64,000 nt of DNA from a virus. Position numbers and translations under genes: made by a program. The DNA lies in IMG/VR virus record IMGVR_UViG_3300025120_000019; one strand, written 5' to 3'. The notes under the pieces are model-generated. The model had not been told where the DNA came from, did not search any database, and was given only the letters and a program-made list of their open reading frames with translations. This document shows positions 1 to 64,000 of the stretch, one piece after another (the first letter of the stretch is position 1; every line of letters starts with the position of its first letter).

Positions 1-1
1 T

Positions 2-259
2 AAATGTTTTTTAACTAATGAACTAAAAAATTATTTACATGAAAATGTTGCTATGAAATCAGACAATCCAAAACTACATATTGCAAATAAAGGTAACGGA
101 ACTGTAGAATTACTAATAGGTTTAGGATACGGACTTGAAAATACTCCACATAATAAAGTGTTTTATAACGGAAATCATGATCCTATATGGAACCACCAAT
201 CAAGAAAGTGGGGTTTAAGGCAAACTTATAGAAAGAAAATTATTACACAGCAAGTTTAA
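2..259 (+). CDS. 3' part of a gene entering from outside the window; possibly nitroreductase-like
   Basis: The frame of the 53..259 ORF is open back to position 2 (KCFLTNELKNYLHENVAM...). ELLIGLGY resembles a nitroreductase C-terminal motif, but the match is weak. Confidence 0.45.
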   Translation, partial: KCFLTNELKNYLHENVAMKSDNPKLHIANKGNGTVELLIGLGYGLENTPHNKVFYNGNHDPIWNHQSRKWGLRQTYRKKIITQQV

Positions 260-1460
260 AACTTCTTGCAATTATATAATCAGAAATAGGGGTTGGCAAA
301 AAATCTTGGACTTTTTTATTATTTAATTTGTCCAATGCTTTAGTACTTTCAGATAATTTTTTCCAGTCTGACTTTTTTACTTTATGATCTTTAAAATTTT
401 CTGTATATTTTATAACATTTTTAAATTTTAAGAGTGACCAATGATAATTATAATGTCTTAAAACTTGTTCACAATCAGCTATTAATTTTTCTTTAAATTC
501 AATAGGGGCAAATTTAATATCAAACTCGTGATCCGGAGGTTTTAAGTTTACATCAATATTTATAGAAGCACCCATATCTATTGCTAATTTTCCTAAGGCG
601 GGCATTTCAAACATATTATAAAATTGTAGTACAGTAGCCATTGTAAAACCTCTTGCATCACTTTCATTTACAAAATCTTTGATTAAATATAAATTTTCTT
701 TAACTTTATCAAAGTTACCATGATGTCTAATGTAGTTGTAAACATTACCGGTACCGTCTATACTTACATTAACTATAACTGACTTAAATTTTTTCATTTT
801 TTCTATAAGTCTTTTGTTAAATTTTGTTGCATTAGTTGTAAATCTTAAGCTTAAATTTTTAGCATAATTATTTTCAATTGACCAATCTATTACTTCTAAA
901 AAATATTTACAAGCTGTAGGTTCTCCTCCTGTAACTTTAAGTAATTGTAATCCTTCTTCAATTAACTGTTTTGTATAAGCAACTTTCTCTTGAGATCTAG
1001 CCAGATCGCTCCACTTGCGAATATGGAGTGCTTGTAAGGTATGTAAATAATGCGGAACATCCTTACCACGTTTGTCTCTAAATGCTTCTTCAACAAGACT
1101 ACTATCACTAGGTTTACACATAACACAAGCTAAATTACAAGTGTTTGAATATGCAATATCTAAAAATGTAATTTTACTTTTATTCAAATCAATAGGCAAA
1201 CCAAATTGTTCAATAGCTCTTTCTCTAGCACTTTGTACACCTTTATTTTCATCAATCTGACATACACTGCATACCTTAGGAAATTTTCCTTTAATCATTT
1301 GTTTTCTGCTTTTATTATGCTCAAATGTATCTATTTTATCATTAAAATTTAACATAGCCCATTCATGATTATAATATGAATTACAGCAAGGAGCAACTTT
1401 TCCTTGAGTATCTATGTTTTGATGCATCCATAGATAAGGACATATTACTTCACTATGCAT
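243..1460 (-). CDS. Radical SAM protein with N-terminal twitch/SPASM-like Cys cluster
   Basis: CNLACVMC (CxxxCxxC), TGGEP, TTNAT and VSIDG motifs; N-terminal CPYLW...PCC...CSVC. Confidence 0.9.
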   Translation of the reverse strand: MHSEVICPYLWMHQNIDTQGKVAPCCNSYYNHEWAMLNFNDKIDTFEHNKSRKQMIKGKFPKVCSVCQIDENKGVQSARERAIEQFGLPIDLNKSKITFLDIAYSNTCNLACVMCKPSDSSLVEEAFRDKRGKDVPHYLHTLQALHIRKWSDLARSQEKVAYTKQLIEEGLQLLKVTGGEPTACKYFLEVIDWSIENNYAKNLSLRFTTNATKFNKRLIEKMKKFKSVIVNVSIDGTGNVYNYIRHHGNFDKVKENLYLIKDFVNESDARGFTMATVLQFYNMFEMPALGKLAIDMGASINIDVNLKPPDHEFDIKFAPIEFKEKLIADCEQVLRHYNYHWSLLKFKNVIKYTENFKDHKVKKSDWKKLSESTKALDKLNNKKVQDFLPTPISDYIIARSFKLAV

Positions 1461-2544
1461 CTAATTTAATCTCATTGTGATATGCTTTGTTTTTTGCACA
1501 GGTCCTAATACAACGTGCAAAATGTAATTCATGATCAGGATCCCAACTTGCTCCTAATAATTTTGTGTACCAAGGATGTTGTAAAATTTCATCTACAGTA
1601 TGATAATTTAAACTATTCCAGTTTGGTTCAAATTGATTTAATCTATCAATTATACCTTCTTGATTTTTAAAAGCACTATCATATAAAAAACAACAAGGCC
1701 ATAAAGTAGCATTTGCTCCGATAAATATTTCACCTTCGTGTATATATTTACAAACTACTGTTTTTAATATTTCTTTCTTTTTATCATCAAAGTTTTTATT
1801 TTTATTTTTGTGCAATTTATATTGCATAATAAATTTATCTAGTTCAGCTACCTGTGTTTTTTTACTATGCTCTTTTTTACCTGTTGTTGTGATTACTTTC
1901 TTTTCAACAACAACTTTCCTTTTCTCTTTATCTTTTTTTGCAATAGTAGCCACCCAATTTTGTAAACTATTCCTCATTCCTGTTCTGGTAGCAAAATTAA
2001 ATCCTAATGTATTTGCGTGTATCCTAGCCTTTTCTAACTCATGCTCATTGTGATCAAATACTATATAAATCCATGTAGCAGAACCTTCGTTTGCGTAATT
2101 TGCATAGGCTTGCATATTCCTTGCAACGATACTAAATTTTGTTTTGACCCTGTAAATATGATTTGTTTCTTCATGTCCATCAACACAGAAATGTATAAAA
2201 ACAAGTCCAGGACGTTGTTTTGAAATTTTTCCCATACGTTCCCACCAAGCCACTGGCTGAACACCTCCATTGGTACTAAGCTCGCAATAACCTCCATAGC
2301 TTGTTAGATAGTCAACCATATCTACACATTCTACGTGCATTGCAGGATCGCCAAGAACACCACAAAATTTAAATGATTTTCCGTCTATACTTTCTTTATT
2401 TGGAAAAATTTGTTTTATCTTTTCAAAATTTAAATTTTGGATATTTAATTTGTCCATGTTCTGTGTCCTTGCACAACCAGGACACGCGGCATTGCAATCA
2501 CTTGTTATTTCAAGTTCAATTTTTTTGAGATTTGCTAAATTCAT
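1453..2544 (-). CDS. Radical SAM protein with C-terminal SPASM/twitch-like domain
   Basis: ELEITSDCNAACPGC, CGVLGDP, STNGG, FCVDG; C-terminal C...PCC...CIRTC. Confidence 0.9.
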   Translation of the reverse strand: MNLANLKKIELEITSDCNAACPGCARTQNMDKLNIQNLNFEKIKQIFPNKESIDGKSFKFCGVLGDPAMHVECVDMVDYLTSYGGYCELSTNGGVQPVAWWERMGKISKQRPGLVFIHFCVDGHEETNHIYRVKTKFSIVARNMQAYANYANEGSATWIYIVFDHNEHELEKARIHANTLGFNFATRTGMRNSLQNWVATIAKKDKEKRKVVVEKKVITTTGKKEHSKKTQVAELDKFIMQYKLHKNKNKNFDDKKKEILKTVVCKYIHEGEIFIGANATLWPCCFLYDSAFKNQEGIIDRLNQFEPNWNSLNYHTVDEILQHPWYTKLLGASWDPDHELHFARCIRTCAKNKAYHNEIKLDA

Positions 2545-2565
2545 TAAATACGTATATAATCCTTC

Positions 2566-2579
2566 ATAAATATATTTAT
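2566..2579. promoter_or_regulatory. Palindromic pair of late-promoter boxes (ATAAATA/TATTTAT) between divergent radical SAM genes
   Basis: Perfect 14-bp palindrome ATAAATATATTTAT in the 59-bp divergent gap; gives TAAATA on both strands. Confidence 0.55.
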
Positions 2580-2603
2580 CACTTGTACTTTTTGGAAAAA
2601 AAT

Positions 2604-3905
2604 ATGAAAAAAACAGAATATTGGAATAGTATGCTGGCAGAAAATAAACAAAATAATAGTGAAATTCTACAGGTCAAAGATAATAACAAAATGTGTACTG
2701 CTCCATTTAATAGTTTGTATGTAGGACAACATAATTTAGTATCACATTGTTGTGGATCTAAATATCCGATAGGATACACAAATGAACAAACATTAAGTGA
2801 AATTATGGATGGAGAAAAATCAATAGATACTAGGCGGCAGTTGTTAAAAGGAGAATATCCTAACCATTGTGAAAGTTGTGATCATTTTGAACAAAGGTCA
2901 GGTAAAATACATCCTGTAAGAGATTTTTTCAAAAAATATAAATATCACCGATATAATGTAAAAACAAACGGTGAGGTTAAAAAGCACGATATTAAATTTC
3001 TTGACTTGCTGTTTAGTAATAAATGCAATTTTGCTTGCATGGGATGTAATGCAGAACTTAGTTCAACTATTGCAGATAATTATACAGATGCTTATGAAAT
3101 TTTTACTAAAGGACCATTTGGTAATGGAGAAATAAGACAGACAAATTGGGAATCATCACCTGACCATATAATTGATTTTGTAATAAAGCACAAAGACACA
3201 ATTAAAAAAATACATCTTAATGGAGGTGAACCATGGATGCAAGTAGGAGTGCATAAATTATTAGATAAGATGTTAGAACATGGGTTGCATAAAAAAATAG
3301 AACTCTGGACTCATACAAACGGAAGTATTCGTAATTACAAAGGTGTAAATATATTAGAGGATTATTTAAAACACTGGGGGGAAAAGGTTAGTGTATCTCT
3401 TAGCCATGATATGTATTATGAAAAAGGAGAATATGTAAGATATGGGTTAAAAACTAAAAAATGGGAAAATACACTACAACGACTACTAGAGATAAATGCA
3501 ACCGTATCTATAAGCTGTGCTTACAATATTTTTAATGCAACAAATTTACAAAATTTATACAATTACTACAGAAAAACACTTGGGTTCAAAGGCTATCTAT
3601 CTATGGGTATGTGGATAGATCCAAAACCATTTTCTGCACCAATGTTACAATTGGATCCTATACTAATGACAAAAGCACAAAACGAATTAAAAGCGATACG
3701 TACTATAAAAAGTCAAAATGATGATACTTACTGTGTTTGGGACACAAAACGTTTACTTGCCTTTCTTAACACCAAATGGTCAAATGATGAAATACAAGCT
3801 CATAAAAAAACTTTTCCTATAGCAATTGATAAGTTTGATAAACTTAGAAACACAGATTTTTTACAAACTTTTCCTGAATTAAAAAACTTATATTACTTAA
3901 ATTGA
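2604..3905 (+). CDS. Radical SAM protein with N-terminal twitch/SPASM-like Cys cluster
   Basis: CNFACMGC, NGGEP, HTNGS; N-terminal CTAPF...HCC...CESC. Start moved to ATG 2604 because the TTG at 2532 overlaps the divergent gene. Confidence 0.88.
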   Translation: MKKTEYWNSMLAENKQNNSEILQVKDNNKMCTAPFNSLYVGQHNLVSHCCGSKYPIGYTNEQTLSEIMDGEKSIDTRRQLLKGEYPNHCESCDHFEQRSGKIHPVRDFFKKYKYHRYNVKTNGEVKKHDIKFLDLLFSNKCNFACMGCNAELSSTIADNYTDAYEIFTKGPFGNGEIRQTNWESSPDHIIDFVIKHKDTIKKIHLNGGEPWMQVGVHKLLDKMLEHGLHKKIELWTHTNGSIRNYKGVNILEDYLKHWGEKVSVSLSHDMYYEKGEYVRYGLKTKKWENTLQRLLEINATVSISCAYNIFNATNLQNLYNYYRKTLGFKGYLSMGMWIDPKPFSAPMLQLDPILMTKAQNELKAIRTIKSQNDDTYCVWDTKRLLAFLNTKWSNDEIQAHKKTFPIAIDKFDKLRNTDFLQTFPELKNLYYLN

Positions 3906-4978
3906 GCCGCAAAAGGATCAAAATTGGCTCCGCATTTTTGTGAACATACACCTAATTTTCCTCCTTTAACATTATCTTTGTTCCAGCTTTGCTCAATACT
4001 AGAAAGCAATGGTCCTTCCATAACCCTTTTTAAATCATTCATAATAACATTTATACCGCCTTTTCCGCCGGCTCCGTTAATATAGTCCCAAATTTGTTCA
4101 ACTTTAGGATCTATATGCCACCACTTGTACATACGTCCAGCTGTCCAACAACACGGCATTAAAAGTCCTTCTGCTGTGATAAAAATATTGCCAGCATCCT
4201 TAACTTTACATTTAATTTTTGCTTTATCATAATAATCTAGCATACTGCCGAATTGTTTTACAATAGTTTTTTCTTTTTGTAATTCTTTATTTTCAAATTT
4301 AGTTTCTGTAGGTTTAGCAAGATTAGTTGTTTTTTGTCCTTTGCGGTTTATGGCTTGATGTGTATCTTTACCTGTCATTTTTTTAGTGCTAAAAAATCTT
4401 CCTGTTTTTTTTGGAATAAACTTTTCACATCCCCATTCTTCTGCTAATTTTCTTGCTTCTTCAACTTGATGTTGATTATGCTCAAATATTATGTAATCCC
4501 ATCTAGCTCTGCCACCGGCGGCAATGAAGGCCCGCATATTGGTTTCTACCTTTTCCCAAACAACATTTTGTCTATATAGATGATTAGTATCTTCTAAACC
4601 GTCAACACTAAAAATTACAGCGCCTGCTCTTCCAAGTACTTGTGCAAGTTCTGTCCACCAAGGCATATCCCTAGCACCTGCATTGGTATTCATGCTTAGC
4701 CACATACTATCGTTGTGTTCTCTAAAATATTTAAAAATTTCTAAAGTATCTCTTGCAACAATAGGATCACCTAGATTACCACACATATACATTATTTTTA
4801 ATTGTTTTATAAAATCGGGCTTGAAAATTTTTTTAGCTTTTTGTAATGTTATTTCTGCATTAGTCATATGTGGATTGTCTGCTCCGCCATTCATATTCCT
4901 ATCACACATAGGACAGGCCGCTTGACACTTCTGCGTTACTTCTAAATGAACTTCACGTATATCTTCGTATCTATACAT
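3893..4978 (-). CDS. Radical SAM protein with C-terminal SPASM/twitch-like domain
   Basis: HLEVTQKCQAACPMC, CGNLGDP, NTNAG, FSVDG; PCC and CSQKC near the C-terminus; paralog of 1453..2544. Confidence 0.9.
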   Translation of the reverse strand: MYRYEDIREVHLEVTQKCQAACPMCDRNMNGGADNPHMTNAEITLQKAKKIFKPDFIKQLKIMYMCGNLGDPIVARDTLEIFKYFREHNDSMWLSMNTNAGARDMPWWTELAQVLGRAGAVIFSVDGLEDTNHLYRQNVVWEKVETNMRAFIAAGGRARWDYIIFEHNQHQVEEARKLAEEWGCEKFIPKKTGRFFSTKKMTGKDTHQAINRKGQKTTNLAKPTETKFENKELQKEKTIVKQFGSMLDYYDKAKIKCKVKDAGNIFITAEGLLMPCCWTAGRMYKWWHIDPKVEQIWDYINGAGGKGGINVIMNDLKRVMEGPLLSSIEQSWNKDNVKGGKLGVCSQKCGANFDPFAAQFK

Positions 4979-5192
4979 CGCTAACTAACTTTACATCCTT
5001 ACCAGGTCCAACTTTGCTTGGAAGATCACCATATTGTTCAATGTACCATTCTATTACTGCTTTGTACCACAACTGACTATTATGATGTGCTTTTTTATTA
5101 AACATATGTATGTTATTATTTGTTGCTTGCATAGTGCTTAATGCCCTTGCACTTTCTTTCTGCAAATCTCTAAGATTTAAATCATCAAGCAT
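4971..5192 (-). CDS. Small hypothetical protein (73 aa)
   Basis: Tightly packed between its neighbours (1-bp gap upstream, 8-bp overlap downstream). Confidence 0.75.
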   Translation of the reverse strand: MLDDLNLRDLQKESARALSTMQATNNNIHMFNKKAHHNSQLWYKAVIEWYIEQYGDLPSKVGPGKDVKLVSDV

Positions 5193-5193
5193 T

Positions 5194-6252
5194 TTACTTT
5201 ATACCAATTTTCATAAATCTTTTGTACTTTGGTAATTGCAATTCTCCTTCATATAACACAGTTGTCATTGGTGACTTATTGCTAAACTCTTTTAAATCCT
5301 TAGAACAATTTACGTGTTCTTCAATCTCAAAATAATCATTTCCTTGTATTACAACAATTTTACCGTCGGGTATATTGTTATACCATTGTAAAAAATTATT
5401 TATATGTTCACTACTTGTGTTTATTATTGTATCTGGCGAGTCATATAATAATTCGCTGTCACCATTTCCTTTGAATACTTTATAACAATGTTCATCATTG
5501 AAATTTATTTCGTGAATATCTTGGCAACAAGATTTAAATCTCCAATCTTCTGTTACCCATTTTTTGTTAAAAATTTCCGCTATATGACTAGTTGTTGGAT
5601 CGGAATCAAAGTTTCTAATTTTTAATAAATCTATATCAGCATCAAATAGCATAGTAGCAAGTGTAGCATACCAGCCTGCACAAAGAAATATAGTTCCAAG
5701 AGGTCCAGTAGCTATACTACATTTTTCAAGTTCATTTACTAACCAAAGCTTACTTTCAAGCTGGCCTCTACTAAAACAATCTTCGTCAAATGCAATTTCT
5801 TTTTTATGCAAAGTTTTAAAAGCATAAACAAATTGATTAGGTACTTTCCATTGTTCTAACAATCTCCATAAATCAAAATAATTATCATTAAGGACTACAC
5901 CTTTTAGATCCTTATTATCTATTAATCTAAATATACTATGTATATTTTTATCAAGAACAGCTTTTCTCACGTCATCTGTACCAGGTAACAATCTAAATAG
6001 ACTATGTATATTTCCCTCTAAGGCCGCTTTACGTAAATCTTCTAATTCACCAATTATCCGTTTATTATCGATAATTCTAAATATACTATGCCAGTTTTCT
6101 TCCATAATTGCTTTACGAAGATCTTCTGAACAATCTGATAATTTGAATATACTTGCTAAATCTCTATCTATATATGCTCTTCTTAAATCTGCAATACGTT
6201 CATCATGCTTATATAGTAACTCAAACCTATCTAGTAATTTATAAATCTCCAT
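5194..6252 (-). CDS. Class I SAM-dependent methyltransferase-like protein with N-terminal helical repeats
   Basis: IFLCAGWYATLA (motif I-like), NFDSD (motif II acidic), DTIINTSSEH; five DLRKA...NxHSIFRL repeats. Confidence 0.65.
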   Translation of the reverse strand: MEIYKLLDRFELLYKHDERIADLRRAYIDRDLASIFKLSDCSEDLRKAIMEENWHSIFRIIDNKRIIGELEDLRKAALEGNIHSLFRLLPGTDDVRKAVLDKNIHSIFRLIDNKDLKGVVLNDNYFDLWRLLEQWKVPNQFVYAFKTLHKKEIAFDEDCFSRGQLESKLWLVNELEKCSIATGPLGTIFLCAGWYATLATMLFDADIDLLKIRNFDSDPTTSHIAEIFNKKWVTEDWRFKSCCQDIHEINFNDEHCYKVFKGNGDSELLYDSPDTIINTSSEHINNFLQWYNNIPDGKIVVIQGNDYFEIEEHVNCSKDLKEFSNKSPMTTVLYEGELQLPKYKRFMKIGIK

Positions 6253-7882
6253 TAAATTGTTCCCTTAGCCAGTCAAAGTCGTTTATTTTTTTCAACGCAT
6301 CTACATTACCTCTGTTTGCACTACCATACATCATACCTTCTTTTGCACCTTTAATTGCATATTCACCAAAGGGCTTATCCTTTCCAACGGTAGACCAAGT
6401 TGTTAACCTTTCGTCAGTTTCATCTGTCTTTTGTCTATCTATAATTTTACTACTTAATTTTGCACATTCCCTAAATGCACTTTTCCATGTATTAAAAGGA
6501 TCAGTATTAAATCCAGTGATATTAGATACAAGTTGAATAGGTTTAAATTTTGCACTAATACTTGTTGTCATATCTGGCTTGTTAACGTCCATGTTTAATG
6601 TAAGTTCTCTTGGAAATAGTTTTACACCTCCGTATCCATATATTAAATTATTAACTGGATTTTTACTTCTCCAAACATGAACATGATCATACTGCCAAGC
6701 AGGTGCCTGATAATCAAAATCAAAGTCGTCTAGTATTACTGCATCTCCATCTATAATCCAAAGCATTTCTGTTGAACATAGTTTCGCCGCTTCAATATGG
6801 GCTTGATGTATTCCTTTAACTCCGTGTACTCTTTTACACTGTGGAAACCTTTTACATATTTTTTTATAATTTTCCTCAGCGTTTGGTTCTTGGTAACTTA
6901 TAAACACCATATCATAAGGCTTAGGACTACTTGCTAATTCATCATGATCTTTTTTATGTGCAAGAAACTTAAATTCCCATTCACGTGGATGTATTTTTGC
7001 ATACTTACTGCATAGTATTATACCATCGTTGTATTTGCCGTTTAAAAAAGTATGGTTAATTTGTCTATCATACTCGTTGTTGTATTCAAAATAATGATTA
7101 AAAGTAAAACTATCATCTACTTCTACGTTATCAGGTATAACATAAAACATTTCTGTTGGACTTTCAACTACAGCATTTTGATAATCAATGTAATTACTTA
7201 CATTATAAACTTGATATTTTACTGGACCACTACCAACTATATCCCATTCTTTACAATTTACAATGAATCTATAATCAATTTCCTTTTTAGTTATAGGCCT
7301 GTGTTTTGACAATAAAAACAGTCCGTTTCTATATTCTTTGCCATATACATTATGAATGAAATTATGATTTTGATATCTATCTATTTTTTCATGATGATTA
7401 ATATAAAAATTTCTTATAAATTTATTATCAACAAAAATATTTGCACTACTCATCCAAAATAAATCTGTTGTTGAATTTTGCATTGCATATTCATAATCTG
7501 CAAAAGATTCAATTTCAAAAATATCAAATGGCTTTGGGTTACTAGCTAAAATATCAACTTCTTTTTTATTGGTGTAAAATCTGTATTCTATTTCTTTGGT
7601 ACTAATGGGAGCATCTTTTGGCACCAAAGAAATACCATCATAACTGTCGCCATTTTTAAATACATGAATATACTTCTGACTCCATTCGTCTGGTGTATAA
7701 CTAAAATCAAAGTTATTATCTATCTCAATATCAGGATACACTACCCAGAAAAATTTTGTTAAAGACGTCCGTTGTGCCGTAAACAAACTATCTGCAAACT
7801 TGGCAATAGGAATTTTTTTCTTAATTGTATTATATTGTTCTTTATAAATACCTTTGTCAGCAATAAAATATACATCATACAT
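6239..7882 (-). CDS. Glycosyltransferase-like (GT-A) protein with tandem degenerate N-terminal domains
   Basis: DMVFISYQEPNAEEN, RVHGVKGIHQAH, WIIDGD (DxD), YGYGGVKLFP. Start set to ATG 7882 because the TTG at 7897 lies inside the promoter. Confidence 0.7.
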   Translation of the reverse strand: MYDVYFIADKGIYKEQYNTIKKKIPIAKFADSLFTAQRTSLTKFFWVVYPDIEIDNNFDFSYTPDEWSQKYIHVFKNGDSYDGISLVPKDAPISTKEIEYRFYTNKKEVDILASNPKPFDIFEIESFADYEYAMQNSTTDLFWMSSANIFVDNKFIRNFYINHHEKIDRYQNHNFIHNVYGKEYRNGLFLLSKHRPITKKEIDYRFIVNCKEWDIVGSGPVKYQVYNVSNYIDYQNAVVESPTEMFYVIPDNVEVDDSFTFNHYFEYNNEYDRQINHTFLNGKYNDGIILCSKYAKIHPREWEFKFLAHKKDHDELASSPKPYDMVFISYQEPNAEENYKKICKRFPQCKRVHGVKGIHQAHIEAAKLCSTEMLWIIDGDAVILDDFDFDYQAPAWQYDHVHVWRSKNPVNNLIYGYGGVKLFPRELTLNMDVNKPDMTTSISAKFKPIQLVSNITGFNTDPFNTWKSAFRECAKLSSKIIDRQKTDETDERLTTWSTVGKDKPFGEYAIKGAKEGMMYGSANRGNVDALKKINDFDWLREQFNGDL

Positions 7883-7888
7883 ATAGTA

Positions 7889-7917
7889 ATTATACAAAAG
7901 AATTTCGTATTTGTCAA
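7889..7917 (-). promoter_or_regulatory. Consensus sigma70 promoter (extended -10)
   Basis: Minus strand TTGACA (7917-7912), 17 bp, TG-TATAAT (7894-7889). Confidence 0.85.
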
Positions 7918-7925
7918 TATTAGAA

Positions 7926-7931
7926 TAAATA
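7926..7931 (+). promoter_or_regulatory. T4-type late promoter box
   Basis: ATAAATA followed by AGGAG SD and ATG 7949. Confidence 0.55.
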
Positions 7932-7948
7932 TAATATAGGAGAAAAAA

Positions 7949-9391
7949 ATGACAGATTTTATTCCAGGCGATTCGTACCGCTTAGACATTGTAGGAGCAG
8001 ATAGCTCAATCATAATTGATAGCTGGCTTAGTCAAGTAAAAGCAAGTGTTGTAAACAAAGATGGACAACTACAAGTAGATACCACATTTGGTAAGTTGTA
8101 CGGACCAATGGTAGGAGATGTTGAACACGAAAGTGGAGATATATTACTCAATTCAGATTCAAGAACAGCATATTTTGATGTTGTAGGTAGTATTAAAAAT
8201 CAAAGCGGTGATAAAGTTTTGGATATGAATACTGGGCTACTTACTGGTAATTTAAAAGGTAGTATTGTAGATAGTAATACAAATGAATTAGTTTGGGATT
8301 CATCTACAAGCACATTTAAAGCTGATAGAATTGTTGGTGATTTTTATGGAACCTTACATGGCGAACTTGACCTAATTGGGGAAGTTGCTGGTACATTTAG
8401 AGGTAACCTGAATGGAAATACAACCGGTCATCATTATGGACACGTTACAGGAACTACAGAAGGCACACATATTGGTGAAGTTAAAAATGAAGATGGTGTA
8501 GTCACATTACACGCAAATGGCGATTTAAACGGAAATTTAAAAGGTAAAATTATTACTCCAGATGGTGATGATGTCTTAGCATATCATGATATCCTTAAAC
8601 ATTATAATTTAAAAGCAGGTATAGAACATCATAAAGATAGTAAAACAATTTTAGAATTAAATGATGATCATACTCATGCTACAATTAGGGCACACATTGG
8701 TTGGTATGATGGTACAAATGTTTTAGCATTAAAACGCTGGGATGAATCAGAAAAACCTGCTACGTTAGCTGAATATTATGGAGATGTGGTAGGTGGAGAT
8801 TATTATAGTCCTACAAAAGAACAAATGTTGAGATACAGAGATGCTACACAACTGTTAGGAACAAATAACGGACTTATTGAGATTGGCAATAATGCAACAG
8901 AAACAGTTAAAATATTTGGTGATAGTATAAACTATCATGTACAATCAAACCCAGTAAATACAACCAATCTTGCACATATAAATTATATGGCAGTAAATGG
9001 CGATGTATCTAATAAATTACCAATTAATCCTGGAGATAGTATGATGATATCTGCTGTTCATGCATGGGATGGTACAGGCTATAAAATAGGTGGTGGATTT
9101 GGATTTTTTGCTAACACCGAGGTTGTACCAGATCCAGATTTAGAAATTTATCCTACAGATTTTGGTATTACTTTAAGTGACGGAAGAACTCTACCGAGTG
9201 CTTTTTGGGATAATCCCACAGGATTAAATTTTAACGGTAAAGGTGTTTTGTCTGTTCCGATATTTCAAGCTAAAGGACACACAGAAGCAAGTAAAACAGA
9301 AGTTACTCCAACAGCTGGTATGATAATTTTTAACACAACAACTAAAAAGTTTCAAGGACATGACGGAGATAGATGGGTTAACCTTCACTAA
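7949..9391 (+). CDS. Fibre/virion-like protein with Gxxx repeats
   Basis: AGGAG SD; GNLKG/GTFRGNLNGNTTG repeats; C-terminal GMIIFNTTTKKFQGHDGDRW motif typical of phage fibre proteins. Confidence 0.6.
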   Translation: MTDFIPGDSYRLDIVGADSSIIIDSWLSQVKASVVNKDGQLQVDTTFGKLYGPMVGDVEHESGDILLNSDSRTAYFDVVGSIKNQSGDKVLDMNTGLLTGNLKGSIVDSNTNELVWDSSTSTFKADRIVGDFYGTLHGELDLIGEVAGTFRGNLNGNTTGHHYGHVTGTTEGTHIGEVKNEDGVVTLHANGDLNGNLKGKIITPDGDDVLAYHDILKHYNLKAGIEHHKDSKTILELNDDHTHATIRAHIGWYDGTNVLALKRWDESEKPATLAEYYGDVVGGDYYSPTKEQMLRYRDATQLLGTNNGLIEIGNNATETVKIFGDSINYHVQSNPVNTTNLAHINYMAVNGDVSNKLPINPGDSMMISAVHAWDGTGYKIGGGFGFFANTEVVPDPDLEIYPTDFGITLSDGRTLPSAFWDNPTGLNFNGKGVLSVPIFQAKGHTEASKTEVTPTAGMIIFNTTTKKFQGHDGDRWVNLH

Positions 9392-9977
9392 ACAAAGGTA
9401 AAACTTTTTCAGCTTCAGGCCATCTATTAGGTTTAAGTGTTTCATAAAACTTTTCTACATTAATTTTCCAAAAAGTTTGGAATGTTCCTTTATATTCTAA
9501 CTCTATAGGATCTTCTAGTACTTTTGCTTTATGAAAATATTTTGCCCAAAATAGATGAACTTTATTTTGACTACCTACGTTTCCTGTATGTGTACTAAGA
9601 TACAATGGTTTATCTCTGCCAACACCTTCGATACAAGCCGGTAACAAAAATTGTGAAGCGTGAGAATAATGTATATCAGTTTTTCCTTTAAGACTTTTTA
9701 CACGTTGTTTACCAATTAAGTGTGTAAGGACACAAGTTCTTGCCCCTATTCGATATGCGTCTTTTCCTAAAATACCAAGCTCTTGTAACTTGTGGGCAAC
9801 TACTGTGCCAACAGGATTATTATTATATAACAATATCCACATATTAGCATCTTCATATTTTTTAATATAATCAATTAATATTTCTCTACTACAGTTATTA
9901 TAAAACTTTTTTTTAAAAGCTTCTGCATAAAAATTATTTAGATCTATATCATTATTATATAATTTTATATCAAACAT
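9378..9977 (-). CDS. Hypothetical protein, possible GNAT-like fold
   Basis: Start MFDIKLY overlaps the upstream stop (ATGTTTGA); WILLYNNNPVG...YRIGARTC pattern is GNAT-like. Confidence 0.55.
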   Translation of the reverse strand: MFDIKLYNNDIDLNNFYAEAFKKKFYNNCSREILIDYIKKYEDANMWILLYNNNPVGTVVAHKLQELGILGKDAYRIGARTCVLTHLIGKQRVKSLKGKTDIHYSHASQFLLPACIEGVGRDKPLYLSTHTGNVGSQNKVHLFWAKYFHKAKVLEDPIELEYKGTFQTFWKINVEKFYETLKPNRWPEAEKVLPLFSEG

Positions 9978-11346
9978 ATTCTTTACATAAATTAAAAAAA
10001 TCTTCCATCTCAGGAAAAACTTGTACGTGATCAACATTTCGTCTACGTCCTTGCTCTTCAAAGAAGTTATGAAAATCTTTTCTACCTTGTATAATACGTT
10101 CTAGTGGATATTCAGTACTTGCCATATAATCAACTACACGTCTAAACTTTTCATATTCAATTGTAGTAAATGCATCTTTACGATTATCATCTACGTTTTC
10201 TTTTATAAATTGTAAATGATCATACATATATGGCATATATTCTTTTGGTAAAATATTAATATCGTATTGTAATGGTTCTTTTAGATACGGAGTATCAAAC
10301 CCTAATCTGTTCCATCTATACGTTTCAACATCATTATATTTGGCACGCCATTCTAATATCTTTTCTAATAATGTCCTAAATGTTGTTACACAAAAAATAT
10401 TAAATGTTATCATTAATGTCATTGGTGCTGTAGTATTCATCATCCAGTAATCTAAATTACGCTCAAATGTTTCTATATCTAAACCATCACGTATATATTC
10501 AGCACGTTTTCCCCAAGTGTCAATGCTTGTAAACAATTTAAATCTTCTTATTTTTTTATTTACAAGTAAATCATTTACACGATTTGTAAATTTTTCTAAC
10601 TGTCTAGGTTTGCCGCCTAAGTTACTATTACAATTTAATTCTAAATCTGGTTTAGGATCAGCATCTAACATATCAAATAGTCTATACGTGCTTTGTTGAA
10701 TAGTAGGCTCACCTCCAGTGATTCTTAAAATATGCAATTCTTTACTTAGCTCTGGCCACCACTTCCAAAAAGCATCAAGATATGGATTATTTTCTTCGTT
10801 ATAAAGTTGAAACCAATCTATATCGCATCTATGGTTAGTAACCATATCATAAGGTCCATGTTGTTTGATTTCATTGTAAAATCTACTACTTGCTTTAGGA
10901 TGACAATAGCCGCAACGGAAATTGCATTCGTTACCAAAACTTACTTCCAAGTATTCCGGATTTACATCAAACGTTGCTCCTCCTTCTTTGACTGCTTTTA
11001 ACCTATGTTTGAAGAATATAGTTTGATTACGTTGTTTTCTATCACTTATATAATCTGCACCCATTGCTTCAATCTTCCAACAATAGTTACAACCACTAGG
11101 TTGTTGCCCTTTCATCATTGCTGACCGTTCGGCTTTTTTTACTTTTGTATTATGTATAGCACTTGGGTTAGTTTTAATTTCTTCAATATCTATTTTGTGA
11201 GGAGCAGGATGATAACAACTGTGTGTTTCGCCTGTTTGAAAATAGATATTAGCATGATACCATTTAGCAAAGCAAAATGTTGGTGAAATTTCTTTTGTAA
11301 TTTCATCAATGCGTTTAATTTCTTCGGATTCGGAGCGTTCTGCCAT
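9970..11346 (-). CDS. Radical SAM protein with N-terminal twitch-like domain
   Basis: CNFRCGYC, ITGGEP, NSNLG, FTSID; N-terminal FCFAKW...SCYH...CNYCW. Confidence 0.9.
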   Translation of the reverse strand: MAERSESEEIKRIDEITKEISPTFCFAKWYHANIYFQTGETHSCYHPAPHKIDIEEIKTNPSAIHNTKVKKAERSAMMKGQQPSGCNYCWKIEAMGADYISDRKQRNQTIFFKHRLKAVKEGGATFDVNPEYLEVSFGNECNFRCGYCHPKASSRFYNEIKQHGPYDMVTNHRCDIDWFQLYNEENNPYLDAFWKWWPELSKELHILRITGGEPTIQQSTYRLFDMLDADPKPDLELNCNSNLGGKPRQLEKFTNRVNDLLVNKKIRRFKLFTSIDTWGKRAEYIRDGLDIETFERNLDYWMMNTTAPMTLMITFNIFCVTTFRTLLEKILEWRAKYNDVETYRWNRLGFDTPYLKEPLQYDINILPKEYMPYMYDHLQFIKENVDDNRKDAFTTIEYEKFRRVVDYMASTEYPLERIIQGRKDFHNFFEEQGRRRNVDHVQVFPEMEDFFNLCKEYV

Positions 11347-11349
11347 CCA

Positions 11350-12273
11350 TTACTCTCTATCTAAAAATTGCTTGCTGTTGTCACGAGCGGGATTTTGATA
11401 GACTGTTTTAAAAAATTTACTTTGGTTAGCATCTAGCGGGTTTACTGCGATAGGTAGTTCTAGTTCTTCTGTTAATAGATCGCCCAAGTCTTGTGAATAA
11501 CATTCCATATCTTCTTCTACTAACTCACCCTTTTCATTCCAATATTGATTTAAGTATTTAAAGTCACGTACATTAACAAAGTCCCAATCGGTACACATTG
11601 TCTTATATAAGCCTTCTCTTGCGCCATAAATTGCCCAACGGCCGTATTCCACATCTGCACCTACCATAAGCCAAATATACAAGCGATGTAGATTTTTCCA
11701 ATGATTTTTATTAAATTCGTCAACTGATACTCGTACACCTCTATCTAATGCCATTTTTACACCTTCGCGAAATCCTGCTCTCCATGCTTGATGCGGAGTG
11801 GCATTATTATATATATCACTATAGACTCCGTTCATTTGTATATACTGTGTATTCCAACAGAAGTCTACTTGTGCATGAGGATTATCTTCAGGTGCATTTT
11901 CGTGTGTACGCATATCTAAAACATACTGTTTAGGCCAACACTTAATTCCTCCGTTACCATAGCACAATCCATTTATATTATTTTTTGCTGTCCAACTTAT
12001 AACTTTATCAGTAAGATCAGTATTCTCACCAAAATCAATAGACTGAGAAAGAAAGTCTTGTCTAATCCTGTTATCACCATCAACTGTTATAAAGCGATCA
12101 GATTCACTTTCGTTAGCCGCGGCTTTGTGTGCGGCGTCAGATCCTTCTATACCATGTACACGTTTTGCCCATGGAACTTTTTTGCATAAGTCTGCATAAT
12201 TTTGTTCTGCATTAGGCTCATCGTAGCTTAGGTATATTATGTCATAATCAATAACACGAAACTGTTTAGGCAT
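11350..12273 (-). CDS. Glycosyltransferase-like (GT-A) protein
   Basis: DIIYLSYDEPNAEQN, RVHGIEGSDAAH, ITVDGD, YGNGGIKCWP; paralog of the C-terminal domain of 6239..7882. Start 12273 follows GAGGA (alternative 12285). Confidence 0.7.
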   Translation of the reverse strand: MPKQFRVIDYDIIYLSYDEPNAEQNYADLCKKVPWAKRVHGIEGSDAAHKAAANESESDRFITVDGDNRIRQDFLSQSIDFGENTDLTDKVISWTAKNNINGLCYGNGGIKCWPKQYVLDMRTHENAPEDNPHAQVDFCWNTQYIQMNGVYSDIYNNATPHQAWRAGFREGVKMALDRGVRVSVDEFNKNHWKNLHRLYIWLMVGADVEYGRWAIYGAREGLYKTMCTDWDFVNVRDFKYLNQYWNEKGELVEEDMECYSQDLGDLLTEELELPIAVNPLDANQSKFFKTVYQNPARDNSKQFLDRE

Positions 12274-12826
12274 ATATTTCCTCATGATAATAACTAGAAA
12301 ACTTTCTTACAGTATATAAGCTAACACTTGTTTTGTCAAATTCAAACTTGCTATCAAACGGTATTTTTAAATCTTTTTGAAATGTTAAAGTTTTATGTAA
12401 AACATTTGGATCGTATAACTTCGTTACACTATAAACTTGTCTAGTTGGATCTATTGAAATATTTTGTGATTCGATGTACAATTTAAATTTTGTATCTAGA
12501 ATTAATTCCCAACATTTTTCTACTTGGTTTTGTCTTATTATTATTTCATTATTATCTTGTTTAATTTTAGGAATTTCATATACAAAATTATATGTATCAT
12601 GACTCTCTGCATATTGCTGGATATTTTTTAAAATATATTTTTTTTCTAAAAAATCATATTCAACTTTGTAATCTCGCAAAGATTCTGATCCTTCAGCAAA
12701 TTTTCTGACTTGCTCAAAATCAACTAATAAGTTTTCTAAATTATCATCAGGATTTCTTGCAATTCTATTAATATTGCCATTATCATCAAAACATACATAT
12801 CTATCATTATTGATTGTTACTGCCAT
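12266..12826 (-). CDS. Hypothetical protein
   Basis: 186-aa ORF coupled to both neighbours in the operon. Confidence 0.75.
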   Translation of the reverse strand: MAVTINNDRYVCFDDNGNINRIARNPDDNLENLLVDFEQVRKFAEGSESLRDYKVEYDFLEKKYILKNIQQYAESHDTYNFVYEIPKIKQDNNEIIIRQNQVEKCWELILDTKFKLYIESQNISIDPTRQVYSVTKLYDPNVLHKTLTFQKDLKIPFDSKFEFDKTSVSLYTVRKFSSYYHEEIYA

Positions 12827-13668
12827 TATATTCCCAAGTACTTCTCGTATATTGTAGTTATTCTTTCTGTGACAAAATCATTTTCAGTATAGTGAAATAT
12901 TCCACTTTGTTTATGATTTCCAATTTTTAATTGTAAATCTTCACCTAAATATGTTCCTACTCTATTTTGCCATTTATCAACTACAGATTGATCCCAATTT
13001 TGTACACGTGGTTTCATATGTATAAAACTAGGATATTTTACTCTATTATTTGTAACTTGATTTTCAACATTCATAATTTTAATAGCAATAGATCCTGATA
13101 AATCAATACTGCATTTTCTTTGATATAATCTTCCGCCAGCGTGTTGTCTATAAAATTTTTGCCAGTTATTTGTAATCATTTCTAACCACGTATAATACTC
13201 ATGAGCAAGATCACTTTTTTTAAAATAATGCAATCCAGTATAAATGTTTGGCAAATAATTTGTTGAAAATGTGTTACGATAATAATTATTAGTTACTAGT
13301 TCATTTCTATATGTATAGACTTTGTTTGTAAAAAATAATTCGTAGTTTTTTAAAAAACTAAACCAAGTTGAAATATTCTGCAACACTAGCATATCAGTAT
13401 CCATGACAATAGTTTCATCATATGGTGTAGCATGATAAATTTTCCATCTGTTTTCAATTTTCCAATCCGAGTCTTGTGCATGATCACCCCATGGAATATC
13501 TACAATATCATCAAAAATTTGTTTGTATTTTCCATTAACATTTTCATTTGTAATTAAACAGATTTTTGCATTTTCATTTGTGGTACGAATACTCATAGCA
13601 TTCAAATATGCTTGCTTTACATAATCAGCATTTGAATTTTGTGCTAACATAGTAAAATTATTGCTCAT
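12826..13668 (-). CDS. Glycosyltransferase-like (GT8/GT71-type DxD)
   Basis: SIRTTN..ICLITN, FDDIV, TPYDETIVMDTDML, TGLHYFKKS. Confidence 0.7.
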   Translation of the reverse strand: MSNNFTMLAQNSNADYVKQAYLNAMSIRTTNENAKICLITNENVNGKYKQIFDDIVDIPWGDHAQDSDWKIENRWKIYHATPYDETIVMDTDMLVLQNISTWFSFLKNYELFFTNKVYTYRNELVTNNYYRNTFSTNYLPNIYTGLHYFKKSDLAHEYYTWLEMITNNWQKFYRQHAGGRLYQRKCSIDLSGSIAIKIMNVENQVTNNRVKYPSFIHMKPRVQNWDQSVVDKWQNRVGTYLGEDLQLKIGNHKQSGIFHYTENDFVTERITTIYEKYLGI

Positions 13669-14485
13669 TAATTACTCTCTCAAGGCTAAATTTATTCATT
13701 ACGTGTAAATTACTTCCTTTAAACTTAGTCAAAGTATATTCGCCTAATCTATCAGCTTTTTCTAGAAGTACTGTAAATTCATCATCTATAATATTTAAAA
13801 GTATATCTTTATCTATACTATAAAACTTTTTTCCAGGCATAGTGCCAACAAAGCCGCCTTCGATATATCCAGATAATATATGTACTGCTATACTAAAAGA
13901 AAAATCATTTCTATATACAGTATTTTTAAACTGATACACTCCTCTGTAATGCATATAATTATCTTTTATATGTTTTATTAAATTAAAAAATATTTCGTTA
14001 ATTTTATTTTTCTTAAAATAAATTACTGTTGCCCAGTAAAAAGGTATACTAGTGTCACTAATCCTTTTAAATTCTGATGTATTATCATGTATACCCAAAT
14101 GTGTAGCGTCATTATATAATAACAAATCTTTTTGATGATCAAAACAATTTAGCAACTTATCATTTGCAATAATATAATCTGTATCCATAACAATAGTTTG
14201 CTCATAAGGCGTTAAGTCATAACTTAATTCTCTACCAGAATTTTTAAAAGACAATACTCTCTTACCTAAACTTCCATCTCTATATGTTTTTGTATTTTTA
14301 AAAGTTTTTTGATCTAAGTTTATTACAGTATCAAAGTGCTCTTTAAGTTCAGACGTATTAACATCTGTAACTAAACTTACTGGTAAATCTAAATATTTTT
14401 TTATTCTGTTTGCACAAAAAATTGCTTGCTTAATATAGTTTATGCTTTCATTATTAAATGCAAAAAGTAATACACCTTTGCTCAT
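13658..14485 (-). CDS. Glycosyltransferase-like (GT8/GT71-type DxD)
   Basis: KGVLLFA, LPVSLVTD, TPYEQTIVMDTDY, WATVIYFKK, RNDFSFSIA; paralog of 12826..13668. Confidence 0.7.
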   Translation of the reverse strand: MSKGVLLFAFNNESINYIKQAIFCANRIKKYLDLPVSLVTDVNTSELKEHFDTVINLDQKTFKNTKTYRDGSLGKRVLSFKNSGRELSYDLTPYEQTIVMDTDYIIANDKLLNCFDHQKDLLLYNDATHLGIHDNTSEFKRISDTSIPFYWATVIYFKKNKINEIFFNLIKHIKDNYMHYRGVYQFKNTVYRNDFSFSIAVHILSGYIEGGFVGTMPGKKFYSIDKDILLNIIDDEFTVLLEKADRLGEYTLTKFKGSNLHVMNKFSLERVINEQ

Positions 14486-14829
14486 AAATCCATTATACCT
14501 TGCACTGATCTATTTTGCTTTAACTTATTGTACTCCATTAAATACTTATTAGAAGCTACAAAATATGTAGAATGAACATTTTTAGTAAATTCTTCTAGAC
14601 TGTCTATTGCAATAGGAATACTATTATCATCAATTAAAACAGATTCTTCTTGCTCCATAGAAAGTAAGCACTGACAAAAACTAATAAGATCTTGTGTTAC
14701 AGTAAATTGTCCACCATTAAAATAATAAATTAAGTTTTCTTTATATTGTTCATTTAATAATCTTTTTTGATTATTTAGAGTAACCATATAATTACTCATA
14801 TCTAATGCTTTTTCAAGACGTTCATCCAT
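14482..14829 (-). CDS. Hypothetical protein (first gene of the glycosyltransferase operon)
   Basis: AGGAG SD, ATGA overlap with the next gene, promoter directly upstream. Confidence 0.8.
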   Translation of the reverse strand: MDERLEKALDMSNYMVTLNNQKRLLNEQYKENLIYYFNGGQFTVTQDLISFCQCLLSMEQEESVLIDDNSIPIAIDSLEEFTKNVHSTYFVASNKYLMEYNKLKQNRSVQGIMDL

Positions 14830-14852
14830 AGATTTCTCCTACTTAGAGTTAT

Positions 14853-14881
14853 AGTATATAACAAAAATTTGCAAATGTCAA
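14853..14881 (-). promoter_or_regulatory. Sigma70 promoter
   Basis: Minus strand TTGACA (14881-14876), 17 bp, TATACT (14858-14853). Confidence 0.8.
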
Positions 14882-14895
14882 ATACAAAGTGGATA

Positions 14896-15975
14896 TTATA
14901 ACGAACTATCTACAGTTCCAGTTGGTGCTAATTGCACAATAGCATCAAACGAAGATGCACCTATTACAAAACTACTATTCGGTGTAAAGGTTAATAAATT
15001 ACTAGATACTGTTCCTCCTACCTGTTCATCAACTGGAGCATTTACACCTTCCAACTGACCTCCTGTGCCTGAATCGGCATCATCAAAAACTATTTCAAAA
15101 GTCATTTGACTTGTGCTAGGCAAAACAAGATTTATTTGATATTCGTTGTCATCATATATTTGAGTAACTGGTACAGTTCCTGGAGTACCTCCTGAAACGC
15201 CGCCTCCTTGTTTTGTATAAAGCCTTGTTGGACTATTAAAAAACCCACTACTAGTGGCTGTATTTGTACTAATGCTTCCAATAGTATATGTAGATCCTGT
15301 GCCACCAGATCCTAGTGATTCAGTTTTATAATCCGAACCCATTTTCCAAAAACGAATTTTACCCATTTCTGCTAAAATTCTGTTCCAGTCCCAATCTTTA
15401 CTGTTAGAAGTTCCGGTACTACCCCCGGTTAGACTTGCGTCAAAACGTATTTGTCCACCAGCATTAAAAAATTCATTTCTTTTCGCGGCACTTGCCCAAG
15501 ATACTGTTACTCTGTGTCCAATCCTAGAATTGGCTCCTGTACCCCATGCGGCAGTCCTAGAGCTTGCTACAGATACGCTTCCAGACGTTAACAAGTTTGA
15601 TTCATCAAAGTTAGCAGTTGGAAATTCTGTTGTTGACTCGTTAAAATTAACCACTGAATTTAATAAGTTTGTAAATTTAGTAATATTTGCATATACTATA
15701 ATATCACCAACATCAAAATCAGTTGTTAGAATAGCATTACTTGCAGATGCATTTTGATGTACATATCCTGCTTGTAAGTCTTTAAATAAATTAAATTGCT
15801 GTAGTTGTGTTACTGTATCACTTACTCCAGGTGTTGATCCACCTACTACAGTACTAGCATTCATATTTCTACCATAGCCCAAATCAGCATTGCTTGTACT
15901 AGGGCCTACTATTGTGTTTGTACTATTGAATATATTGTTATAATCACTAGCTGTAATTGGATCGCCGACTGCCAT
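14896..15975 (-). CDS. Virion structural (tail-associated) protein
   Basis: Ser/Thr/Gly-rich; shares FFNAGG.IRF.ASL and W..IL..MG.I.F motifs with 15984..17168. Confidence 0.65.
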   Translation of the reverse strand: MAVGDPITASDYNNIFNSTNTIVGPSTSNADLGYGRNMNASTVVGGSTPGVSDTVTQLQQFNLFKDLQAGYVHQNASASNAILTTDFDVGDIIVYANITKFTNLLNSVVNFNESTTEFPTANFDESNLLTSGSVSVASSRTAAWGTGANSRIGHRVTVSWASAAKRNEFFNAGGQIRFDASLTGGSTGTSNSKDWDWNRILAEMGKIRFWKMGSDYKTESLGSGGTGSTYTIGSISTNTATSSGFFNSPTRLYTKQGGGVSGGTPGTVPVTQIYDDNEYQINLVLPSTSQMTFEIVFDDADSGTGGQLEGVNAPVDEQVGGTVSSNLLTFTPNSSFVIGASSFDAIVQLAPTGTVDSSL

Positions 15976-15983
15976 TTCTACTC

Positions 15984-17168
15984 CTACAATTCAGTCACAC
16001 TAGTAATCGTTGGTGACTCGTTTTGTACATAAGGGCCAGTAGCTCTGTATTCAGTTAAAGTACTATCCAATGTTCCTTCCACTCTTTCGTCTGCTCCTCC
16101 ACTACCAACATCCGAATCGTTAAATTCTAATCTAACTTGTAGTTGTGTAGCATTATTTGATTTTATTTTTATTACATAGTCGTTTTCTGTATACACCGAA
16201 CTTCCAGCTTTAGTATATACGGTTTGGTATGCACTTGTCAAGTCATAATTTCCAATAGCCGATCCAGTTCCGCTTGATAATGTGCTAAAAGTTTCTGTAT
16301 GATTAAATTTTATTGTTCCCATATTAGATAACATAGATTGCCAATTTACAGATTTTTGATAATTTTCAGATGAACCACTAGGTAGGTTTATTAGTGATGC
16401 ACTAAAACGTAATTCTCCGCCAGCATTAAAGAAACCTCTTCGGGCATTTGCTGTTGAAAATGTAACTGTAAATTCGTGGTAAACTGATTGAGGAGTAGCT
16501 GTGCCTCCCCATAATGCTGTGCGTTGACTTGTTGCTTTGACTGCTGGATCTGCTTGTGTAAAATCAACATTAAATTTAGCATTTTCACAAGTTGTAGTTA
16601 ATGACTCATAAGAGTAATAAGATTCTTCACTTATTGTATGTGTAAATTGTCCGCCTGATATATATGATCCAAAAGAAGTACTGCCAATAGGATTTGTAAA
16701 TGGTGTACCTGACGTCCTATCATAATTTTGATATAGCTCAAATGTTGTTGTAGATAATACTTTTGCAAAACCAAATAGTCCATTTAATTGAGTCATTCCA
16801 ACTACACCTGAAATTGTATCTACATAAATTCCATCAATTAATTTATGATCAGTAGCTGTAACTATAGTGACAACATTATTATTACTTGTGTTAATAAAAG
16901 TTCCAGTAGTTAATAATGTAGGTGTAGCGTTATTGTTTACTTGCTTTATAATACCAGTTGGTTCTGATCCATTCTGATGTGTTCTAACTTTAACTAAATC
17001 AGCATATATTTGATTCATTTCAGTTGCAGTAACAATACTTTCGATTGGTACTTGTGAAGATGATACACCTTGATTATAACCTATATTACCTGTACCAACA
17101 CCTAATAAATTACCTACTCTTGCTTGTAGATTATTATAACGTGCGGCTGATATAATCTGATTGGTCAT
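15984..17168 (-). CDS. Virion structural (tail-associated) protein with inserted beta domain
   Basis: Paralog of 14896..15975 plus an internal TDHKL..G...ISGVVGMTQLNG...TTFELY module. Confidence 0.65.
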   Translation of the reverse strand: MTNQIISAARYNNLQARVGNLLGVGTGNIGYNQGVSSSQVPIESIVTATEMNQIYADLVKVRTHQNGSEPTGIIKQVNNNATPTLLTTGTFINTSNNNVVTIVTATDHKLIDGIYVDTISGVVGMTQLNGLFGFAKVLSTTTFELYQNYDRTSGTPFTNPIGSTSFGSYISGGQFTHTISEESYYSYESLTTTCENAKFNVDFTQADPAVKATSQRTALWGGTATPQSVYHEFTVTFSTANARRGFFNAGGELRFSASLINLPSGSSENYQKSVNWQSMLSNMGTIKFNHTETFSTLSSGTGSAIGNYDLTSAYQTVYTKAGSSVYTENDYVIKIKSNNATQLQVRLEFNDSDVGSGGADERVEGTLDSTLTEYRATGPYVQNESPTITSVTEL

Positions 17169-17187
17169 TCACTTTACCTTTACGTAC

Positions 17188-18699
17188 TTATGTTTTTAAT
17201 ACACATTCGATTAATTTTTCTTCTACAGAATCATTAGTTTCTAATGCTACTCCTACTAATGCTGTTGATGCTGTAGTTGTACATACACCATCTTCCCAAG
17301 CATAAACAGGTTGACCTTTTTTGACTGCACCTTTTACTCTGACTGGTAATCTTCCTGCTAAACCTATATACTGTCCTTCTGCTTCGCTATTCATCATAAT
17401 AGCTGGATCTGTTGAGACAACGCCAATACAAATATCGCTTGCTTTTGCAGGACAAACTTCACAATCATCGTCTGGGCATACTGCTATTGCTGTTCCTGGT
17501 TCTAATTCAGATGGTGTTATATATTTTTCTGCTAAGTCAGCATATCTTGCTCTTGATGCAGTTCCAGTAAATACATTTGCTTTTAAATTTCCTGAGCTAT
17601 CTCTTGCGGCAATAGTGTCTGCAGTTGCTTCAACATCACCACTATATGCAGTGGCACTTACCATTAATGCGTTTGCTTGTGTTGCTGTTCCTGTAAATGT
17701 TGTTGCATGAACATTATTCCATTTTTTAGCTGTACTTCCTAATGCATATGTGTTATCAATAAATGGAAAAAATCCTGTTTGTCCACTTGGATTATTTTCT
17801 ATCCTTGCAATTTCAACTAATCCAGTAGCCCCACTATAGGCTTGAAATTTTACTTCGTTACCAATTAAATTTGAAACAGTAGCTTCATTTCCGTTAGTAA
17901 CGTGTAATTGTAAATCTAAACTATCTCCAATTTTGATACCAGCATCGTCGGTTATATCTACTGCTTGTCCTGCGCCTGACGCAGTTATAAAGTTACTAGA
18001 CTCTAGTCCGTTTAATTTTAATGAATTAGATGCAGTTCCCCAAATTACTGGTACTACTGTATCATCATCTGCTGTTGTAACTCCTGTTGAGGGAGTACGT
18101 ATAAGTGTAATACCTTTTTTGACTACTGGAAAATGGCCTGGAATATCAAAAGTTGTAAGTGTTGCAGGTTGTGTATTACTAGGTGTGAAAGATGTATCAC
18201 TTATAACATAAATTGGATTATTATCAACTAATGCAAGTATACATGGCACGCCAACATCAGATGGTGTAGAATTAATATTAGTACTTAGTAGCTGTGTCGT
18301 TCCACTACCAGCACTCTGTGGTCCAACTAGTACAAATTCATTTGCACTTGTCCTTGCAAATAACTGATTAGTGTTACTACTATACCATAAATCGCCCTCA
18401 ACAAGTCCTGATGGTGCTACGGCACTTACTTCTGCGCCGCCTGCTGTTTTCCAAGCACTGCCTGTATAATATTTTAATTTATTAACTGAACTATCAAACC
18501 AAACTTGCCCACTTAATGCTTTGGAAGGACTAGTGGATCCTGCAAAAGATTCAAGTAAGAATAAAAAGTTTTCATTTTGTGCTTCTCCGTATCCACTATA
18601 ATTTTTGCCGATTAATTTCAAATCAGTTGTATTGTCTACAGTACCATCTTCTAATGATAGTAATTGGGTTCCACTAAACCTATTAATTATGTATGCCAT
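17188..18699 (-). CDS. Tail fibre/baseplate protein with C-terminal intramolecular-chaperone-like domain
   Basis: N-terminal LIGKNYSGYGE..NENF..LLESFA...GQVWFD module; C-terminal ARYADLAEKY...GVVSTDP...GRLPVRV. Confidence 0.7.
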   Translation of the reverse strand: MAYIINRFSGTQLLSLEDGTVDNTTDLKLIGKNYSGYGEAQNENFLFLLESFAGSTSPSKALSGQVWFDSSVNKLKYYTGSAWKTAGGAEVSAVAPSGLVEGDLWYSSNTNQLFARTSANEFVLVGPQSAGSGTTQLLSTNINSTPSDVGVPCILALVDNNPIYVISDTSFTPSNTQPATLTTFDIPGHFPVVKKGITLIRTPSTGVTTADDDTVVPVIWGTASNSLKLNGLESSNFITASGAGQAVDITDDAGIKIGDSLDLQLHVTNGNEATVSNLIGNEVKFQAYSGATGLVEIARIENNPSGQTGFFPFIDNTYALGSTAKKWNNVHATTFTGTATQANALMVSATAYSGDVEATADTIAARDSSGNLKANVFTGTASRARYADLAEKYITPSELEPGTAIAVCPDDDCEVCPAKASDICIGVVSTDPAIMMNSEAEGQYIGLAGRLPVRVKGAVKKGQPVYAWEDGVCTTTASTALVGVALETNDSVEEKLIECVLKT

Positions 18700-18724
18700 C
18701 GATGTTCCTCAAGTTTTACTATTG

Positions 18725-18730
18725 TATTTA
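18725..18730 (-). promoter_or_regulatory. Late promoter box
   Basis: AATAAATAC on the minus strand in the gap upstream of 18699. Confidence 0.55.
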
Positions 18731-18735
18731 TTTGT

Positions 18736-20631
18736 TTACGGAGTATATACAGTTGTGACTTCATGTGACCAAACCCCCGCTATAACTTTAAACTTCATTG
18801 TATATCTAGTGATATTAAATGTTGTTGATATTGGAACAGCCCCAACACTAACATCTTGTAAGACACTAACGTTTTGTGTACCACCGCTATCTACTGCAAG
18901 AAAGCTTTTGTTTAATTGACTATTAACATCAGCAGTATCTGTTCCTGTAACTGCTGTTGAACTTGCATGAATATTTGCAAGTGTTCCGTTTGGAATAGTT
19001 GATGGATTTGCTAAAGATGTAAGAATGGCTTTTACTTCATTGTTATCTGATGCACTAGTGCTTATAGTAATTGTTAATCCTGTAACGTCTAAACCAAAAA
19101 CTAATGTTTTTGAACCTAGTTCAGTATCAACATATCCTTTTGTTGCAACTGTACTATCTGCATCTTCTGTTAATAATGCATTTTCTGATACTGCTCTTGC
19201 ACTTACTGCCGTTGTAACATTTGTTATTTTTTGCTGTGTAATAAAATTTACCGCTCCTGCGGCATTTATTTCAATACCATTTGTAGCATTTGAAATTCTG
19301 TCACCGTCTATTGTAATATTATCAACAGTAATAGATGATAAACTACCTATGTTTATTAGCCCTGGTGCAGAAGTAACAGTTGAACTAAGTGCAGTTTTAG
19401 TTAATACTGTATCTCCACCTATCATTAATACACCATTGTCATCGTCAATATTGATATTATCTTCTGTGGTCCATGCTTGCTTTGCTACTCTATACGTCCA
19501 TTTGATGCTTCCGCCTTGTGTTTCTATTAAAAGACCTGCATCGTCTACAAAAGCACTTGTGCTATCTAACAACGAACTGTCATCTGGTATTGCAAGCTGA
19601 ATATTTTTATCTGCAACCCTTAATGAAGTTACTGATTCATTAACTACTGTTCCTACCGTTAGGTTGCCTTCAATTCTTAAATCACCTGAGAATCTTCCGT
19701 CTCCGTTAACATCAAGTGTTTTTGATGGTGTAACATTTAATATTCCTAAACGCTTGTTATCTGTGTCCCAATATTGTGCGGCATATGATCCTACACTATC
19801 TTTTAAACTTAATTTATAATTTGAACTTGTAAGGTTGTTTATTTGCTCAACAGTATCTCCGGTTACTTTTATTGTATGATCAGAATCACTACCAAGTATT
19901 AAGCCCAAATCATTGTTAACGTGTAGCTTACCAGCCATTGTATCACCAGCTGAATCTGTAGCACTTACAAAATCATTAATAGTAAATGCTGTTCCAAACT
20001 CATCTGTAATCGCTAATGCTTTATCGGCTATTCCTTCTACAACAAAAGTGCTATATGCACTATTAATATTAATGCCCATGCGTAAGTTTGTAAACCCTGT
20101 TATTTCAACAGCAGGTGTAAAAGTTTCTTTTGCAATAATTAATATTGGTACTCCTGCAACAAATAATTTTAAAATTGTTTTATCTAATGCAAAACTATCT
20201 TTTACTGTTGTAACCTTAAATCCGCTTAATCCTTGTGACTTTGTATATACAGGCCCTACAAGTATCCACTCAGTTCCTGTCCAATAATATAGTTGATCCT
20301 TTGAACTATCTATCCAAATATCACCTTCGATTTTTTCTAAAGGTGCTGTTGTTGATACTACACTATTATCTGTACTTCTAAAAGTTGTTCCGTCATAAAC
20401 TTTCAACCTATTATTTGTGGTATCAAACCACACTTGTCCTTTAATCGGTTTACTTGGGGGAGATACATTTGCAAAGCTTTCTAAAAGCTTGATAAAATTT
20501 TCATTTATAAATTCACCAAATCCTTGATAATTTTTTCCAATAAAAGTTAATTCTGTTGTAGTACTATCAATTTTTCCGTCAATTAATTCTGTAAGTAAAG
20601 TACCATCAGTTTTGTTTAATCTATAACTCAT
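18736..20631 (-). CDS. Tail fibre/baseplate protein
   Basis: Same N-terminal module (FIGKNYQGFGE..NENF..LLESFA...GQVWFD); ATKGYVD fibre motif. Confidence 0.7.
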   Translation of the reverse strand: MSYRLNKTDGTLLTELIDGKIDSTTTELTFIGKNYQGFGEFINENFIKLLESFANVSPPSKPIKGQVWFDTTNNRLKVYDGTTFRSTDNSVVSTTAPLEKIEGDIWIDSSKDQLYYWTGTEWILVGPVYTKSQGLSGFKVTTVKDSFALDKTILKLFVAGVPILIIAKETFTPAVEITGFTNLRMGININSAYSTFVVEGIADKALAITDEFGTAFTINDFVSATDSAGDTMAGKLHVNNDLGLILGSDSDHTIKVTGDTVEQINNLTSSNYKLSLKDSVGSYAAQYWDTDNKRLGILNVTPSKTLDVNGDGRFSGDLRIEGNLTVGTVVNESVTSLRVADKNIQLAIPDDSSLLDSTSAFVDDAGLLIETQGGSIKWTYRVAKQAWTTEDNINIDDDNGVLMIGGDTVLTKTALSSTVTSAPGLINIGSLSSITVDNITIDGDRISNATNGIEINAAGAVNFITQQKITNVTTAVSARAVSENALLTEDADSTVATKGYVDTELGSKTLVFGLDVTGLTITISTSASDNNEVKAILTSLANPSTIPNGTLANIHASSTAVTGTDTADVNSQLNKSFLAVDSGGTQNVSVLQDVSVGAVPISTTFNITRYTMKFKVIAGVWSHEVTTVYTP

Positions 20632-22655
20632 ACTATAACTCCAGTGTAAATAATGTAATTAAGTGTTACAAATGGATCAGTAGTATCCATAGCAGAATTT
20701 GTTGCTGTAACTAATCCACCAGATGTAGACATTTTAGAACCGCTTGCACCATCAGATGCCGCACCGCCAGCACTTGCTCCAGTACCCGATAACCCACCCA
20801 CTGTACTTGTTACATAGAATTGATCATTTGTACTACTCTTTAAATCATGTTCATGATCAGGCAAATTAGCTGTTGTAATTGTATTAGATGCGTTACCACT
20901 TACTCCACCCAAAGCACCTGTTCCTGCTGTAATTCTATTATTATTTGAAGACGGAGAACCTAATGTACCAACTACACCTCTACCCCGTAAATCAGGTAAA
21001 CTAAATACCTGGCTAGTATCTGCACCATAGGTTGTGCCTATAGCTGTAAATAAAGTTGCATATGTTGTTCTTAGTTGTGAACTTCCATCACATAATAACC
21101 AACCACTTGGAGCACTTGTTCCTGCAAAAGGAACCACTGTTCCTACTGGAATTGTTTGTATACTTCCAACTATATCGCTTTGAGTTGCTTTATATAAATT
21201 AGATCCTCTTGCTACAAGTAATTCATCTGTGCCAACTATTGGTGCTGGAATTGCTGTCTTATTTGTAACAAAAGCTGGTGCTATAGTACTATTAGATAAT
21301 ACTTTAGTTGAACCACCTGTTTGTCCATCAAATTGAAAACTATCTGCTGTTACATCTCCGTTTATACTAAACGTTGTTGCACTATTTAATTTTCCTGCAC
21401 TTGTTGCTGTTCCGGTAAGTGTTGCAGTTATTGCTAAACTTGCTCCTGCTTTTGGTTGAATAGATGTTGTTGTAATTCTGTTTGCATATAAGTTATCATA
21501 GAATAAAGTAGATGTTCCTATGTTATGTGTGCCATTATTTTCTGGAATAATATTTTCAGCAGTTATTTGACTATTAACCGTTAGTGTTCCTCCAACGTGT
21601 AAGTCTTGTGCAATTCCGATTCCACCAGGTGTAGTTATGGAACCTGTAGTGGCACTAGTTGCGTTTGTTGTTAGCGTTGTTTTAATTGTTCCACTTGATA
21701 AAATATTTCCAGTAACGTCTAAAGATTCTGCTGGTGTAGCATTGTTTATACCAACACTATTTGTTGTAGATGCAGTTTTAACTCTAATAGCCGGAGTCTG
21801 CGTTGCTGTAGTTCTTATATCAAGAGTACCTGTACCCGAGTGTTCTATAATACTGTCTGCATCTTCAACCAGTACTGCTATATTTTTTGTTTGCCCAAAT
21901 TCTATGCCCCGATTATCGCTTATTTTCAAAGGTACATTTACTGTTTGCACTCCTGCTTCTGCATCGTTTCTAACAAATTTTGTACCATCAACAGGTAGAT
22001 TATTAATTACTAAATTATTTGCTTGTTCTGCTGTTCCGTTTAGCTGAGAAGCTAAAGACTTATTTAAATTTATTCCTATTTTTATAGGAATTGCTGAAGT
22101 ATAACCTGCAATATTACTTTTTGGTGCAAAAGTAACATTACTTATAATTGCTATTGGTATGTCTTGTGCATAAATTATCGTAACTTTTTCAGCAAGTGCA
22201 TCGTCTGCTCTAGCAATATCTACAGAGATAGCTCCTGTTATTGATGCTGAACTATATTGTGGGCCTACAAGTACATATCCGCTCCCTGTATAAATGTATA
22301 ACTGACTGTTTGTAGTATCAACCCATATATCTCCAGCAACACTATTATCAGTTGCTGGTTGCGAGGCTGACTTTTTTAGTCCACCTGCCGCTACCCATTG
22401 TGTTCCGTCATATATTTTTAATTGATCAATCCCGGCTGTTGTATCGTACCAAAGTTGGCCTTCAACTGGATTACTAGGAGGATTAGCATTGGAAAAATTT
22501 TCTAATAAATGCAAAAAATTTGTGTTTAAACTACTACCATATCCTTCTTGATTATTTCCAATCAATCCAAGACTAGTATCTGTATTGATTGCATTATCTT
22601 CAATTGTAATAAAACCTTTGTTTGCATTATCTGTAAAAGGAATATCATAAGACAT
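20628..22655 (-). CDS. Short tail fibre with phage tail collar domain
   Basis: IPVGTVVPFAG..APSGWLLCDG...LFTAIGTTYG...LPDLRGR, LPDHEH, LNYIIYTG. Confidence 0.85.
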   Translation of the reverse strand: MSYDIPFTDNANKGFITIEDNAINTDTSLGLIGNNQEGYGSSLNTNFLHLLENFSNANPPSNPVEGQLWYDTTAGIDQLKIYDGTQWVAAGGLKKSASQPATDNSVAGDIWVDTTNSQLYIYTGSGYVLVGPQYSSASITGAISVDIARADDALAEKVTIIYAQDIPIAIISNVTFAPKSNIAGYTSAIPIKIGINLNKSLASQLNGTAEQANNLVINNLPVDGTKFVRNDAEAGVQTVNVPLKISDNRGIEFGQTKNIAVLVEDADSIIEHSGTGTLDIRTTATQTPAIRVKTASTTNSVGINNATPAESLDVTGNILSSGTIKTTLTTNATSATTGSITTPGGIGIAQDLHVGGTLTVNSQITAENIIPENNGTHNIGTSTLFYDNLYANRITTTSIQPKAGASLAITATLTGTATSAGKLNSATTFSINGDVTADSFQFDGQTGGSTKVLSNSTIAPAFVTNKTAIPAPIVGTDELLVARGSNLYKATQSDIVGSIQTIPVGTVVPFAGTSAPSGWLLCDGSSQLRTTYATLFTAIGTTYGADTSQVFSLPDLRGRGVVGTLGSPSSNNNRITAGTGALGGVSGNASNTITTANLPDHEHDLKSSTNDQFYVTSTVGGLSGTGASAGGAASDGASGSKMSTSGGLVTATNSAMDTTDPFVTLNYIIYTGVIV

Positions 22656-23260
22656 TAGCTGTTACCTCCGCTAAGGCTTTGTACTCTCACAGTGTAGTCA
22701 ATTTGTATTAATCTGTTCAATGATTTTTGTACTGGATGGAAAATTACATGAGTAATTAATCTTCCTGTTCCACTTGCACTATAACCTCTCAAACCTAGCT
22801 CATCAAATACAAATTGTTGTTCAGTATCAGATGCAGTATCAAATGCATCTTGCCCACTTGGTTCACCATAATCTAATAAACAACAAACAACAACATCAGT
22901 GTAATTTGTTCCGCTTACATGGCGAGTTTCAATCTTATTACGTGTAGGATCTAAATTATTTACATTTCTATCATCAACTACTTTTGTATAAGTTTGATTA
23001 TATAAACTTGCATTAGTTCCTGTACTATTTGGTGTCAAATATGTTATTATTCCTGTTGGGTCTACAATAGTTCCGCCATTGCCAAAACTCATTTCGCTTA
23101 TAAATCCTTGTCCAATATTACCAAGGCTTTCAGCAAGGCTTATACTCATATTTTCATAATGTATTGCATTACGTTTGTCCACAAACACATGACCCGACTC
23201 TGGGTTATATATCTTTATATGACCTTCTATGTGTACACCGTTTTGTTCTGTTTGTATCAT
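22655..23260 (-). CDS. Baseplate-associated structural protein
   Basis: Position in the tail module; FDELGL...LITHVIFHPVQKS...IQIDYTVR resembles fibre-attachment domains. Confidence 0.6.
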   Translation of the reverse strand: MIQTEQNGVHIEGHIKIYNPESGHVFVDKRNAIHYENMSISLAESLGNIGQGFISEMSFGNGGTIVDPTGIITYLTPNSTGTNASLYNQTYTKVVDDRNVNNLDPTRNKIETRHVSGTNYTDVVVCCLLDYGEPSGQDAFDTASDTEQQFVFDELGLRGYSASGTGRLITHVIFHPVQKSLNRLIQIDYTVRVQSLSGGNS

Positions 23261-23276
23261 ATTATCATCCTTATTG

Positions 23277-23282
23277 TATTTA
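23277..23282 (-). promoter_or_regulatory. Late promoter box overlapping the stop codon of the giant gene
   Basis: GATAAATAC on the minus strand; its TAA is the stop of 23280..37049. Confidence 0.5.
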
Positions 23283-26200
23283 TCGGGTTAGCTTTATTGA
23301 GCCGTCTGTTAGGAATTTGCTAATAGTATTTTTACTATCTGAAATACTTTTGCCTTTATCATTCCAAACTTTTCCTTCTTTCCTTATTACTTTTATTTCT
23401 ACACCTTCACCTGGCGTTGTTTTTAGAGTTAAAATATTATTTTGAACTGAAAAATCAGCTGAAATAGTTTCGTCTCCACCCGGACTATCTTGATCTAATG
23501 TGCTATTGTACAATGAATAGCTTGATTTGATTAATCTACTTCCTGCTACAAATACATCAAATTGATTAATATTTGCAGGTGTCCAGTTTAAAACAAATGT
23601 ACTTGAAGAATTATCACCTGTAAAAGTTTGAGTATATGTAGTATCTTGGTAAGGAATAGTTTCGCTTCCTCCTTGATTATATACTCTAGCAGTTGTAAGA
23701 TGGACTTCTGGTACACCAGTACCAAGTGTGCCACGTTGTAATTGACTTAAAACATTGTTGTTCTTAGCAAAATACTCAATTCGTTCACCGTTTATAAAAA
23801 TAATTCCAGGTAATGATGATTCTCTATTTGGTTCATCTAGGCCTGTAGCATCTTTTAAAACAATATTTAGATCATACCAATTAATATTAGATTGTAGCTC
23901 ATACTCTTTTGCACTGGTTATCCTCTTATAATGATATCTATTTAATATATCTTTGAAAATCCTATAAGCAAACTTTTTCTTACTTACTGTTGCACAAGAA
24001 TAAAGTATTTCAATTTGATCATTTTTTAAAGGTGCTTCACTTAATAATACAGTTTTTCCATCTTCTGATAATGTGTAATCAACTTGCGAAGTTAAAAATT
24101 TTCCGTTTAAAAATACCCATGCATAATTTGCCCCAGGAATTTCTTTGTTAAGAGGAATATGTCCTTGGGAAACTAAATTTTTTGTCAAATAGTCTGCTGA
24201 ACCTTCGGGTGCATTTGTACCATCGTATGAAACTCTGTAACTTAGCCTTTCAAACTCATTTATATCATGATTAGAAAATACATAAATTGTTACATCTTCG
24301 TTTGGTATTTCTTTTAAAGATAATCTATTACTTTCTACTACAGTAACACTATCAATTTTAAAAGCTGTACTATCATCAAAATATAAAGTTGGTGTATCAT
24401 CTTTTTCTGCTAATAATACCAAGTCACGCTCATAACCTTGTAATAGAATTGTTACATCGCTTCCTACTTTTGTAAATTCTTGTATTGTACAAACTACATT
24501 TGTGCTATCATTAAGAGTAAAATTAATGCTATCTAGTGGTTCATAATCTACTAGTGTTGCCGCATTGCTTAATGTAACCTTTGTATCAACAAAGAAATAA
24601 TCAGCTTTATCAATAAGTATCACACGCATTTTATCGCCTGCAACACCAACAGATCTTGATGTTAAACTTAATCTGCCATTAATTGTATCGTACACATAAT
24701 TCTTAGGATTTACATACTGGTCATTTATGTAAACTAAAACATCAGATTGCATGATTAATGTTTGATCTACAAATTGCCAGTTATCTAATTCATAAACTCT
24801 TTCTTGTGTAATTGTATGTAATATCGAGTAACCTGCATCTAAGAATGTATTTCCTTTTTTAACTAGCACATTATGACTATATGGTTTTTTGTTAAAAGGT
24901 AGCGGCACTGCACCATTAGCACCAAATGTGTGTGATTTATTAGTAGAAACAAATCTGCTAAATGTAGTATCTATAGCTAGTTGACTATATTGCTGTCCTG
25001 TTCCTGTATAAAGAGTATAGGTGATAATACTATTTGCTTTGGGTGTATCACCCAATGTAATCATTACTTTATCTGCGTCCTCTCCATACTCTGATCCTGA
25101 TACTGATATAATAAAGTTTGTAGTTACAACACCGTTGACTGCAACAACCGCTGTCAATCCTGAAACGTATTGATAATATGTTATAAAGTTTTTACTAACT
25201 CCGTCTGCTGTAAACGTATCGCTATCTAAAATATTTGTGCCATTAGTACCTATAGTCATTACAGATAAATGTATTCCTACTGGTAACAAAGAACTATCAG
25301 AAATTCTTAATATTTTTTCTATATAATCTATTTCATATTGCGAAGGACTCAGTACAATATTATCTAACTTTACAATTACGCTATCTTGATTTGCTGGTAG
25401 TTCTTCTAAAGGATATTCAGCACCCGTACCATCAGTAGTAAAGTTTTGTACTGTAATCATTCCTTGTCCGTCATTTACTCTTTCATAAACTTGTATATCA
25501 AGTGTATCTAAAATTTGTCCAGGAACGTTTTCTTCTGGTCCTTTTGATGTAGTTGGTGTAACAAATCCATCTCCATCTACAACAATATTACCAGAGGCTA
25601 TACCAGTTGCAGTCGAAAATTTTCCTGCTATATTTGTTAAATCTCCTCCAGTAAGTTGTGTATCAAATGTTACACCTGTTGGCGTAACTGCACCATCACT
25701 AGTTGATTTTCTAACTATAATAGTATCACCGTCTGTAGTGTTTATTCCTGTAACATCTAAAGCAAAACTATCTGTGATTCCATCTCCAACTATACTACGC
25801 ATAATTGCATCTGGATTACTAAATGTTGACGAATCGCCTACCCAATCAGGATCATCTAAACGTGTTGGATTTTCATTTACCCCTGCTGTAATAGATTTGT
25901 AGTATATATTATATGTTATACCTGGTTCAAAAGGTTTACTTACAGTTATATTAGCTGTGCTACCATCTAAAATAAATACTTCATCTTCAAAATTTGCATC
26001 AAAGTCATCAAATGCATCTGTTCCAAATTTGCCTCTATTGAAACCTATATTTGCTCCAAACGAAACTGTATCAATTTGTACTCCTCCGTAATCAACACCA
26101 TCCATTAATTGGGCTAGGTCTTTTCCGTATTGTCCAGTAGTTGGACTGTAAAAGAAGTTTATCCTGTCTTCAGCATTTAAATATTCTATATCTTTCTTAT

Positions 26201-29200
26201 ATTTTACAGAAATTACAGCATTTTTTGAAGGTGCTGTTGTAAAAGTTATTTGTCCATAATATTTTTCATAAGTTGCTGTGGTATCTAAAATATTTGATAC
26301 AACATAATCACTGCTTAGTTGTTCTACACTATTAACAGTTATTTCTATATCTGCAGGCTTGACACTCATAGGCCATTTTACATTAAATAAAATTTGTGAA
26401 CCTGTTCCAGTAAACGATGTAGTAACATTCAAGTCAGTAACTTGGTATGTTCCTGATACACGGTCAAACCGTATTATCATATGCGTTGACCGTACTGGAG
26501 AATTTCCTAATATTGCAACTGCTTTTGAATCTGTACTAGCAACACCGTAAGCATCCTGATCTTTCTTTGTTCCTGAAAAAGTAATTGTTGGAGAAGTGAT
26601 ATATTTTTTTCCTGCTCCATTAAAAATTATACCAGTAACTTTGTCTCCTGAAATAGTTGCTGTGCCAGTAGCAGTTGGTCCACCACCGCCACTTACTGTT
26701 ACAGTCGGTGATGATTCCCATCCGGACCCTCCTTGTGTTATTTTGATATCAGTAACTTCAAAACCAACATTATCAAACCAATTACGTTGTGGATACGTAG
26801 TTACAAATGATGAATAATTTTTTATTTCACTATTAATAACTTGTGCGTTTTCAGGTATAATTTTTCCTTGTACTTCATCATACCTAGGAGGTAAATCAAA
26901 ATCACTAATAACTGTTTGAGTGGGTTCAATTTTTTCGTAAGAACTTAAATATTCTCTAATTTTTGTACTGTAAGGTTTGACTTCGTTTACATACTCAGTA
27001 TAACTTTCTAAATTGTCATTTTTAAATGTAACTTTTTGTTGTAGTTCTCCTACATTATGTTTTGCTTTAATGAAAGCCGTTTTGAAAATCCAATCTACAT
27101 TTAATTGCTCAGATAATATGTAACGAACACTACTAAAAAATAATTTATTCCATTCTACTAATAGAGTATCAACAAAAATATTATCTTTAATTGTATTAAG
27201 TAATATTCTTATTTCCTGTCCGGCATCTCTATCATACAAAGCACTATCGTAAACAGCTTTATCAAAACCAAACTTTGAATTGTTATATAATAAAGAACTT
27301 AATTCTAATGTCCCGTTTTGTCTTCCAATAGTTTGATAGTTTACTGTGTAATCAACTTCAGGTTGATTATCTATTTTATACAATAATAACCAGCCGCCTG
27401 AACCTATTGATTCAACTTTTACAATATCGCCTAATTGGTCTTTGAGTCCTCCTAAAGCATAACTACCTGGTACCAAATAATCAATAGCAGTATTTTCACT
27501 ATATCCTGATTTATACCAATCTTTATAATTCCAATATAATCCAGCATCATATCCTTGATTGTTTACCCTAACCCATGCTTTATCTGTAGTATTCCAAATG
27601 TAGGTTGCCCAAAATCCTAATAAAGTAGAATCAGCTTTTACTAATGCTGTAAAAGGCCTCACTGTTACAACTGTTGATTGCGAATAGTTTTTTCCTTGGT
27701 TAACTACTACAGCTTCAATAACTTGACCTAAATTATTTACATATGTTTCAATTTCGGCACCAGTTCCTGTTCCTTGTATTGTAACTTTAGGTCCTCTACG
27801 CTTTGTATCATTTGCACTATTAAATGCTGGATCAATATATCCTCTTCCTGCACTGGTTATATTAACGTCAGTAACTCTGCCATCTGTGATAGTTATTCCT
27901 AGTGTTGCTTGACTAATCTTAGATGTACCAATAAATCTTAACAAAGATTCGGTATCAATACTAGTATCATAATCTCTAGATACTGCTGACGGTACTGGGT
28001 CTTTTTTAGATAATCCTGATATATTATATTCGTCTACAATTAAATTACCAGCTAATACAAGATTTATTCTTTCAATAATCTGTTTTAAAGCTTCTGCTCT
28101 ATTGACAAACATAGTTTGTAACGGTTCATCTAAAATACCATATCTTCTAGCACTACTTACACCTGGATCTGGTACAGGAGTTTTATTTTCGTCATATCCT
28201 ACTAAGCTATCGATCCATTTTTTAATTAATGTATTGCTAGGTTGACTTGTTTCAAGCCCTTCGGTTAATAAATCATATTCTCTATGTAAATTATTTTCTT
28301 TAACTTCTACTGTGTTATAATATTCAAAATGTAGAATTGTATCTTTGTCTCTAATTAAACTTCTACAATTATAAATTCCAAAATTATCAGTACCAAACAT
28401 TGCTAAAAACTTATAACCATTGCTTGCTGGATCTTCAATTAAAGATGCAACCGAAGAAGCAGTTATATTTCTATTTGCAAGAGGTGGTAATACTTTTGTA
28501 TTTTTTACCCAATAATAATATTTGGCTGAAAATTGTCCTGTTATTGCATCATATATATTTTGCCTAGTATAACGTAAATTACCGTAACGTGATTTTCCAC
28601 TTATTCCTTGAGATAGTCCTTCAGTAGTATCTGCGATATCATCCCATTGCTCAGGAAGGAGTTTACTTTCAACCCACTCATAAATGTCAACACTATATCC
28701 AGGAATAACTTTATTCCACACATTGGCACTGTATTCAGAATTTTTTTGATAAGGATTATACCATTTTACTGCACTTAGGTCCCATAAAAGTTTTCCAACC
28801 TTTTCGTCACCCCAAGGATTTACAGTACCAGTATTTGTACTTCCTATATTATATACTGCTGGATCATAATATAGTTTAAAGTCTAATTCTCTTTCTGCGG
28901 CATTAGCTATTTTACCTTGAATAGGATCAATAAAATCTAAATATGTGATTAAATCACTTGTAACTTTATCATATATAAAGGATCCACGCATTTTATCATA
29001 ATTTGTAAAGTCTGTAGCAGATGCTAAAGTTGTCCAATTTACTGTATCTCTATCTGCTCTCAAATCAAATAGTAATCCATTTCTAGTATTACTTGTTTGT
29101 AATCCTATAAATCCAAGATACAAATGATTATTAGTGTAAACTAATTCTACATCAACGGCAGTTGATAGATCTCTTGTAATTGTATTACCAAAGTCATCTG

Positions 29201-32200
29201 TGGCGTAACTTTCGTAGTTAACAACCTCGCTAACTGTATATCTATCATTGAGTAACTCAAAAGTATATGCTTGTGGCCTTCTGTTAGATATATTTGTTAA
29301 GGTAGTGGTTTTATTATCAAATACTGTTGCACTATTATCAAATGTTGTTGCATCAATATTTTTTCCGTTTATTCCAATGACACATAGTTTATTTCCTGCA
29401 AAATCAACTTTATATCCAAATCTTTCATTTACTGAACTATTTGGTGCTACTAATAATTGTGTATTTTCAAATGCAAGTGTAGTAGTATTATATTTGTAAA
29501 TAAAAACAACACCTTGATCAATTCCTGTTTCGCTACTATCTGCAACATCTGCAAGATTAGCTCCAACTGCAATATAATTTCCATCATCACTTAATGCTAA
29601 ACTGTCACCCCACAACATATCTACTTGAGGTGTAGTTAAAATTTCGTAAAATGCGTATCTGCCTTCTTGCTTGCGGTAGACATATACTTGGAATTCTTGA
29701 CTTGTATTATTATATGCTGTAAATGCTAACACTTCTCCATTAGAACTGACATCTATATTTTTTCCAGCATCTATTGTATTATTAAATGCTGTGCTATCAG
29801 TATCTCCGTCAAGAATACCTGCTGAATATGGTAGATAGCCAAATCTGTCAATTCCTATATCTGTTGTTTTCCAAGCATTTCCATCTGTAGGATCAGCACC
29901 ACCTGGTACTATATTAACTTTAGCTTTATACAATACCCCGTCATAGAAAACAATTTCATTTATCCTATAAGAATAAATTGTATTATACTCACCTCTGTAT
30001 TCAGAGTCTTGTGTGCCTTTAAATTCTTTGTTCAAATAGATTGTATCATATATGTATATACGACCATTGTTTCCTTCGCTACGGACAAATACCTGATACT
30101 TTTCATCAGTACTAAACGCAGTTTCTAATCCTATACCAAATTTTTCGTCAGCTGTAGGATTAGATGAAATAAACTGTTCTAACAGTACAAAAGTTGCATC
30201 TAATTGTTTTTGATAAACATATACTATACCTTGATTGCTAAGAGATGATGCTGATCCATCAGCATCTGCTGGAATTTTATAAATTTGTTCCCAGTCTTGA
30301 CTATCTGTATGTATTGTGCTACTATCATCATCAGTTTCTCTTAATGATTTCCATAAATTACCTCTGTCACTAACAATATCATCTTTAAAAATTTGACCAG
30401 TTACACTTCCGATTTCTCCTCTATATCTTGTTTTAACAAGACTTGCCAAAGGCGCAGATATAAACAAAAATTGTCCATCGTGTGCAAACTTAATTTTTTG
30501 TCCAAATCCACTAGACGAACCATGAAATCCTGCTGGTAATTCTATAGTTTGTACAGCACTTAATTGAGAACTTTCACTTGCTCTATTAAATATAAAAACT
30601 TTTTCATCCTCTGGACGACCTACTGCAACAATAGAATTTGCATCGTTACTATCAAAGCTTGATGCAAATTTACCATCGCCTTCTAGTTGATTTGTAATTT
30701 CTTGTTTTCCTGTTACAATTTTTTTATTGCGAAACACGCCAAATTTATTGTTTGCTACATTATCAATCCATATTGTATCATTTTCTCGTAATCCATATTC
30801 GTTAATATCTGCATTTACAAGCTCAGGAGTATTGTATCGTTTTGATAATAATTTTGTTATTATACCTGTAGTGCTATCGCCTAAATCTAAACTTTGATCT
30901 GCTGTAGTAATATCTGCTATAACATTGACAACATTTTCTGTAATTGTATTGACTGTGTAAAATCCATCTAATGACGGTTCAACAAATTGCACTCCAAAAG
31001 TTTCTCCTACTGCGATTTCTGGCGTGCTATCAAAAGTTAAATCAAATCCAGTATCTGTCTTTGTGTAAAGTAAGACTCTGTTTGATGTTTTTACGTGCTG
31101 ATATATATTCCATGAATTCTTTTCAGATGTTACCCATAAAAAATTATCAATTGGAACATTTGTAATATCAAGAGAAAGAATATCAGCTGGTGTTTTAACA
31201 AGAAAATTTACCTGATCTAAACTAACATAACCCGCAGTCTTAGAATATTCTTTTGTACTCCATGTGCTAGGAAACGGTTTTGTAGTGTAATTATTTGGTT
31301 TTATATAAACATTAGGTGTAGTATATTGATAAACTAAATCAGTCCTTGATTCATTTTTGGTATTGACTAATTCAATAATCTGTGGCTCTATTCTAAATTC
31401 TTTCTCATCTAATTGATATTCTAATTCATCAAATACATTAGTAGCACCGTATTGTGCTTTTCTAATTGCCCATTCTTCATAAAATTCTATGCTATCTTTA
31501 TTTGCACTACCTAATTTGTCAAATAATTTTGTTAAACTATTTAGAGTACCTTTATCTTTAATAAATCCTTGGTAAAACTTATATTGACTTATTTCATCTG
31601 GAATTATATTATTAAGATATTCTCTTTTTTGATAACCAATTAAATGCTGTGCTAACCTTTGTTGTTCTGTGTCAAAGTTATCAGTATCTAAATCATAAAA
31701 GTCTGCAAATTGATTAGCTTTGTAATCAAAGTTTGTTTTTAATCCGCTTTCTGGTTTAGAATCTAATCTATTCCAATTTGTAGCATTAAATGTATTTGTT
31801 CCAATTAAAAACCCATTTGCTGAATAGTAATATTCTTTATATTTTACTATATCTCCCAATCCATAATCTTGCCATTGTTGCCATTCATTAATTATAGCCT
31901 CATCATATATAAATCCAGGAATATCTAAATTACCATTCCAATTATTTGTTCTATAACCAACAACATTAATACGTTCTTGCCTATATCCACTTGCTGGATT
32001 GTATATTGTATCATTAAACACAGTTGAATTATCAAGAATTACTGCATGATCTTTTTGCACTAATCCTAATTTTGCAAAATACAGACCCTGATCATCTTTT
32101 GGAAATAATTCTACACTATTAGAAACGTCTCTGTTTATATTTAAAGACACATCTTTAATTGCAGTGCCTGCTACGTTTAATGTTTTATAACCAAATATAT

Positions 32201-35200
32201 TTTCTTTTACACTATCAATAACAAAATATTCTTTACCAAATTTTAATCTATTAGCTCCAGGACTTAAAGTAATAACAGACCCTACCGCCCAATTTTGTGT
32301 AGTGTAAAACAAGAATTCTTTGATACCAAGATTAAAGTTTTCTACAGCTTCAGTATCTCGATTAAAATAATCAAACTCAAATCCTAAACTATTAAGTTTC
32401 TTTTCATATCCTTGTAAAAAGTCTACTAAGATTTGTGTAGTTTTTATAATTGTTCCGTATTCTAGTCTTGATACAGTTTCATTAAAGTTTTTTCGTATAG
32501 AGGCAGTTGCGCCTCCTATTATCGGAAGATCGGTTAGTCTACTATAAAATTTTTCTTCAAAATCATCGCCAGCTGTATGGTTTTGATTTACTCTGAAAAA
32601 ATTATTTTGAAATTTTACAATTTTACCAGATACATATTGTTTACCTTCTGTCCAAAATAAGAAGTTTTCACTCAACCCTCCAACTGTAATAGCAGGGTCA
32701 CTTTGTGCAGAAATAGGAGCATTATATTCAAACACAGGATTTTCTTTATCGTATCCACTTACCTTATAACCTTTTTCAACCCTTTCAATTATTACGCCAC
32801 TATATGAAACTGTTGTTAACGGAGAACTTTGTATTAAATTAATTTTATAATTTTCAAAAGGTACAAATACATTTCCTTTATTTGTAGGTGTTCTACTATC
32901 TAAGACTAATTTAAGTTTACTCTTATCTGCAAAACCTCCTAACTTGAAAGCAACCTTTTGTTTAAGGCCAGATAGTTTTTCAACAAAATTATTATATTGT
33001 GTTTTCACATCAGTAGACATATAGCTGTGAATATAATTTACAAATCCACAAGTAAGTATTTTATTACCAGTAGAATCTACAGTATCTGTAAATTTTAAAT
33101 TAGATAATTTTATTCTTTGTGAATTATCTCCTACATATACTAATTGTCCTGTAATATCTCTTTTAATTCTACTTCTATCAAACCCTACGCCAACAACTTG
33201 TGCAGGCTTATTAATCATAATAGCTTTTAAAATAGCAAACGGGTATTCACTACTACGTCTCCATGCAGTTTCTGTTGGTGTATGATCACCAAATCCAAAA
33301 TTTTCTCCTGACTGCACTCTAAAACTAAAATCATTTATATATCCACTATCTAGAGGACTACTTACCTTTCCGGCATGATCTACAGGTATATGTTTTGTTA
33401 AATTAGGACGTATAAATCTTTTATCTGTGATAACCTTTGTATTTGACGAACGTATAATACCTTTTTCAATATCTTCCCACATTACTAAATTATCTTTTGT
33501 GTAAGGTGCAGGACCATAATTTGTTTCCCACCAAGAAGGTTTAATTGATAAGCCAAGCATTTCCCAAGGATGTGTGTTTGGTCGGTCGGTGTCATACGCA
33601 TCTGTGTATATGCCTCGCCAAAAACCACTAAGCGAACGTTCTGTATCACTAGATGCAAATTTATAATTATAAGTAAATGGTTTAGTCTCAGTTACAAAAC
33701 TATTACTAGTATAATCTACATTTCCTGCTTTCCTTGTCCAACTTAAAAAATCCGAAATAGTAATATCATTTATATCTTGCCTACTAATTTTTGTATTTCT
33801 GAATTCACCACCGATATAATCAAAAATGTTGAAAATTTCTGGATCATAATTAACTTTTATATTATTGAAAAACCTTTTTTCTAATTCTAAAAGCAATTGA
33901 TCTCTATAATCATCATATCCAACTATTATACTTCCGTCATGTCCTCTAACCACAGTTTGTGAAGTTTCGTAAGTAGTATCAACAAATATTTCTGGCTGAT
34001 ATGCTGGAAACATTCCTAACACTGTAGGTGTTTGTGGAATATAACTGCCGTTTGTTGTTTCATATTCATAAATGTCAACTTTATCATCTACATTCAATGT
34101 AAAAGATGTTAAGAACTGCACAAATCCTTCACTTGTAAATTGATAATCTATACTGTTATATACTTGTACATCATTTACATATACATAAACAGCTTTTTCA
34201 CTAAGATTTGTTAATGTAAAAGGCATTGTTAATGCATAATATTTTAAATCTGAATCTAGTACAGTATGCTCAATTTTTTTAAAGGCACCAATACCTATCA
34301 TATCTGAATTAAAAAAAGGCATAGTAGACTTTTTATCTTTAGCAAGATGTAAAAGTATTTGGTCAACTTGTTCACGAACACTACCAGAAAGTTCTAATGT
34401 TTCGCTTGCTTGTATAAAAGCTCTTTTATATTTGCTATACTCATCTTTGGCAAAATTTATAGCAGATACTAGGTTATTTTCTTTGTTAGATATAGCAAAT
34501 AATGGAAGATTTATAGGTCCACTATGTTGTAAAAATTTCCTACCATATTTTTTAATATCGCCTAAGTCACGTATATTATTAGCACCTGGCTGATTACCAG
34601 CAAATCCCTGTAATTCAGGAACAATACTATCTAAATGATCATTTACTTCGCCAAGTGTAAATTCTTTTATATCTTCGTTTAATGGATTTCTTTCAAAATT
34701 ATGCGGAAACTCATAATGTCCATTAATATTTTTATCTGCTGTATTTGTATGAGTTTTTGTAACAATAATATCACTAGGAAGCAAATTATTATAAAATTTT
34801 ATAACTTTTTCATTATTTCTGTTAACCTCAAATGTATAATCTACATTTTCTAACTTTAGCGTATTGTTTACATATACTACAGTTTTTAAGTCAGTAATTA
34901 AACCACTTTTACTATAAACATCAATGATAAAATTATTTGTTTGGGTATCTCCTGTATATTTTCTTATGACATATTGTTTACTTAAATCCGGTGATTTGAC
35001 CCAACCGTTAGTATAATCAAATAATGTTCCTTCTGCATTATATTTTTTCAAATATCCAGTATTAGTTGTTTTATCAATAACTGCATTGCTTATTTCATAA
35101 CTAAATTTTTCTGTTAATAATCCAAAACTAAAAACAATATCACCTGTATTGTTAATATTCTTATAACTTAAAGGAAATCCAAGTTCAGGGTCGGATGCTC

Positions 35201-37049
35201 CTTCACCTACTTTATAATTAAATATTCTGTTACCAGCAAAGTCACTATTAGGATACACAACTTCATCTGAAAAACTTATTCCGTTTTCGTCAAACATATC
35301 AAATAATGGCGCTTGATTCACTCCAGTTTTATCTTGTCCTTTTGTCCACACTGAACCATTATACCAATACGTACATCCTGCATTTTTTGTACCTTGTGTA
35401 ACTAATATTACTTCATTATCCAAAGGCATTGTATCTGTTGTTTCAACTAATGTAATTTGACTATTGCCATTGTATATAATAAATTTTACTTGAAATACTT
35501 TACCATATACCATAGTATCAGTATCATTTAAGAATACTACTCTCATACCATCTGCAAGTTCAACACTATCAATACTGTATCCAGGTTGTCCTTCTATTTT
35601 TGATCTTACATCATTTGTATATTCGTCAATTAAATCAATATTATCTTTTGCCTTAGTTCCATTATTAAATAACTTTAAACCTCTATCAAATTCAATAATC
35701 GGACGCTTACCTCTAGATGATTCATTTAGATCAAAAGATTGATTGTTTAATTCAGCACTTTTAGTAATTACATCTTTGTGAAACCACCTGTTGTATCTTG
35801 CCCATGGATTTCTATCTCCGCTTGATTTATTGGCAACAATATAGTCTTTTGTTCCTGCATAACTTTTTGCATCACTAAAAGGAACTCTATCAAATCCATT
35901 TACATCAAACGGTACTTTAACATCTGAAGTAAAAGTTGAAGGAACTTGTAGGTCGTTTGCACTAACAAGTTTAATTTCATCTCCAACTCCTTCTACATAC
36001 CAAGAACCAACTGCATATTTTGCAGGAATAACGCTCCCTGAAAAATATATTTTCATTCCGTTTGAAAGATCCCAACCATCACTTGTTTTGTATGTTTTTT
36101 TGCCTAAAATTTCATTATCAATATCTATACTTGTATTTTCTTCTATATCATAAATTTTTAGTCTAGAACTAATATTTAAATCATATTGACTTATAAAATA
36201 TAAAGTATTAGGAGCATTTGCAGGAATAGTAAATTCTAGTATTCCTGATTCTATATAACCAGTGTTTACAAAACTGGATTGATTTAATAATGTATCATCT
36301 GAATTAGGTGTAAGTGTTACTCCTTCAGTATACAGTTGATTGATTACTGTACTATCATCTAATCTTTCGTTAGGATCTGCTCCTCTATATAAAGCAACCG
36401 ATAACGGATTTCCAGGAGAAGTTATGTCAAACCTATAAGTTTGTCCTCTATATAATCTTAAGTCAGGATTTTTTGTTAATCCATTTGGATGGAATAATAA
36501 AGATATAGCATTTGCTTCTTCGATAGTTTCAAGACGGTAAGTGCTTACAACCTGATTAGTTTGTCCTCTTACAGCTACGTCCTGTGGACCATCCGGTAAC
36601 CAGTAGTATTCTCTAAAATTACAAAATTTACATAAGTCTATGCTTGGGTTCCAAGAGTAAAATTCTTGCTCATTTGTTTTACTATGATTTTTTACATTTG
36701 CATTGTATGTTTTTAACAAACCTGTATAGTCATTATAATCAGAATAATATCTTGTGTTACCAATAAAATCTTCATATAAACTTACTGGTTCAAATTGATA
36801 ATCTTGACGCTCTTTAGAAACGTCTTCTAGGTAATTGTCATCTAACGTGACAGCTTTTGCTTCACGCTTTCCAACATATCCATTTACTTTTTCAATTACA
36901 CCTGGATTGGTAAACTGGTCCAAAGTACTTGATAAAAATTTCTTATTTTGTGGGGTCCTAAAATATCTAGGAAGTTGATCAACACTAGTTCTTCTTGTTT
37001 TTCCACCAGCTGGTAATGGTGCTTCGCTTTGATTATCATCGTATGACAT
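23280..37049 (-). CDS. Giant (4589 aa) baseplate wedge/receptor-binding structural protein, gp7-like position
   Basis: Follows the gp6-like gene; N-terminal LPRYFRT..NKKFL..TLDQF; beta-propeller-like and carbohydrate-binding-like repeats. Confidence 0.75.
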   Translation of the reverse strand: MSYDDNQSEAPLPAGGKTRRTSVDQLPRYFRTPQNKKFLSSTLDQFTNPGVIEKVNGYVGKREAKAVTLDDNYLEDVSKERQDYQFEPVSLYEDFIGNTRYYSDYNDYTGLLKTYNANVKNHSKTNEQEFYSWNPSIDLCKFCNFREYYWLPDGPQDVAVRGQTNQVVSTYRLETIEEANAISLLFHPNGLTKNPDLRLYRGQTYRFDITSPGNPLSVALYRGADPNERLDDSTVINQLYTEGVTLTPNSDDTLLNQSSFVNTGYIESGILEFTIPANAPNTLYFISQYDLNISSRLKIYDIEENTSIDIDNEILGKKTYKTSDGWDLSNGMKIYFSGSVIPAKYAVGSWYVEGVGDEIKLVSANDLQVPSTFTSDVKVPFDVNGFDRVPFSDAKSYAGTKDYIVANKSSGDRNPWARYNRWFHKDVITKSAELNNQSFDLNESSRGKRPIIEFDRGLKLFNNGTKAKDNIDLIDEYTNDVRSKIEGQPGYSIDSVELADGMRVVFLNDTDTMVYGKVFQVKFIIYNGNSQITLVETTDTMPLDNEVILVTQGTKNAGCTYWYNGSVWTKGQDKTGVNQAPLFDMFDENGISFSDEVVYPNSDFAGNRIFNYKVGEGASDPELGFPLSYKNINNTGDIVFSFGLLTEKFSYEISNAVIDKTTNTGYLKKYNAEGTLFDYTNGWVKSPDLSKQYVIRKYTGDTQTNNFIIDVYSKSGLITDLKTVVYVNNTLKLENVDYTFEVNRNNEKVIKFYNNLLPSDIIVTKTHTNTADKNINGHYEFPHNFERNPLNEDIKEFTLGEVNDHLDSIVPELQGFAGNQPGANNIRDLGDIKKYGRKFLQHSGPINLPLFAISNKENNLVSAINFAKDEYSKYKRAFIQASETLELSGSVREQVDQILLHLAKDKKSTMPFFNSDMIGIGAFKKIEHTVLDSDLKYYALTMPFTLTNLSEKAVYVYVNDVQVYNSIDYQFTSEGFVQFLTSFTLNVDDKVDIYEYETTNGSYIPQTPTVLGMFPAYQPEIFVDTTYETSQTVVRGHDGSIIVGYDDYRDQLLLELEKRFFNNIKVNYDPEIFNIFDYIGGEFRNTKISRQDINDITISDFLSWTRKAGNVDYTSNSFVTETKPFTYNYKFASSDTERSLSGFWRGIYTDAYDTDRPNTHPWEMLGLSIKPSWWETNYGPAPYTKDNLVMWEDIEKGIIRSSNTKVITDKRFIRPNLTKHIPVDHAGKVSSPLDSGYINDFSFRVQSGENFGFGDHTPTETAWRRSSEYPFAILKAIMINKPAQVVGVGFDRSRIKRDITGQLVYVGDNSQRIKLSNLKFTDTVDSTGNKILTCGFVNYIHSYMSTDVKTQYNNFVEKLSGLKQKVAFKLGGFADKSKLKLVLDSRTPTNKGNVFVPFENYKINLIQSSPLTTVSYSGVIIERVEKGYKVSGYDKENPVFEYNAPISAQSDPAITVGGLSENFLFWTEGKQYVSGKIVKFQNNFFRVNQNHTAGDDFEEKFYSRLTDLPIIGGATASIRKNFNETVSRLEYGTIIKTTQILVDFLQGYEKKLNSLGFEFDYFNRDTEAVENFNLGIKEFLFYTTQNWAVGSVITLSPGANRLKFGKEYFVIDSVKENIFGYKTLNVAGTAIKDVSLNINRDVSNSVELFPKDDQGLYFAKLGLVQKDHAVILDNSTVFNDTIYNPASGYRQERINVVGYRTNNWNGNLDIPGFIYDEAIINEWQQWQDYGLGDIVKYKEYYYSANGFLIGTNTFNATNWNRLDSKPESGLKTNFDYKANQFADFYDLDTDNFDTEQQRLAQHLIGYQKREYLNNIIPDEISQYKFYQGFIKDKGTLNSLTKLFDKLGSANKDSIEFYEEWAIRKAQYGATNVFDELEYQLDEKEFRIEPQIIELVNTKNESRTDLVYQYTTPNVYIKPNNYTTKPFPSTWSTKEYSKTAGYVSLDQVNFLVKTPADILSLDITNVPIDNFLWVTSEKNSWNIYQHVKTSNRVLLYTKTDTGFDLTFDSTPEIAVGETFGVQFVEPSLDGFYTVNTITENVVNVIADITTADQSLDLGDSTTGIITKLLSKRYNTPELVNADINEYGLRENDTIWIDNVANNKFGVFRNKKIVTGKQEITNQLEGDGKFASSFDSNDANSIVAVGRPEDEKVFIFNRASESSQLSAVQTIELPAGFHGSSSGFGQKIKFAHDGQFLFISAPLASLVKTRYRGEIGSVTGQIFKDDIVSDRGNLWKSLRETDDDSSTIHTDSQDWEQIYKIPADADGSASSLSNQGIVYVYQKQLDATFVLLEQFISSNPTADEKFGIGLETAFSTDEKYQVFVRSEGNNGRIYIYDTIYLNKEFKGTQDSEYRGEYNTIYSYRINEIVFYDGVLYKAKVNIVPGGADPTDGNAWKTTDIGIDRFGYLPYSAGILDGDTDSTAFNNTIDAGKNIDVSSNGEVLAFTAYNNTSQEFQVYVYRKQEGRYAFYEILTTPQVDMLWGDSLALSDDGNYIAVGANLADVADSSETGIDQGVVFIYKYNTTTLAFENTQLLVAPNSSVNERFGYKVDFAGNKLCVIGINGKNIDATTFDNSATVFDNKTTTLTNISNRRPQAYTFELLNDRYTVSEVVNYESYATDDFGNTITRDLSTAVDVELVYTNNHLYLGFIGLQTSNTRNGLLFDLRADRDTVNWTTLASATDFTNYDKMRGSFIYDKVTSDLITYLDFIDPIQGKIANAAERELDFKLYYDPAVYNIGSTNTGTVNPWGDEKVGKLLWDLSAVKWYNPYQKNSEYSANVWNKVIPGYSVDIYEWVESKLLPEQWDDIADTTEGLSQGISGKSRYGNLRYTRQNIYDAITGQFSAKYYYWVKNTKVLPPLANRNITASSVASLIEDPASNGYKFLAMFGTDNFGIYNCRSLIRDKDTILHFEYYNTVEVKENNLHREYDLLTEGLETSQPSNTLIKKWIDSLVGYDENKTPVPDPGVSSARRYGILDEPLQTMFVNRAEALKQIIERINLVLAGNLIVDEYNISGLSKKDPVPSAVSRDYDTSIDTESLLRFIGTSKISQATLGITITDGRVTDVNITSAGRGYIDPAFNSANDTKRRGPKVTIQGTGTGAEIETYVNNLGQVIEAVVVNQGKNYSQSTVVTVRPFTALVKADSTLLGFWATYIWNTTDKAWVRVNNQGYDAGLYWNYKDWYKSGYSENTAIDYLVPGSYALGGLKDQLGDIVKVESIGSGGWLLLYKIDNQPEVDYTVNYQTIGRQNGTLELSSLLYNNSKFGFDKAVYDSALYDRDAGQEIRILLNTIKDNIFVDTLLVEWNKLFFSSVRYILSEQLNVDWIFKTAFIKAKHNVGELQQKVTFKNDNLESYTEYVNEVKPYSTKIREYLSSYEKIEPTQTVISDFDLPPRYDEVQGKIIPENAQVINSEIKNYSSFVTTYPQRNWFDNVGFEVTDIKITQGGSGWESSPTVTVSGGGGPTATGTATISGDKVTGIIFNGAGKKYITSPTITFSGTKKDQDAYGVASTDSKAVAILGNSPVRSTHMIIRFDRVSGTYQVTDLNVTTSFTGTGSQILFNVKWPMSVKPADIEITVNSVEQLSSDYVVSNILDTTATYEKYYGQITFTTAPSKNAVISVKYKKDIEYLNAEDRINFFYSPTTGQYGKDLAQLMDGVDYGGVQIDTVSFGANIGFNRGKFGTDAFDDFDANFEDEVFILDGSTANITVSKPFEPGITYNIYYKSITAGVNENPTRLDDPDWVGDSSTFSNPDAIMRSIVGDGITDSFALDVTGINTTDGDTIIVRKSTSDGAVTPTGVTFDTQLTGGDLTNIAGKFSTATGIASGNIVVDGDGFVTPTTSKGPEENVPGQILDTLDIQVYERVNDGQGMITVQNFTTDGTGAEYPLEELPANQDSVIVKLDNIVLSPSQYEIDYIEKILRISDSSLLPVGIHLSVMTIGTNGTNILDSDTFTADGVSKNFITYYQYVSGLTAVVAVNGVVTTNFIISVSGSEYGEDADKVMITLGDTPKANSIITYTLYTGTGQQYSQLAIDTTFSRFVSTNKSHTFGANGAVPLPFNKKPYSHNVLVKKGNTFLDAGYSILHTITQERVYELDNWQFVDQTLIMQSDVLVYINDQYVNPKNYVYDTINGRLSLTSRSVGVAGDKMRVILIDKADYFFVDTKVTLSNAATLVDYEPLDSINFTLNDSTNVVCTIQEFTKVGSDVTILLQGYERDLVLLAEKDDTPTLYFDDSTAFKIDSVTVVESNRLSLKEIPNEDVTIYVFSNHDINEFERLSYRVSYDGTNAPEGSADYLTKNLVSQGHIPLNKEIPGANYAWVFLNGKFLTSQVDYTLSEDGKTVLLSEAPLKNDQIEILYSCATVSKKKFAYRIFKDILNRYHYKRITSAKEYELQSNINWYDLNIVLKDATGLDEPNRESSLPGIIFINGERIEYFAKNNNVLSQLQRGTLGTGVPEVHLTTARVYNQGGSETIPYQDTTYTQTFTGDNSSSTFVLNWTPANINQFDVFVAGSRLIKSSYSLYNSTLDQDSPGGDETISADFSVQNNILTLKTTPGEGVEIKVIRKEGKVWNDKGKSISDSKNTISKFLTDGSIKLTR

Positions 37050-40000
37050 TAGTAACCATAGCCTCCGCCGCTTGATCCACTTGATCCACTTGATCCACTT
37101 GATCCGCTTGATCCTGAACTACTGCTCGAACTACTACTTGAAGAACTTGATGTTCCTGTTGTATAAGCAGTTGAGGCAGTTGAAGAACTTTGTATTCCTA
37201 CATTTAATATATCATCACTTGTTACCACACGTCCGGAAGCTTTTAATCTTGATTCTGTAAGTGAATCAATAATTTGCACATCGTCTACTGAAGCACTACT
37301 AATTAAGACTTCGTCATTTTCGCTTTTTATTTCATACAAACTACCAAAGCTTTGTGTTTCTTGTTTTGGTACTAGCACAATACTAACTAAATCTGGTGAT
37401 AGCCTGTTAATAATATAAGTAGATAATTCACTGAAGTAAAAAGTTTCTCCAAAGTCCCAATTTTCAAGTGCAAAGTATTCGTTCACAGCATCAATGACTC
37501 GACTTTTAATATCATTATCATTTACTACTCTTTCTGCATTTTTTACAACTTTAATTGTAGCTTGTAAATCTACATCGCTTTTACTACCAAAAATTGGTTT
37601 GTATCTTACAGGATGATATATCACATCATCACTTATACTTTTTATAGCAGAAACATTTGTATTATAATCTAAAAATAGCCGATCGCTACTTGGAGGAAGA
37701 GGCAAGGTTGATATATTTCCTTTTAAATAATCTCTATATGAATTATCATAAGATTTTGTCAAAAGGTATACATCTATAATATTACTACTACTTGGGTCAA
37801 TCCTAGCTTGTTCATCAGCGGCATGACTATATTCAAACTTAATATTTTTTCTACCTGTATATGCAAGATAATCTGATGTAAATTGTAGAGCATTTGCTGT
37901 TTTATTATAACGCAAAAATACGTTACGGTCAATTAAGTAGAATACATCCTTATCATTATATTGACTTAATGCTCCTACTGCGCCTTGACTTGATTTTGTG
38001 TAAATTGGTTCTAATCCAGCATCTACATAATTAAAAGTTTCTGTTTTATTAATTGTAGACTTCTTTTGAAAAATATATTTTGTAGATGAATTTGTTTTTG
38101 GTGCAACAATATGTTCAAATAAATCAGGATCATCTACAACACCGTCGTTGTCAGCATCGTTAAAAGAAACTTCAATCTTTTTGCTGTTAATATAACCCGA
38201 ATCATTTTTAAATTCGCTTGTAATTTTCCATGGCCAATCAACTGTAAAAGGTGTAAGCTCATCTGGTTTAAGATTAATGCTTAAAACTTTTATAATATCT
38301 TCTACAACTTTTCCAGTTTTTGTGTTATAAATTTTGTTAGTGCTATCAAAGAAAAACCTTAATTGATCAGTACTCTCAAAGATATACCTTAACCCTCTAG
38401 CAGTAATTGTATATTTTTGGCCATCAGTTTCAAAAAGCAATAGCCAGCTTGCATCACTTTGTGTATTTGTGGAATCGCCTGTCTTTCCAAGACTAAAAGA
38501 ATTTATTGTATCAAGATTGTTAGATAACACTACTCTCCATTGGCTATTTTCAAAATCATATCTCAAACCAAATGTTTTAAAAGCAAATGCTTGATCTATA
38601 ATTTGTGTTTTTACTGCATCTAAAATACTTTTATCTAGTACAGGTATAATTTCAGATAGTACTGCTGTAGTTGGAATATTATCATTTAAAATTATTGGTC
38701 CTAATCCAGTATCAGCATCAACTACTGTGCCGTTTTCTACTACCGAAACTACTTTTACCCATTTGTATGTTACTGAAAAAGGATGGTCTGCATCTCCGGC
38801 CATTAGCCCATGAGCTTCATTTGACATAAAATGTTGTCCAGTCGGTGCTTCAAATTTTAACAATGCACCCGGCGTAACAAATCTCATTATACTTTTTGTA
38901 AAACTAGATACTGCAACTTTAGTGCCTGATAATTCTGTGAAGTAACCTGTAGCTCTATTTGTATCTAAAGATTCTGTATTCCATGCAATGTTTAATGCTT
39001 TTACAGTAGTATTTCTTGGAAAGTTTGTATAATAATAATTTAAAAGTTTTGTATCTTTAATAGTAGGAATGATTGTATTGTTTATTGCACTTTCTATGTC
39101 GTTTCTAGTTACAAAATCAAAACTATATTTGCTATCAATGTCTTCTTGATATAATATTCCATCATCGCTGTACAATAGTGTATTACTATATTTTCCACTA
39201 GCATCTCGTAAATCAAAATATCTACTAATGCCACTGCTGGTTCTATTCACTGCTTTGGTTTTAACTATGTTTTGATTTATACCAAGAGTACCAACATTAT
39301 AGTCTTCTCCTGTAATTAATCTATTTTGTGTGTAATATGTAGATGGTGCATTAGTTTTAATTGACGCATTACTTTCACTCTCTGCACTATTTTCTACAAC
39401 TGATTTAAGCTCCATTACAAGTGTTAATGTTTCATTTTTTCCTGCGGCACTTGTATATGGAATACTTATTGTTATACCTGTTAAATCTGTTGGTACTACT
39501 TTAAAATTTCTATTGTTACTTGTTCTATAATATGCTTTAAAATTACCTTTTGGTAATGTGCCAAATGTGCCGTCTGAAAAAATTAAACTTACTCTATCTT
39601 GTATGCGACTAAGGACACCGTATATGTTTCTAATTTTTTTGCTTACACTATTATAGATTATATTATTACCTTCAATATTATCTACCTTAGTCCATAGTTC
39701 AGTTTCTTGATTATTACTATCTAATTTGTAAAGCCAAACATCATCATTGTTAACATTATCTGTATCAATATTAACAGTAGTGTTAGGTGTTGGATTGTTA
39801 ATTTGAAAAGTATTATTTTCTAATTTGCCTTGCCGAAAATGCATAAAGAATCCGCTATTGTTTGATCCAGATCCTTGTCCGTCGTCTCTATATAAAAATG
39901 CAAGTCTGTTTCCGGGTAATGGTTCTTCTTCGTATATAGACTTGCTATCTATAGTTGTACTGACTATTTCAAAATTAGTTGTAAGATTATCAATAGTTTT

Positions 40001-40609
40001 AGTAAAGCTATAAATTGGCAAAGTACTCGAAGATACAGAGTTTAATCTATATTGTTCTGTAATAACACTATCTATTGTTTCGTTTTTAATACTTTTGCCA
40101 AATTTGTTATCTGCTGGCAGGGCAGAGTTAATAATTTTTATGAACTGTTCATACCAATCAGCATTTGTACCGTCATTCCAAATAACTGTTTGTCCATTTA
40201 AGTTTGTTCCATTACTATCAAAGATATCTTCTGAAGTGGATATACTTTCTATTTTTAAAAGTCCGTTTGCAGGTTGATTTCTTTTGGAATTGTAACTTAC
40301 TAATCTAGCCAAACGGAGTACACTTTCTCTACGTTCTGCTGTTTCTAAATAATTCTCTCTAGCATTTAAGTCTGATCTGAATGCAAGGTTTTGTCCTAAA
40401 AAAGCAATAAGATCTATTAATGCTATATATTCACTACTCTCAATGTAGTCATTAAAATCTTCTGGATAATTTTGTCGAATATAGTTTATCATAGTGCGTC
40501 TTAGATTATCAAAGTCGTAACTTTGGAAATCCGCATACTTAAAACTTTGATAAACTTTTTTCCAATCTTCTGCCAAAAGAAGTCTGTTTTGACGCTCTGT
40601 ACTAGCCAT
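37049..40609 (-). CDS. Baseplate wedge subunit, T4 gp6-like
   Basis: YDFDNLRRTMINYIR..YPEDFNDY.ESS...LIDLIAF...DLNARENYLETAERRESVLRLARLVSY; FSDGTFG; TQNRLITGEDY. Confidence 0.88.
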   Translation of the reverse strand: MASTERQNRLLLAEDWKKVYQSFKYADFQSYDFDNLRRTMINYIRQNYPEDFNDYIESSEYIALIDLIAFLGQNLAFRSDLNARENYLETAERRESVLRLARLVSYNSKRNQPANGLLKIESISTSEDIFDSNGTNLNGQTVIWNDGTNADWYEQFIKIINSALPADNKFGKSIKNETIDSVITEQYRLNSVSSSTLPIYSFTKTIDNLTTNFEIVSTTIDSKSIYEEEPLPGNRLAFLYRDDGQGSGSNNSGFFMHFRQGKLENNTFQINNPTPNTTVNIDTDNVNNDDVWLYKLDSNNQETELWTKVDNIEGNNIIYNSVSKKIRNIYGVLSRIQDRVSLIFSDGTFGTLPKGNFKAYYRTSNNRNFKVVPTDLTGITISIPYTSAAGKNETLTLVMELKSVVENSAESESNASIKTNAPSTYYTQNRLITGEDYNVGTLGINQNIVKTKAVNRTSSGISRYFDLRDASGKYSNTLLYSDDGILYQEDIDSKYSFDFVTRNDIESAINNTIIPTIKDTKLLNYYYTNFPRNTTVKALNIAWNTESLDTNRATGYFTELSGTKVAVSSFTKSIMRFVTPGALLKFEAPTGQHFMSNEAHGLMAGDADHPFSVTYKWVKVVSVVENGTVVDADTGLGPIILNDNIPTTAVLSEIIPVLDKSILDAVKTQIIDQAFAFKTFGLRYDFENSQWRVVLSNNLDTINSFSLGKTGDSTNTQSDASWLLLFETDGQKYTITARGLRYIFESTDQLRFFFDSTNKIYNTKTGKVVEDIIKVLSINLKPDELTPFTVDWPWKITSEFKNDSGYINSKKIEVSFNDADNDGVVDDPDLFEHIVAPKTNSSTKYIFQKKSTINKTETFNYVDAGLEPIYTKSSQGAVGALSQYNDKDVFYLIDRNVFLRYNKTANALQFTSDYLAYTGRKNIKFEYSHAADEQARIDPSSSNIIDVYLLTKSYDNSYRDYLKGNISTLPLPPSSDRLFLDYNTNVSAIKSISDDVIYHPVRYKPIFGSKSDVDLQATIKVVKNAERVVNDNDIKSRVIDAVNEYFALENWDFGETFYFSELSTYIINRLSPDLVSIVLVPKQETQSFGSLYEIKSENDEVLISSASVDDVQIIDSLTESRLKASGRVVTSDDILNVGIQSSSTASTAYTTGTSSSSSSSSSSSSGSSGSSGSSGSSGSSGGGYGY
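37071..37115. repeat. 5 x 9-bp tandem repeat (CTTGATCC[A/G/T]) encoding the (GSS)n tail of the gp6-like protein
   Basis: cttgatcca x3, cttgatccg, cttgatcct. Confidence 0.9.
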
Positions 40610-40632
40610 TCTTCGTTCCTCGATTTATATAA

Positions 40633-40638
40633 TATTTA
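40633..40638 (-). promoter_or_regulatory. Late promoter box
   Basis: CTAAATA on the minus strand upstream of the GAGGA SD of the gp6-like gene. Confidence 0.5.
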
Positions 40639-40660
40639 GCTGAAAAATAAAGTACGCATA

Positions 40661-41104
40661 TTAAATAAGGCCTGAATTTTGATCAAACGTTAACCGCATA
40701 CGTTCCGAAATATTGTAAGGCAAATAAGTTAAGTCACATTCAATTTGAATTCCGTTTTCAAATGCTTCAATGGTAACTTTGTTAACACCGACTCTAGGAT
40801 CATAATTAATTATATCTGTTACATTTTTAATAATTGCTTCTTGCAATGAATCCGTAAGTGGTTCAAATAATACGTCCCAGATAATTGTTCCAAAAGTAGG
40901 ATTTTCTAATTTTTCGCCTTGTCTTATATGAAAATAATTTATTATATCTTGTTTTATAAGTTGTAAATCATATTTTGTAAAATTTCCAGTTGTTTGATCA
41001 ACTGTGCTTATACCCCTATATTTTTTTGAAGTTATAGGATTTTCTTGCTTACTTCCAGCACTTACAGATATATTTTTATAAAGTTGTTTTTCATTTGCAG
41101 ACAT
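40661..41104 (-). CDS. Baseplate wedge subunit, gp25-like
   Basis: LIKQDIIN.FHIRQGEKLENPTFGT.IWDVLFEP...YDPRV. Confidence 0.9.
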   Translation of the reverse strand: MSANEKQLYKNISVSAGSKQENPITSKKYRGISTVDQTTGNFTKYDLQLIKQDIINYFHIRQGEKLENPTFGTIIWDVLFEPLTDSLQEAIIKNVTDIINYDPRVGVNKVTIEAFENGIQIECDLTYLPYNISERMRLTFDQNSGLI

Positions 41105-41108
41105 ATTG

Positions 41109-41114
41109 TATTTA
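41109..41114 (-). promoter_or_regulatory. Late promoter box 4 nt before the gp25-like ATG
   Basis: AATAAATA-CAAT-ATG on the minus strand, no SD. Confidence 0.55.
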
Positions 41115-41121
41115 TTTTTCT

Positions 41122-42714
41122 TTATCGGGGTACAACATAAGTTTTGCCATTTATGTTTTTTATTCTTTCATTTGAAAAAATTGTTCCTGTAAATGCTCTA
41201 ATTACATCATTTGGTATTACATCACCTAACGCACCATTTGAAACAGATCTTACCTCATCTATAAGTTTTGCTGGTGTATTATTTAAAACAAAATTTCCGG
41301 TATTATCTACTGTTAATACTTTTTCAAATTCTTTAGCGGCAAAATCTGATTTTGCGGCTAAATTTCCAAATGTTGAATTACCAGTTTTTTCAAATATTTT
41401 TTGATCCATTGCTCTTGATGATGTTGCTAAAGCACTAAAACCACTTGCTGGATTGTTTACAAAACTTATTGTTCCTGCAATAGCGGCCGCTGTGTTAGGA
41501 TTTATACTAGGTAACCCTGCTTTATCTAATAGCTTTGCACCTACGCCTGCTATACTAGCATCTACTACTGTTTTTAATACAGGATCTAATCCTTTATATG
41601 CTGTTGATATTGTGTTTCCTAGACCTTTTACAGCAGATGAAAAATCTTGCACAATAGGAGCCATACCTGGTATTTCACTAATGACATTTCCTAATCCGGT
41701 GAACAAAGTACCTGCTACATCAGTAAGAGCACCAGCAACTTCACCAACTGCATTTCCTATAGCACCAGATACACTTCCAATAACATTTCCTAGTGTACTA
41801 GTCAAAGCAGTAGAACTTAATAAATTAGACATAACTCCGCCTAATAATCCAGACAAACTTTGTATAGTACCCCCTAAGATCGAACTTAAACTTCCTGGTA
41901 ATGATTGTAAAAATGTATCAGGAGTAAGATTTATTATATTACCTAATATATCTTGTATTGCTGTGCTAAGTCCGCCATTTGCATCACCTATAATATATCC
42001 TTGTTTAGTAGTTGTTCCTGTTGCTGGGCCTGCCTTTGTAATTGTATCTTTATCTAAATTATTTTTTTCTTTATCATCTACAGTGTTAGGTTGTGCAACA
42101 AGGTTTGCTGTGAATCTTTCTTCAGCATAAGGATCTAAAGATATATCATTTGTAGCATTTGGAATCTGGTCTCCGTCTGCTCCTCTTAATATATCTGTCT
42201 GTGTGTTCAAAATTGGAGGAGTGCGTACTATATTATTCAAAGGTTTTATTTCATCTAAGCCTTCTAAAGCTTCTGTTTGAAATGTTCCAGGTAATTGATC
42301 GTTTTGTGCATCTCTAATTGCATCGTCTTTATATCTAATCATTTTTGCCAATGGATAATCTACCCAAGTCTTTGGATCATCTGCAAACTGTTGTAATAAA
42401 ACAATATAAATCCTGCCTCCAGCTGAATTAATGCGTACAACAACTGCATCATTTTCTGGTCTACCTTCAGGATTATCAAAAGGCTTTTTTTTGCTTCTTA
42501 CGAATTCTTTAGCTTGCTGTCTTGTTAAGAATGTCCATATTCCGTTTGCTTTTATTTTATCATCAGGATGTACAAAAGGATATGATGCCCTTTTTGTTTT
42601 TGTAGAAATAGATTCGTCACCAGAAAGATATTGTTCAGCATCTCTTGGATTAAATTTATTAGCACTATTTTTTGTGCCTACTGCTCCGCCACTTATTGGC
42701 CATGTATCTGCCAT
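41122..42714 (-). CDS. Hypothetical virion protein with a long Gly/Ala-rich amphipathic region
   Basis: 530-aa ORF between the gp5-like and gp25-like genes, GGAGG SD. Confidence 0.7.
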   Translation of the reverse strand: MADTWPISGGAVGTKNSANKFNPRDAEQYLSGDESISTKTKRASYPFVHPDDKIKANGIWTFLTRQQAKEFVRSKKKPFDNPEGRPENDAVVVRINSAGGRIYIVLLQQFADDPKTWVDYPLAKMIRYKDDAIRDAQNDQLPGTFQTEALEGLDEIKPLNNIVRTPPILNTQTDILRGADGDQIPNATNDISLDPYAEERFTANLVAQPNTVDDKEKNNLDKDTITKAGPATGTTTKQGYIIGDANGGLSTAIQDILGNIINLTPDTFLQSLPGSLSSILGGTIQSLSGLLGGVMSNLLSSTALTSTLGNVIGSVSGAIGNAVGEVAGALTDVAGTLFTGLGNVISEIPGMAPIVQDFSSAVKGLGNTISTAYKGLDPVLKTVVDASIAGVGAKLLDKAGLPSINPNTAAAIAGTISFVNNPASGFSALATSSRAMDQKIFEKTGNSTFGNLAAKSDFAAKEFEKVLTVDNTGNFVLNNTPAKLIDEVRSVSNGALGDVIPNDVIRAFTGTIFSNERIKNINGKTYVVPR

Positions 42715-42723
42715 TTTGCCCTC

Positions 42724-44340
42724 CTATTCTTCTACTTTTTCTGCTTCTGTTTTATCAACTGAAACTTCTGTAGGGTTCCAACTTTCGTGTCCTGTCCAAG
42801 GCTCATGTTCTGGTATCCTTTTTGGTACTGCTGAGGGTTTGGCCTTTTCTGCTTCTAATGCTTCAACAGCTTCGTCAGCTTCTTTAGCCGGATTACTTCC
42901 TGAATTCATATGTATTTGGTCTGCTGTTTCTTGATGTGTTTTACTTTTTAAATTTATTGTTTCAGCGGCTTGTAATTTAACGTCTGTTTTGGCATTGAAG
43001 TTTTGAGCACCTTCAGTTGTAACTTTTAAGTCTTGTCCAACTTTTACATCATATAATCCTGCAGATTCTACTTTTAAATCTTTACCTACTTTATAATCTT
43101 GAGATCCAACTGTTTGTACAGCTAGATCTTCACCAACATTTATATGCATTTTAGTTTCTGTAGTAATTTTTCCATCTATGCCAACTTTTACTTCCCAGTT
43201 CTCTGCAGATGACATAAAAGTGCTTTCGTTTGAGGTTATGTTAACATTACGTGAAGCGTGAATATTTACGTCTCTTTCAGCTTTAAAATTTAAATCGGCA
43301 TCACTGTGAAAACTAATGCTATCTTCTGCATATACATCTAATTTTCCATTGCTGGTCATTTCTATCCAACAAGTGCCTTTGCTATTATTGATGTAAATTA
43401 AGTCTTCGCTAGTATGCATTAATATTTGAGCACCTGTCCTAGTCCTTAATCTAATTAATTCATTATGAGGAATAGTTACATCGCCTCCGCTTTCGCTTGC
43501 TTCTTTGTTTACATACTCAAATCCTATTTCACTAGCGTTTCCTTTTCTAATACGCTTATCATCACCGTCATCAATTACTATGCTACTACTTCCAAGCCTA
43601 CTAACTGGAATATTTGCTTTTGATTCTTTTAAGCCTACTGGTGCTGTTGGTTTTCCGCCTCTTTTGTCTAAAGGCCCTGGACTACTGAAGCCAACTACTG
43701 CACTAGGTGTTTCTCGTTGAGCACTAGAAGTTGTTATTCCTCTAATTTCATCTTCAACTAATCCTTGTTCAATTAACGTATCTACGAATTCAGTGTTAAT
43801 AGGTTTTTTATATTTTATTACGTTGTTTGTTTGTGGTTTAGTTATTGCTTTGTTATACTCTCCGGCAGGTAATTTTTTTCCTTTAAGATTTGTTGGAATA
43901 TCACCGCTTAGTTGTTCTGTAGCAGGTTGTCCTCCGGGTAACATAAAAGTCATTCCCTTTTCTGGAATACAAGCAAACCAATAGCCAAAATCTCTACTGC
44001 CTTCAACAAATGTTACTAAAACTAAACTGCCTGGATCTGGCGGTATTGCCCAAAACCCATAACTTTTTTGTGTACTTGCATAATCGTCATTTTTTCTAGG
44101 TCCGTTTTGACTATTTGTTACTCCATAAAAAGGACTTGCATAATAAACTTCAACTGTTTGCCCAACTGTTTCACCAATATTTCCAGCTTCTGCTGTTTTT
44201 AATAATTCAACACGTAGCCCACCCAGATATAAACTATCTAAATGTTCTATTACCCTTGCAATATAAGGACCAGGATTACCGGTCTTTTGTCCAGTATCTG
44301 CGCCTCTAGTAACTTCATTTTTATTTGGAATATTACTCAT
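42724..44340 (-). CDS. Baseplate hub/central spike, gp5/VgrG-like (no lysozyme domain seen)
   Basis: OB-fold GPYIARV..HLD....LRVEL, YGFWAIPPDPGSLVLVTF; beta-helix repeats; PEHEPWTGHE. Confidence 0.8.
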   Translation of the reverse strand: MSNIPNKNEVTRGADTGQKTGNPGPYIARVIEHLDSLYLGGLRVELLKTAEAGNIGETVGQTVEVYYASPFYGVTNSQNGPRKNDDYASTQKSYGFWAIPPDPGSLVLVTFVEGSRDFGYWFACIPEKGMTFMLPGGQPATEQLSGDIPTNLKGKKLPAGEYNKAITKPQTNNVIKYKKPINTEFVDTLIEQGLVEDEIRGITTSSAQRETPSAVVGFSSPGPLDKRGGKPTAPVGLKESKANIPVSRLGSSSIVIDDGDDKRIRKGNASEIGFEYVNKEASESGGDVTIPHNELIRLRTRTGAQILMHTSEDLIYINNSKGTCWIEMTSNGKLDVYAEDSISFHSDADLNFKAERDVNIHASRNVNITSNESTFMSSAENWEVKVGIDGKITTETKMHINVGEDLAVQTVGSQDYKVGKDLKVESAGLYDVKVGQDLKVTTEGAQNFNAKTDVKLQAAETINLKSKTHQETADQIHMNSGSNPAKEADEAVEALEAEKAKPSAVPKRIPEHEPWTGHESWNPTEVSVDKTEAEKVEE

Positions 44341-44345
44341 TTATT

Positions 44346-46667
44346 TTATCCATACGGTGTATAACTTTGTTGAGATGTGCCTGCATCTTTCATTTTTACT
44401 GTTTTATCATTTGTACCAGTTTGTTTTACATCTTCTGGCTGGTTTGGTCTTCTTAATAATTTTAATCTTTGCGTAAACTGCCCTTTATTAAAACCATTAG
44501 ACAATGTTGTTACCCTATACAACCCACTAAAACTATCAACTGGAATAGTATCTTCTGGAAATATTACACTACCATCATCTCTATAATCAATAGGAGTTCT
44601 AAAATTAACAATTACATCAACTTCTCCACGCTGATATTCCATACTACCATTTGTTGTTGTATTTTCGTCTTGTTTTCCTGCTGTAAAATTTCCCATTCCG
44701 CTGTCAAAGATGTAATAAGGATCGCCAAGTATTTCAAGATCTAATTGAACTAAATCAACAAAACTATTAATAATGTTATCATTAAACATTTTAGCAATAC
44801 GTACTTTACTATCGTCTATCCCGGCGCCGCCACTGCCTTGTAAGCTAGAATTAGATACTGATATTTGTTGTGCAAACCCAGTTCCACTTAATCCGTTAAC
44901 TGTTTGGTTGATTATGCTTGCATCTTTGTCACCTTGTACAATATTCTGCTGTAATCCTCCGCCTTTGCGTTGTAAATTGTTTTGTCCAGCATCAGACATA
45001 ATACCTTTAAAAAAAGCGGCATTAATATTAATATCAAAGTTAATAATATCGTTATTTGCGCCTGTATATATGTAATTGTATTCTCTTTTAGCATTAGCCC
45101 TTAATTGTTCATAACTTAGTCCTGGATCTGCTGGTTTTTGTAAAGCACTAGAGTGTACTTTATATGGAACTACTCGATATACATATGTTTTTGCTAGTGT
45201 TCCGTCTTGTTGTTCGCGAGATACTCCGTCTTTTATAAAAGTTTGGGCATCTATTTTAAACCATTCTACCATTCCATCGGCATCAGCTGGTCTAGTTTTT
45301 AATTCTTTTGCCCAATCAGAAGTAACAACAACTTCCTCTATCATTTGTGTAACTTTTGTATCAGTATTAAATGTAAAACTCCTTTGTACAGGGTCTATTA
45401 CATTTTTTCCTCGTGTATAAACTTTGTTATTTTTATCGTATTGTTGTCCACTTTTGCCCATTGGTATTTTTCCTGGATCAGAATAGCTGTTTGCTATAGT
45501 TCCACTACCTATTGCATTAACGCTACCTGCACTTTGAGCTATTTGTGTCAGTCCTTCACTAATACTACTTTTGTTAAAAACTAATCCAGTTACACTACTT
45601 AAAAAAGCATCAAAGTCTTGTGGTGCTTGGGCACCTAAGAACCCTGTAATACTTTGGAATACACCGTTTATGTCTCCCGATCTAAAAGCACCAAGAACTC
45701 CTGTCAGAGCACCAAAGTTTGCTCCTCCAAATGCTCCGCCTATTGCTCCTGCAAGTGCATTCTGTCCTATATTTTTATTTCCGCCTATTGCACCTCCAAT
45801 AATTCCGCCAACTACACCTTTAGCAATATTACCAAATAACCTATTTCCTGATTTTTGCGGAGCCACTGTTGCTCCTTGATCAATTGAATTATTTTTTGCA
45901 ATACTACTTGCACTAGTAGCTATATCATTAGGAAAAGTTATAACAAGTTCGTCTGAAACTGGAAAATTACCTTCTGCTCTAAGCTCTTCGTATCTACCAT
46001 TCATTATTGTTGTTAAACTTTCGGGGCCTGTCTGCAAAATTTCTACCACATTTTTACCAGTAACAGTTATATCAGAATAAGTTCTATCAATTTGATCAAC
46101 TAGTGCTTGTTCATTCCACGGAATAGCTGTTATATCGTATCTTGTTCCACCACCACTTACATTAAACTCTGCATTTGTAAGTTTCATGGGAATTTTTCTT
46201 TGTAAATTTAATGTTTTTCCATCTTTATCAACCGTAACAGGCTTTCCATCATCGTCAAAACCAACAAATTCAATTGTAAGTAAAAAAGGTGCTTGTAAAT
46301 AATTTGTGTAACCAGCTTGTAATGACGCTATTTGCAATGTTTGCAAAAATAATCCCATACTATATGGTTCTATAACTTGGAATGAAATATTTGTTGCATT
46401 TGTTAATCTAGTCCTAGTATTAGGAACTACTAATGCTTGTATTTCTACATCCTCGATAAAATATTCTAGTTTGCCACCTATTTGTTCTTCAAAGATAGTA
46501 GAAACCGACGCTTCGCTTTTTCCACCACTTCTAAAAATTTCTAATTGTGGTTTGTCTCCAACATAGGTTTCATCAGGAAAGTTTACTTCATCTTTTGTTA
46601 GTACAGCAAATGTAAAGATATAATTATAGCTTGAATAAACGTGTAAAGGATTAATTTCAACTGCCAT
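44346..46667 (-). CDS. Baseplate hub protein, gp27-like
   Basis: NPLH.YSSYNY.FT, LEILGDPYY, FSGLYRVTTLSNGFNKGQFTQRLKLLR hub-type C-terminus. Confidence 0.7.
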   Translation of the reverse strand: MAVEINPLHVYSSYNYIFTFAVLTKDEVNFPDETYVGDKPQLEIFRSGGKSEASVSTIFEEQIGGKLEYFIEDVEIQALVVPNTRTRLTNATNISFQVIEPYSMGLFLQTLQIASLQAGYTNYLQAPFLLTIEFVGFDDDGKPVTVDKDGKTLNLQRKIPMKLTNAEFNVSGGGTRYDITAIPWNEQALVDQIDRTYSDITVTGKNVVEILQTGPESLTTIMNGRYEELRAEGNFPVSDELVITFPNDIATSASSIAKNNSIDQGATVAPQKSGNRLFGNIAKGVVGGIIGGAIGGNKNIGQNALAGAIGGAFGGANFGALTGVLGAFRSGDINGVFQSITGFLGAQAPQDFDAFLSSVTGLVFNKSSISEGLTQIAQSAGSVNAIGSGTIANSYSDPGKIPMGKSGQQYDKNNKVYTRGKNVIDPVQRSFTFNTDTKVTQMIEEVVVTSDWAKELKTRPADADGMVEWFKIDAQTFIKDGVSREQQDGTLAKTYVYRVVPYKVHSSALQKPADPGLSYEQLRANAKREYNYIYTGANNDIINFDININAAFFKGIMSDAGQNNLQRKGGGLQQNIVQGDKDASIINQTVNGLSGTGFAQQISVSNSSLQGSGGAGIDDSKVRIAKMFNDNIINSFVDLVQLDLEILGDPYYIFDSGMGNFTAGKQDENTTTNGSMEYQRGEVDVIVNFRTPIDYRDDGSVIFPEDTIPVDSFSGLYRVTTLSNGFNKGQFTQRLKLLRRPNQPEDVKQTGTNDKTVKMKDAGTSQQSYTPYG

Positions 46668-46973
46668 TTAAAGTCCTAGTTCACTCTTTATATTGCTTTG
46701 CTTTGGTAAAAATATTTTTATACCCGCTTCCATATCAAAAACAGGATCTTTTACGATATCCATATTTCTTTGAGCAAACACCCACCATAAGCTTGCAGTT
46801 CCGTACAAATCAAATGCTAATAAATCAGGTCTATGATTATATTGCGGTTCTATTGTGTATAAAACATCATCATCTTCTGCTGGAATAGGTCTTATTTTTA
46901 AAACTCCTAATTCTCCTGAAGCTTCTACTGTTGTATTGTTCCAAGGACTTGTTTTTGAATAACTAACAGCCAT
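46668..46973 (-). CDS. Baseplate wedge subunit, gp53/LysM-like
   Basis: YTIEPQYNHRPDLLAFDLYG..SLWWVFAQRN...DP. Confidence 0.85.
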   Translation of the reverse strand: MAVSYSKTSPWNNTTVEASGELGVLKIRPIPAEDDDVLYTIEPQYNHRPDLLAFDLYGTASLWWVFAQRNMDIVKDPVFDMEAGIKIFLPKQSNIKSELGL

Positions 46974-47788
46974 TATAGGTATCCCTCTGAAGTAATATCA
47001 CCGTTTACAAATTTATCTAAACTAAACGCAGACGCTTTTACTCTGCTGTAAGTTGGAGTACAGGTTACACTAAGCATTGACGTTGTAGGTACCCATGTAT
47101 ATTGTTCAACTATTTGATTAGATTGTCCAACATTTATAGGAACTCTAATATAATCTACTCCATTTTCTAAACTATAATTAAAATTAGTAATTACTACAGG
47201 CACATTATTAAGAACATACGAACCGTACCCATTTAATTTTACTACTGGAGGTGGTGCTCCTTTATTACTAGTATCCCCAAATGCCATTTTTGTTACACTT
47301 TTAAAGAAATGTATTGCGGCAACCCAATATTTTCCATCTTCTATAGTTTGAACTGGAAACTCTCCTGCAATAGTAATAGGTTCAATACTGCTATTTTCAT
47401 ATGTAGGAAAGGGATAATTACTATGTGTAGGATGTAAACTACCGTAATTTGCAGTATGGGAAAAAGTAATATTAGGCACTAAAGGAAAAACTACCGAATT
47501 TCCAGTCACAGCTAAAGGTTCTAACAATGGACTTGTTCTAAAGGTTCCAAGATCTGGTACAGAGATACGAACTCTCCAGTCTTCTCCTTGTTGTGCATTA
47601 CTAGGATTGAAAGTTGCGGTGGCATAATTGGCAGAAGCAGGCTCAGCACCAGGAGAAATATTTTTACTTCTTAATGCACTCATGAAAAAATTTACATTGG
47701 TTAAAAAATCTGATATACTTTGTTTTTTTGTAACATTGTTTTCACTTCCAATGTTATTATCTATACCTGTGATTGGATCAATTGACAT
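46973..47788 (-). CDS. Baseplate/tail-tube initiator, gp48/gp54-like
   Basis: FPLVPNIT.SHTANY, ITIAGEF, GAPPPVVKLNGYG..VLNNVPVVITNF. Confidence 0.7.
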   Translation of the reverse strand: MSIDPITGIDNNIGSENNVTKKQSISDFLTNVNFFMSALRSKNISPGAEPASANYATATFNPSNAQQGEDWRVRISVPDLGTFRTSPLLEPLAVTGNSVVFPLVPNITFSHTANYGSLHPTHSNYPFPTYENSSIEPITIAGEFPVQTIEDGKYWVAAIHFFKSVTKMAFGDTSNKGAPPPVVKLNGYGSYVLNNVPVVITNFNYSLENGVDYIRVPINVGQSNQIVEQYTWVPTTSMLSVTCTPTYSRVKASAFSLDKFVNGDITSEGYL

Positions 47789-47806
47789 AATGGCGCTCCT
47801 ATACTG

Positions 47807-47812
47807 TATTTA
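47807..47812 (-). promoter_or_regulatory. Late promoter box for the baseplate operon
   Basis: CTAAATAC on the minus strand, then AGGAG SD and ATG 47788. Confidence 0.6.
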
Positions 47813-47813
47813 G

Positions 47814-47842
47814 TTGACAAAAATATGTACGTAGTTTATAAT
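47814..47842 (+). promoter_or_regulatory. Perfect sigma70 promoter of the late sigma factor gene
   Basis: TTGACA (47814-19), 17 bp, TATAAT (47837-42). Confidence 0.85.
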
Positions 47843-47865
47843 AGAATATATAATAAGGAAAAAAT

Positions 47866-48693
47866 ATGGCAAAAAGAGTAAATTACCTAAATAATAAAGA
47901 TATGCTAAAACAAATACATAAAAGCAAGAGTACATTCTGTAGTTATGTTGACCCAGCATATGAACAATTTGATATAATACTTCCGGCTATTGAAAAAGTT
48001 AATATTAGAACAGTAGCAGAAGCAAAACGTAATCGTGCAAAGAAAATGACTACAACAGCATATGATGCGGCAAAAGCATTGAATAAAAAAGTTAAAATTA
48101 CAGAATTTGAAGTAGATTATAGATCCATTCCAAAAACTGAGTTAGTATTTCGTATAATGACATTTGATCATATTCCAGATGAGCCCGGACGTAAGAAAAC
48201 TCCTAAAACAGTAGCTGATACAAAAACAAAACTTAATTTTCCTCCATTTCAACACTATATGTTTGATGAAGATGACAATTTAGTATGTATAGGAAAGAGT
48301 CATTGGGAAGGTGGTATGGAAAACGGATGTTTTTCTAAAGCTCACGGAACAGCAACAAACGAATTAGCAAGAATGTGGATGAAGTTAGTTGATAGATATG
48401 CAACCAGAGGAAATGTTAGAGGTTATACCTATAATGACGAAATGAAAGGGCAAGCAATATTACAATTATCACAAATAGGACTACAGTTTGATGAATCCAA
48501 GTCTAATAACCCGTTTGCATACTACACTGCGGCTGTAACTAATTCATTTGTTAGAGTTATTAACTTAGAAAAACGTAATCAAAACATTAGAGATGATATT
48601 TTAGAGATGAACGAGCTAAAACCAAGTCATACAAGACAACACGCAGGAGAATGGGAAGCCGCATTGCGGAGAGAAGCAGAGATTAAAAAATAA
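47866..48693 (+). CDS. Late-transcription sigma factor, T4 gp55-like
   Basis: NYLNNKDML; NVRGYTYNDEMKGQA...FDESKSNNPFAYYT...NSFVRVINLEK; sits upstream of gp47/gp46 as in T4. Confidence 0.88.
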   Translation: MAKRVNYLNNKDMLKQIHKSKSTFCSYVDPAYEQFDIILPAIEKVNIRTVAEAKRNRAKKMTTTAYDAAKALNKKVKITEFEVDYRSIPKTELVFRIMTFDHIPDEPGRKKTPKTVADTKTKLNFPPFQHYMFDEDDNLVCIGKSHWEGGMENGCFSKAHGTATNELARMWMKLVDRYATRGNVRGYTYNDEMKGQAILQLSQIGLQFDESKSNNPFAYYTAAVTNSFVRVINLEKRNQNIRDDILEMNELKPSHTRQHAGEWEAALRREAEIKK

Positions 48694-48698
48694 TAAGG

Positions 48699-48727
48699 TT
48701 GCTCTTTTATCTATTTTAGTTTATACT
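48699..48727 (+). promoter_or_regulatory. Sigma70-type promoter for gp47/gp46
   Basis: TTGCTC, 17 bp, TATACT. Confidence 0.6.
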
Positions 48728-48749
48728 ATACTCAAAGCGGAGTCTTCTA

Positions 48750-49763
48750 TTGTTTAAAAAATCAGCAGTTTTTACAGACCTACATTTAGGTATGAAAGGT
48801 AATTCTCGTGTCCATAATCAGGATTGCGAAGATTATATTAATTGGTATATTGACACAGCCAAAGCAAATAATTGCGAAACTGGTATATTTTGTGGAGATT
48901 GGCATCATAACCGTAATAGTTTAAATTTAACTACTATGGATCATACAATTCGATGCTTAGAAAAGCTAGGTCAATCGTTTGAAAACTTCTATATGTTTGC
49001 CGGTAATCACGATTTGTACTATAAAGACAAACGTGATGTAAAGTCTACAGAGTTTGCTAGACATATACCCGGTATTACTGTTATAGAAGATATATTGGTT
49101 AAAGAGGATGTAGCGTTAGTTCCTTGGTTAGTAGGTGACGAATGGCACCGTATAGAGAAGCTACAATCTAAGTATTTGTTTGGTCATTTTGAACTTCCTA
49201 GTTTTTATATGAACGCTATGGTACAGATGCCAGACCACGGTGAACTAAAAGCTGAACATTTTAAAAATCAAGAGTATGTGTTTAGTGGACATTTCCATAA
49301 AAGACAAAAGCAAGGAAAAATACACTACATTGGTAATGCATTTCCACACAATTATGCTGATGCATGGGACGATGCACGTGGAATGATGATACTTGATAGA
49401 GAAAATAACAAAGAACCAGAGTATATTGACTGGATAGACTGTCCTAAATATAGAACAGTAAAGCTATCTCAACTAATTGATGAGAAAGACACGTTAATCA
49501 AACCAAATATGTATCTAAGGGTAACACTAGATTTGCCTATAAGTTATGAAGAAGCAAGTTATGTAAAAGAAACCTTTATAGATCAATACGAATGTAGAGA
49601 AATTACGCTAATACCGCAAAAACACCTAGAAGAGATTAATACTGAACTGGATATTGAGCAATTTGAAAGTGTTGATCAAATAGTAAGCAACGAAATACAA
49701 GCAATCGACAGCGAACAGTTTAATAAGAAACTGCTATTAGACATTTATAACGAGTTAGCATGA
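48750..49763 (+). CDS. Recombination endonuclease subunit, gp47 (Mre11/SbcD-like)
   Basis: DLHLG, GDWHH, GNHD, GHFE and SGHFH metallophosphoesterase motifs. Confidence 0.92.
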   Translation: MFKKSAVFTDLHLGMKGNSRVHNQDCEDYINWYIDTAKANNCETGIFCGDWHHNRNSLNLTTMDHTIRCLEKLGQSFENFYMFAGNHDLYYKDKRDVKSTEFARHIPGITVIEDILVKEDVALVPWLVGDEWHRIEKLQSKYLFGHFELPSFYMNAMVQMPDHGELKAEHFKNQEYVFSGHFHKRQKQGKIHYIGNAFPHNYADAWDDARGMMILDRENNKEPEYIDWIDCPKYRTVKLSQLIDEKDTLIKPNMYLRVTLDLPISYEEASYVKETFIDQYECREITLIPQKHLEEINTELDIEQFESVDQIVSNEIQAIDSEQFNKKLLLDIYNELA

Positions 49764-51538
49764 TAAAAATAAAAGACCTAACAGTAAAGAACTTTATGAG
49801 TGTAGGTAATGTTACACAAGCTATCGACTTTAATAAAGAACAACTAACATTGGTTCTAGGAGAGAACCTAGACCAGGGTGGTGACGATACTGGATCACGT
49901 AATGGTACAGGTAAAACAACCATCATTAATGCATTAAGTTATGCATTGTACGGCACGGCTCTTACTAACATAAAACGTAACAATCTTATCAATAAAACGA
50001 ACTCAAAAGGTATGCTTGTTACTTTAAATTTTGAAAAAAATAACAACAAATATCGAATTGAACGAGGAAGATCTCCAAATGTTCTTAAATTTTATATAAA
50101 TGAACATGAACAAGAGGACGATTTAACTAACGAGTCACAAGGAGATAGTAGAAAGACTCAAGAAGATATAAATTCACTAATTAGTATGAGTCATGATATG
50201 TTCAAGCACGTTGTTGCATTGAATACATACACCGAACCTTTTTTAAGTATGCGAGCTAACGATCAAAGGGCTATTATTGAACAGTTACTTGGTATAACAA
50301 TACTAACCGAGAAGGCAGAAGTACTAAGAGAAAAGGTAAAAGCAACAAAAGATAGTATCGCCGAAGAAACAATTAAAATAAATGCAATAGAAGCAAGCAA
50401 TAAAAAGATCGAAGAAAGCATAAATCAATTAGCTAGTAGACAAAAAGCTTGGGTATCTAAGCAAAATATAGATATTGAAAAATTTTCTAGTGCTATAACA
50501 GAATTAGAGCAGTTAGATATTAACAACGAACTAGATTCTCACGAAAAACTTACAAACTGGATTGAGCATAATAATAGATTAACAAGTTTAAACAAAGAAA
50601 AAGCAACATTAGAAGCCGCACTAATGAGAGCAAATAAAAGTGTTACTAAAGCACAAAAAGATACACAAGATCTCGATGACGCTGTGTGTTATACTTGTGG
50701 GCAAGCTTTACCTGGTGATAAAAAAGCAGAAATACAAGAAAGAAAACAAAAAGAACTTGATGATGCTATAGCATATGAAAAAGAAGTTACTAGAAAACTA
50801 GATGCTACTATGTCTTTTTTAAATGAAATAGGTGATATAAATGGTAAGCCAACAACATTTTATGAAACAGCGAAAGAAGCTTATGAACATAGAAACAACG
50901 TGGATAATTTACGTCAAGCACTAGTAAGTAAAGAGCAAGAAGAAGATCCTTATCAAGGACAGATAGATGATTTAACAAATACTGCACTACAAGCTATAGT
51001 TTGGGATAGTGTAAACGAACTAACTAATTTAAAAGATCATCAGGAGTTTTTATTAAAGCTATTGACAAATAAAGATTCTTTCATAAGAAAAAAGATAATC
51101 GATCAAAACTTAGCATATCTTAATAACAGACTTACATACTATTTAGACAAACTAGGCTTACCGCATCAGGTTTTATTTCAAAATGATTTGAGTGTAGAAA
51201 TTACACAATTAGGACAGGATTTAGACTTTGATAATTTATCAAGAGGCGAACGTAATAGACTAATACTAGGTATGAGTTTTGCATTCCGTGACGTTTGGGA
51301 ATCATTATATCAAGGTGTTAACTTACTTTTTATTGATGAGCTAATAGACTCAGGAATGGATACTGCCGGAGTAGAAGGTGCTTTAGCTGTATTGAAAAGA
51401 ATGGGTCGAGAAAGAAGAAAAAATGTTTTTCTAATTTCTCATAAAGACGAACTTGTTGGGCGTGTTAATCATGTTATGAAAGTTATAAAAGAAAACGGCT
51501 TTACAAGTTATGAAAATGATGTGGACATAGTAGAATGA
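49760..51538 (+). CDS. Recombination ATPase subunit, gp46 (Rad50/SbcC-like)
   Basis: KNFMSVG, NGTGKT Walker A, CYTC zinc hook, LSRGE signature, FIDE Walker B, ISH. Confidence 0.93.
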   Translation: MIKIKDLTVKNFMSVGNVTQAIDFNKEQLTLVLGENLDQGGDDTGSRNGTGKTTIINALSYALYGTALTNIKRNNLINKTNSKGMLVTLNFEKNNNKYRIERGRSPNVLKFYINEHEQEDDLTNESQGDSRKTQEDINSLISMSHDMFKHVVALNTYTEPFLSMRANDQRAIIEQLLGITILTEKAEVLREKVKATKDSIAEETIKINAIEASNKKIEESINQLASRQKAWVSKQNIDIEKFSSAITELEQLDINNELDSHEKLTNWIEHNNRLTSLNKEKATLEAALMRANKSVTKAQKDTQDLDDAVCYTCGQALPGDKKAEIQERKQKELDDAIAYEKEVTRKLDATMSFLNEIGDINGKPTTFYETAKEAYEHRNNVDNLRQALVSKEQEEDPYQGQIDDLTNTALQAIVWDSVNELTNLKDHQEFLLKLLTNKDSFIRKKIIDQNLAYLNNRLTYYLDKLGLPHQVLFQNDLSVEITQLGQDLDFDNLSRGERNRLILGMSFAFRDVWESLYQGVNLLFIDELIDSGMDTAGVEGALAVLKRMGRERRKNVFLISHKDELVGRVNHVMKVIKENGFTSYENDVDIVE

Positions 51539-51783
51539 ACGATGATACACATGATCAACTTGTAAAAATATATTTAGAATACTTTAAGGCAAACGAACAA
51601 TTTGAAAGAGCTCCTAGTCTAAGAACAAAAAGAAATACTAGAGAGTTATTAAGAAAACTACGTGACTTAGCAAAAATAAGGCAAAACGAAATTAAAGAAA
51701 AATACGACATTGTACTTGAAGATATAAGAGCATCTGGTAAATGGGCAGGCAATATAGGTAAATCAAAAAAGACAAAAAAATAA
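51535..51783 (+). CDS. Small basic hypothetical protein
   Basis: ATGA overlap with the gp46-like gene; 82 aa, helical and basic. Confidence 0.7.
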   Translation: MNDDTHDQLVKIYLEYFKANEQFERAPSLRTKRNTRELLRKLRDLAKIRQNEIKEKYDIVLEDIRASGKWAGNIGKSKKTKK

Positions 51784-51804
51784 AACGGTTTGTATACATA
51801 AAGT

Positions 51805-52239
51805 ATGAGTTGGTTATATAAAGGAAAACAAGTTAAAGAAATTTCAGATGTATATGAAGGATTTGTTTACTTAATAACAAACTTAAAAGATAACCGTAAG
51901 TATGTAGGCAAGAAACTAGCAAAATTTAAAACAACCAAGCCACCATTAAAAGGCAAAAAAAACAAACGCAGAGGTCATAAAGAAAGTGACTGGCGTGAAT
52001 ACTGGGGAAGTTCAGACAGACTGAACGAAGATGTAAAAAACTTAGGCCAAAAAAACTTTACTCGAGAAATACTTTATTTTTGTAAGTCTCGCGGTGAAAT
52101 GTCATACTTAGAGGCAAGAGAACAATTTGAAAGACGTGTACTGGAAACAGATGAATACTATAATGGTATTATCAATGTAAGAGTAGGCGGTTCAAACATA
52201 CTTAGAGAAAATTTAAAGGCACATCAGGACACTGTTTAA
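51805..52239 (+). CDS. Single-domain GIY-YIG (Seg-like) endonuclease
   Basis: GFVYLITN...KYVGKK, YWGSS, FTREIL, YLEAREQ, YYN. Confidence 0.85.
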   Translation: MSWLYKGKQVKEISDVYEGFVYLITNLKDNRKYVGKKLAKFKTTKPPLKGKKNKRRGHKESDWREYWGSSDRLNEDVKNLGQKNFTREILYFCKSRGEMSYLEAREQFERRVLETDEYYNGIINVRVGGSNILRENLKAHQDTV

Positions 52240-52244
52240 AAGCC

Positions 52245-52490
52245 AAAATCCAGCCGAGGTAATGCTCGTCGCCGGTGGAGTGGTATCGTCCAACAGGCTG
52301 TATGCTACGAAAACCCTTTAGCTATAGGAACGAAGCGAGGGATAGCACTAAATTAGTGTGATGTCGACGTAGGTTGGGAAAGGTCAGAGCCCAGTAGCAA
52401 AGTCAAACACCTACTTCCGATCTCGGCCATGCTACTCGTATGAAGCTGGAGAAGGTGGAACCGCTAGTAGGTTCCGTCTGACCAATTTAT
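52245..52490 (+). ncRNA. Putative structured non-coding RNA (family unassigned; strand inferred from the upstream gene)
   Basis: No ORF of 60 aa or more; about 51% GC by hand count (52241-52480) in an AT-rich genome; many complementary segments including a 7-bp loop-distal pairing. Confidence 0.6.
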
Positions 52491-52502
52491 CTGTATGAAA
52501 CA

Positions 52503-52577
52503 TAAGTGCTTCGCACTTAAATTATAATAAAAATGTGTTTGAGCAAAAGCGAAAACACAGATGAACATCGTTCATCT
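52503..52577. repeat. Three consecutive inverted repeats/hairpins
   Basis: TAAGTGC-TTC-GCACTTA; TGTGTTT...AAACACA; AGATGAAC-ATC-GTTCATCT. Confidence 0.85.
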
Positions 52578-52584
52578 TAGAATA

Positions 52585-52592
52585 TATAAATA
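52585..52592 (+). promoter_or_regulatory. Perfect T4 late promoter TATAAATA
   Basis: Exact consensus upstream of 52620. Confidence 0.75.
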
Positions 52593-52619
52593 CATACATA
52601 ACAGTTGGAACAACTCTGA

Positions 52620-53960
52620 ATGAAAATAATACAGATTATAAACGAAGAAGTACCAAAAGGAACTGTCGTAGAAATAGACGGTAACAAGTTCACATGGCTT
52701 GGAGCTCAGTGGAAAAATGTTGCAACAAACAAGCTTGCAAGTAAAGCTGATAATAAAAAAATAAATGCTCTTCCTTCAGTAAAAGAATTAAAAGTATCTA
52801 ATAAAGTAGGAAACTTATCAATAGATAATAAAACTGTTTCATCACAAATGGTTGGCAAAGACAAGTTTGTTGTTACTTTTCAAGAAACAGAAAATGGAAA
52901 AAAAGTAAATCGTTCTGTTAGATTCAAAGATCCTAAATTAGCGGCAGGTGTTGCAAAGTCAATCAGAGAAGGTATGACTTTTAAGCAAGCATCAAAAGTT
53001 TTACCTAAAGATAGTTATAAAATATTAAACGTTGGTAAACTAATGACTAGCTTTAACATTGGTAGGTCAATGTCTAAGAGTCAAATAGATGCTTACATTG
53101 ACAAAGTAAAGGCAAAAGGAGCTAATGCACCTGGTGCCCAGAGATTCTTAAAAATAGTTAATGGCAAAATGTGGCAAGCTCTTGGAAGGTTCGGAGGGTT
53201 TGCTGGATTTCAATACTTACTTTATCAAACATTTGTTATTAACTATGATCAGGTGTTAACAGCTCCAGAAGACAGTTTTGAAAGTCCTGAAGGTAGACAA
53301 GAATTACTAGATGTAATTACTGGATTATATTCAACTCAAGTTATTCTTGGTATTGTTGCAATTTTAAGATCTGCTAAATTAACAAAATCATTTATAAACT
53401 TACTAAGAGCTCCAATAAGGGCATTTCAGGCAGGCGCATTGGTAACAGGAGCCGGAACAGTACCTGCTATTATTACAGCTATAGTTACTGAAGGTGCTTT
53501 TTTTGTTGCACTTTATGCCCTTTCAAATCCAACTGTACAAATGGAACTTGCCAAATATATTGCAAGCACAAGTGGAGGTGTCTTTTTTATAGGAGGCATA
53601 GGAAATTTAGCAAACAGTTCTATGCAAGTCCTTGATAGTTTAACAAACGGAGCCTTAGGTGGTGAAAGTTTACGAGATGCTATTGGTTTCAAAAAAGGCG
53701 TTACTAAGATGCCATCAGGAACTGCTTGGGCTTCTAGTGAATGGGCAAAACTTGCATTCCAAGATATGATTTTTCCTCCAGACATGGAAAAAATAAAAGT
53801 ACCCTATCTGTCTCCTGAGCGAAGAAGAAATGCAATATTTATTGCACTAGAAATGAAAGCACCTACTAGTACTACTACTAATCAACCTGCTCCAGGCCCT
53901 GGAGATCCTTCTGTACCTGGACTACCAACTAATCCAGATGCTCCGGCTGTACCACAGTAG
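52620..53960 (+). CDS. Hypothetical late protein with hydrophobic segments (possible internal/ejection protein)
   Basis: 446 aa; basic N-half, several hydrophobic helices, Pro-rich tail. Confidence 0.7.
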   Translation: MKIIQIINEEVPKGTVVEIDGNKFTWLGAQWKNVATNKLASKADNKKINALPSVKELKVSNKVGNLSIDNKTVSSQMVGKDKFVVTFQETENGKKVNRSVRFKDPKLAAGVAKSIREGMTFKQASKVLPKDSYKILNVGKLMTSFNIGRSMSKSQIDAYIDKVKAKGANAPGAQRFLKIVNGKMWQALGRFGGFAGFQYLLYQTFVINYDQVLTAPEDSFESPEGRQELLDVITGLYSTQVILGIVAILRSAKLTKSFINLLRAPIRAFQAGALVTGAGTVPAIITAIVTEGAFFVALYALSNPTVQMELAKYIASTSGGVFFIGGIGNLANSSMQVLDSLTNGALGGESLRDAIGFKKGVTKMPSGTAWASSEWAKLAFQDMIFPPDMEKIKVPYLSPERRRNAIFIALEMKAPTSTTTNQPAPGPGDPSVPGLPTNPDAPAVPQ

Positions 53961-53961
53961 T

Positions 53962-54159
53962 TTATAATAATGGCATTTTAGAATTTTTAGTATTTTCTAT
54001 ATTATCTTTAATAATCTTTGATATAACATCCTGATCCATAACATCAGTGTTGTACAGTAATGTATCAACAGAGAGTCCTCCTCTCATGTACCAACTGAGT
54101 CTATAGACAGTATCTTTTATTTTTTTAATATCTTCTTCAAACTCTTCGGCTAATAACAT
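53962..54159 (-). CDS. Small gp51-like/tail-chaperone extension ORF, probably reached by -1 frameshift
   Basis: LSWYMRGGLS motif; no clear SD; frame is open back to the slippery site in the upstream gene. Confidence 0.65.
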   Translation of the reverse strand: MLLAEEFEEDIKKIKDTVYRLSWYMRGGLSVDTLLYNTDVMDQDVISKIIKDNIENTKNSKMPLL

Positions 54160-54182
54160 TACTTCACTGTCATTAAGTTGTA

Positions 54183-55022
54183 TTAGCCTTTGGCGAAAAA
54201 ATCCGTTTGATCAACTGTTATCCTTAGTTGATTCTCTTTTCCGCAAGCGGCACAAACAACATTTTCAACTGGCAATAACCAAGCTTCGTATTGTGCATTA
54301 ATATGATCTTTAATAGCTTGATACATTTTAACATCATAGTTTTCTATAAAGTCAAAAATTGCTTTTATATCAGTTTCTGTTTCACCTTCGATATCAATAC
54401 TTTTTAATGAAAGTAAAATAGTTTTTAAATTTAGTTGTGCAATTTCTCTTAAAATTTTATCACGAAATTTATCTCTTTCGCTTTCTTCTACAATAGAAGG
54501 TAGTTGTATTGACATTGCACGTTGATATCCAACTGATTCTTTTTGTAAATCGGTATATTGTTGATATGTTAACGGTGATACATTAATTTTAAAATCTTGA
54601 TACATTAAGCTATCTTCAAACGTAAGTCCATTTAGATGATTAATATATTTTTGCAACTCAACTTCATACGTGTTTTCTTCTCCGCAATGTATACATTTTT
54701 GCGAAACTGACATAGTGCTACCATAAGTTGCCATTCTGATTGCTAATAGTATAGCATCAACATCTATTGATACTAGATCAAACGGCTTTAGAATAGATGG
54801 TATGCAACTTTGCATATTTGAAGCTGTTGCTTGACCGTTGATTAGAGCATCTGGTGTTTTGTAAAGAATCTCATCATTAGCAGTCATACTAAACACAGCC
54901 AAGTTAGTATAAGAATCTTCATAAAGAATACCAGGAGACTTATAATACTTTCCTTTGCTTGGTAAGTCTATATAAATCTTTGGTTGCCTTTGAAACTTCT
55001 TTAATGGGCTTTCATTTTCCAT
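54183..55022 (-). CDS. Baseplate hub assembly protein/tail chaperone, gp26-like
   Basis: IDLPSKGKYY, MTANDE, DVDAILLAIRMATYG, CIHCG and CAACG zinc pairs, C-terminal DFF. Confidence 0.8.
   Translation of the reverse strand: MENESPLKKFQRQPKIYIDLPSKGKYYKSPGILYEDSYTNLAVFSMTANDEILYKTPDALINGQATASNMQSCIPSILKPFDLVSIDVDAILLAIRMATYGSTMSVSQKCIHCGEENTYEVELQKYINHLNGLTFEDSLMYQDFKINVSPLTYQQYTDLQKESVGYQRAMSIQLPSIVEESERDKFRDKILREIAQLNLKTILLSLKSIDIEGETETDIKAIFDFIENYDVKMYQAIKDHINAQYEAWLLPVENVVCAACGKENQLRITVDQTDFFAKG
54195..54201 (-). other. Candidate -1 ribosomal frameshift heptamer T TTT TTC
   Basis: GAT TTT TTC GCC AAA GGC TAA; the -1 frame reads TTT CGC CAA AGG CTA ... GTA ATG into 53962..54159. Confidence 0.65.
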
Positions 55023-55036
55023 AAATTTTTCCTAGG

Positions 55037-55061
55037 TAAATAGTATATAACGATATTTATA
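55037..55061. promoter_or_regulatory. Face-to-face late promoter pair
   Basis: TAAATA on + (55037-42) and TATAAATA on - (55061-54) in the divergent gap. Confidence 0.65.
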
Positions 55062-55087
55062 ACCGGTATTTTTTAGGAGAATGACTT

Positions 55088-57226
55088 TTGGCGGCGTTAG
55101 ATGATTTAGTTTCTACCTCAGGTGCTGTAAACCTATTTGGTTCAGAACTTAAAGGCGCTACTAATTCTGTAGTAGGATTAGCTGGTAATTTACTTTCTGG
55201 CAGTATGAAGCTGTCTGATTACAGTAAATCTCTTGATACAAATACCAAATTATTAGGCAAACTTGGAAAAGTTGTAAATGCATTAACAATGTTTGCTGAA
55301 CAAAGTTTATCAGAATATCAAAGTTTAACCGGTATTGGTGCAAGCTTTGGCAAACAGATGACTGAAATTAAAATTGCCGCGGCAGAACTTGGTATGAGTG
55401 TAGAAGACATGACCAAGCTGTTTAAAGACAATGCAGAAGGACTTAGTGCTTTTGGGGGCAGTACAGATTCGGCTATTAGTGCATTTAGACAATTTAGTAG
55501 TAGTGTATTGTCCAGTGACGTAGGAACAGGGTTACGTAGACTAGGATACACCGTTTCTGATATAAATGAAAATTTACTAACATATGCAGAAATTGCAGAA
55601 CAAGATAATCAATTAGAGCGTAGTGTTGGTAGAGACAGAAATCAATCTGCACTTGAATTTGCTAAAGAATTAGACTCATTAAGTAAGCTTACTGGCAAAC
55701 AAAGAGACGAACTTGCTGACCAGATGAAAGAAGCAAGACGTCAAGGAGATGTACAAGCATTCCTTACAGGACAAAGTGCTGATGCAAGTGAAGCACTTAC
55801 TACAGGACTTACAAAAATAAGTTCAACAATGGGTCCTCAGTATGCAGAATTGTTTAAAGATTTATTGATACGAGGAGCACCAACAACTGATGCAACTAGA
55901 AGTGCTTTTGTTGCACTAGGAGATAGTGCAGATGAATTTCAAGCACAGGTCGATTCATTTAGATCCGGCATGAATACAGATAATTTTAGTCAGTTTGATC
56001 AATCTATATCAGAAACACAAGCGGCTTTTACAAGATATTTGAATACTGAGGAAGGTAGACAAATAGGTATGTTAGGTGGGTTAACAGACATAAGTCAAGC
56101 ACAAGGGCAACTACGTGAAGACTCTTATGTATTTGCCAATAGACTAAATGCGGCAGGCGATGCGGCTGAAGATACACTTGTAAAGTTACAGAGAATTACA
56201 ACTGAAATAGAAAGACAACAAGAAATCCAAATGGGTCAAGAAGATCCAAGGAATCTCATAGATGAAACTATTAGGTTAAACGAAACAACACGTGAGATGG
56301 TTTTAGCAACACAACAAAAAGCTTTAACAAACTTAGAAGAAATGGGTGTAACGGCATTACAAAAAGTTCAAGATGCAATGCCTAGTGTTGGCGAGATTAC
56401 AAACAAAATAGGCGGTGTAGTTGATAATTTATTTGAAGCCGCTGGAAGAGCTGATAAATTATGGAACAGCGGCAATGGTATGATAGATTTTCCAAATCTT
56501 GCCACAATGCCCGTTGAAAATTTAACGGTAAACGAAACTTCTGGTGGAAAGATTGCTACCTTAGAAAAGCAAGAAGAAGCGGCAACTATGGTATCAAAAG
56601 CAACTGATGCACAAGATATTGCTTTCACAAAAGTTGAAGATGCAACTAACAAATTAGCTGATCTACAAGCAACTGCCGCACAAATGACAACAGACGGCTT
56701 TACCAAACAGGATCCACAGTTTGCTGGTATTCAATCTGACATAGAAAGAGTTAGAGGTGATTTAGCAAAAGCAAAAAGTGAACTACTACAAAAGCAAGCA
56801 GACTTGTATACTGCACAAAGAATAAGAGATGGACGTAGAACAGGTAATTATACACGAGGATTTGCCACAGGAGGTAATATTCCAGGCGGAAAATTTGGAG
56901 TTGTTGGTGAAGCTGGTCCAGAGTTTGTATCAGGTCCTGCTAATGTAATGAGTTCAAGGTCGAGTATGGGTGTGGTAAACAACATGATGAGAACTATTAG
57001 AAACGTAGAAAACCGTGTTCAAGAAGGTGGGTCTAATGGTCAAAATTCGATAAGTAGTAATATAACTGATAGTATGGTTAGTATGCTAGAAGGTAAACTA
57101 AATGAACAAAACATGATATTACAAAATTTATTACAAGTTGAAACTACTGCATCAGAAACAGGCAAACGCCAATACAAAGCAACTAGAGGGCTAAGTGGTA
57201 ATATGCTAAAAGGAATAGGCGCATGA
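55088..57226 (+). CDS. Tape-measure-like tail protein (gp29-like)
   Basis: AGGAG SD with TTG start; long helical Ala/Gln/Glu-rich; GFATGGNIPGGKFGVVGEAGPEFV motif of tape-measure C-termini. Confidence 0.7.
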   Translation: MAALDDLVSTSGAVNLFGSELKGATNSVVGLAGNLLSGSMKLSDYSKSLDTNTKLLGKLGKVVNALTMFAEQSLSEYQSLTGIGASFGKQMTEIKIAAAELGMSVEDMTKLFKDNAEGLSAFGGSTDSAISAFRQFSSSVLSSDVGTGLRRLGYTVSDINENLLTYAEIAEQDNQLERSVGRDRNQSALEFAKELDSLSKLTGKQRDELADQMKEARRQGDVQAFLTGQSADASEALTTGLTKISSTMGPQYAELFKDLLIRGAPTTDATRSAFVALGDSADEFQAQVDSFRSGMNTDNFSQFDQSISETQAAFTRYLNTEEGRQIGMLGGLTDISQAQGQLREDSYVFANRLNAAGDAAEDTLVKLQRITTEIERQQEIQMGQEDPRNLIDETIRLNETTREMVLATQQKALTNLEEMGVTALQKVQDAMPSVGEITNKIGGVVDNLFEAAGRADKLWNSGNGMIDFPNLATMPVENLTVNETSGGKIATLEKQEEAATMVSKATDAQDIAFTKVEDATNKLADLQATAAQMTTDGFTKQDPQFAGIQSDIERVRGDLAKAKSELLQKQADLYTAQRIRDGRRTGNYTRGFATGGNIPGGKFGVVGEAGPEFVSGPANVMSSRSSMGVVNNMMRTIRNVENRVQEGGSNGQNSISSNITDSMVSMLEGKLNEQNMILQNLLQVETTASETGKRQYKATRGLSGNMLKGIGA

Positions 57227-58968
57227 GCTGGAAGAAATTTTTTACGCCAGTACCAACTGGAAATAATGCAAACGGAAGTTATAGTCCGTTTAGTCAGCGG
57301 GGTGGCGCTGGTCCAGGACCTGCTTCAACTAACTATAGTTCCCATTTACCTGATGTATATGTGGGTTCGCCTAATCGTATTGAAAGATATAATCAATATA
57401 ACACAATGGACAGTGATAGCGAAGTAAATGCGGCACTAGATATACTTGCTGAATTTTGTACACAAAAGGGTAAAGATAACGATACCCATTTCAATATTCA
57501 GTTTAAGAAAAGTTCTAATAATTCCGAGGTTCAAATACTTGGTCAATACCTAAAACAATGGTGTAAACTAAATCAATTTGATGTTAGAATGTTTAGAACA
57601 ATTCGTAATGCTTTTAAATATGGAGATCAGTTTTTTATTAGAGATCCAGAAACACAAAAATTATTTCATGTTGATCCAAGCCAAGTCACAAAAATTATTG
57701 TAAATGAAAGTGACGGTAAAAAACCAGAACAGTACTGTGTAAAGAATTTAAATTTTGCATTTGAATCATTACAAGCAACTCCTTTAAATCAAACAAACAG
57801 TTATGGACCAGGTGGTACTAATGGCTATCAAACTGTAAGTCAACAGCAAGCAACAGGAACAGCAACACCTCCGGCAGGAACTAGCAGATGGCAAACTGGT
57901 GACGGAGAAACATACATAGATGCTAATCATATGGTTCATTTAAGTATGAGTGAAGGGTTAGATCAAAATTATCCATTTGGTAATAGTTTATTAGAAAGCA
58001 TTTTTAAAGTATACAAACAAAAAGAATTACTTGAAGATGCTATAATTATTTACAGAGTGCAACGAGCACCTGAAAGAAGAGTATTCTACGTTGATGTGGG
58101 TAATATGCCCTCGCATCTTGCTATACAATTTGTTGAGCGTGTTAAAACGGAAATACATCAAAGAAGAATCCCATCCAAGACAGGTGGTGGCACAAATGTT
58201 ATAGACTCATCATATAATCCACTGTCAATCAACGAAGACTACTTCTTTCCACAAACTGCTGAAGGCAGAGGATCTAAAGTTGAAACATTGCCAGGAGGCA
58301 CTAATTTAGGAGAAATAGATGATCTCAGATATTTTACTAATAAACTTGTACGTGGCTTACGAATTCCTAGTTCATATCTCCCAACCGGGGCAGATGACGG
58401 TGCTAGCCAATACAATGACGGTAGAGTAGGCACAGCATATATTCAAGAATTAAGATTCAACAAATACTGTGAAAGACTTCAAGGAATGCTTGAAGAAGTA
58501 TTTAATCTTGAATTTAAATTATATTTAAAAAATAAAGGTGTTAATGTAGATTATGCTATGTTTGATTTAGCAATGACACCTCCGCAAAACTTTGCGGCAT
58601 ATAGACAAGCCGAACTTGATAATAACCGCATCGGAACTTTTGGATCAATACAGGCTGTTCCTTTTATATCAAATAGGTTTGCATTGAAAAGATTCTTAGG
58701 AATGACAGATGAAGAGGTTGCAGAGAACGAGCGTCTGTGGAGAGAAGAGAACGAAGATCAAATGGTACCAGGTCAAGCCGAAGGCGGTGCCGCAATGGGT
58801 GCTCCTGCATTATCAGGTACTGGCCTTGGAGATGATCTAGGAGGACTAGAAGATGCATTAGCCGACGAAGGCGGCGATATAGGTGGTGGCGAAGCTCCTC
58901 CTCCTGAAACAACAACAGGAGATGACTTAGGAGGCGCACCAGCACCAGAACCTGACGCTCCTGCATAA
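57223..58968 (+). CDS. Portal vertex protein, gp20-like
   Basis: LLEDAIIIYRVQRAPERRVFYVDVGNMP; EDYFFP..AEGRGSKVETLPGG.NLGEIDDLRYF..KL..GLRIPSSYL. Confidence 0.95.
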   Translation: MSWKKFFTPVPTGNNANGSYSPFSQRGGAGPGPASTNYSSHLPDVYVGSPNRIERYNQYNTMDSDSEVNAALDILAEFCTQKGKDNDTHFNIQFKKSSNNSEVQILGQYLKQWCKLNQFDVRMFRTIRNAFKYGDQFFIRDPETQKLFHVDPSQVTKIIVNESDGKKPEQYCVKNLNFAFESLQATPLNQTNSYGPGGTNGYQTVSQQQATGTATPPAGTSRWQTGDGETYIDANHMVHLSMSEGLDQNYPFGNSLLESIFKVYKQKELLEDAIIIYRVQRAPERRVFYVDVGNMPSHLAIQFVERVKTEIHQRRIPSKTGGGTNVIDSSYNPLSINEDYFFPQTAEGRGSKVETLPGGTNLGEIDDLRYFTNKLVRGLRIPSSYLPTGADDGASQYNDGRVGTAYIQELRFNKYCERLQGMLEEVFNLEFKLYLKNKGVNVDYAMFDLAMTPPQNFAAYRQAELDNNRIGTFGSIQAVPFISNRFALKRFLGMTDEEVAENERLWREENEDQMVPGQAEGGAAMGAPALSGTGLGDDLGGLEDALADEGGDIGGGEAPPPETTTGDDLGGAPAPEPDAPA

Positions 58969-58971
58969 ATA
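58966..58971 (+). promoter_or_regulatory. Late promoter box overlapping the portal stop codon
   Basis: ATAAATA-ATACT-ATG. Confidence 0.55.
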
Positions 58972-58976
58972 ATACT

Positions 58977-59225
58977 ATGATACTAAAAGAACTTTTTTAC
59001 TTTGATAAAGATAACCTAGAACCAATTGAAGACTTGACTTATAGTCCAAAAGACGATACAAGTGTTCAAATGGCTGACGATTCACGTAAATCAAGACTTA
59101 CTTTCAAAGACATTAATAAAGCTCGTAAAGCACATGATAGTCATCAAAAAGAAACTACCAAAGAGTTAGATCTTGTTAAACAAATGTACGGAGCGGCGGC
59201 AATAGCGGCGGCTGGTGCAGTTTAA
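58977..59225 (+). CDS. Small head-module protein (possible prohead core)
   Basis: 82 aa, directly after the portal; DSRKSRLT...INKARK...VKQMYG. Confidence 0.65.
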   Translation: MILKELFYFDKDNLEPIEDLTYSPKDDTSVQMADDSRKSRLTFKDINKARKAHDSHQKETTKELDLVKQMYGAAAIAAAGAV

Positions 59226-59236
59226 CAGGATGAAGA

Positions 59237-59848
59237 ATGACACAAGAAAAGATTGCTTTTGTATTAGGAAACGGTGTTAGCCGTAAATCAATTGACCCTC
59301 ATGCTTTAAAATTACATGGTAAAACATACGGCTGTAATGCGTTGTTTAGAACGTTTGCACCTGACTATCTAGTAGCTGTTGATACTAAAATGATAATGGA
59401 AATACAAAAAACATCATACAGTCATAAACACGAAGTTTGGAGTAATCCAAACAAATTAACTAAAGCTGATCCAAATTTAAAAATTTTTAATCCAAACAAA
59501 GGCTGGAGTAGTGGACCAACTGCTTTGTATATGGCAAGCATTCACGACAATGCAAGAATTTATATTTTAGGATTTGACTATGTAGGTGTAGGTAATAACC
59601 ATGAATTAGTGAATAATATATATGCAGGAACAACAAACTATAAAAATCTTAATGATAGGGCTACATACCATGGAAATTGGCAAAGACAGACTGCACAATG
59701 TATAAATCAATTTGTAAGAACTAAATACATTAGAGTTATTGAAGAGGATAGTTACATACCGGATAATTTAGTAGACTGTAAAAATTTAAAACATATGTCA
59801 ACCAGAATATTTTGTAAGACTTTTGGTATTAAACCTCTTAATTCTTAA
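59237..59848 (+). CDS. Maf/DUF115/GT29-like (sialyltransferase-fold) protein
   Basis: AFVLGNGVSR, YGCNA, PDYLVAVD, WSSGPTALYMA, IYILGFD. Confidence 0.6.
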   Translation: MTQEKIAFVLGNGVSRKSIDPHALKLHGKTYGCNALFRTFAPDYLVAVDTKMIMEIQKTSYSHKHEVWSNPNKLTKADPNLKIFNPNKGWSSGPTALYMASIHDNARIYILGFDYVGVGNNHELVNNIYAGTTNYKNLNDRATYHGNWQRQTAQCINQFVRTKYIRVIEEDSYIPDNLVDCKNLKHMSTRIFCKTFGIKPLNS

Positions 59849-59895
59849 AATACGGTGTTTTGACCCCATTTTAAGCGTATATTTCCCAAAAGGTG

Positions 59896-59901
59896 TAAAT
59901 A
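59896..59901 (+). promoter_or_regulatory. Late promoter box for the head operon
   Basis: GTAAATA upstream of AAGGAG SD and ATG 59944. Confidence 0.55.
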
Positions 59902-59943
59902 TAGTAGACAGCCTTGTAGAATTTAATTGAAAAGGAGAATAAC

Positions 59944-60951
59944 ATGACTGAGCGTAATAAATTTGAAGAAATGCTTGAGCATTTAGTCAATGAAGACAAA
60001 ACAAAAGCAGAAGAGCTTTTCCACGAAATCGTGGTAGAAAAATCAAGAGATATATATGAAAATCTACTATCTGAAGAAGATGACGAAGTAGATGAAACTA
60101 CTGATGAAGAAGTAGATGAAACTACTGATGAAGAAGTTGATGAAGCATCTGAAGATGATTTAGACGAAGCTACTGATGAAGAAGTTGATGAAGCAACTGA
60201 TGACGAAGAAGTTGATGAAGCAACTGATGACGAAAAAGTAGATGAATTTATGGAGCCAACTATAGAAGCTGACCCTGTAGACGATATGCAAATGGATATT
60301 GAGATGCCAGACGCTGGTGACGACATGGAAATGGGCATGGACGGAGACGACATGGGTATGGACGCAGAAGGCGGAGAAGGCGACATTGAAGATCGTGTAA
60401 TGGACCTAGAAGACGAGCTAGAGTCATTGAAGCAAGAATTTGAAGCAATGATGGATGGCGACATGGGTGACGAAGAAGCACCAGCTGATGATGAAGGTGA
60501 CATGGGCGACGAAATGCCAATGGACATGGATTCAGAAGAAGGTGACGATGACGAAGCTGAAGAAGCATTTGCATATGAAGCAACTGATGAAGAAGTTGAC
60601 GAAGCAAATGACGAAGAAGTAGAAGAGTCAAAAGTTGCCAAGTCACACACAGAAGTGATGCGTGAATATACTGATAAAGTATCAGCATCAATGGGTGACA
60701 ACGGTGCAAATGCAAAATCAGTAGTTGCTGGTTCAAATAACATGGGCGGAACATCTGCAAATATTGCAAAAGGTGGATCAGCTGATGAAAAAGGCACTGG
60801 TGCAACTGCTCCAAAACAAGATTCAGCAGGTAATGTAAACGTACCTGGTGGTAAGGCTTCAAAATCAATGAAGTCACAACCTGGACACGGCGCTGAAAAG
60901 AAGTCGAAGCCAGAGAACGCTGACAATAAAAAATCAACTATTGGAAGCTAA
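59944..60951 (+). CDS. Highly acidic prohead core/scaffold-like protein
   Basis: Strong SD; AEELFHEIVVEKSRDIYE N-terminus; D/E-rich repeats; lies before the protease. Confidence 0.75.
   Translation: MTERNKFEEMLEHLVNEDKTKAEELFHEIVVEKSRDIYENLLSEEDDEVDETTDEEVDETTDEEVDEASEDDLDEATDEEVDEATDDEEVDEATDDEKVDEFMEPTIEADPVDDMQMDIEMPDAGDDMEMGMDGDDMGMDAEGGEGDIEDRVMDLEDELESLKQEFEAMMDGDMGDEEAPADDEGDMGDEMPMDMDSEEGDDDEAEEAFAYEATDEEVDEANDEEVEESKVAKSHTEVMREYTDKVSASMGDNGANAKSVVAGSNNMGGTSANIAKGGSADEKGTGATAPKQDSAGNVNVPGGKASKSMKSQPGHGAEKKSKPENADNKKSTIGS
60082..60246 (+). repeat. Imperfect 24-27-bp tandem repeat encoding (E)EVDE(A/T)TD(D)
   Basis: gaagtagatgaaactactgatgaa-type units, about 7 copies; further copies near 60575-60625. 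Confidence 0.85.
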
Positions 60952-60965
60952 ACGAGGACGACTAG

Positions 60966-61583
60966 ATGAAAATACTTAATGAACATTTGAGTTTTGACCA
61001 AGCTAGAATTGTCGTTGAGTCTGCTAATGAAGGCAAAGACCTTTTTATGAAAGGTATTTGCATTCAAGGTGGAGTAAAGAACGCAAACCAGCGTGTATAT
61101 CCAGTTAATGAAATTAGCAGGGCTGTCACCACACTCAACGAACAAATTAGTGGCGGCTACTCAGTGTTAGGAGAAGTTGATCATCCTGAAGGACTCAATA
61201 TAAACTTAGATCGTGTGTGCCATATGGTTACAGAAATGTGGATGGATGGCCCAAACGGTTATGGGAAACTTAAAATTTTACCTACACCAATGGGAGGCCT
61301 AGTTAAAACAATGCTTGAAAGCGGAGTTAAACTAGGTGTCTCATCTCGCGGTTCAGGCGAGGTAGACGGTGGTGGTCAAGTTGAAGGATTTGAAATAATT
61401 ACTGTGGACGTAGTGGCTCAGCCCTCCGCCCCTGGTGCGTATCCAACGCCAATTTACGAACATTTGATGAATGAAAGAGGCGGATACAAGGCATATTTAA
61501 CTTCGAGAGAAGTCCAAGGCGACAAAAAGGCACAAAAATATTTAAAAGAGAGCTTATTAAACATAATAAGCAGACTCCATTAA
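60966..61583 (+). CDS. Prohead protease, gp21-like
   Basis: GICIQGGVKNANQRVYP, LGEVDHP, LGVSSRGSG, DVVAQPSAPGAYP. Confidence 0.93.
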   Translation: MKILNEHLSFDQARIVVESANEGKDLFMKGICIQGGVKNANQRVYPVNEISRAVTTLNEQISGGYSVLGEVDHPEGLNINLDRVCHMVTEMWMDGPNGYGKLKILPTPMGGLVKTMLESGVKLGVSSRGSGEVDGGGQVEGFEIITVDVVAQPSAPGAYPTPIYEHLMNERGGYKAYLTSREVQGDKKAQKYLKESLLNIISRLH

Positions 61584-61596
61584 CGAGGAGAAATTA

Positions 61597-62691
61597 ATGA
61601 TAGATGCACTAAAATCACTCTTCGAAAATGACGCATTATCGGAAGAAGTACGTTCAGAGTTAGAAGAAGCATGGAACAAAAAGATTGATGAAAATCGTCT
61701 TGAAGTTACCTCAGAACTCCGTGAAGAATTTGCTAAAAAGTATGAACATGATAAGTCAACAATGGTGGAAGCTATTGATTCACTTGTTACGGAAAGACTA
61801 GCAGAAGAAATTAAGGAATTCTCAGAAGATCGTAAGCAACTGGCAGAAGCGAAAGCTAACTTTGCTGTTGCCCAACGTAAAAATGCAAATCTAATGAAAG
61901 CTTTTGTTACTGAGCAACTAGCTACAGAAATAAAAGAACTACATGGCGATCAAAAAGCAATGGCTGATAAGTTTGTTGCTCTAGAGGAGTTTGTAGTAGA
62001 ATCACTTGCAAAAGAACTTGCAGAATTTTATGAAGATAAAAAAGACCTAGCTGAAACAAAAGTACGCTTAGTACGTGAAGCTAGAAACCATCTTGATACA
62101 GTTAAATCAAACTTTATTAAGAAAAGTGCAAACTTGGTATCAGATACTGTGGGAAGAACTCTTACTAAAGAAATTTCCTCACTCAAAGAAGATATCGAGA
62201 AGGCACGTGAAAATGATTTTGGCCGTAAATTATTCGAAGCATTTGCTAACGAATACTCTCACTCCTATCTAAACGAAAAGAGTGAAACTTCTAAACTTCT
62301 AAAAGTTGTAGATACTAAAAATCAACAACTTAGCGAAGCTAAAGTAGCGGCGGCCAAGGCAATAAACCTTGCGGAAAAGCAAGCTCATGAAAATAAAAAA
62401 ATTAATGAGTCAATTGTACGCAAAGACAAAATCGATAATTTGGTTGCACCACTAAGTGTTGATCAAAAAGAAATTATGATGGATTTGTTAGAAAGTGTTC
62501 AAACAACTAGACTAACGTCACAGTTTGAAAAGTATCTACCGGCAGTTATCGACGGCAAGAGTCCAACTAAAAAGGCAAAAGTATTGGCAGAGGCAAAAGA
62601 AATTACAGGCAACAGAGAAAACCCAAAAACTGATATCTCAGCAAACGCAAGTAATATCATTGATATTAGACGTTTAGCTGGTTTAAACTAA
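61597..62691 (+). CDS. Prohead scaffolding protein, gp22-like
   Basis: Coiled-coil, Glu/Lys-rich; FGRKLFEAF motif; between protease and capsid. Confidence 0.85.
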   Translation: MIDALKSLFENDALSEEVRSELEEAWNKKIDENRLEVTSELREEFAKKYEHDKSTMVEAIDSLVTERLAEEIKEFSEDRKQLAEAKANFAVAQRKNANLMKAFVTEQLATEIKELHGDQKAMADKFVALEEFVVESLAKELAEFYEDKKDLAETKVRLVREARNHLDTVKSNFIKKSANLVSDTVGRTLTKEISSLKEDIEKARENDFGRKLFEAFANEYSHSYLNEKSETSKLLKVVDTKNQQLSEAKVAAAKAINLAEKQAHENKKINESIVRKDKIDNLVAPLSVDQKEIMMDLLESVQTTRLTSQFEKYLPAVIDGKSPTKKAKVLAEAKEITGNRENPKTDISANASNIIDIRRLAGLN

Positions 62692-62701
62692 GGAGATAAC
62701 A

Positions 62702-63874
62702 ATGTCAGAACTATTAGAAAGTCGCTGGCAAGAGACAAAAACAGCACTTCTTGAAGGCCTTTCAGGCACAAAGAAAGCAGTAATGTCGTCAACGCTAGAA
62801 AATACTCGTAAGTATTTGGCTGAGACAGCAACTGCAGGTGCAACCTCTGCCGGTAATATAGCGACACTTAACCGTGTGATCCTACCAGTGATCAGACGTG
62901 TTATGCCAACCGTTATTGCAAACGAAATCGTTGGTGTACAACCAATGACAGGTCCAGTGGGTCAAATCCACACACTAAGAGTACGGTACTCCGATACTGT
63001 TGGTTCTGGAGCCTCAGGCGCAGTAGCAGGTGAAGAAGCACTTTCACCATTTAAAATTGCGGAAGCATATTCCGGAAACGCCACATCAGGTAAAGCAGAC
63101 GCAACTGCGGCACTTGAAGGTGAAGCCGGAAAAAGACTAAGCATTCAGATCTTAAAACAGACTGTTGAAGCTAAATCACGTAAGCTATCAGCACGATGGA
63201 CTTTTGAATCTGCACAAGATGCTCAGTCACAGCATGGTATTGATGTAGAAGCCGAAATTATGGCGGCTCTTGCTCAAGAAATTACTGCTGAAATCGATCA
63301 GGAGATCTTAGGTTCTCTTGCTTCCCTAGCAGGTACAGGTACTGATACATACAATCAAGCAAGTGTATCCGGTACTGCAACTTTTGTTGGTGATGAGCAC
63401 GCCGCTTTGGCTGTTCTCGTTAACAGAGCGGCAAACAGAATTGCTCAAAGAACACGAAGAGGCGCAGGTAACTGGGCTGTTGTGTCACCAGCAATCTTAA
63501 CTGTACTACAAAGTGCAACAACCTCAGCGTTCGCAAGAACAACTGAAGGTACATTTGAAGCACCAACAAACACCAAAATGGTTGGTACACTTAACTCAGC
63601 AATGAAGATATATGTAAACACATATGCGGCTGACGACGATGTACTTGTTGGTTACAAAGGTACAAGCGAATCAGACGCCGCGGCATTCTATTGCCCATAC
63701 ATCCCGTTGATGTCAAGTGGCGTTGTGCTTGATCCAACATCATTCGAGCCAGTCGTATCATTTATGACTCGTTACGGATATGTTGAATTGTCAAACACAG
63801 CTTCGTCTCTTGGTAATGCGGCTGACTACTTGGAAAAAGTAGAAGTCAATACAAGCAACCTTGCTTTCAGCTAA
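62702..63874 (+). CDS. Major capsid protein, gp23-like
   Basis: VIRRVMPTVIANEIVGVQPMTGPVGQI, VEAKSRKLSARWT.E.AQD, FYCPYIPL, FMTRYG. Confidence 0.96.
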   Translation: MSELLESRWQETKTALLEGLSGTKKAVMSSTLENTRKYLAETATAGATSAGNIATLNRVILPVIRRVMPTVIANEIVGVQPMTGPVGQIHTLRVRYSDTVGSGASGAVAGEEALSPFKIAEAYSGNATSGKADATAALEGEAGKRLSIQILKQTVEAKSRKLSARWTFESAQDAQSQHGIDVEAEIMAALAQEITAEIDQEILGSLASLAGTGTDTYNQASVSGTATFVGDEHAALAVLVNRAANRIAQRTRRGAGNWAVVSPAILTVLQSATTSAFARTTEGTFEAPTNTKMVGTLNSAMKIYVNTYAADDDVLVGYKGTSESDAAAFYCPYIPLMSSGVVLDPTSFEPVVSFMTRYGYVELSNTASSLGNAADYLEKVEVNTSNLAFS

Positions 63875-63893
63875 TATTATTAGCGATACTATT

Positions 63894-63921
63894 AAAAAGG
63901 CCCTTCCGGGGGCCTTTTTTT
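63894..63921 (+). terminator. Rho-independent terminator (potentially bidirectional)
   Basis: AAAAAGGCCCT-TCCG-GGGGCCTTTTTTT after the capsid gene. Confidence 0.9.
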
Positions 63922-63936
63922 ATGAGTAAATAAATG

Positions 63937-64000
63937 ATGCAAACAGGCTTATCAGGATACTGGCATACACATAATCTATGGATAACATGGAGCCCTAAAT
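63937..64000 (+). CDS. 5' end of the next gene (truncated by the window)
   Basis: TAAATA (63927-32), then ATG and an open frame MQTGLSGYWHTHNLWITWSPK to the window end. Confidence 0.5.
   Translation, partial: MQTGLSGYWHTHNLWITWSPK

Follow-up and report, generated by a model that had tools for sequence, protein, structure and literature searches.

What does a phage gain from an operon rich in radical SAM enzymes and glycosyltransferases (GTs), and on what molecule do its products act? This question is raised by positions 243-14829 of a 64,000-nucleotide stretch of DNA (the window), where a radical SAM/glycosyltransferase/methyltransferase island lies directly behind the tail-fibre genes of a large uncultured marine phage. 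A baseplate wedge protein places this phage in the Rak2/PA5oct/Atu_ph07-like jumbo group. Encoded in the island are five radical SAM enzymes, two GT8-like proteins, two proteins of an unnamed GT-A family and a SAM-dependent methyltransferase of class I.

Organization of the island and its fibre genes

The genes outside the enzyme families proper, together with the promoter, are as follows.

F359 and F394, 14896-17168, minus strand: Ser/Thr-rich (24% Ser+Thr) fibre-like virion proteins, candidate acceptors
Sigma70-type promoter, TTGACA-N17-TATACT, 14853-14881, minus strand: heads the enzyme operon, between the fibre genes and p115
p115, 14482-14829, minus strand: small conserved protein, first gene of the enzyme operon, with a 4-nt overlap with G8a; matches RsoM2USA ORF354 at 1e-26
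p186, 12266-12826, minus strand: conserved core protein, found at the same position in relatives; its profile matches RsoM2USA ORF351 at 7e-12
fib480, 7949-9391, plus strand: fibre-like protein within the island, on the opposite strand; its C-terminus matches tail-fibre phrog_30742
s73, 4971-5192, minus strand: small conserved protein with an 8-nt overlap with R4c

An earlier note on this DNA had described most of the enzyme genes as translationally coupled, and nearly all co-oriented neighbours in the island are indeed joined by overlaps or by gaps of 1-20 nt. It had also placed the enzymes directly downstream of Ser/Thr-rich fibre genes. This position is correct, Ser and Thr together accounting for 20-24% of residues in the upstream fibre genes versus about 10% in the island enzymes, but the enzyme operon is separated from the fibre genes by a promoter of its own. 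Of 73 relatives, 70 have a like promoter site ahead of p115, compared with 38 of 3000 random 100-nt windows; the enzyme operon is more than a mere continuation of the fibre operon. The promoters of the enzyme operon are of host type and probably early, and early expression would also be compatible with a role directed at the host or at DNA, or with a metabolite-related one.

The C-terminal domain common to F359 and F394 is present in PA5oct EST35_0123 and in RsoM2USA ORF355; the former, an F394 homologue, is marked in its own record as detected by ESI-MS/MS in the virion proteome. The fibre-like fib480 occupies the same island position in 53 relatives. Matches of p186 in the Atlas were restricted to viral hypothetical proteins, and s73, which is about 81% identical across relatives and contains no Cys, matched no family in family-profile and PHROG searches. 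In relative G001 the island continues past the left edge of the window, with additional genes for Asp/Asn beta-hydroxylase-like, SET and nitroreductase proteins; these extras point to protein or peptide chemistry as much as to sugars.

Radical SAM enzymes

Five open reading frames were assigned to the radical SAM enzymes.

R1n, 243-1460, minus strand: N-terminal twitch radical SAM enzyme; NF033640 244 bits; CX3CX2C at residue 108
R2c, 1453-2544, minus strand: radical SAM enzyme with a C-terminal Cys cluster; CX3CX2C at residue 17
R3n, 2532-3905, plus strand (opposite to the others): N-twitch radical SAM enzyme; NF033640 238 bits; SPASM at residues 55-117, Fer4_12; translation probably begins at a later ATG
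R4c, 3893-4978, minus strand: radical SAM enzyme with a C-terminal Cys cluster, R2c paralogue; CX3CX2C at residue 18
R5n, 9970-11346, minus strand: N-twitch radical SAM enzyme of the conserved core; NF033640 300 bits

All five carry an intact CX3CX2C motif and keep both Cys sets, so that the auxiliary Cys clusters reported for them from the sequence are borne out. R1n, R3n and R5n exceed the curated cut-off of the NCBIfam family NF033640 'N_Twi_rSAM' (170 bits, a whole-protein score) and combine the motif with four invariant N-terminal Cys; in R5n numbering, C25, C44, C86, C89, C141, C145 and C148 are invariant among 16 divergent paralogues, and R1n has its N-terminal Cys at positions 7, 25/26, 64 and 67. 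R4c and R2c fall below that cut-off (48 and 20 bits), and against PF04055 R2c and R4c reach 23.3 and 26.9 bits, under the gathering score of 29.5, while phrog_21308 'radical SAM' matches both at 1e-16 to 1e-18. Six further Cys, five of them C-terminal, are kept in 24 of 24 homologues of this second type (R4c Cys 66, 257, 276, 277, 345 and 349).

The solved structures nearest to the radical SAM core were RiPP maturases (TvgB-type 8vpo, SkfB), followed by GDGT-MAS, viperin, MoaA and BlsE, so that the core itself gives no specific hint of sugar chemistry. We found no characterised member of NF033640. The twitch/SPASM enzymes BtrN, anSME, SkfB and TvgB are alike in having CX3CX2C and one Cys-ligated auxiliary cluster, but R1n, R3n and R5n carry the auxiliary domain N-terminal to the radical SAM core, the reverse of the order in these characterised enzymes.

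Glycosyltransferase-like proteins

The GT-like proteins form two pairs.

G8b, 12826-13668, minus strand: GT8-like (glycogenin-like) DxD protein
G8a, 13658-14485, minus strand: GT8-like (glycogenin-like) DxD protein, G8b paralogue; matches RsoM2USA ORF353 at 3.5e-75
GTa, 11350-12285, minus strand: GT-A fold with a helical C-terminal domain; AF2 pLDDT 94
GTrep, 6239-7897, minus strand: three degenerate repeats, each about 110 aa long, ahead of an intact GT-A domain (residues 326-550); GTa paralogue, with DGD at residue 383

Both pairs are paralogous, as had been proposed, and the DxD motif is invariant in each: G8a and G8b share about 22% identity with an invariant D-T-D, and GTa shares 34% identity and an invariant DGD with the C-terminal domain of GTrep. 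The GTa-family profile recovered this GTrep domain at 2e-71 in hmmsearch, the repeats being matched only faintly. None of G8a, G8b and GTa reaches a Pfam GT family threshold. For the first pair, a joint profile matched glycogenin-1/2 at E values of 8e-5 to 3e-3 over its first 100 positions only, DxD included, which at the sequence level suggests a GT8-like character; PF01501 gave no match for 25 members of the G8a/G8b family, and two members matched Mannosyl_trans3 at 0.006. Glycogenin is a protein-priming GT8 enzyme.

The GT-A fold looked for in these proteins is present in GTa, as judged from the AF2 model, Foldseek and VIA. Over about 138 residues (12-160), the model superimposes on GT-A enzymes with VIA Z scores of 8-9.9 and an rmsd of about 3.2 A, the matches including 6p61, B4GALNT1, STIV A197, SpsA and WrtF; the same-fold nucleotidyltransferases MobA and IspD also score a Z of about 8. 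Foldseek matches include peptide and protein glycosyltransferases, with ThuS and SunS at the top, ppGalNAc-T and PBCV-1 A64R (2p6w), the last also among the VIA matches. D69-G-D71 sits after model strand 64-69, and among 61 family members D71 is invariant and D69 nearly so. GTa itself did not match the Pfam GT2 family PF00535 and distant members of its family reached just 17-19 bits (threshold 23.3), so we consider this a separate, unnamed GT-A family, some members of which are fused to GT28/UDPGT GT-B domains. The glycocin S-glycosyltransferases SunS and ThuS resemble GTa in that a helical domain comes after the GT-A catalytic domain (VIA Z about 8), but identity is 10-14%, the alignment is good in the GT-A core only, and no glycocin-type precursor peptide was recognised here with Pfam/NCBIfam.

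Methyltransferase and candidate acyltransferase

Two further proteins could act on the product of the GTs.

MT, 5194-6252, minus strand: helical-repeat N-terminal domain and class I SAM-dependent methyltransferase domain; AF2 pLDDT 93
p227, 9378-9977, minus strand: protein of about 199 aa from the likely ATG

The fold of MT confirms the methyltransferase likeness noticed earlier: its top Foldseek matches were NodS, NRMT2, Coq5 and TehB (E about 1e-6, probability 1.0), at least 500 PDB chains were matched at E <= 1e-3, and all among the matches listed are methyltransferases. NodS, which methylates a sugar amine, aligned with a target TM of 0.68-0.72. A conserved G-x-W-x-G loop and two nearly invariant residues following strand 211-216, D216 and D218, are candidate SAM-binding residues. 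p227 had been called GNAT-like and is possibly a GNAT-fold acyltransferase. Two weak leads agree with this, namely a match at 0.95 to an Atlas cluster in which 15% of the members carry Acetyltransf_1 and matches of four family members to FeeM at E >= 0.03 only, but p227 had no Pfam, NCBIfam, PHROG or PDB match.

Conservation in phages and counterparts in bacteria

Linkage to fibre genes, which had been put forward as a test, holds in about 80 IMG/VR relatives, nearly all of which keep the order fibres-p115-G8a-G8b-p186-GTa-R5n, and in the cultured Ralstonia jumbo phage RsoM2USA, where a nine-gene core is collinear and includes the F394-like gene. Identity across relatives is about 86% for R5n and 79% for GTa. 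Relatives of this window have at least 10 radical SAM genes.

Orthologues of R5n with 35-60% identity occur in Bdellovibrionota, at loci that adjoin GT2s (9 loci), an NDP-sugar epimerase/dehydratase family (8), an ABC ATPase family (9), the C-terminal domain of MT alone (9) and GTa (2), with no fibre genes alongside. Among the relatives and bacterial clusters there are also genes for QueC-like, FAD amine oxidase, nitroreductase and cupin hydroxylase proteins; QueC-like genes occur in the bacterial cluster L132. Since these enzyme sets sit beside GT2s, the epimerase family and the ABC ATPase, the chemistry of the island is most likely the building of a glycan followed by its tailoring. The enzymology read from the DNA at the outset, a glycan being built and then modified by radical and methyl, perhaps also acyl, chemistry, is thus backed by folds, profiles and homologous bacterial clusters.

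Candidate acceptors of the pathway

In the window part of the island no enzyme has a transmembrane segment, and family searches gave no match to flippase, polymerase or lipid-carrier transferase families, which points to a soluble acceptor. We tentatively favour, while rating it somewhat below an even chance, a cytoplasmic glyco-modification pathway made of soluble enzymes only, whose acceptor would be the Ser/Thr-rich fibre and baseplate-distal proteins encoded upstream. The four GT-type proteins (two GT8-like and two of the unnamed GT-A family) would transfer sugars stepwise from host nucleotide sugars to the soluble acceptor, and the twitch radical SAM enzymes, R5n as the conserved one and R1n to R4c as a fast-diverging paralogue array, would edit the sugar or the attachment site by hydrogen-atom abstraction, leading to oxidation, epimerisation, dehydration or C-C/C-X bond formation. 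The class I methyltransferase would add methyl groups, and p227 may add an acyl group. The analysis shows the folds and families of the enzymes, their solubility, the conserved gene order, the promoter and the bacterial counterparts; that the radical SAM steps act on sugars, and which molecule is the acceptor, is inferred. Set against the fibres as acceptor are the host-type promoter of the operon and the occurrence of the same enzymes in bacteria lacking fibre genes. PA5oct has an F394-like virion protein without the enzyme module, which likewise speaks against it.

The same enzymology could, as the earlier note had itself allowed, be aimed at a host envelope glycan (O-antigen, capsule or surface glycoprotein). 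Remodelling it in the infected cell might, for instance, keep competing phages from superinfecting or progeny from re-adsorbing to the lysing cell. This is possible but rather unlikely in our estimation. The probably early, host-type promoters agree with it, the Bdellovibrionota clusters keep the usual company of surface-polysaccharide genes, and it is the published reading of the GT8-rich host-recognition clusters of pelagimyophages (PMC7029224). However, membrane-bound transferases, flippases, ligases and transmembrane segments are all missing from the window part of the island, which would restrict the enzymes to cytoplasmic intermediates of a host pathway; moreover, a simple exclusion function does not predict a core so strongly conserved and fixed beside fibre genes in two distant phage lineages.

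Two other targets appear less probable. A product in the form of a small metabolite, glycosylated or radical-tailored and akin to aminoglycosides, nucleosides or RiPP glycocins, rather than decoration of a macromolecule, would account for an enzyme mix like that of natural-product clusters (twitch/SPASM radical SAM enzymes, GTs, a methyltransferase and a possible acyltransferase), for the four accessory gene types of relatives and bacteria, for RiPP maturases as the nearest solved cores and for ThuS and SunS among the top matches of GTa. We nevertheless regard it as improbable: Pfam/NCBIfam searches of the window recognised neither a precursor peptide nor an RRE domain, exporter or scaffold-forming enzyme, the highly conserved s73 is without Cys, and the fixed place beside fibre genes would go unexplained. 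A non-canonical substrate, or one of protein size, is conceivable all the same. Hypermodification of the phage DNA as a means of evading restriction, the GTs adding sugar to a modified base and the radical SAM, methyltransferase and QueC-like proteins tailoring it, seems very improbable, even though the promoters are of early type, the GTs are soluble with no lipid machinery, cluster L132 has its QueC-like genes and phage GTs are known to attach glycans of diverse kinds to DNA (Pyle et al. 2024, cited in PMC12619734). Neither in nor beside the island is there a hydroxymethylase, nucleotide kinase or TGT/DpdA gene; TGT is also absent from five partial relative contigs (20-41% complete, hence a weak absence), and the one ThyA-family gene, in relative G002, is about 65 kb away from the island. 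The island is, furthermore, in the structural region, and its bacterial counterparts accompany polysaccharide-type genes.

Comparison with known systems

Freeman et al. 2023 are said to have described glycans on mycobacteriophage capsid and tail-tube proteins. In that system and in the one of PBCV-1 A64R, the structure of which (2p6w) resembles GTa, soluble viral GT-A enzymes act on structural proteins in the cytoplasm, but neither system is known to include radical SAM enzymes.

Islands of a related kind are already on record for pelagimyophages (PMC7029224) and for marine phages rich in radical SAM genes (PMC5332604). The host recognition cluster of pelagimyophages and cyanomyophages is a large variable region with tail-fibre genes and GT8-type and other GTs (Zaragoza-Solas et al. 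2020, PMC7029224); it includes radical SAM gene cassettes that differ between close relatives, and such a cluster is also found in aquatic T4-related myophages. Fibre genes, GT8-like and other GTs and radical SAM cassettes are features that it shares with this island, but the present phage belongs to the jumbo group and not to the pelagimyophages, and R5n, GTa, G8a and F394 had no match to any pelagimyophage record in the phage collection. That work assigned the GTs to modification of the host O-chain; neither the nine-gene core nor the N-twitch family nor the counterparts in bacteria are defined in it. A marine T4-like environmental genome with 12 radical SAM genes and Fe-S supply genes (ATC, PaaD/SufT-type) resembles this lineage in its radical SAM number (Nishimura et al. 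2017, PMC5332604); only the count was given there, and gene order, family assignment and any connection with GTs and fibres were left out.

Should the fibres be the acceptor, progeny virions would bear a chemically unusual glycan on them. We also consider, as a bolder and on balance unlikely extension, that the N-twitch radical SAM enzymes of jumbo phages form a diversifying array (10-12 paralogues per genome, with phage Fe-S supply genes) whose radical chemistry targets either a glycan built by the phage or the fibre proteins themselves, with a toolkit shared with predatory Bdellovibrionota by gene transfer. We know of no described precedent for combinatorial hypermodification of virions by radical SAM enzymes. 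If true, each lineage would possess chemically distinct receptor-binding organelles, through a combinatorial post-translational hypermodification of the virion.

Radical SAM enzymes

The enzyme region (243-14829) comprises 15 ORFs, 73-552 aa long and with 13 on the minus strand; its co-directional neighbours overlap or are separated by gaps of 1-20 nt. An intact CX3CX2C motif was found in five ORFs, three of which exceeded the 170-bit cut-off of NCBIfam NF033640 ('twitch domain-containing radical SAM protein'):

243-1460: R1n, N-twitch radical SAM protein, 244 bits
2532-3905, plus strand: R3n, N-twitch radical SAM protein, 238 bits
9970-11346: R5n, N-twitch radical SAM protein, 300 bits

In these three proteins the SPASM-type Cys domain recognised by Pfam precedes the radical SAM core, and an alignment of N-twitch paralogues (n = 16, ~20% identity) showed four N-terminal Cys, three core Cys and a GGE motif to be invariant. 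The domain order is reversed in R2c and R4c, where CX3CX2C and six more Cys, five of them C-terminal, were invariant in 24 homologues. Given these scores, motifs and invariant Cys sets, the earlier note was correct in counting five radical SAM enzymes with auxiliary clusters, and judging from their sequences all five look catalytically competent. The closest solved radical SAM cores are those of RiPP maturases.

Glycosyltransferase-like pairs, methyltransferase and small proteins

None of GTa, G8a, G8b, MT, p227, p186, p115 and s73 matched anything in Pfam, PHROG or NCBIfam. The two paralogous pairs of DxD glycosyltransferase-like proteins that had been proposed were both recovered. G8a and G8b share ~22% identity and an invariant D-T-D, and their joint profile retrieved glycogenin-1/2 (GT8) from the PDB (E = 8e-5), in a match that spans the first 100 positions and takes in the DxD. 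Because this match is partial and none of 25 members of the G8a/G8b family matches Pfam GT8, the profiles mark both as GT8-like and not as GT8 members. The second pair consists of GTa and GTrep, the last 225 residues of which are 34% identical to GTa with an invariant DGD; the GTrep N-terminus is made of three degenerate copies of ~110 aa each, with the DxD decayed.

GTa belongs to an unnamed, very large family (1,633 clusters at 50% identity), more than 8,000 of its close relatives having no Pfam domain at all, and a profile-versus-PDB search with it gave no match. Its AlphaFold2 model (pLDDT 94; input alignment of 61 diverse sequences) predicts a GT-A fold: Foldseek returned GT-A-type enzymes only (ThuS/SunS, WrtF, PBCV-1 A64R, ppGalNAc-T and TarP/S), VIA-align gave Z values of 8-9.9 over residues 12-160, and the DGD lies directly after the fourth strand, residues 164-295 forming a helical domain. 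Within the family, P0200, P0231 and P0253 (~730 aa) are fused to a GT28/UDPGT GT-B domain. Other fusion proteins (P0183, P0202 and P0249) carry Sel1 repeats or an SCP2 lipid-binding domain, and P0178 represents a type with up to nine repeats.

For MT (352 aa), the only PDB sequence match was a faint ARM-repeat similarity in the first 145 residues. In its model (pLDDT 93) a domain of helical repeats comes first and a class I SAM methyltransferase fold second, with NodS, NRMT2, Coq5 and TehB as best Foldseek matches (E ~1e-6, target TM ~0.7), and this predicted fold agrees with the methyltransferase-like label given before. The GNAT-like label of p227 (likely start 9977) is retained at candidate level: the two leads that point to a GNAT-type fold are both weak, and a profile-versus-PDB search gave no match. 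The p227 gene (9378-9977) and R5n are co-directional here and in the closest relatives; in most others (L004, L012, L036 and further loci) p227 is inverted and convergent with R5n, so a local inversion has occurred. No family was found for p115, p186 or s73, and for p186 the ESM Atlas returned viral hypothetical proteins only.

Fibre genes and promoters

Five genes upstream of the enzymes (T675, T631, T503, F394 and F359) encode proteins with 20-24% Ser+Thr and have PHROG matches to tail-collar, gp10 and fibre families. F394 and F359 gave no match in a profile-versus-PDB search; their common C-terminal domain recurs in EST35_0123 of the jumbo phage PA5oct, a protein recorded as detected by ESI-MS/MS and encoded after a gp10-like tail pin. 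D-S-[S/T] was over-represented in T631 (18736-20631; 5 against 1.0 expected) and in a giant 4589-aa protein (23280-37049; 12 against 4.4), with no such surplus in F359, F394 or the enzymes; a Campylobacter-type N-sequon showed no enrichment in the same kind of test. This excess could stem from repeat-domain structure instead of an acceptor motif, and the sequon data carry no weight as evidence.

Between F359 and p115, the first gene of the enzyme operon, we located a TTGACA-N17-TATACT site, and 70 of 73 relatives have a similar site ahead of p115, as compared to 1.3% of random 100-nt windows. Additional promoter-like sites (11-12/12) precede GTa and GTrep, including a perfect 12/12 TTGACA-N17-TATAAT (7889-7917, minus strand) at the divergent gap (7898-7948) that separates GTrep from the fibre-like gene fib480. 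As the -10 box of this site ends ~7 nt before the likely GTrep ATG (7882), the GTrep mRNA may be leaderless or translation may begin at a more internal codon. No enrichment was found for the T4 late-promoter word TATAAATA, with 6 matches against 14.7 expected. The conserved sigma70-type site before p115 and the sites before GTa and GTrep indicate that the enzymes form a transcription unit separate from the fibre genes, which host RNA polymerase probably transcribes; transcripts running on from the fibre genes are possible.

Conservation in phage relatives

The baseplate wedge protein groups this phage with jumbo myophages of the Rak2/PA5oct/Atu_ph07/XacN1 type. More than 300 loci with GTa orthologues were found in IMG/VR. 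The linkage between enzymes and fibre genes noticed in this one sequence extends to relatives: the order T675-T631-T503-F394-F359-p115-G8a-G8b-p186-GTa-R5n was kept in nearly all of the loci compared (the 40 longest of 80). R5n (86%), GTa (78%) and s73 (82%) are far better conserved across relatives than the fibres (~40-50%), and the radical SAMs other than R5n match relatives at just 23-30%. Three relatives carry 10-12 radical SAM genes per contig, 7-10 of them above the NF033640 cut-off. The 19 kb of the island left of the window were viewed through the closest relative (G001, locus L083), in which this part contains more radical SAMs, two nitroreductase-family genes, three Asp/Asn beta-hydroxylase-like genes, one SET-domain gene and one SDR-like gene. 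The SET-domain gene (protein lysine methyltransferase type; L083:420-911) lies at the far end of this relative's island and adjoins the three hydroxylase-like genes. TGT was not found in the relatives searched, whose contigs are too incomplete for its absence to count.

Among 50,697 cultured-phage records, megablast of the region gave no match, and R5n, GTa and G8a jointly matched only the Ralstonia jumbo phage RsoM2USA; R5n alone had weak partial matches in two Vibrio phages (27% identity over half its length). RsoM2USA ORF355 to ORF347, hypothetical in the paper describing that phage, are collinear with F394, p115, G8a, G8b, p186, GTa, R5n and the C-terminal domains of GTrep and MT, so that the core is also present in a cultured phage. 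RsoM2USA has one more N-twitch radical SAM gene, strongly diverged (ORF202, L001:7956-9338), ~90 kb from this module among hypothetical genes. The full fibre-plus-enzyme core was also seen on L142 (PBPT01000082, 153 kb) and L148 (PBPT01000016, 335 kb), both binned in the 'Candidatus Neomarinimicrobiota' (Marinimicrobia) MAG RS350; these are either mis-binned phage contigs or a pointer to the host.

Counterparts in Bdellovibrionota

A bacterial genome scan with the R5n-subfamily alignment showed R5n orthologues (35-60% identity) to be common among Bdellovibrionota; closed chromosomes and one cultured Bdellovibrio are among the carriers. Recurrent neighbours were GT2 (9 loci), the NAD-dependent sugar epimerase/dehydratase family (8) and an ABC ATPase family (9); the MT domain lay directly upstream of R5n in 9 loci and GTa was a neighbour in 2. 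One Halobacteriovoraceae locus, with the order hydroxylase-like, QueC-like, GTa, MT, FAD amine oxidase, two GT2 and R5n, is essentially the phage toolkit in a bacterium. At these loci N-twitch paralogues are often arranged in tandem, up to seven in a row. Six-to-seven-paralogue arrays occur on the chromosomal loci L127 (12297-21392), L107 and L150, and the L127 array has housekeeping flanks (PhoH, GGDEF) and no glycosyltransferase nearby. In a tree of 89 sequences the phage R5n clades were nested within Bdellovibrionota diversity, which suggests transfer from bacteria to phages; this direction is tentative, because the tree was built with FastTree only and its root falls on long paralogue branches.

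Function and acceptor

Assembly and tailoring of a glycan is the best-supported chemistry and a likely one, considering the folds, the GT-B fusions and the GT2 and sugar epimerase neighbours in bacteria. Radical chemistry directly on protein is possible, since RiPP maturases are the nearest solved cores and hydroxylase and SET genes of protein type occur in relatives. No membrane-span-compatible hydrophobic segment was found in any enzyme of the region, and this absence of a membrane component argues for a soluble acceptor.

As to what is modified, we tentatively favour virion proteins, because the position of the enzymes after the fibre genes is fixed in two distant jumbo-phage lineages. The autonomous host-type promoter of the enzyme operon and the bacterial clusters devoid of fibre genes leave some weight to three alternatives, of which we consider remodelling of the host envelope rather unlikely, a small metabolite as the product improbable and DNA as the target very improbable.

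Already published are pelagimyophages whose fibre region has GT-plus-radical-SAM cassettes (PMC7029224), and a marine T4-like genome with 12 radical SAM genes together with Fe-S genes (PMC5332604); the papers on pelagimyophages (PMC7029224) and moraphages describe lineages other than that of this phage. This analysis adds the assignments of family and fold, a nine-gene core shared with a cultured phage, a conserved promoter and counterparts in Bdellovibrionota. Three enzyme families without a characterised member are thereby defined, namely the N-twitch radical SAMs, the GTa family and the R5n-paired MT domain, and as RsoM2USA has the conserved core (ORF347-355), the question of product and acceptor is now testable in culture. 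Should virions carry the product, this phage would provide the first case in phages of tail structures whose glycosylation is tailored by radical SAM enzymes. Such a case would matter for host range, for evasion of immunity or defence, and for why abundant aquatic phages invest so much coding capacity and iron in radical SAM enzymes.

Follow-up and report, generated by a model that had tools for sequence, protein, structure and literature searches.

Structured RNAs directly behind a small nuclease gene are known from the OMEGA systems (IscB/TnpB with omega RNA, HEARO) and from RAGATH-18 with the TnpB of IS607, in which the RNA overlaps the end of the reading frame, as at the locus described here. 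Like the RNA at this locus, the orphan RNAs GOLLD, ROOL and OLE are knotted, often phage-borne and equipped with variable 5' domains, and they are large (10.1101/2024.12.08.627333). The Polynucleobacter-1 RNA was found mostly downstream of PSSM2_218-like genes (Weinberg et al. 2010, PMC2864571). A further parallel comes from plasmid ColE1, whose RNA II is likewise a large folded transcript with one word, a G6 tract, present twice in the RNA sense, and whose origin likewise has a tandem-G·A DNA mini-hairpin downstream on the displaced, RNA II-sense strand, a type of hairpin that is not specific to origins. The ColE1 hairpin is the site of primosome assembly. Pairing of rG with template dC is essential for the ColE1 R-loop, and the origins of phage T4, such as oriF and oriG, are also R-loop primed (PMC4412123).

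The window, i.e. the whole stretch of 64,000 nt that was analysed, contained a T4-like phage gene set including a late sigma factor, gp47, gp46, baseplate genes and the portal. The order at the locus was gp47, gp46, an ORF of 82 aa, a nuclease of 144 aa, a gap of 380 nt and an orphan gene of 446 aa, 3' of which lay baseplate genes (convergent) and the portal (Table 1). A protein identical to the nuclease was found on marine contigs of up to 178 kb, and complete genomes of related phages measured 347–367 kb. A preliminary description of this DNA had singled out the gap as the sole long non-coding one, and this was confirmed: the rival gap at 9392–9969 holds an ORF of 219 aa. The GC content over 52241–52480 was 51.2% vs 33.2% for the window, and all motifs listed in that description were found in place. 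It had also reported a late-like box before the nuclease gene. The box is present, but at least 10 different words stood at this place across 41 relatives, in contrast to the fixed word TAAATA found 5' of the structural genes in the window.

Table 1. Coordinates of the features at the locus, numbered from the first nucleotide of the window.
Feature	Position	Strand	Basis
Late-promoter-like box, degenerate, weak	51793..51800	+	sequence; word varies among relatives
Minimal SegE-type GIY-YIG nuclease, 144 aa	51805..52239	+	PF19835 profile, invariant residues, predicted model
Twin-box structured RNA, short 5'-domain type, ~280 nt (putative ends)	52225..~52502	+	conservation
Swappable 5' domain, closing stem 52226–29/52288–91	52226..52291	+	compensatory change 12 vs 9; alignments
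Core: hairpin 52314–41, variable stem 52345–59, helices 52369–74/52409–14 and 52375–78/52390–93	52314..52418	+	covariation, pairing
Candidate long-range pseudoknot 52382–88/52477–83 with hairpin 52457–75	52382..52483	+	pairing in relatives
Box 1, 7-nt word 52438–44 and two flanking positions	52438..52446	+	identity covariation; directional wobble
Box 2, same 7-nt word 52493–99, 3' end of conserved fold	52493..52501	+	55 nt after box 1
Perfect hairpin, GAA triloop closed by C-G on minus strand (DNA mini-hairpin type)	52503..52519		sequence
Tandem G·A hairpin, formable on plus strand only	52535..52558	+	relatives; ColE1 comparison
Third hairpin	52559..52577		C-GNA-G triloop on RNA-sense strand in most relatives
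T4-type late promoter box for 446-aa orphan gene at 52620	52585..52592	+	sequence; same box before structural genes

The nuclease matched the PF19835 profile with an E-value of 3.5e-34 (118 bits vs a cut-off of 25), and no extra domain beyond the GIY-YIG catalytic fold was found in its 144 aa, in agreement with the earlier view of a catalytic domain alone. Residues Y22, Y33, G35, E103 and N120 were invariant among its relatives, and residues 40–60 formed a basic beta-hairpin. The predicted model (pLDDT 91) was nearest to the catalytic domain of I-TevI (Z 8.3), followed by UvrC (5.6) and T4 EndoII (5.3); Foldseek gave no match at E 0.001, and a PDB sequence search with this nuclease and with the PD-(D/E)XK nuclease introduced below gave no relative. 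Fold and catalytic Tyr/Glu/Asn are common to T4 EndoII, the N-terminal domain of UvrC, Slx1 and the Seg family (PF19835, PHROG 447). A size limited to the catalytic domain is ordinary, T4 EndoII having 134 residues in PDB 2wsh, whereas the long basic beta-hairpin and the fixed locus set the window nuclease apart from minimal GIY-YIG and Seg enzymes. Relatives were present in 762 phage records, and the slot behind gp46 was constant among relatives at 48–90% identity. A homing endonuclease gene was rejected on account of this fixed slot, the lack of an extra domain and the lack of an intron match. The window nuclease swaps with a RusA/Hjc-like resolvase and does not behave like a mobile homing gene. 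It is probably a branched-DNA or Holliday-junction nuclease of the gp47-gp46 recombination cluster, exchangeable with a resolvase, and would then be neither an RNA-guided enzyme nor a recent mobile insertion. PHROG 447 has the look of a non-orthologous substitute for such a Holliday-junction resolvase. This PHROG and many GenBank phage records carry the label 'NAD synthetase', though the family is a GIY-YIG nuclease.

The preliminary description had placed a structured RNA of uncatalogued type in the gap, and its reality was borne out by relatives. Among 80 viral loci collected via the nuclease protein, a conserved GC-rich element lay behind the gene wherever the sequence sufficed, and the element was seen again in about 300 distinct relatives, with covarying, G·U-tolerant stems. 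When the window and ten relatives were compared with Rfam, no match was obtained by gathering score or by E-value. Since the single sequence folded no better than its shuffles on either strand (z 0.05), the case for structure is comparative. Over seven helices in 68 window-type sequences 98.5% of the cells were paired, against at most 45% when the partners were slid, and 84 double changes were counted vs 31 in shuffles. The one-sided changes in these sequences were nearly all G·U, and the RNA strand is therefore the plus strand. The sister subfamily gave 184 double changes vs 75, and GNRA loops in the core numbered 91 on the plus strand vs 13 on the minus strand. In phages the RNA was single-copy and kept one position, downstream of gp47-gp46 and a small nuclease; a search of cultured phages gave no match. 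We concluded that it is an independent structured RNA gene of an uncultured clade of aquatic T4-like giant phages.

The start of the RNA had been set at the nuclease stop codon. The closing stem of the 5' domain begins within the ORF, however, and the RNA shares five codons with the 3' end of the nuclease gene. This 5' domain is modular: it is short in the window, and longer or replaced by a Polynucleobacter-1 domain in other relatives. The helices 52369–74/52409–14, 52375–78/52390–93 and 52457–62/52470–75 were 100% paired in 68 relatives, where the gathering of most loci by fixed patterns masks variation in 52369–92; the hairpins 52314–41 and 52345–59 showed covariation on both sides. All five had been proposed before. 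A second pseudoknot had been missed, in which the loop 52327–30 pairs with 52415–18; it was invariant in the window type, and its counterpart in the sister subfamily gave the strongest covariation (MI-APC 0.93).

For the long-range pseudoknot 52382–88/52477–83, which the preliminary description had put forward, pairing was 99%, but the wobble changes were one-sided and no double change occurred. No compensatory variant at its central U was found in 241 million metagenome records; a targeted search elsewhere along the pseudoknot gave wobble or broken variants, and in divergent members the pairing was disrupted or missing. The corresponding loop of the sister subfamily covaried instead with an upstream strand. 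The pseudoknot is a candidate compatible with these alignments. Two further pairings did not hold up: 52393–99/52430–36 was not conserved (48% paired), and for the 5'-end switch with 52422–27 both partners were present in only 2 of 21 relatives.

The hallmark of the RNA, overlooked in the earlier description, is a pair of 7-nt boxes. In 237 of 241 unique cores, counted with anchors blind to identity, the two boxes were identical, and they comprised 22 words. On the nuclease tree box 1 changed 34 times, and positions 0–5 changed on the same branches in both boxes. Mutual information likewise showed that the box columns covary by identity, and no column inside the RNA paired or covaried with the boxes as a complement. 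The word is free to change provided that both copies agree. No third copy or complement tracked the word within the RNA or across several kb on its flanks, nor was the own word enriched in the flanks (1.77 vs 1.72 per 10 kb). The boxes sit in similar 20-nt units, 48–68 nt apart across loci. Box 2 is mostly unpaired in the constrained fold, and box 1 of the window can form a local hairpin that is not conserved. The literature searched contained no account of the twin boxes, and the viral candidates of Fremin et al. 2023 (PMC10690425) may include parts of the RNA.

The few mismatches between the boxes ran in one direction. At position +8, U in box 1 with C in box 2 was found in 49 cores and the reverse in 1 (39 vs 1 tree patches), where 69 and 30 were expected from the marginals; C in box 1 was nearly always accompanied by C in box 2. 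All three transition mismatches within the word ran in the same direction. A hybrid of at least 9 bp between box 1 and the complement of box 2 was possible in 230 of 298 cores, vs 21 of 298 in the opposite direction; the lengths in the window itself were 9 and 7. The direction rests mainly on +8, and the relatives are not independent. The asymmetry at +7 was uninformative, G being almost fixed there in box 1.

Three conserved hairpins after 52502, also missed before, follow box 2. The first, 52503–52519, also scores as a minus-strand terminator; terminator scoring of the convergent strand picked out two of these hairpins. The tandem-G·A hairpin was found on the plus strand in 127 of 196 relatives and on the minus strand in 2, against a background of 0.004 per 190 nt. 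The loop of the third hairpin in the window is an exception to the C-GNA-G type. The kind of loop shifts at box 2, from GNRA inside the RNA to C-GNA-G triloops after it (120 on the plus strand, 51 on the minus strand). Such mini-hairpins are far more stable as DNA than as RNA and are found at phage and plasmid priming sites (PMC13037366). Long mini-hairpins occurred 2–3 times per genome, and in 3 of 3 genomes read the longest stood directly behind the RNA, on the RNA-sense strand.

A part of this family has been seen before. PSSM2_218 of P-SSM2 belongs to the window nuclease family (41% identity, E 1e-21), so an RNA downstream of this gene family had been recognised as early as 2010, and the flanking sequences of that study already contain twin words (PMC2864571). 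The Polynucleobacter-1 model RF01718 covers the optional 5' domain only; its description includes neither the 3' core nor the twin boxes. At 37 bits or more, this model matched neither the window RNA nor five close relatives. Phage relatives that did match it at 103–118 bits carried a twin-box 3' domain, and a model of that domain gave the window RNA as its best match but a weak one, at 18.8 bits (E ~0.002–0.02; next 7.9). The reverse search gave 13.2 bits on one phage locus (L028) and none on bacterial members; by eye the architecture was the same, with twin boxes. Judged by these alignments and model scores, the window RNA is not a strict member of RF01718, and appears to be a short variant of a wider undescribed family.

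A related RNA, here called D-type, stood behind the PD-(D/E)XK gene at loci L360, L379, L381, L387, L399 and L411. It has a related 5' domain, another core and two boxes that are alike though not strictly identical, and the RNA models R1 and R2 gave no match to the D-type members tested.

The RNA was also found on integrated, satellite-like elements of freshwater Burkholderiales. In Polynucleobacter and Oxalobacteraceae (L600:4697-12068, L601–L604) a conserved element of 8–11 kb carried the twin-box RNA together with an integrase, a second small tyrosine recombinase, a T4-type clamp-loader-like ATPase and DUF6641. The islands lay near tRNA genes in 2 of 5 regions read, and one genome held two island copies with different twin words. 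Among ten island proteins scanned, no Rep, primase, helicase or nuclease was recognisable. Two recombinases and a clamp-loader ATPase without a recognisable initiator are as expected of a satellite with a helper-dependent origin, and the element has the appearance of a so far undescribed satellite of the giant phages. Polynucleobacter, a host genus of the islands, can be cultured.

Two words that must match and yet vary point to pairing between one word and the complement of its twin. Since no complement was found inside the RNA or in the flanks, the only local complement of box 1 that would require identity is the other strand at box 2. The bias at +8 fits box 1 as RNA against the complement of box 2, because U tolerates G and C does not tolerate A. 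Our preferred reading, held tentatively and as somewhat short of an even prospect, is an R-loop-forming RNA that acts in cis like ColE1 RNA II. Once RNA polymerase has passed box 2, the folded nascent RNA would present box 1, which would form ~9 bp with the template DNA at box 2 and so seed a persistent RNA-DNA hybrid. The displaced plus strand would fold just downstream into the DNA mini-hairpins, which would be loading signals. The R-loop could then prime replication, or mark where packaging or recombination is to occur. Processing of the branched product may fall to a structure-specific nuclease of either fold, with no guidance from the RNA. By analogy, the RNA may work like RNA II without being related to it: the window RNA had no Rfam match, models R1 and R2 did not match the ColE1 origin, the word is variable unlike the G tract, the spacing is ~55 nt vs ~250, and the host is a giant phage. 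What is new here are the one-directional mismatches, the change from RNA-type to DNA-type loops at box 2, and the parallel to ColE1.

The data lean to a replication RNA, an option that the preliminary description had listed. Several observations speak against an R-loop in cis. In three large genomes the GC skew tracked the coding strand, with no origin signature at the RNA, and was uninformative as evidence on an origin. The near-perfect identity of the words is stricter than a wobble-tolerant hybrid needs, box 1 of the window can fold locally, and the terminator scores of two downstream hairpins offer them another role. Moreover, the D-type RNA has non-strict boxes in the same slot, and the late-type box before the island RNAs contrasts with the middle promoters of T4 origins. 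More doubtful, though conceivable, is the extended proposal of a new class of self-targeting cis RNA, in which a reprogrammable box of 7–9 nt invades its own template and sets an R-loop as origin or packaging mark of giant phages, the upstream branched-DNA nuclease processes the product, and satellites copy the element to hijack helper replication. If true, an RNA-primed origin would have evolved independently of ColE1, and the orphan Polynucleobacter-1 motif would have a function. The locus bears on how uncultured giant T4-like phages start replication and packaging and on orphan phage RNAs in general, and two boxes that must match provide a sharp genetic handle.

The strongest rival, which we regard as rather unlikely, is a free trans-acting large RNA, a scaffold or decoy of the GOLLD/ROOL kind or a sponge of the CsrB kind, whose boxes grip two copies of an outside partner (a dimeric protein, or an RNA of host or phage) and evolve along with it. 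The placement of the boxes in similar 20-nt units and their strict identity agree with it, as does the rapid, arms-race-like switching of words between near-identical phages; many words also contain AUG or a stop codon. A symmetric partner should however allow C/U and U/C equally at +8, where 1 and 49 were seen, no partner was found in the flanks, and the DNA-type hairpins that always follow box 2 are left unexplained. Compared with GOLLD, ROOL and OLE, the window RNA is smaller, lacks tRNA context, carries twin boxes and has no Rfam similarity.

The RNA could also be a self-processing ribozyme, with the boxes docking in turn in one site so that cleavage, ligation or circularisation of the RNA takes place between them, or so that the RNA nicks the DNA strand complementary to box 2. 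Its highly conserved, multiply knotted core with many invariant unpaired bases, and the mutually exclusive pairings around 52476–83, would suit a catalyst. We consider this improbable, as no Rfam ribozyme or intron matched, no gene is interrupted and no internal guide column covaries with the boxes. A group I or II intron was likewise rejected, the flanking ORFs being whole and unrelated and Rfam giving no match.

The preliminary description favoured an RNA that serves the GIY-YIG nuclease as guide, partner or scaffold, like omega RNA with IscB/TnpB. At first sight the association is tight: at window-type phage loci found by the RNA alone, the GIY-YIG gene was upstream on the same strand in 113 of 113 cases, the RNA overlaps the ORF end, the nuclease carries a basic hairpin, and phage copies of the RNA were always preceded by some small nuclease. 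At 7 of 61 sister-type loci, however, the GIY-YIG gene was missing and a PD-(D/E)XK protein (PF24608, RusA-like resolvase family) occupied the slot. The same box words occurred with both nucleases, and complete genomes had one nuclease or the other in mutual exclusion (the PF24608 search had no positive control). Among 80 loci collected via the PD-(D/E)XK protein, 41 had the same twin-box RNA and 22 a related RNA, and at some loci an ORF was inserted between nuclease gene and RNA. Nine bacterial island loci had the RNA without any nuclease. Conversely, cultured phages such as Melnitz (70% identity) had the nuclease but too little space behind it for the RNA, and gave no model match, within the limited sensitivity of the models across types. 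Words switched between nucleases 96–98% identical with no recurring residue change, and neither a variable guide-like flank nor, in the flanks searched, a target was found. The RNA thus occurs independently of the nuclease, in phages and on islands, and the nuclease beside it is an exchangeable neighbour; that the RNA serves it as partner, guide or scaffold is quite improbable. An OMEGA system was rejected, the fold being GIY-YIG rather than RuvC/HNH and the RNA not being tied to one nuclease family; in contrast to OMEGA, the RNA has no recognisable variable guide flank, lies in no transposon and is a single fixed copy.

Still less probable is a reading in which the whole element acts as folded single-stranded DNA, an origin, packaging or recombination site with the boxes as strand-exchange cores. 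Tyrosine recombinases need identical overlap regions of 6–8 bp, and such enzymes adjoin the element in the islands; the DNA-type hairpins after box 2 fit as well. The core, however, uses GNRA tetraloops and G·U pairs on one strand, no recombinase stands beside the element in phage loci, and the boxes are only 48–68 nt apart. Template-jumping repeats for rolling synthesis, as with ACA-1/ACA-2 of DRT2, which also requires two identical words in a knotted RNA (10.1101/2024.05.08.593200), are hardly credible and a DRT2-type template RNA was rejected, as reverse transcriptase (RVT_1, PF00078) was absent from five genomes (three complete, two partial; control positive) and a jump from box 1 to box 2 needs a wobble direction opposite to that seen.

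Some further observations were made at and around the locus. Endonuclease VII was found in 1 of 5 genomes. A complete genome that also has the PD-(D/E)XK resolvase holds two adjoining endonuclease VII-like genes (G009:C1:325548-326741). The orphan gene at 52620–53960 was hypervariable in sequence and length between close relatives, began with an MK..EI-type motif and had a late promoter upstream; Pfam and PHROG gave no match, and the product is probably a virion protein. Within the structural genes, an ORF of 4,589 aa occupied 23280–37049 of the window on the minus strand. Fifteen of the 80 contigs stopped at most 405 nt past the nuclease stop codon, about three times the expected share; either the assemblies broke at a conserved stretch common to these contigs, or the discontinuity is real. 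The variable stems (L003, L012, L014, L023, L055, L077) often had long palindromic inserts that bear tandem G·A loops and GNA triloops. These inserts were common to distant phages and are possibly small mobile palindromic DNA elements.

Follow-up and report, generated by a model that had tools for sequence, protein, structure and literature searches.

The gp26-like gene of an uncultured marine giant T4-related phage is likely a -1 recoding cassette, from which a short form of 279 amino acids and a long form of 353 amino acids would be produced as probable chaperones for the tape measure and the tail hub. The gene is located on the minus strand of a 64-kb stretch of DNA (64,000 nucleotides, in the following called the window). 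A first-pass annotation of this DNA had proposed that a -1 frameshift joins the gene to a small ORF behind it, and every comparative test that we ran agrees with this proposal. The frameshift is supported by the conservation of the slip site and of its phase, the narrow overlap of the two frames, the lack of a conserved start codon in the small ORF, codon periodicity, a hairpin downstream of the slip site and natural fusions from which the T-run is missing.

A conserved slippery heptamer at the end of the gp26-like gene

The zero-frame gene (positions 54183 to 55022, minus strand; TAA stop at 54185-54183) encodes the short form of 279 amino acids, P0001. This protein matches PF12322 (T4_baseplate, the family of T4 gp26 and gp51) with 35.5 bits at a gathering cut-off of 24.5, with the match covering residues 56-276 of the protein and positions 37-218 of the 219 in the profile. 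It also matches phrog_150 at 7.5e-12, while no Pfam family besides PF12322 was found at E 0.01 or better. Two CxxC pairs (C110, C113, C257 and C260) and the C-terminal F275/F276 are conserved in the alignments A1 and A7 and, together with the score, place P0001 in PF12322. It is the single ORF of this family within the window.

The ORF ends with ...ACG GAT TTT TTC GCC AAA GGC TAA and contains the slippery heptamer T TTT TTC at 54195-54201 on the minus strand, where it had been read before. The heptamer is made up of the third base of codon D274 and the F275 and F276 codons, and it sits five codons ahead of the stop in the zero-frame phase xxT TTT TTC. The window has a G+C content of 33% and holds 44 copies of TTTTTTC, and nine in-phase T TTT TTY sites are present in its ORFs of at least 100 amino acids. 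The occurrence of TTTTTTC by itself is not beyond chance, and the recoding signal rests on conservation. This heptamer is the sole site among the nine whose -1 frame outruns the zero-frame stop (by 73 codons).

Conservation was analysed in 109 distinct related loci, comprising IMG/VR contigs, RaK2, PA5oct, Atu_ph07, XacN1 and others. The diversity of the mixed alignment A1 was too great for a comparison of loci, and a search for related loci with protein P0109 gave no match. The T-run is found at the same place and in the same phase across all 109 loci, with gp26-like proteins down to 22-29% identity; its conservation and that of the -1 phase among homologues had been suggested as a check on the frameshift. 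It reads TTTTTTC in 104 loci, TTTTTTT in four and TTTTTTA in one, the last of which is probably a longer T-run indexed one base off. All 109 loci have T as the wobble base ahead of TTT, even though the codon there encodes eight different amino acids. Furthermore, the heptamer is invariant in 75 aligned distinct sequences with a mean column identity of 63%, and TTTTTTC opens all 80 IMG/VR loci that were retrieved by motifs of the extension protein alone. The site thus combines the X XXY YYZ pattern and the zero-frame phase with a conservation beyond the need of the protein. A sequencing error or a pseudogene was rejected in view of the recurrence of this arrangement in 109 distinct loci.

An extension in the -1 frame

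From the first TTT, the -1 frame runs over 79 codons (positions 53962 to 54201, minus strand; stop at 53964-53962), which would encode the C-terminal domain of the long form. Three codons ahead of the first TTT, the frame is closed by a TGA; it then reads FFRQRLIQLNDSEV-MLLAEE... to the stop at 53964-53962, which bears out the earlier description of a frame that opens just behind a TGA and stays open through a 65-amino-acid ORF. Product sizes of 279 and about 353 amino acids had been given as well; recomputed, they are 279 and 274 + 79 = 353. The predicted junction peptide of this phage is ...ITVDQTDFFR followed by LIQLNDSEVMLLAEEFEEDIK, and the extension contains the motifs FFRQRL, SWYMRGG, KDNIENTK and MPLL.

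A profile search with the extension revealed 419 relatives. All 75 relatives compared keep the -1 frame open, and the other two frames contain stops in 72-73 of the 75. The -1 frame is also open in each of the 109 loci. Across the loci, its open stretch begins within 0-25 codons upstream of the heptamer, and the zero-frame stop follows 10-43 nt past the heptamer start. Between the zero-frame stop and the ATG of the window, the codon-position entropies are 1.43/0.98/1.76, and the downstream coding part is patterned alike. This periodicity indicates coding selection on the -1 frame ahead of the ATG as well, reaching back to the heptamer.

The extension alone gave nothing meaningful in searches against Pfam and PHROGs, and the RaK2 extension matches phrog_18291, a family of unknown function. 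In an AF2 model of a natural fusion (see below), the extension forms helices that are packed with the rest of the protein into one fold (pLDDT 91, pTM 0.87). Foldseek detected nothing for this model in the PDB at E 0.001 or better, and a wide VIA search gave a best Z of 5.5, with generic helix-loop-helix folds matching the extension. A search for longer proteins carrying the extension yielded only P0043, of which the C-terminal 61 residues match the extension and the N-terminal part is a DHDPS domain (PF00701). It was rejected as a genuine fusion and is probably an assembly chimera.

A predicted hairpin downstream of the slip site

A stimulatory hairpin is predicted at positions 54148 to 54188 (minus strand) with a fold of -11.6 kcal/mol in the window. 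Its start 6 nt past the heptamer is in line with the spacing of 5-9 nt expected of a stimulatory structure. The arms read GGCUAAU... and ...AUUAGCC; the zero-frame stop is located within the 5' arm and the AUG of the small ORF atop the 3' arm. In the clade alignment A5, 88% of the cells pair and two-sided changes are found at 6 of 11 pairs, values that were reached by none of 500 shuffles, while slid controls pair at 42% or less. As both arms are also coding, part of their conservation is protein constraint. In 86 loci, the 62 nt downstream of the heptamer showed a mean fold z of -2.17 compared to -0.14 in control stretches of the same genes (p 7e-20). The hairpin of the window itself is modest (z between -1.4 and -2.2 for different folded stretches), and in distant phages this place is occupied by other hairpins.

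Origin of the long form

The small ORF could also be a gene of its own that is translated from its own start, possibly by coupling or re-initiation, into a free 'gp51-like' protein of 5-9 kDa. A gene caller would place it at positions 53962 to 54159 (minus strand), as an ORF of 65 amino acids with an ATG at 54159-54157, 21 nt past the gp26 stop, and separate small CDSs are on record in relatives (S-PM2p208, KVP40.0327, I899_gp022, XacN1 ORF316, A4_1 and Phosso 319). However, just 6 of 75 relatives share an ATG at this position, and in 46 of the 75 the first 24 codons of the -1 frame contain no ATG. The annotated starts vary by phage, with products of 41, 59, 65 and 71-73 amino acids, and no CDS was called in RaK2, PA5oct and RsoM2USA. 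The ATG of the window is moreover inside the hairpin, and the -1 coding selection extends upstream of it to the heptamer. Two genes would leave the invariant wobble T and the T-run unexplained, and they do not fit the existence of in-frame fusions or T4 gp51, which bears its tail covalently. We therefore regard two independent genes as highly improbable. Judged by this comparison of relatives, the -1 ORF, open onwards from the slip site, is under coding selection, lacks a start of its own and most likely does not initiate independently. The long form might alternatively arise during transcription, if RNA polymerase added one U on the T-run so that some mRNAs would encode it in-frame. The site is indeed a homopolymeric run, which reaches T7 to T9 in XacN1, CM1, Xoo-sp13, RsoM2USA and HTVC008M, but the 104 loci mentioned above have exactly T6 followed by C, and a T6 run is short for efficient polymerase slippage. 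The heptamer is also of the X XXY YYZ type, on which both tRNAs can re-pair, and the conserved hairpin 6 nt downstream has the geometry that stimulates ribosomal -1 frameshifting, whereas hairpins promoting polymerase slippage lie upstream. Transcriptional slippage is for these reasons a rather improbable source of the long form.

For ribosomal frameshifting, the reading that we prefer, we propose that most ribosomes would pass the heptamer and stop at the TAA five codons on, which would give the short form of 279 amino acids. A minority of ribosomes would pause over T TTT TTC, caused by the hairpin 6 nt downstream, and both Phe-tRNAs could then re-pair one base back (UUU/UUC to UUU/UUU). Translation would go on through 77 further codons of the -1 frame and produce the 353-amino-acid form, composed of the common N-terminal body and the helical C-terminal domain. 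The small '65-aa ORF' would thus represent the end of the long form and not a separate gene.

Relation of the two forms to gp26 and gp51

T4 gp51 consists of PF12322 over residues 1-201 and a tail of roughly 48 amino acids. The extension profile of the clade studied here aligned with gp51 tails at an hhalign P of 1.4e-5 over 35 columns and a probability of 80% (21% versus bridging sequences), and the profile of the full-length fusion was collinear with gp51 to the C-terminus (E 2.9e-4). For S-PM2, HTVC008M and KVP40, whose extensions are already listed as 'gp51' in GenBank, the alignment with gp51 tails reached a probability of 97% and E 2e-11. Homology to the gp51 tail is hence clear for these three phages, and the profiles support it moderately for the present clade, whose long form has the PF12322 body and the putatively homologous C-terminal tail of gp51. 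The label 'gp51-like' of the first-pass annotation can be retained.

Eighteen of the best 150 profile matches are single-ORF proteins of 319-351 amino acids with the extension at the C-terminus. The DNA of the fusions reads CAA TTT AGA at the junction, without a T-run, and a tblastn search with one of them matched Phosso, Atu_ph07 and Xoo-sp13 each in two pieces and two frames. These natural in-frame fusions adjoin a short paralogue; in a fused-form contig, PF12322 matches twice, and short-type and long-type genes are arranged in tandem. PF12322 also matches twice in T4, where gp26 ends with the non-slippery GAG TTC TTT (protein end ...CPECGK...EFFELL). RaK2, Atu_ph07, PA5oct, S-PM2, HTVC008M and KVP40 have one match each, all with the T-run. 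The short form would accordingly be the counterpart of T4 gp26 and the long form that of gp51, which are encoded by two paralogous genes in T4 and a few other lineages.

A putative client and the function of the pair

A protein of 712 amino acids is encoded divergently from the gp26-like gene at positions 55088 to 57226 (plus strand). The gene pair had been described as lying next to a tape-measure-like gene; the adjacency is seen in the window, and the identity of the neighbour follows from the annotation of its homologues. It shares homology with the divergently encoded neighbour in L100 (E 2e-20). Collinearity with RaK2 ORF088, which bears the annotation 'similar to tail tape measure', is weak, and the counterpart of the protein in pEa47 is annotated as a putative tape measure protein (TMP). 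Since the protein had no Pfam match and no BLASTP similarity to T4 gp29, this annotation is the basis on which we consider it probably the TMP and a putative client of the chaperones. PHROGs scans of the larger ORFs of the window revealed no tube gene. The genes of KVP40 and HTVC008M are arranged as tube - gp26 - extension - (hypothetical) - TMP. A complex prediction for the TMP-like protein (alignment of 4 rows) and the short form (38 rows) gave a score of 0.00, which speaks neither for nor against binding.

By analogy to lambda G/GT and to what has been published on tail assembly chaperones of the T4-like type, the two forms probably chaperone the neighbouring tape-measure-like protein and the hub in tail initiation, outside the finished virion. 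PMC3004832 gives T4 gp26 and gp51 as chaperones of hub assembly, and in the Octan record both carry the name 'tape measure protein assembly chaperone'. The comparison with lambda G/GT made in the first-pass annotation holds for the short and long forms with a common N-terminus, the TMP-like neighbour and the gene order in KVP40 and HTVC008M. A Pfam search with P0001 and Foldseek and VIA searches with the fusion model revealed no sequence or PDB-fold link to the classical tail assembly chaperone families. This lack of similarity would also fit a real frameshift whose products are structural hub subunits, or factors for another hub component, rather than tape measure chaperones. Older T4 genetics suggested that gp26 is part of the hub (PMC3004832), and the TMP-like gene is divergent in the window instead of downstream. 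The same source nevertheless counts gp26 and gp51 among the chaperones and gp51 as absent from the particle, and the order in KVP40 and HTVC008M parallels lambda V-G-T-H. In addition, Vladimirov, Gautam and Davidson (Virology 2022;566:9-15, doi 10.1016/j.virol.2021.11.003) named these genes of T4-like phages tail assembly chaperones (TAC-N and TAC-NC), according to PMC10885494 and PMC12846349. We consider a role apart from tape measure chaperoning unlikely.

Relation to earlier work and consequences for annotation

As far as these two articles convey it, the frameshift idea for T4-like phages seems to have been described already by Vladimirov et al. (2022), who may propose another route for part of these phages. 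This weakens the claim of novelty in the first-pass annotation, and the present locus is a further, well-supported example rather than a new principle. With the core idea seemingly published, what our analysis adds is its breadth, the hairpin and the annotation. Published coverage, as it is conveyed there, may not extend to the jumbo clades, the hairpin or a second two-gene lineage.

Annotation is affected in hundreds of phage genomes. In the six frameshifting records inspected for annotation and in several further jumbo-phage records, the long form is missing, the tail is a 'hypothetical protein' or 'gp51', or the region is unannotated (RaK2, PA5oct, RsoM2USA), and public records list the small ORFs of S-PM2, HTVC008M and KVP40 as independent genes. 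T4-like and giant myoviruses appear to obey the rule of long-tailed phages, namely one short and one long chaperone made at a fixed ratio, with the long-puzzling genes 26 and 51 of T4 as the resolved two-gene version. The frameshifting, fused and duplicated natural variants form a comparison set for why the ratio of the forms matters.

Comparison with known systems

A conserved -1 frameshift in the genes that encode tail assembly chaperones in long-tailed phages, with lambda gpG/gpGT as the example, was reportedly described by Xu, Hendrix and Duda in 2004, and E/E+E' of P2 slips on TTTTTTG. Like gpG and gpGT, the two forms described here would have a common N-terminus, a -1 slip on X XXY YYZ near the 3' end and a tape measure neighbour. 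In contrast, gpG has about 140 amino acids compared to a body of 279 with a zinc-ribbon-like Cys4, the present gene is transcribed divergently from the TMP-like gene, and a sequence or fold relationship was not detectable.

The likeness to T4 gp26 (208 amino acids) and gp51 (249 amino acids) comprises the PF12322 body, the two CxxC pairs, the C-terminal (F)F, a short form besides a long form with an extra C-terminal helical tail, and a position beside tape-measure and hub genes. T4 differs in having two separate, divergently transcribed paralogous genes instead of one gene with a slip site. Compared to the gp51 tail, the extension of this phage is about 30 residues longer, has its own motif SWYMRGG and aligns moderately. 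It is conceivable, and for us close to an even call, that the one-gene, hairpin-stimulated -1 frameshift is ancestral and by far the commonest source of the two chaperone forms in the T4 superfamily and that the two-gene state arose at least two times independently. The superfamily includes giant phages of the RaK2, PA5oct, Atu_ph07 and XacN1 type and abundant uncultured marine and freshwater lineages, and the two-gene origins would be those of the T-even phages and the L100 lineage, via duplication and slip-site loss.

The same arrangement is found in S-PM2, HTVC008M and KVP40, where a small -1 ORF likewise follows right after gp26 (S-PM2p208, I899_gp022 and KVP40.0327, 'gp51 baseplate hub assembly catalyst'). 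All three share xxT TTT TT(C/T) at the FF codons of gp26 and have a single PF12322 gene each. Their extensions of 59-65 amino acids are plainly gp51-tail-like, whereas that of the present clade, with 79 amino acids, is more diverged.

The gp26-like gene and its slip site

The gp26-like protein of 279 aa is encoded on the minus strand (55022..54183) by a zero-frame ORF ending ...ACG GAT TTT TTC GCC AAA GGC TAA, and falls into PF12322 'T4_baseplate' (35.5 bits against a cut-off of 24.5) and phrog_150. Reading of the sequence places a slippery heptamer, T TTT TTC in the phase xxT TTT TTC, at 54201-54195 (-). The -1 frame is closed upstream by a TGA three codons ahead of the first TTT, and after the slip it stays open over 79 codons, reading FFRQRLIQLNDSEV MLLAEE..., until the stop codon at 53964-53962. 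It thereby traverses the whole of a 65-aa ORF (gene-caller start ATG 54159), for which family scans (Pfam, PHROGs) returned no match. A -1 slip at the heptamer is predicted to give a product of 274 + 79 = 353 aa. The coordinates and sizes of this ORF pair in the first-pass annotation were all correct on re-reading.

The window, with 33% G+C, holds 44 copies of TTTTTTC and nine in-phase T TTT TTY sites within ORFs of at least 100 aa; only at the gp26-like site does the -1 frame outrun the zero-frame stop, by 73 codons. Taken apart from comparative evidence, the heptamer is not above chance; its weight comes from comparison across loci, not from the window sequence alone.

Beside the gp26-like gene lie a divergent gene for a 712-aa protein and a T4-type portal gene (gp20), followed by prohead protease and major capsid protein. 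The other flank carries genes for a late sigma factor and for gp46/gp47-like nuclease subunits, and a group of baseplate genes (gp5-, gp6- and gp25-like) to which a 4589-aa ORF belongs. The assignment of the 712-aa protein as tape measure protein (TMP)-like rests on its size, position, homology to the neighbours at related loci and annotations by others. The pair had been described as adjoining this gene; the adjacency holds, but the TMP-like gene is divergently transcribed in the window.

Other features of the region were also recorded. The 4589-aa ORF (23280-37049, -) lies in the baseplate/fibre module, directly downstream of a 1186-aa gp6-like wedge gene (phrog_10646). A SegE-type GIY-YIG homing endonuclease gene of 144 aa (51805-52239, +; PF19835, 3.5e-34), probably a mobile insertion, is flanked by the gp46-like nuclease gene and a 446-aa ORF. 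The latter (52620-53960, +; no Pfam or PHROG match) is convergent with the frameshift gene, and its stop lies 2 nt from that of the -1 extension, leaving no space for a terminator between them. In the portal-protease interval, a 351-aa ORF (59871-60926, -) overlaps almost completely with a 335-aa ORF (59944-60951, +) without a PHROG match.

Conservation of the slip site among relatives

Among cultured phages, the gp26-like protein has its nearest relatives in jumbo myoviruses (Atu_ph07, Phosso, PA5oct, RaK2, XacN1, RsoM2USA, SCTP-2 and the Asteriusvirus and Eneladusvirus groups; 23-30% identity), while uncultured relatives in IMG/VR are closer (53-92%). Homologues of the small ORF were also found in Tara and other metagenome sources.

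The first comparison set comprised the window and 16 loci, including 11 named phages. Throughout this set the T-run covers two Phe codons closing the PF12322 domain. The -1 frame becomes open 0-9 codons ahead of the run, and its product is in each case a related domain, 73-80 aa long. A second set was fetched with the extension protein alone, using the motifs [SC]WYMRGG and K-I-I-K-D-N-I-E, which are independent of the slip site. More than 526 loci matched and 80 were retained. In all 80 the extension match starts exactly at TTTTTTC, with a gp26-sized zero-frame ORF upstream; counted from the first base of the heptamer, the zero-frame stop comes after 10-43 nt, and the opening of the -1 frame lies 0-25 codons upstream. 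A later scan added 21 loci with the same behaviour.

Of 109 distinct loci, 104 have TTTTTTC as the heptamer and four have TTTTTTT. The amino acid specified by the codon ahead of TTT varies (N, D, S, H, A, G, R or V), but this codon ends in T in every locus. When 75 distinct junctions are aligned without gaps, none of the seven heptamer bases varies, against a mean column identity of 63%. The T-run and the -1 phase, whose conservation the first-pass annotation had proposed to check, are kept across these loci.

A predicted hairpin downstream of the heptamer

Over 86 loci, the 62 nt past the heptamer have a mean fold z-score of -2.17 against dinucleotide shuffles, whereas 252 control windows taken from within these genes average -0.14 (Mann-Whitney p 7e-20), and the structure most commonly starts 6 nt past the heptamer. 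The alignment of the window's clade supports an 11-bp stem (GGCUAAnnnn... with ...nnnnUUAGCC): 88% of its cells are paired, against at most 42% in slid controls, changes are two-sided in six pairs, and 0/500 shuffles attain the observed values. Both arms, however, are coding as well. The hairpin predicted in the window (54188-54148, -; -11.6 kcal/mol) contains the AUG of the small ORF, and its own z-score is modest. Unrelated hairpins at the same spacing occur in the distant phages Atu_ph07, XacN1, Xoo-sp13, RsoM2USA, PA5oct and A4.

Frameshifting, independent initiation or transcriptional slippage

An ATG occupies the position of the window's small-ORF start in 6 of 75 relatives, and 46 of the 75 have none among the 24 codons that open the -1 frame. 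The starts picked by gene callers and annotators vary, giving products of 41, 59, 65 or 71-73 aa, and no small CDS is called in RaK2, PA5oct and RsoM2USA. In the interval from the usual zero-frame stop to the window's ATG, the entropy of alignment columns at the three -1 codon positions (1.43/0.98/1.76) resembles that of the undisputed downstream coding part (1.38/0.94/1.81). No stop interrupts the -1 frame in any of the 75 relatives, and the other two frames contain stops in 72-73. Together, this periodicity and the open frame indicate that the stretch from the window's ATG back to the heptamer is translated, and independent initiation appears unlikely from these sequence patterns.

The -1 frameshift proposed in the first-pass annotation is supported by the conserved slip site, the open -1 frame, the hairpin, and the fusions and paralogue counts described below. 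The main rival is transcriptional, rather than ribosomal, slippage on the T-run. Hairpin-stimulated ribosomal -1 frameshifting, giving a 279-aa and 353-aa pair of putative tail/hub assembly chaperones, is most likely.

Among the frameshifting records with retrieved annotation, not one marks the recoding. The conserved -1 extension lies in annotated-intergenic stretches of RaK2 (L003 3362-3725), PA5oct (L002 3344-3566) and RsoM2USA (L013, after 1583), and the long form is therefore missing from these records.

Natural fusions and paralogue counts

A search of 1.84 billion representative proteins with the extension profile yielded 419 relatives. Among the best 150 of these, 18 are proteins of 319-351 aa with the extension at the C-terminus; they are PF12322/phrog_150 members with a single Phe at the junction (xFRxxLI), encoded at two loci by CAA TTT AGA, without the T-run. 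With tblastn, the match of one fusion to each of Phosso, Atu_ph07 and Xoo-sp13 falls into two segments lying in two frames. In a confident AF2 model (pLDDT 91, pTM 0.87) of one natural fusion, the extension forms a helical hairpin that packs against the body; Foldseek against the PDB and a wide fold search found no solved structure resembling it. One further protein found with the extension (P0043, 215 aa, from a 1260-bp ENA contig) joins an N-terminal dihydrodipicolinate-synthase domain (PF00701) to 61 C-terminal residues matching the extension and is most likely an assembly chimera.

In the IMG/VR contig L100 a fusion gene (6001..7017) lies directly behind a second PF12322 gene without the extension (4989..5999), and both adjoin a TMP-like gene homologous to that of the window. 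Two ORFs of 116 and 320 aa (L100 3639-4861, -) separate the TMP-like gene from the paralogues and, judged by eye, resemble an IS200/IS605-type pair that includes a TnpB-like protein. T4 has two PF12322 matches (gp26, gp51), and the complete genomes of RaK2, Atu_ph07, PA5oct, S-PM2, HTVC008M and KVP40 have one each. The resulting pattern is that a single PF12322 gene goes with a slip site, and a pair of genes, short and long, goes without.

Comparison with T4 gp26/gp51 and other known systems

A review (PMC3004832) counts T4 gp26 and gp51 among the hub assembly chaperones and reports gp51 to be absent from the particle. In the record of Acinetobacter phage Octan (MT409116; L154 789-2256) both are named 'tape measure protein assembly chaperone', so the chaperone reading is already in use among some annotators.

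Direct literature searches found no report of a gp26/gp51 frameshift. According to the summary in the PRFect paper (PMC10885494), Vladimirov, Gautam and Davidson (Virology 2022) showed that, in place of frameshifting, some T4-like phages have two genes, a short one and a long fusion. The paper on phage Adele (PMC12846349) refers to this work when it mentions poly-T slippery sequences within the short tail assembly chaperone (TAC-N) genes of T4-like phages. Going by these citing accounts, the core idea (gp26 as TAC-N, gp51 as the long form TAC-NC, a poly-T slip site in relatives) appears to be published already. Possible additions to it are the jumbo-phage clades, the covariation in the hairpin, a second lineage with two genes and the recoding without annotation.

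T4 gp26 (208 aa) ends EFFELL* with the non-slippery codons GAG TTC TTT and gene 25 directly next, whereas in S-PM2, HTVC008M and KVP40 the single gp26 gene ends xxT TTT TT(C/T). Their -1 extensions are labelled 'gp51 baseplate hub assembly catalyst' in GenBank, where the KVP40 entry notes a likeness to the C-terminus of T4 gp51. In T4 gp51 (249 aa) PF12322 spans residues 1-201, followed by ~48 more. These three extensions match gp51 tails with a probability of 97% (E 2e-11). A profile of 106 extensions matches one of 11 gp51 tails over 35 columns (P 1.4e-5), and the fusion-protein profile follows full-length gp51 collinearly as far as its C-terminus (E 2.9e-4). The extension of the window's clade is longer and more diverged than those of the three phages and aligns with them in the same register (P 1e-3). 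The gene order shared by KVP40 and HTVC008M, tail tube - gp26 - extension - (hypothetical) - tape measure, parallels V-G-T-H of lambda.
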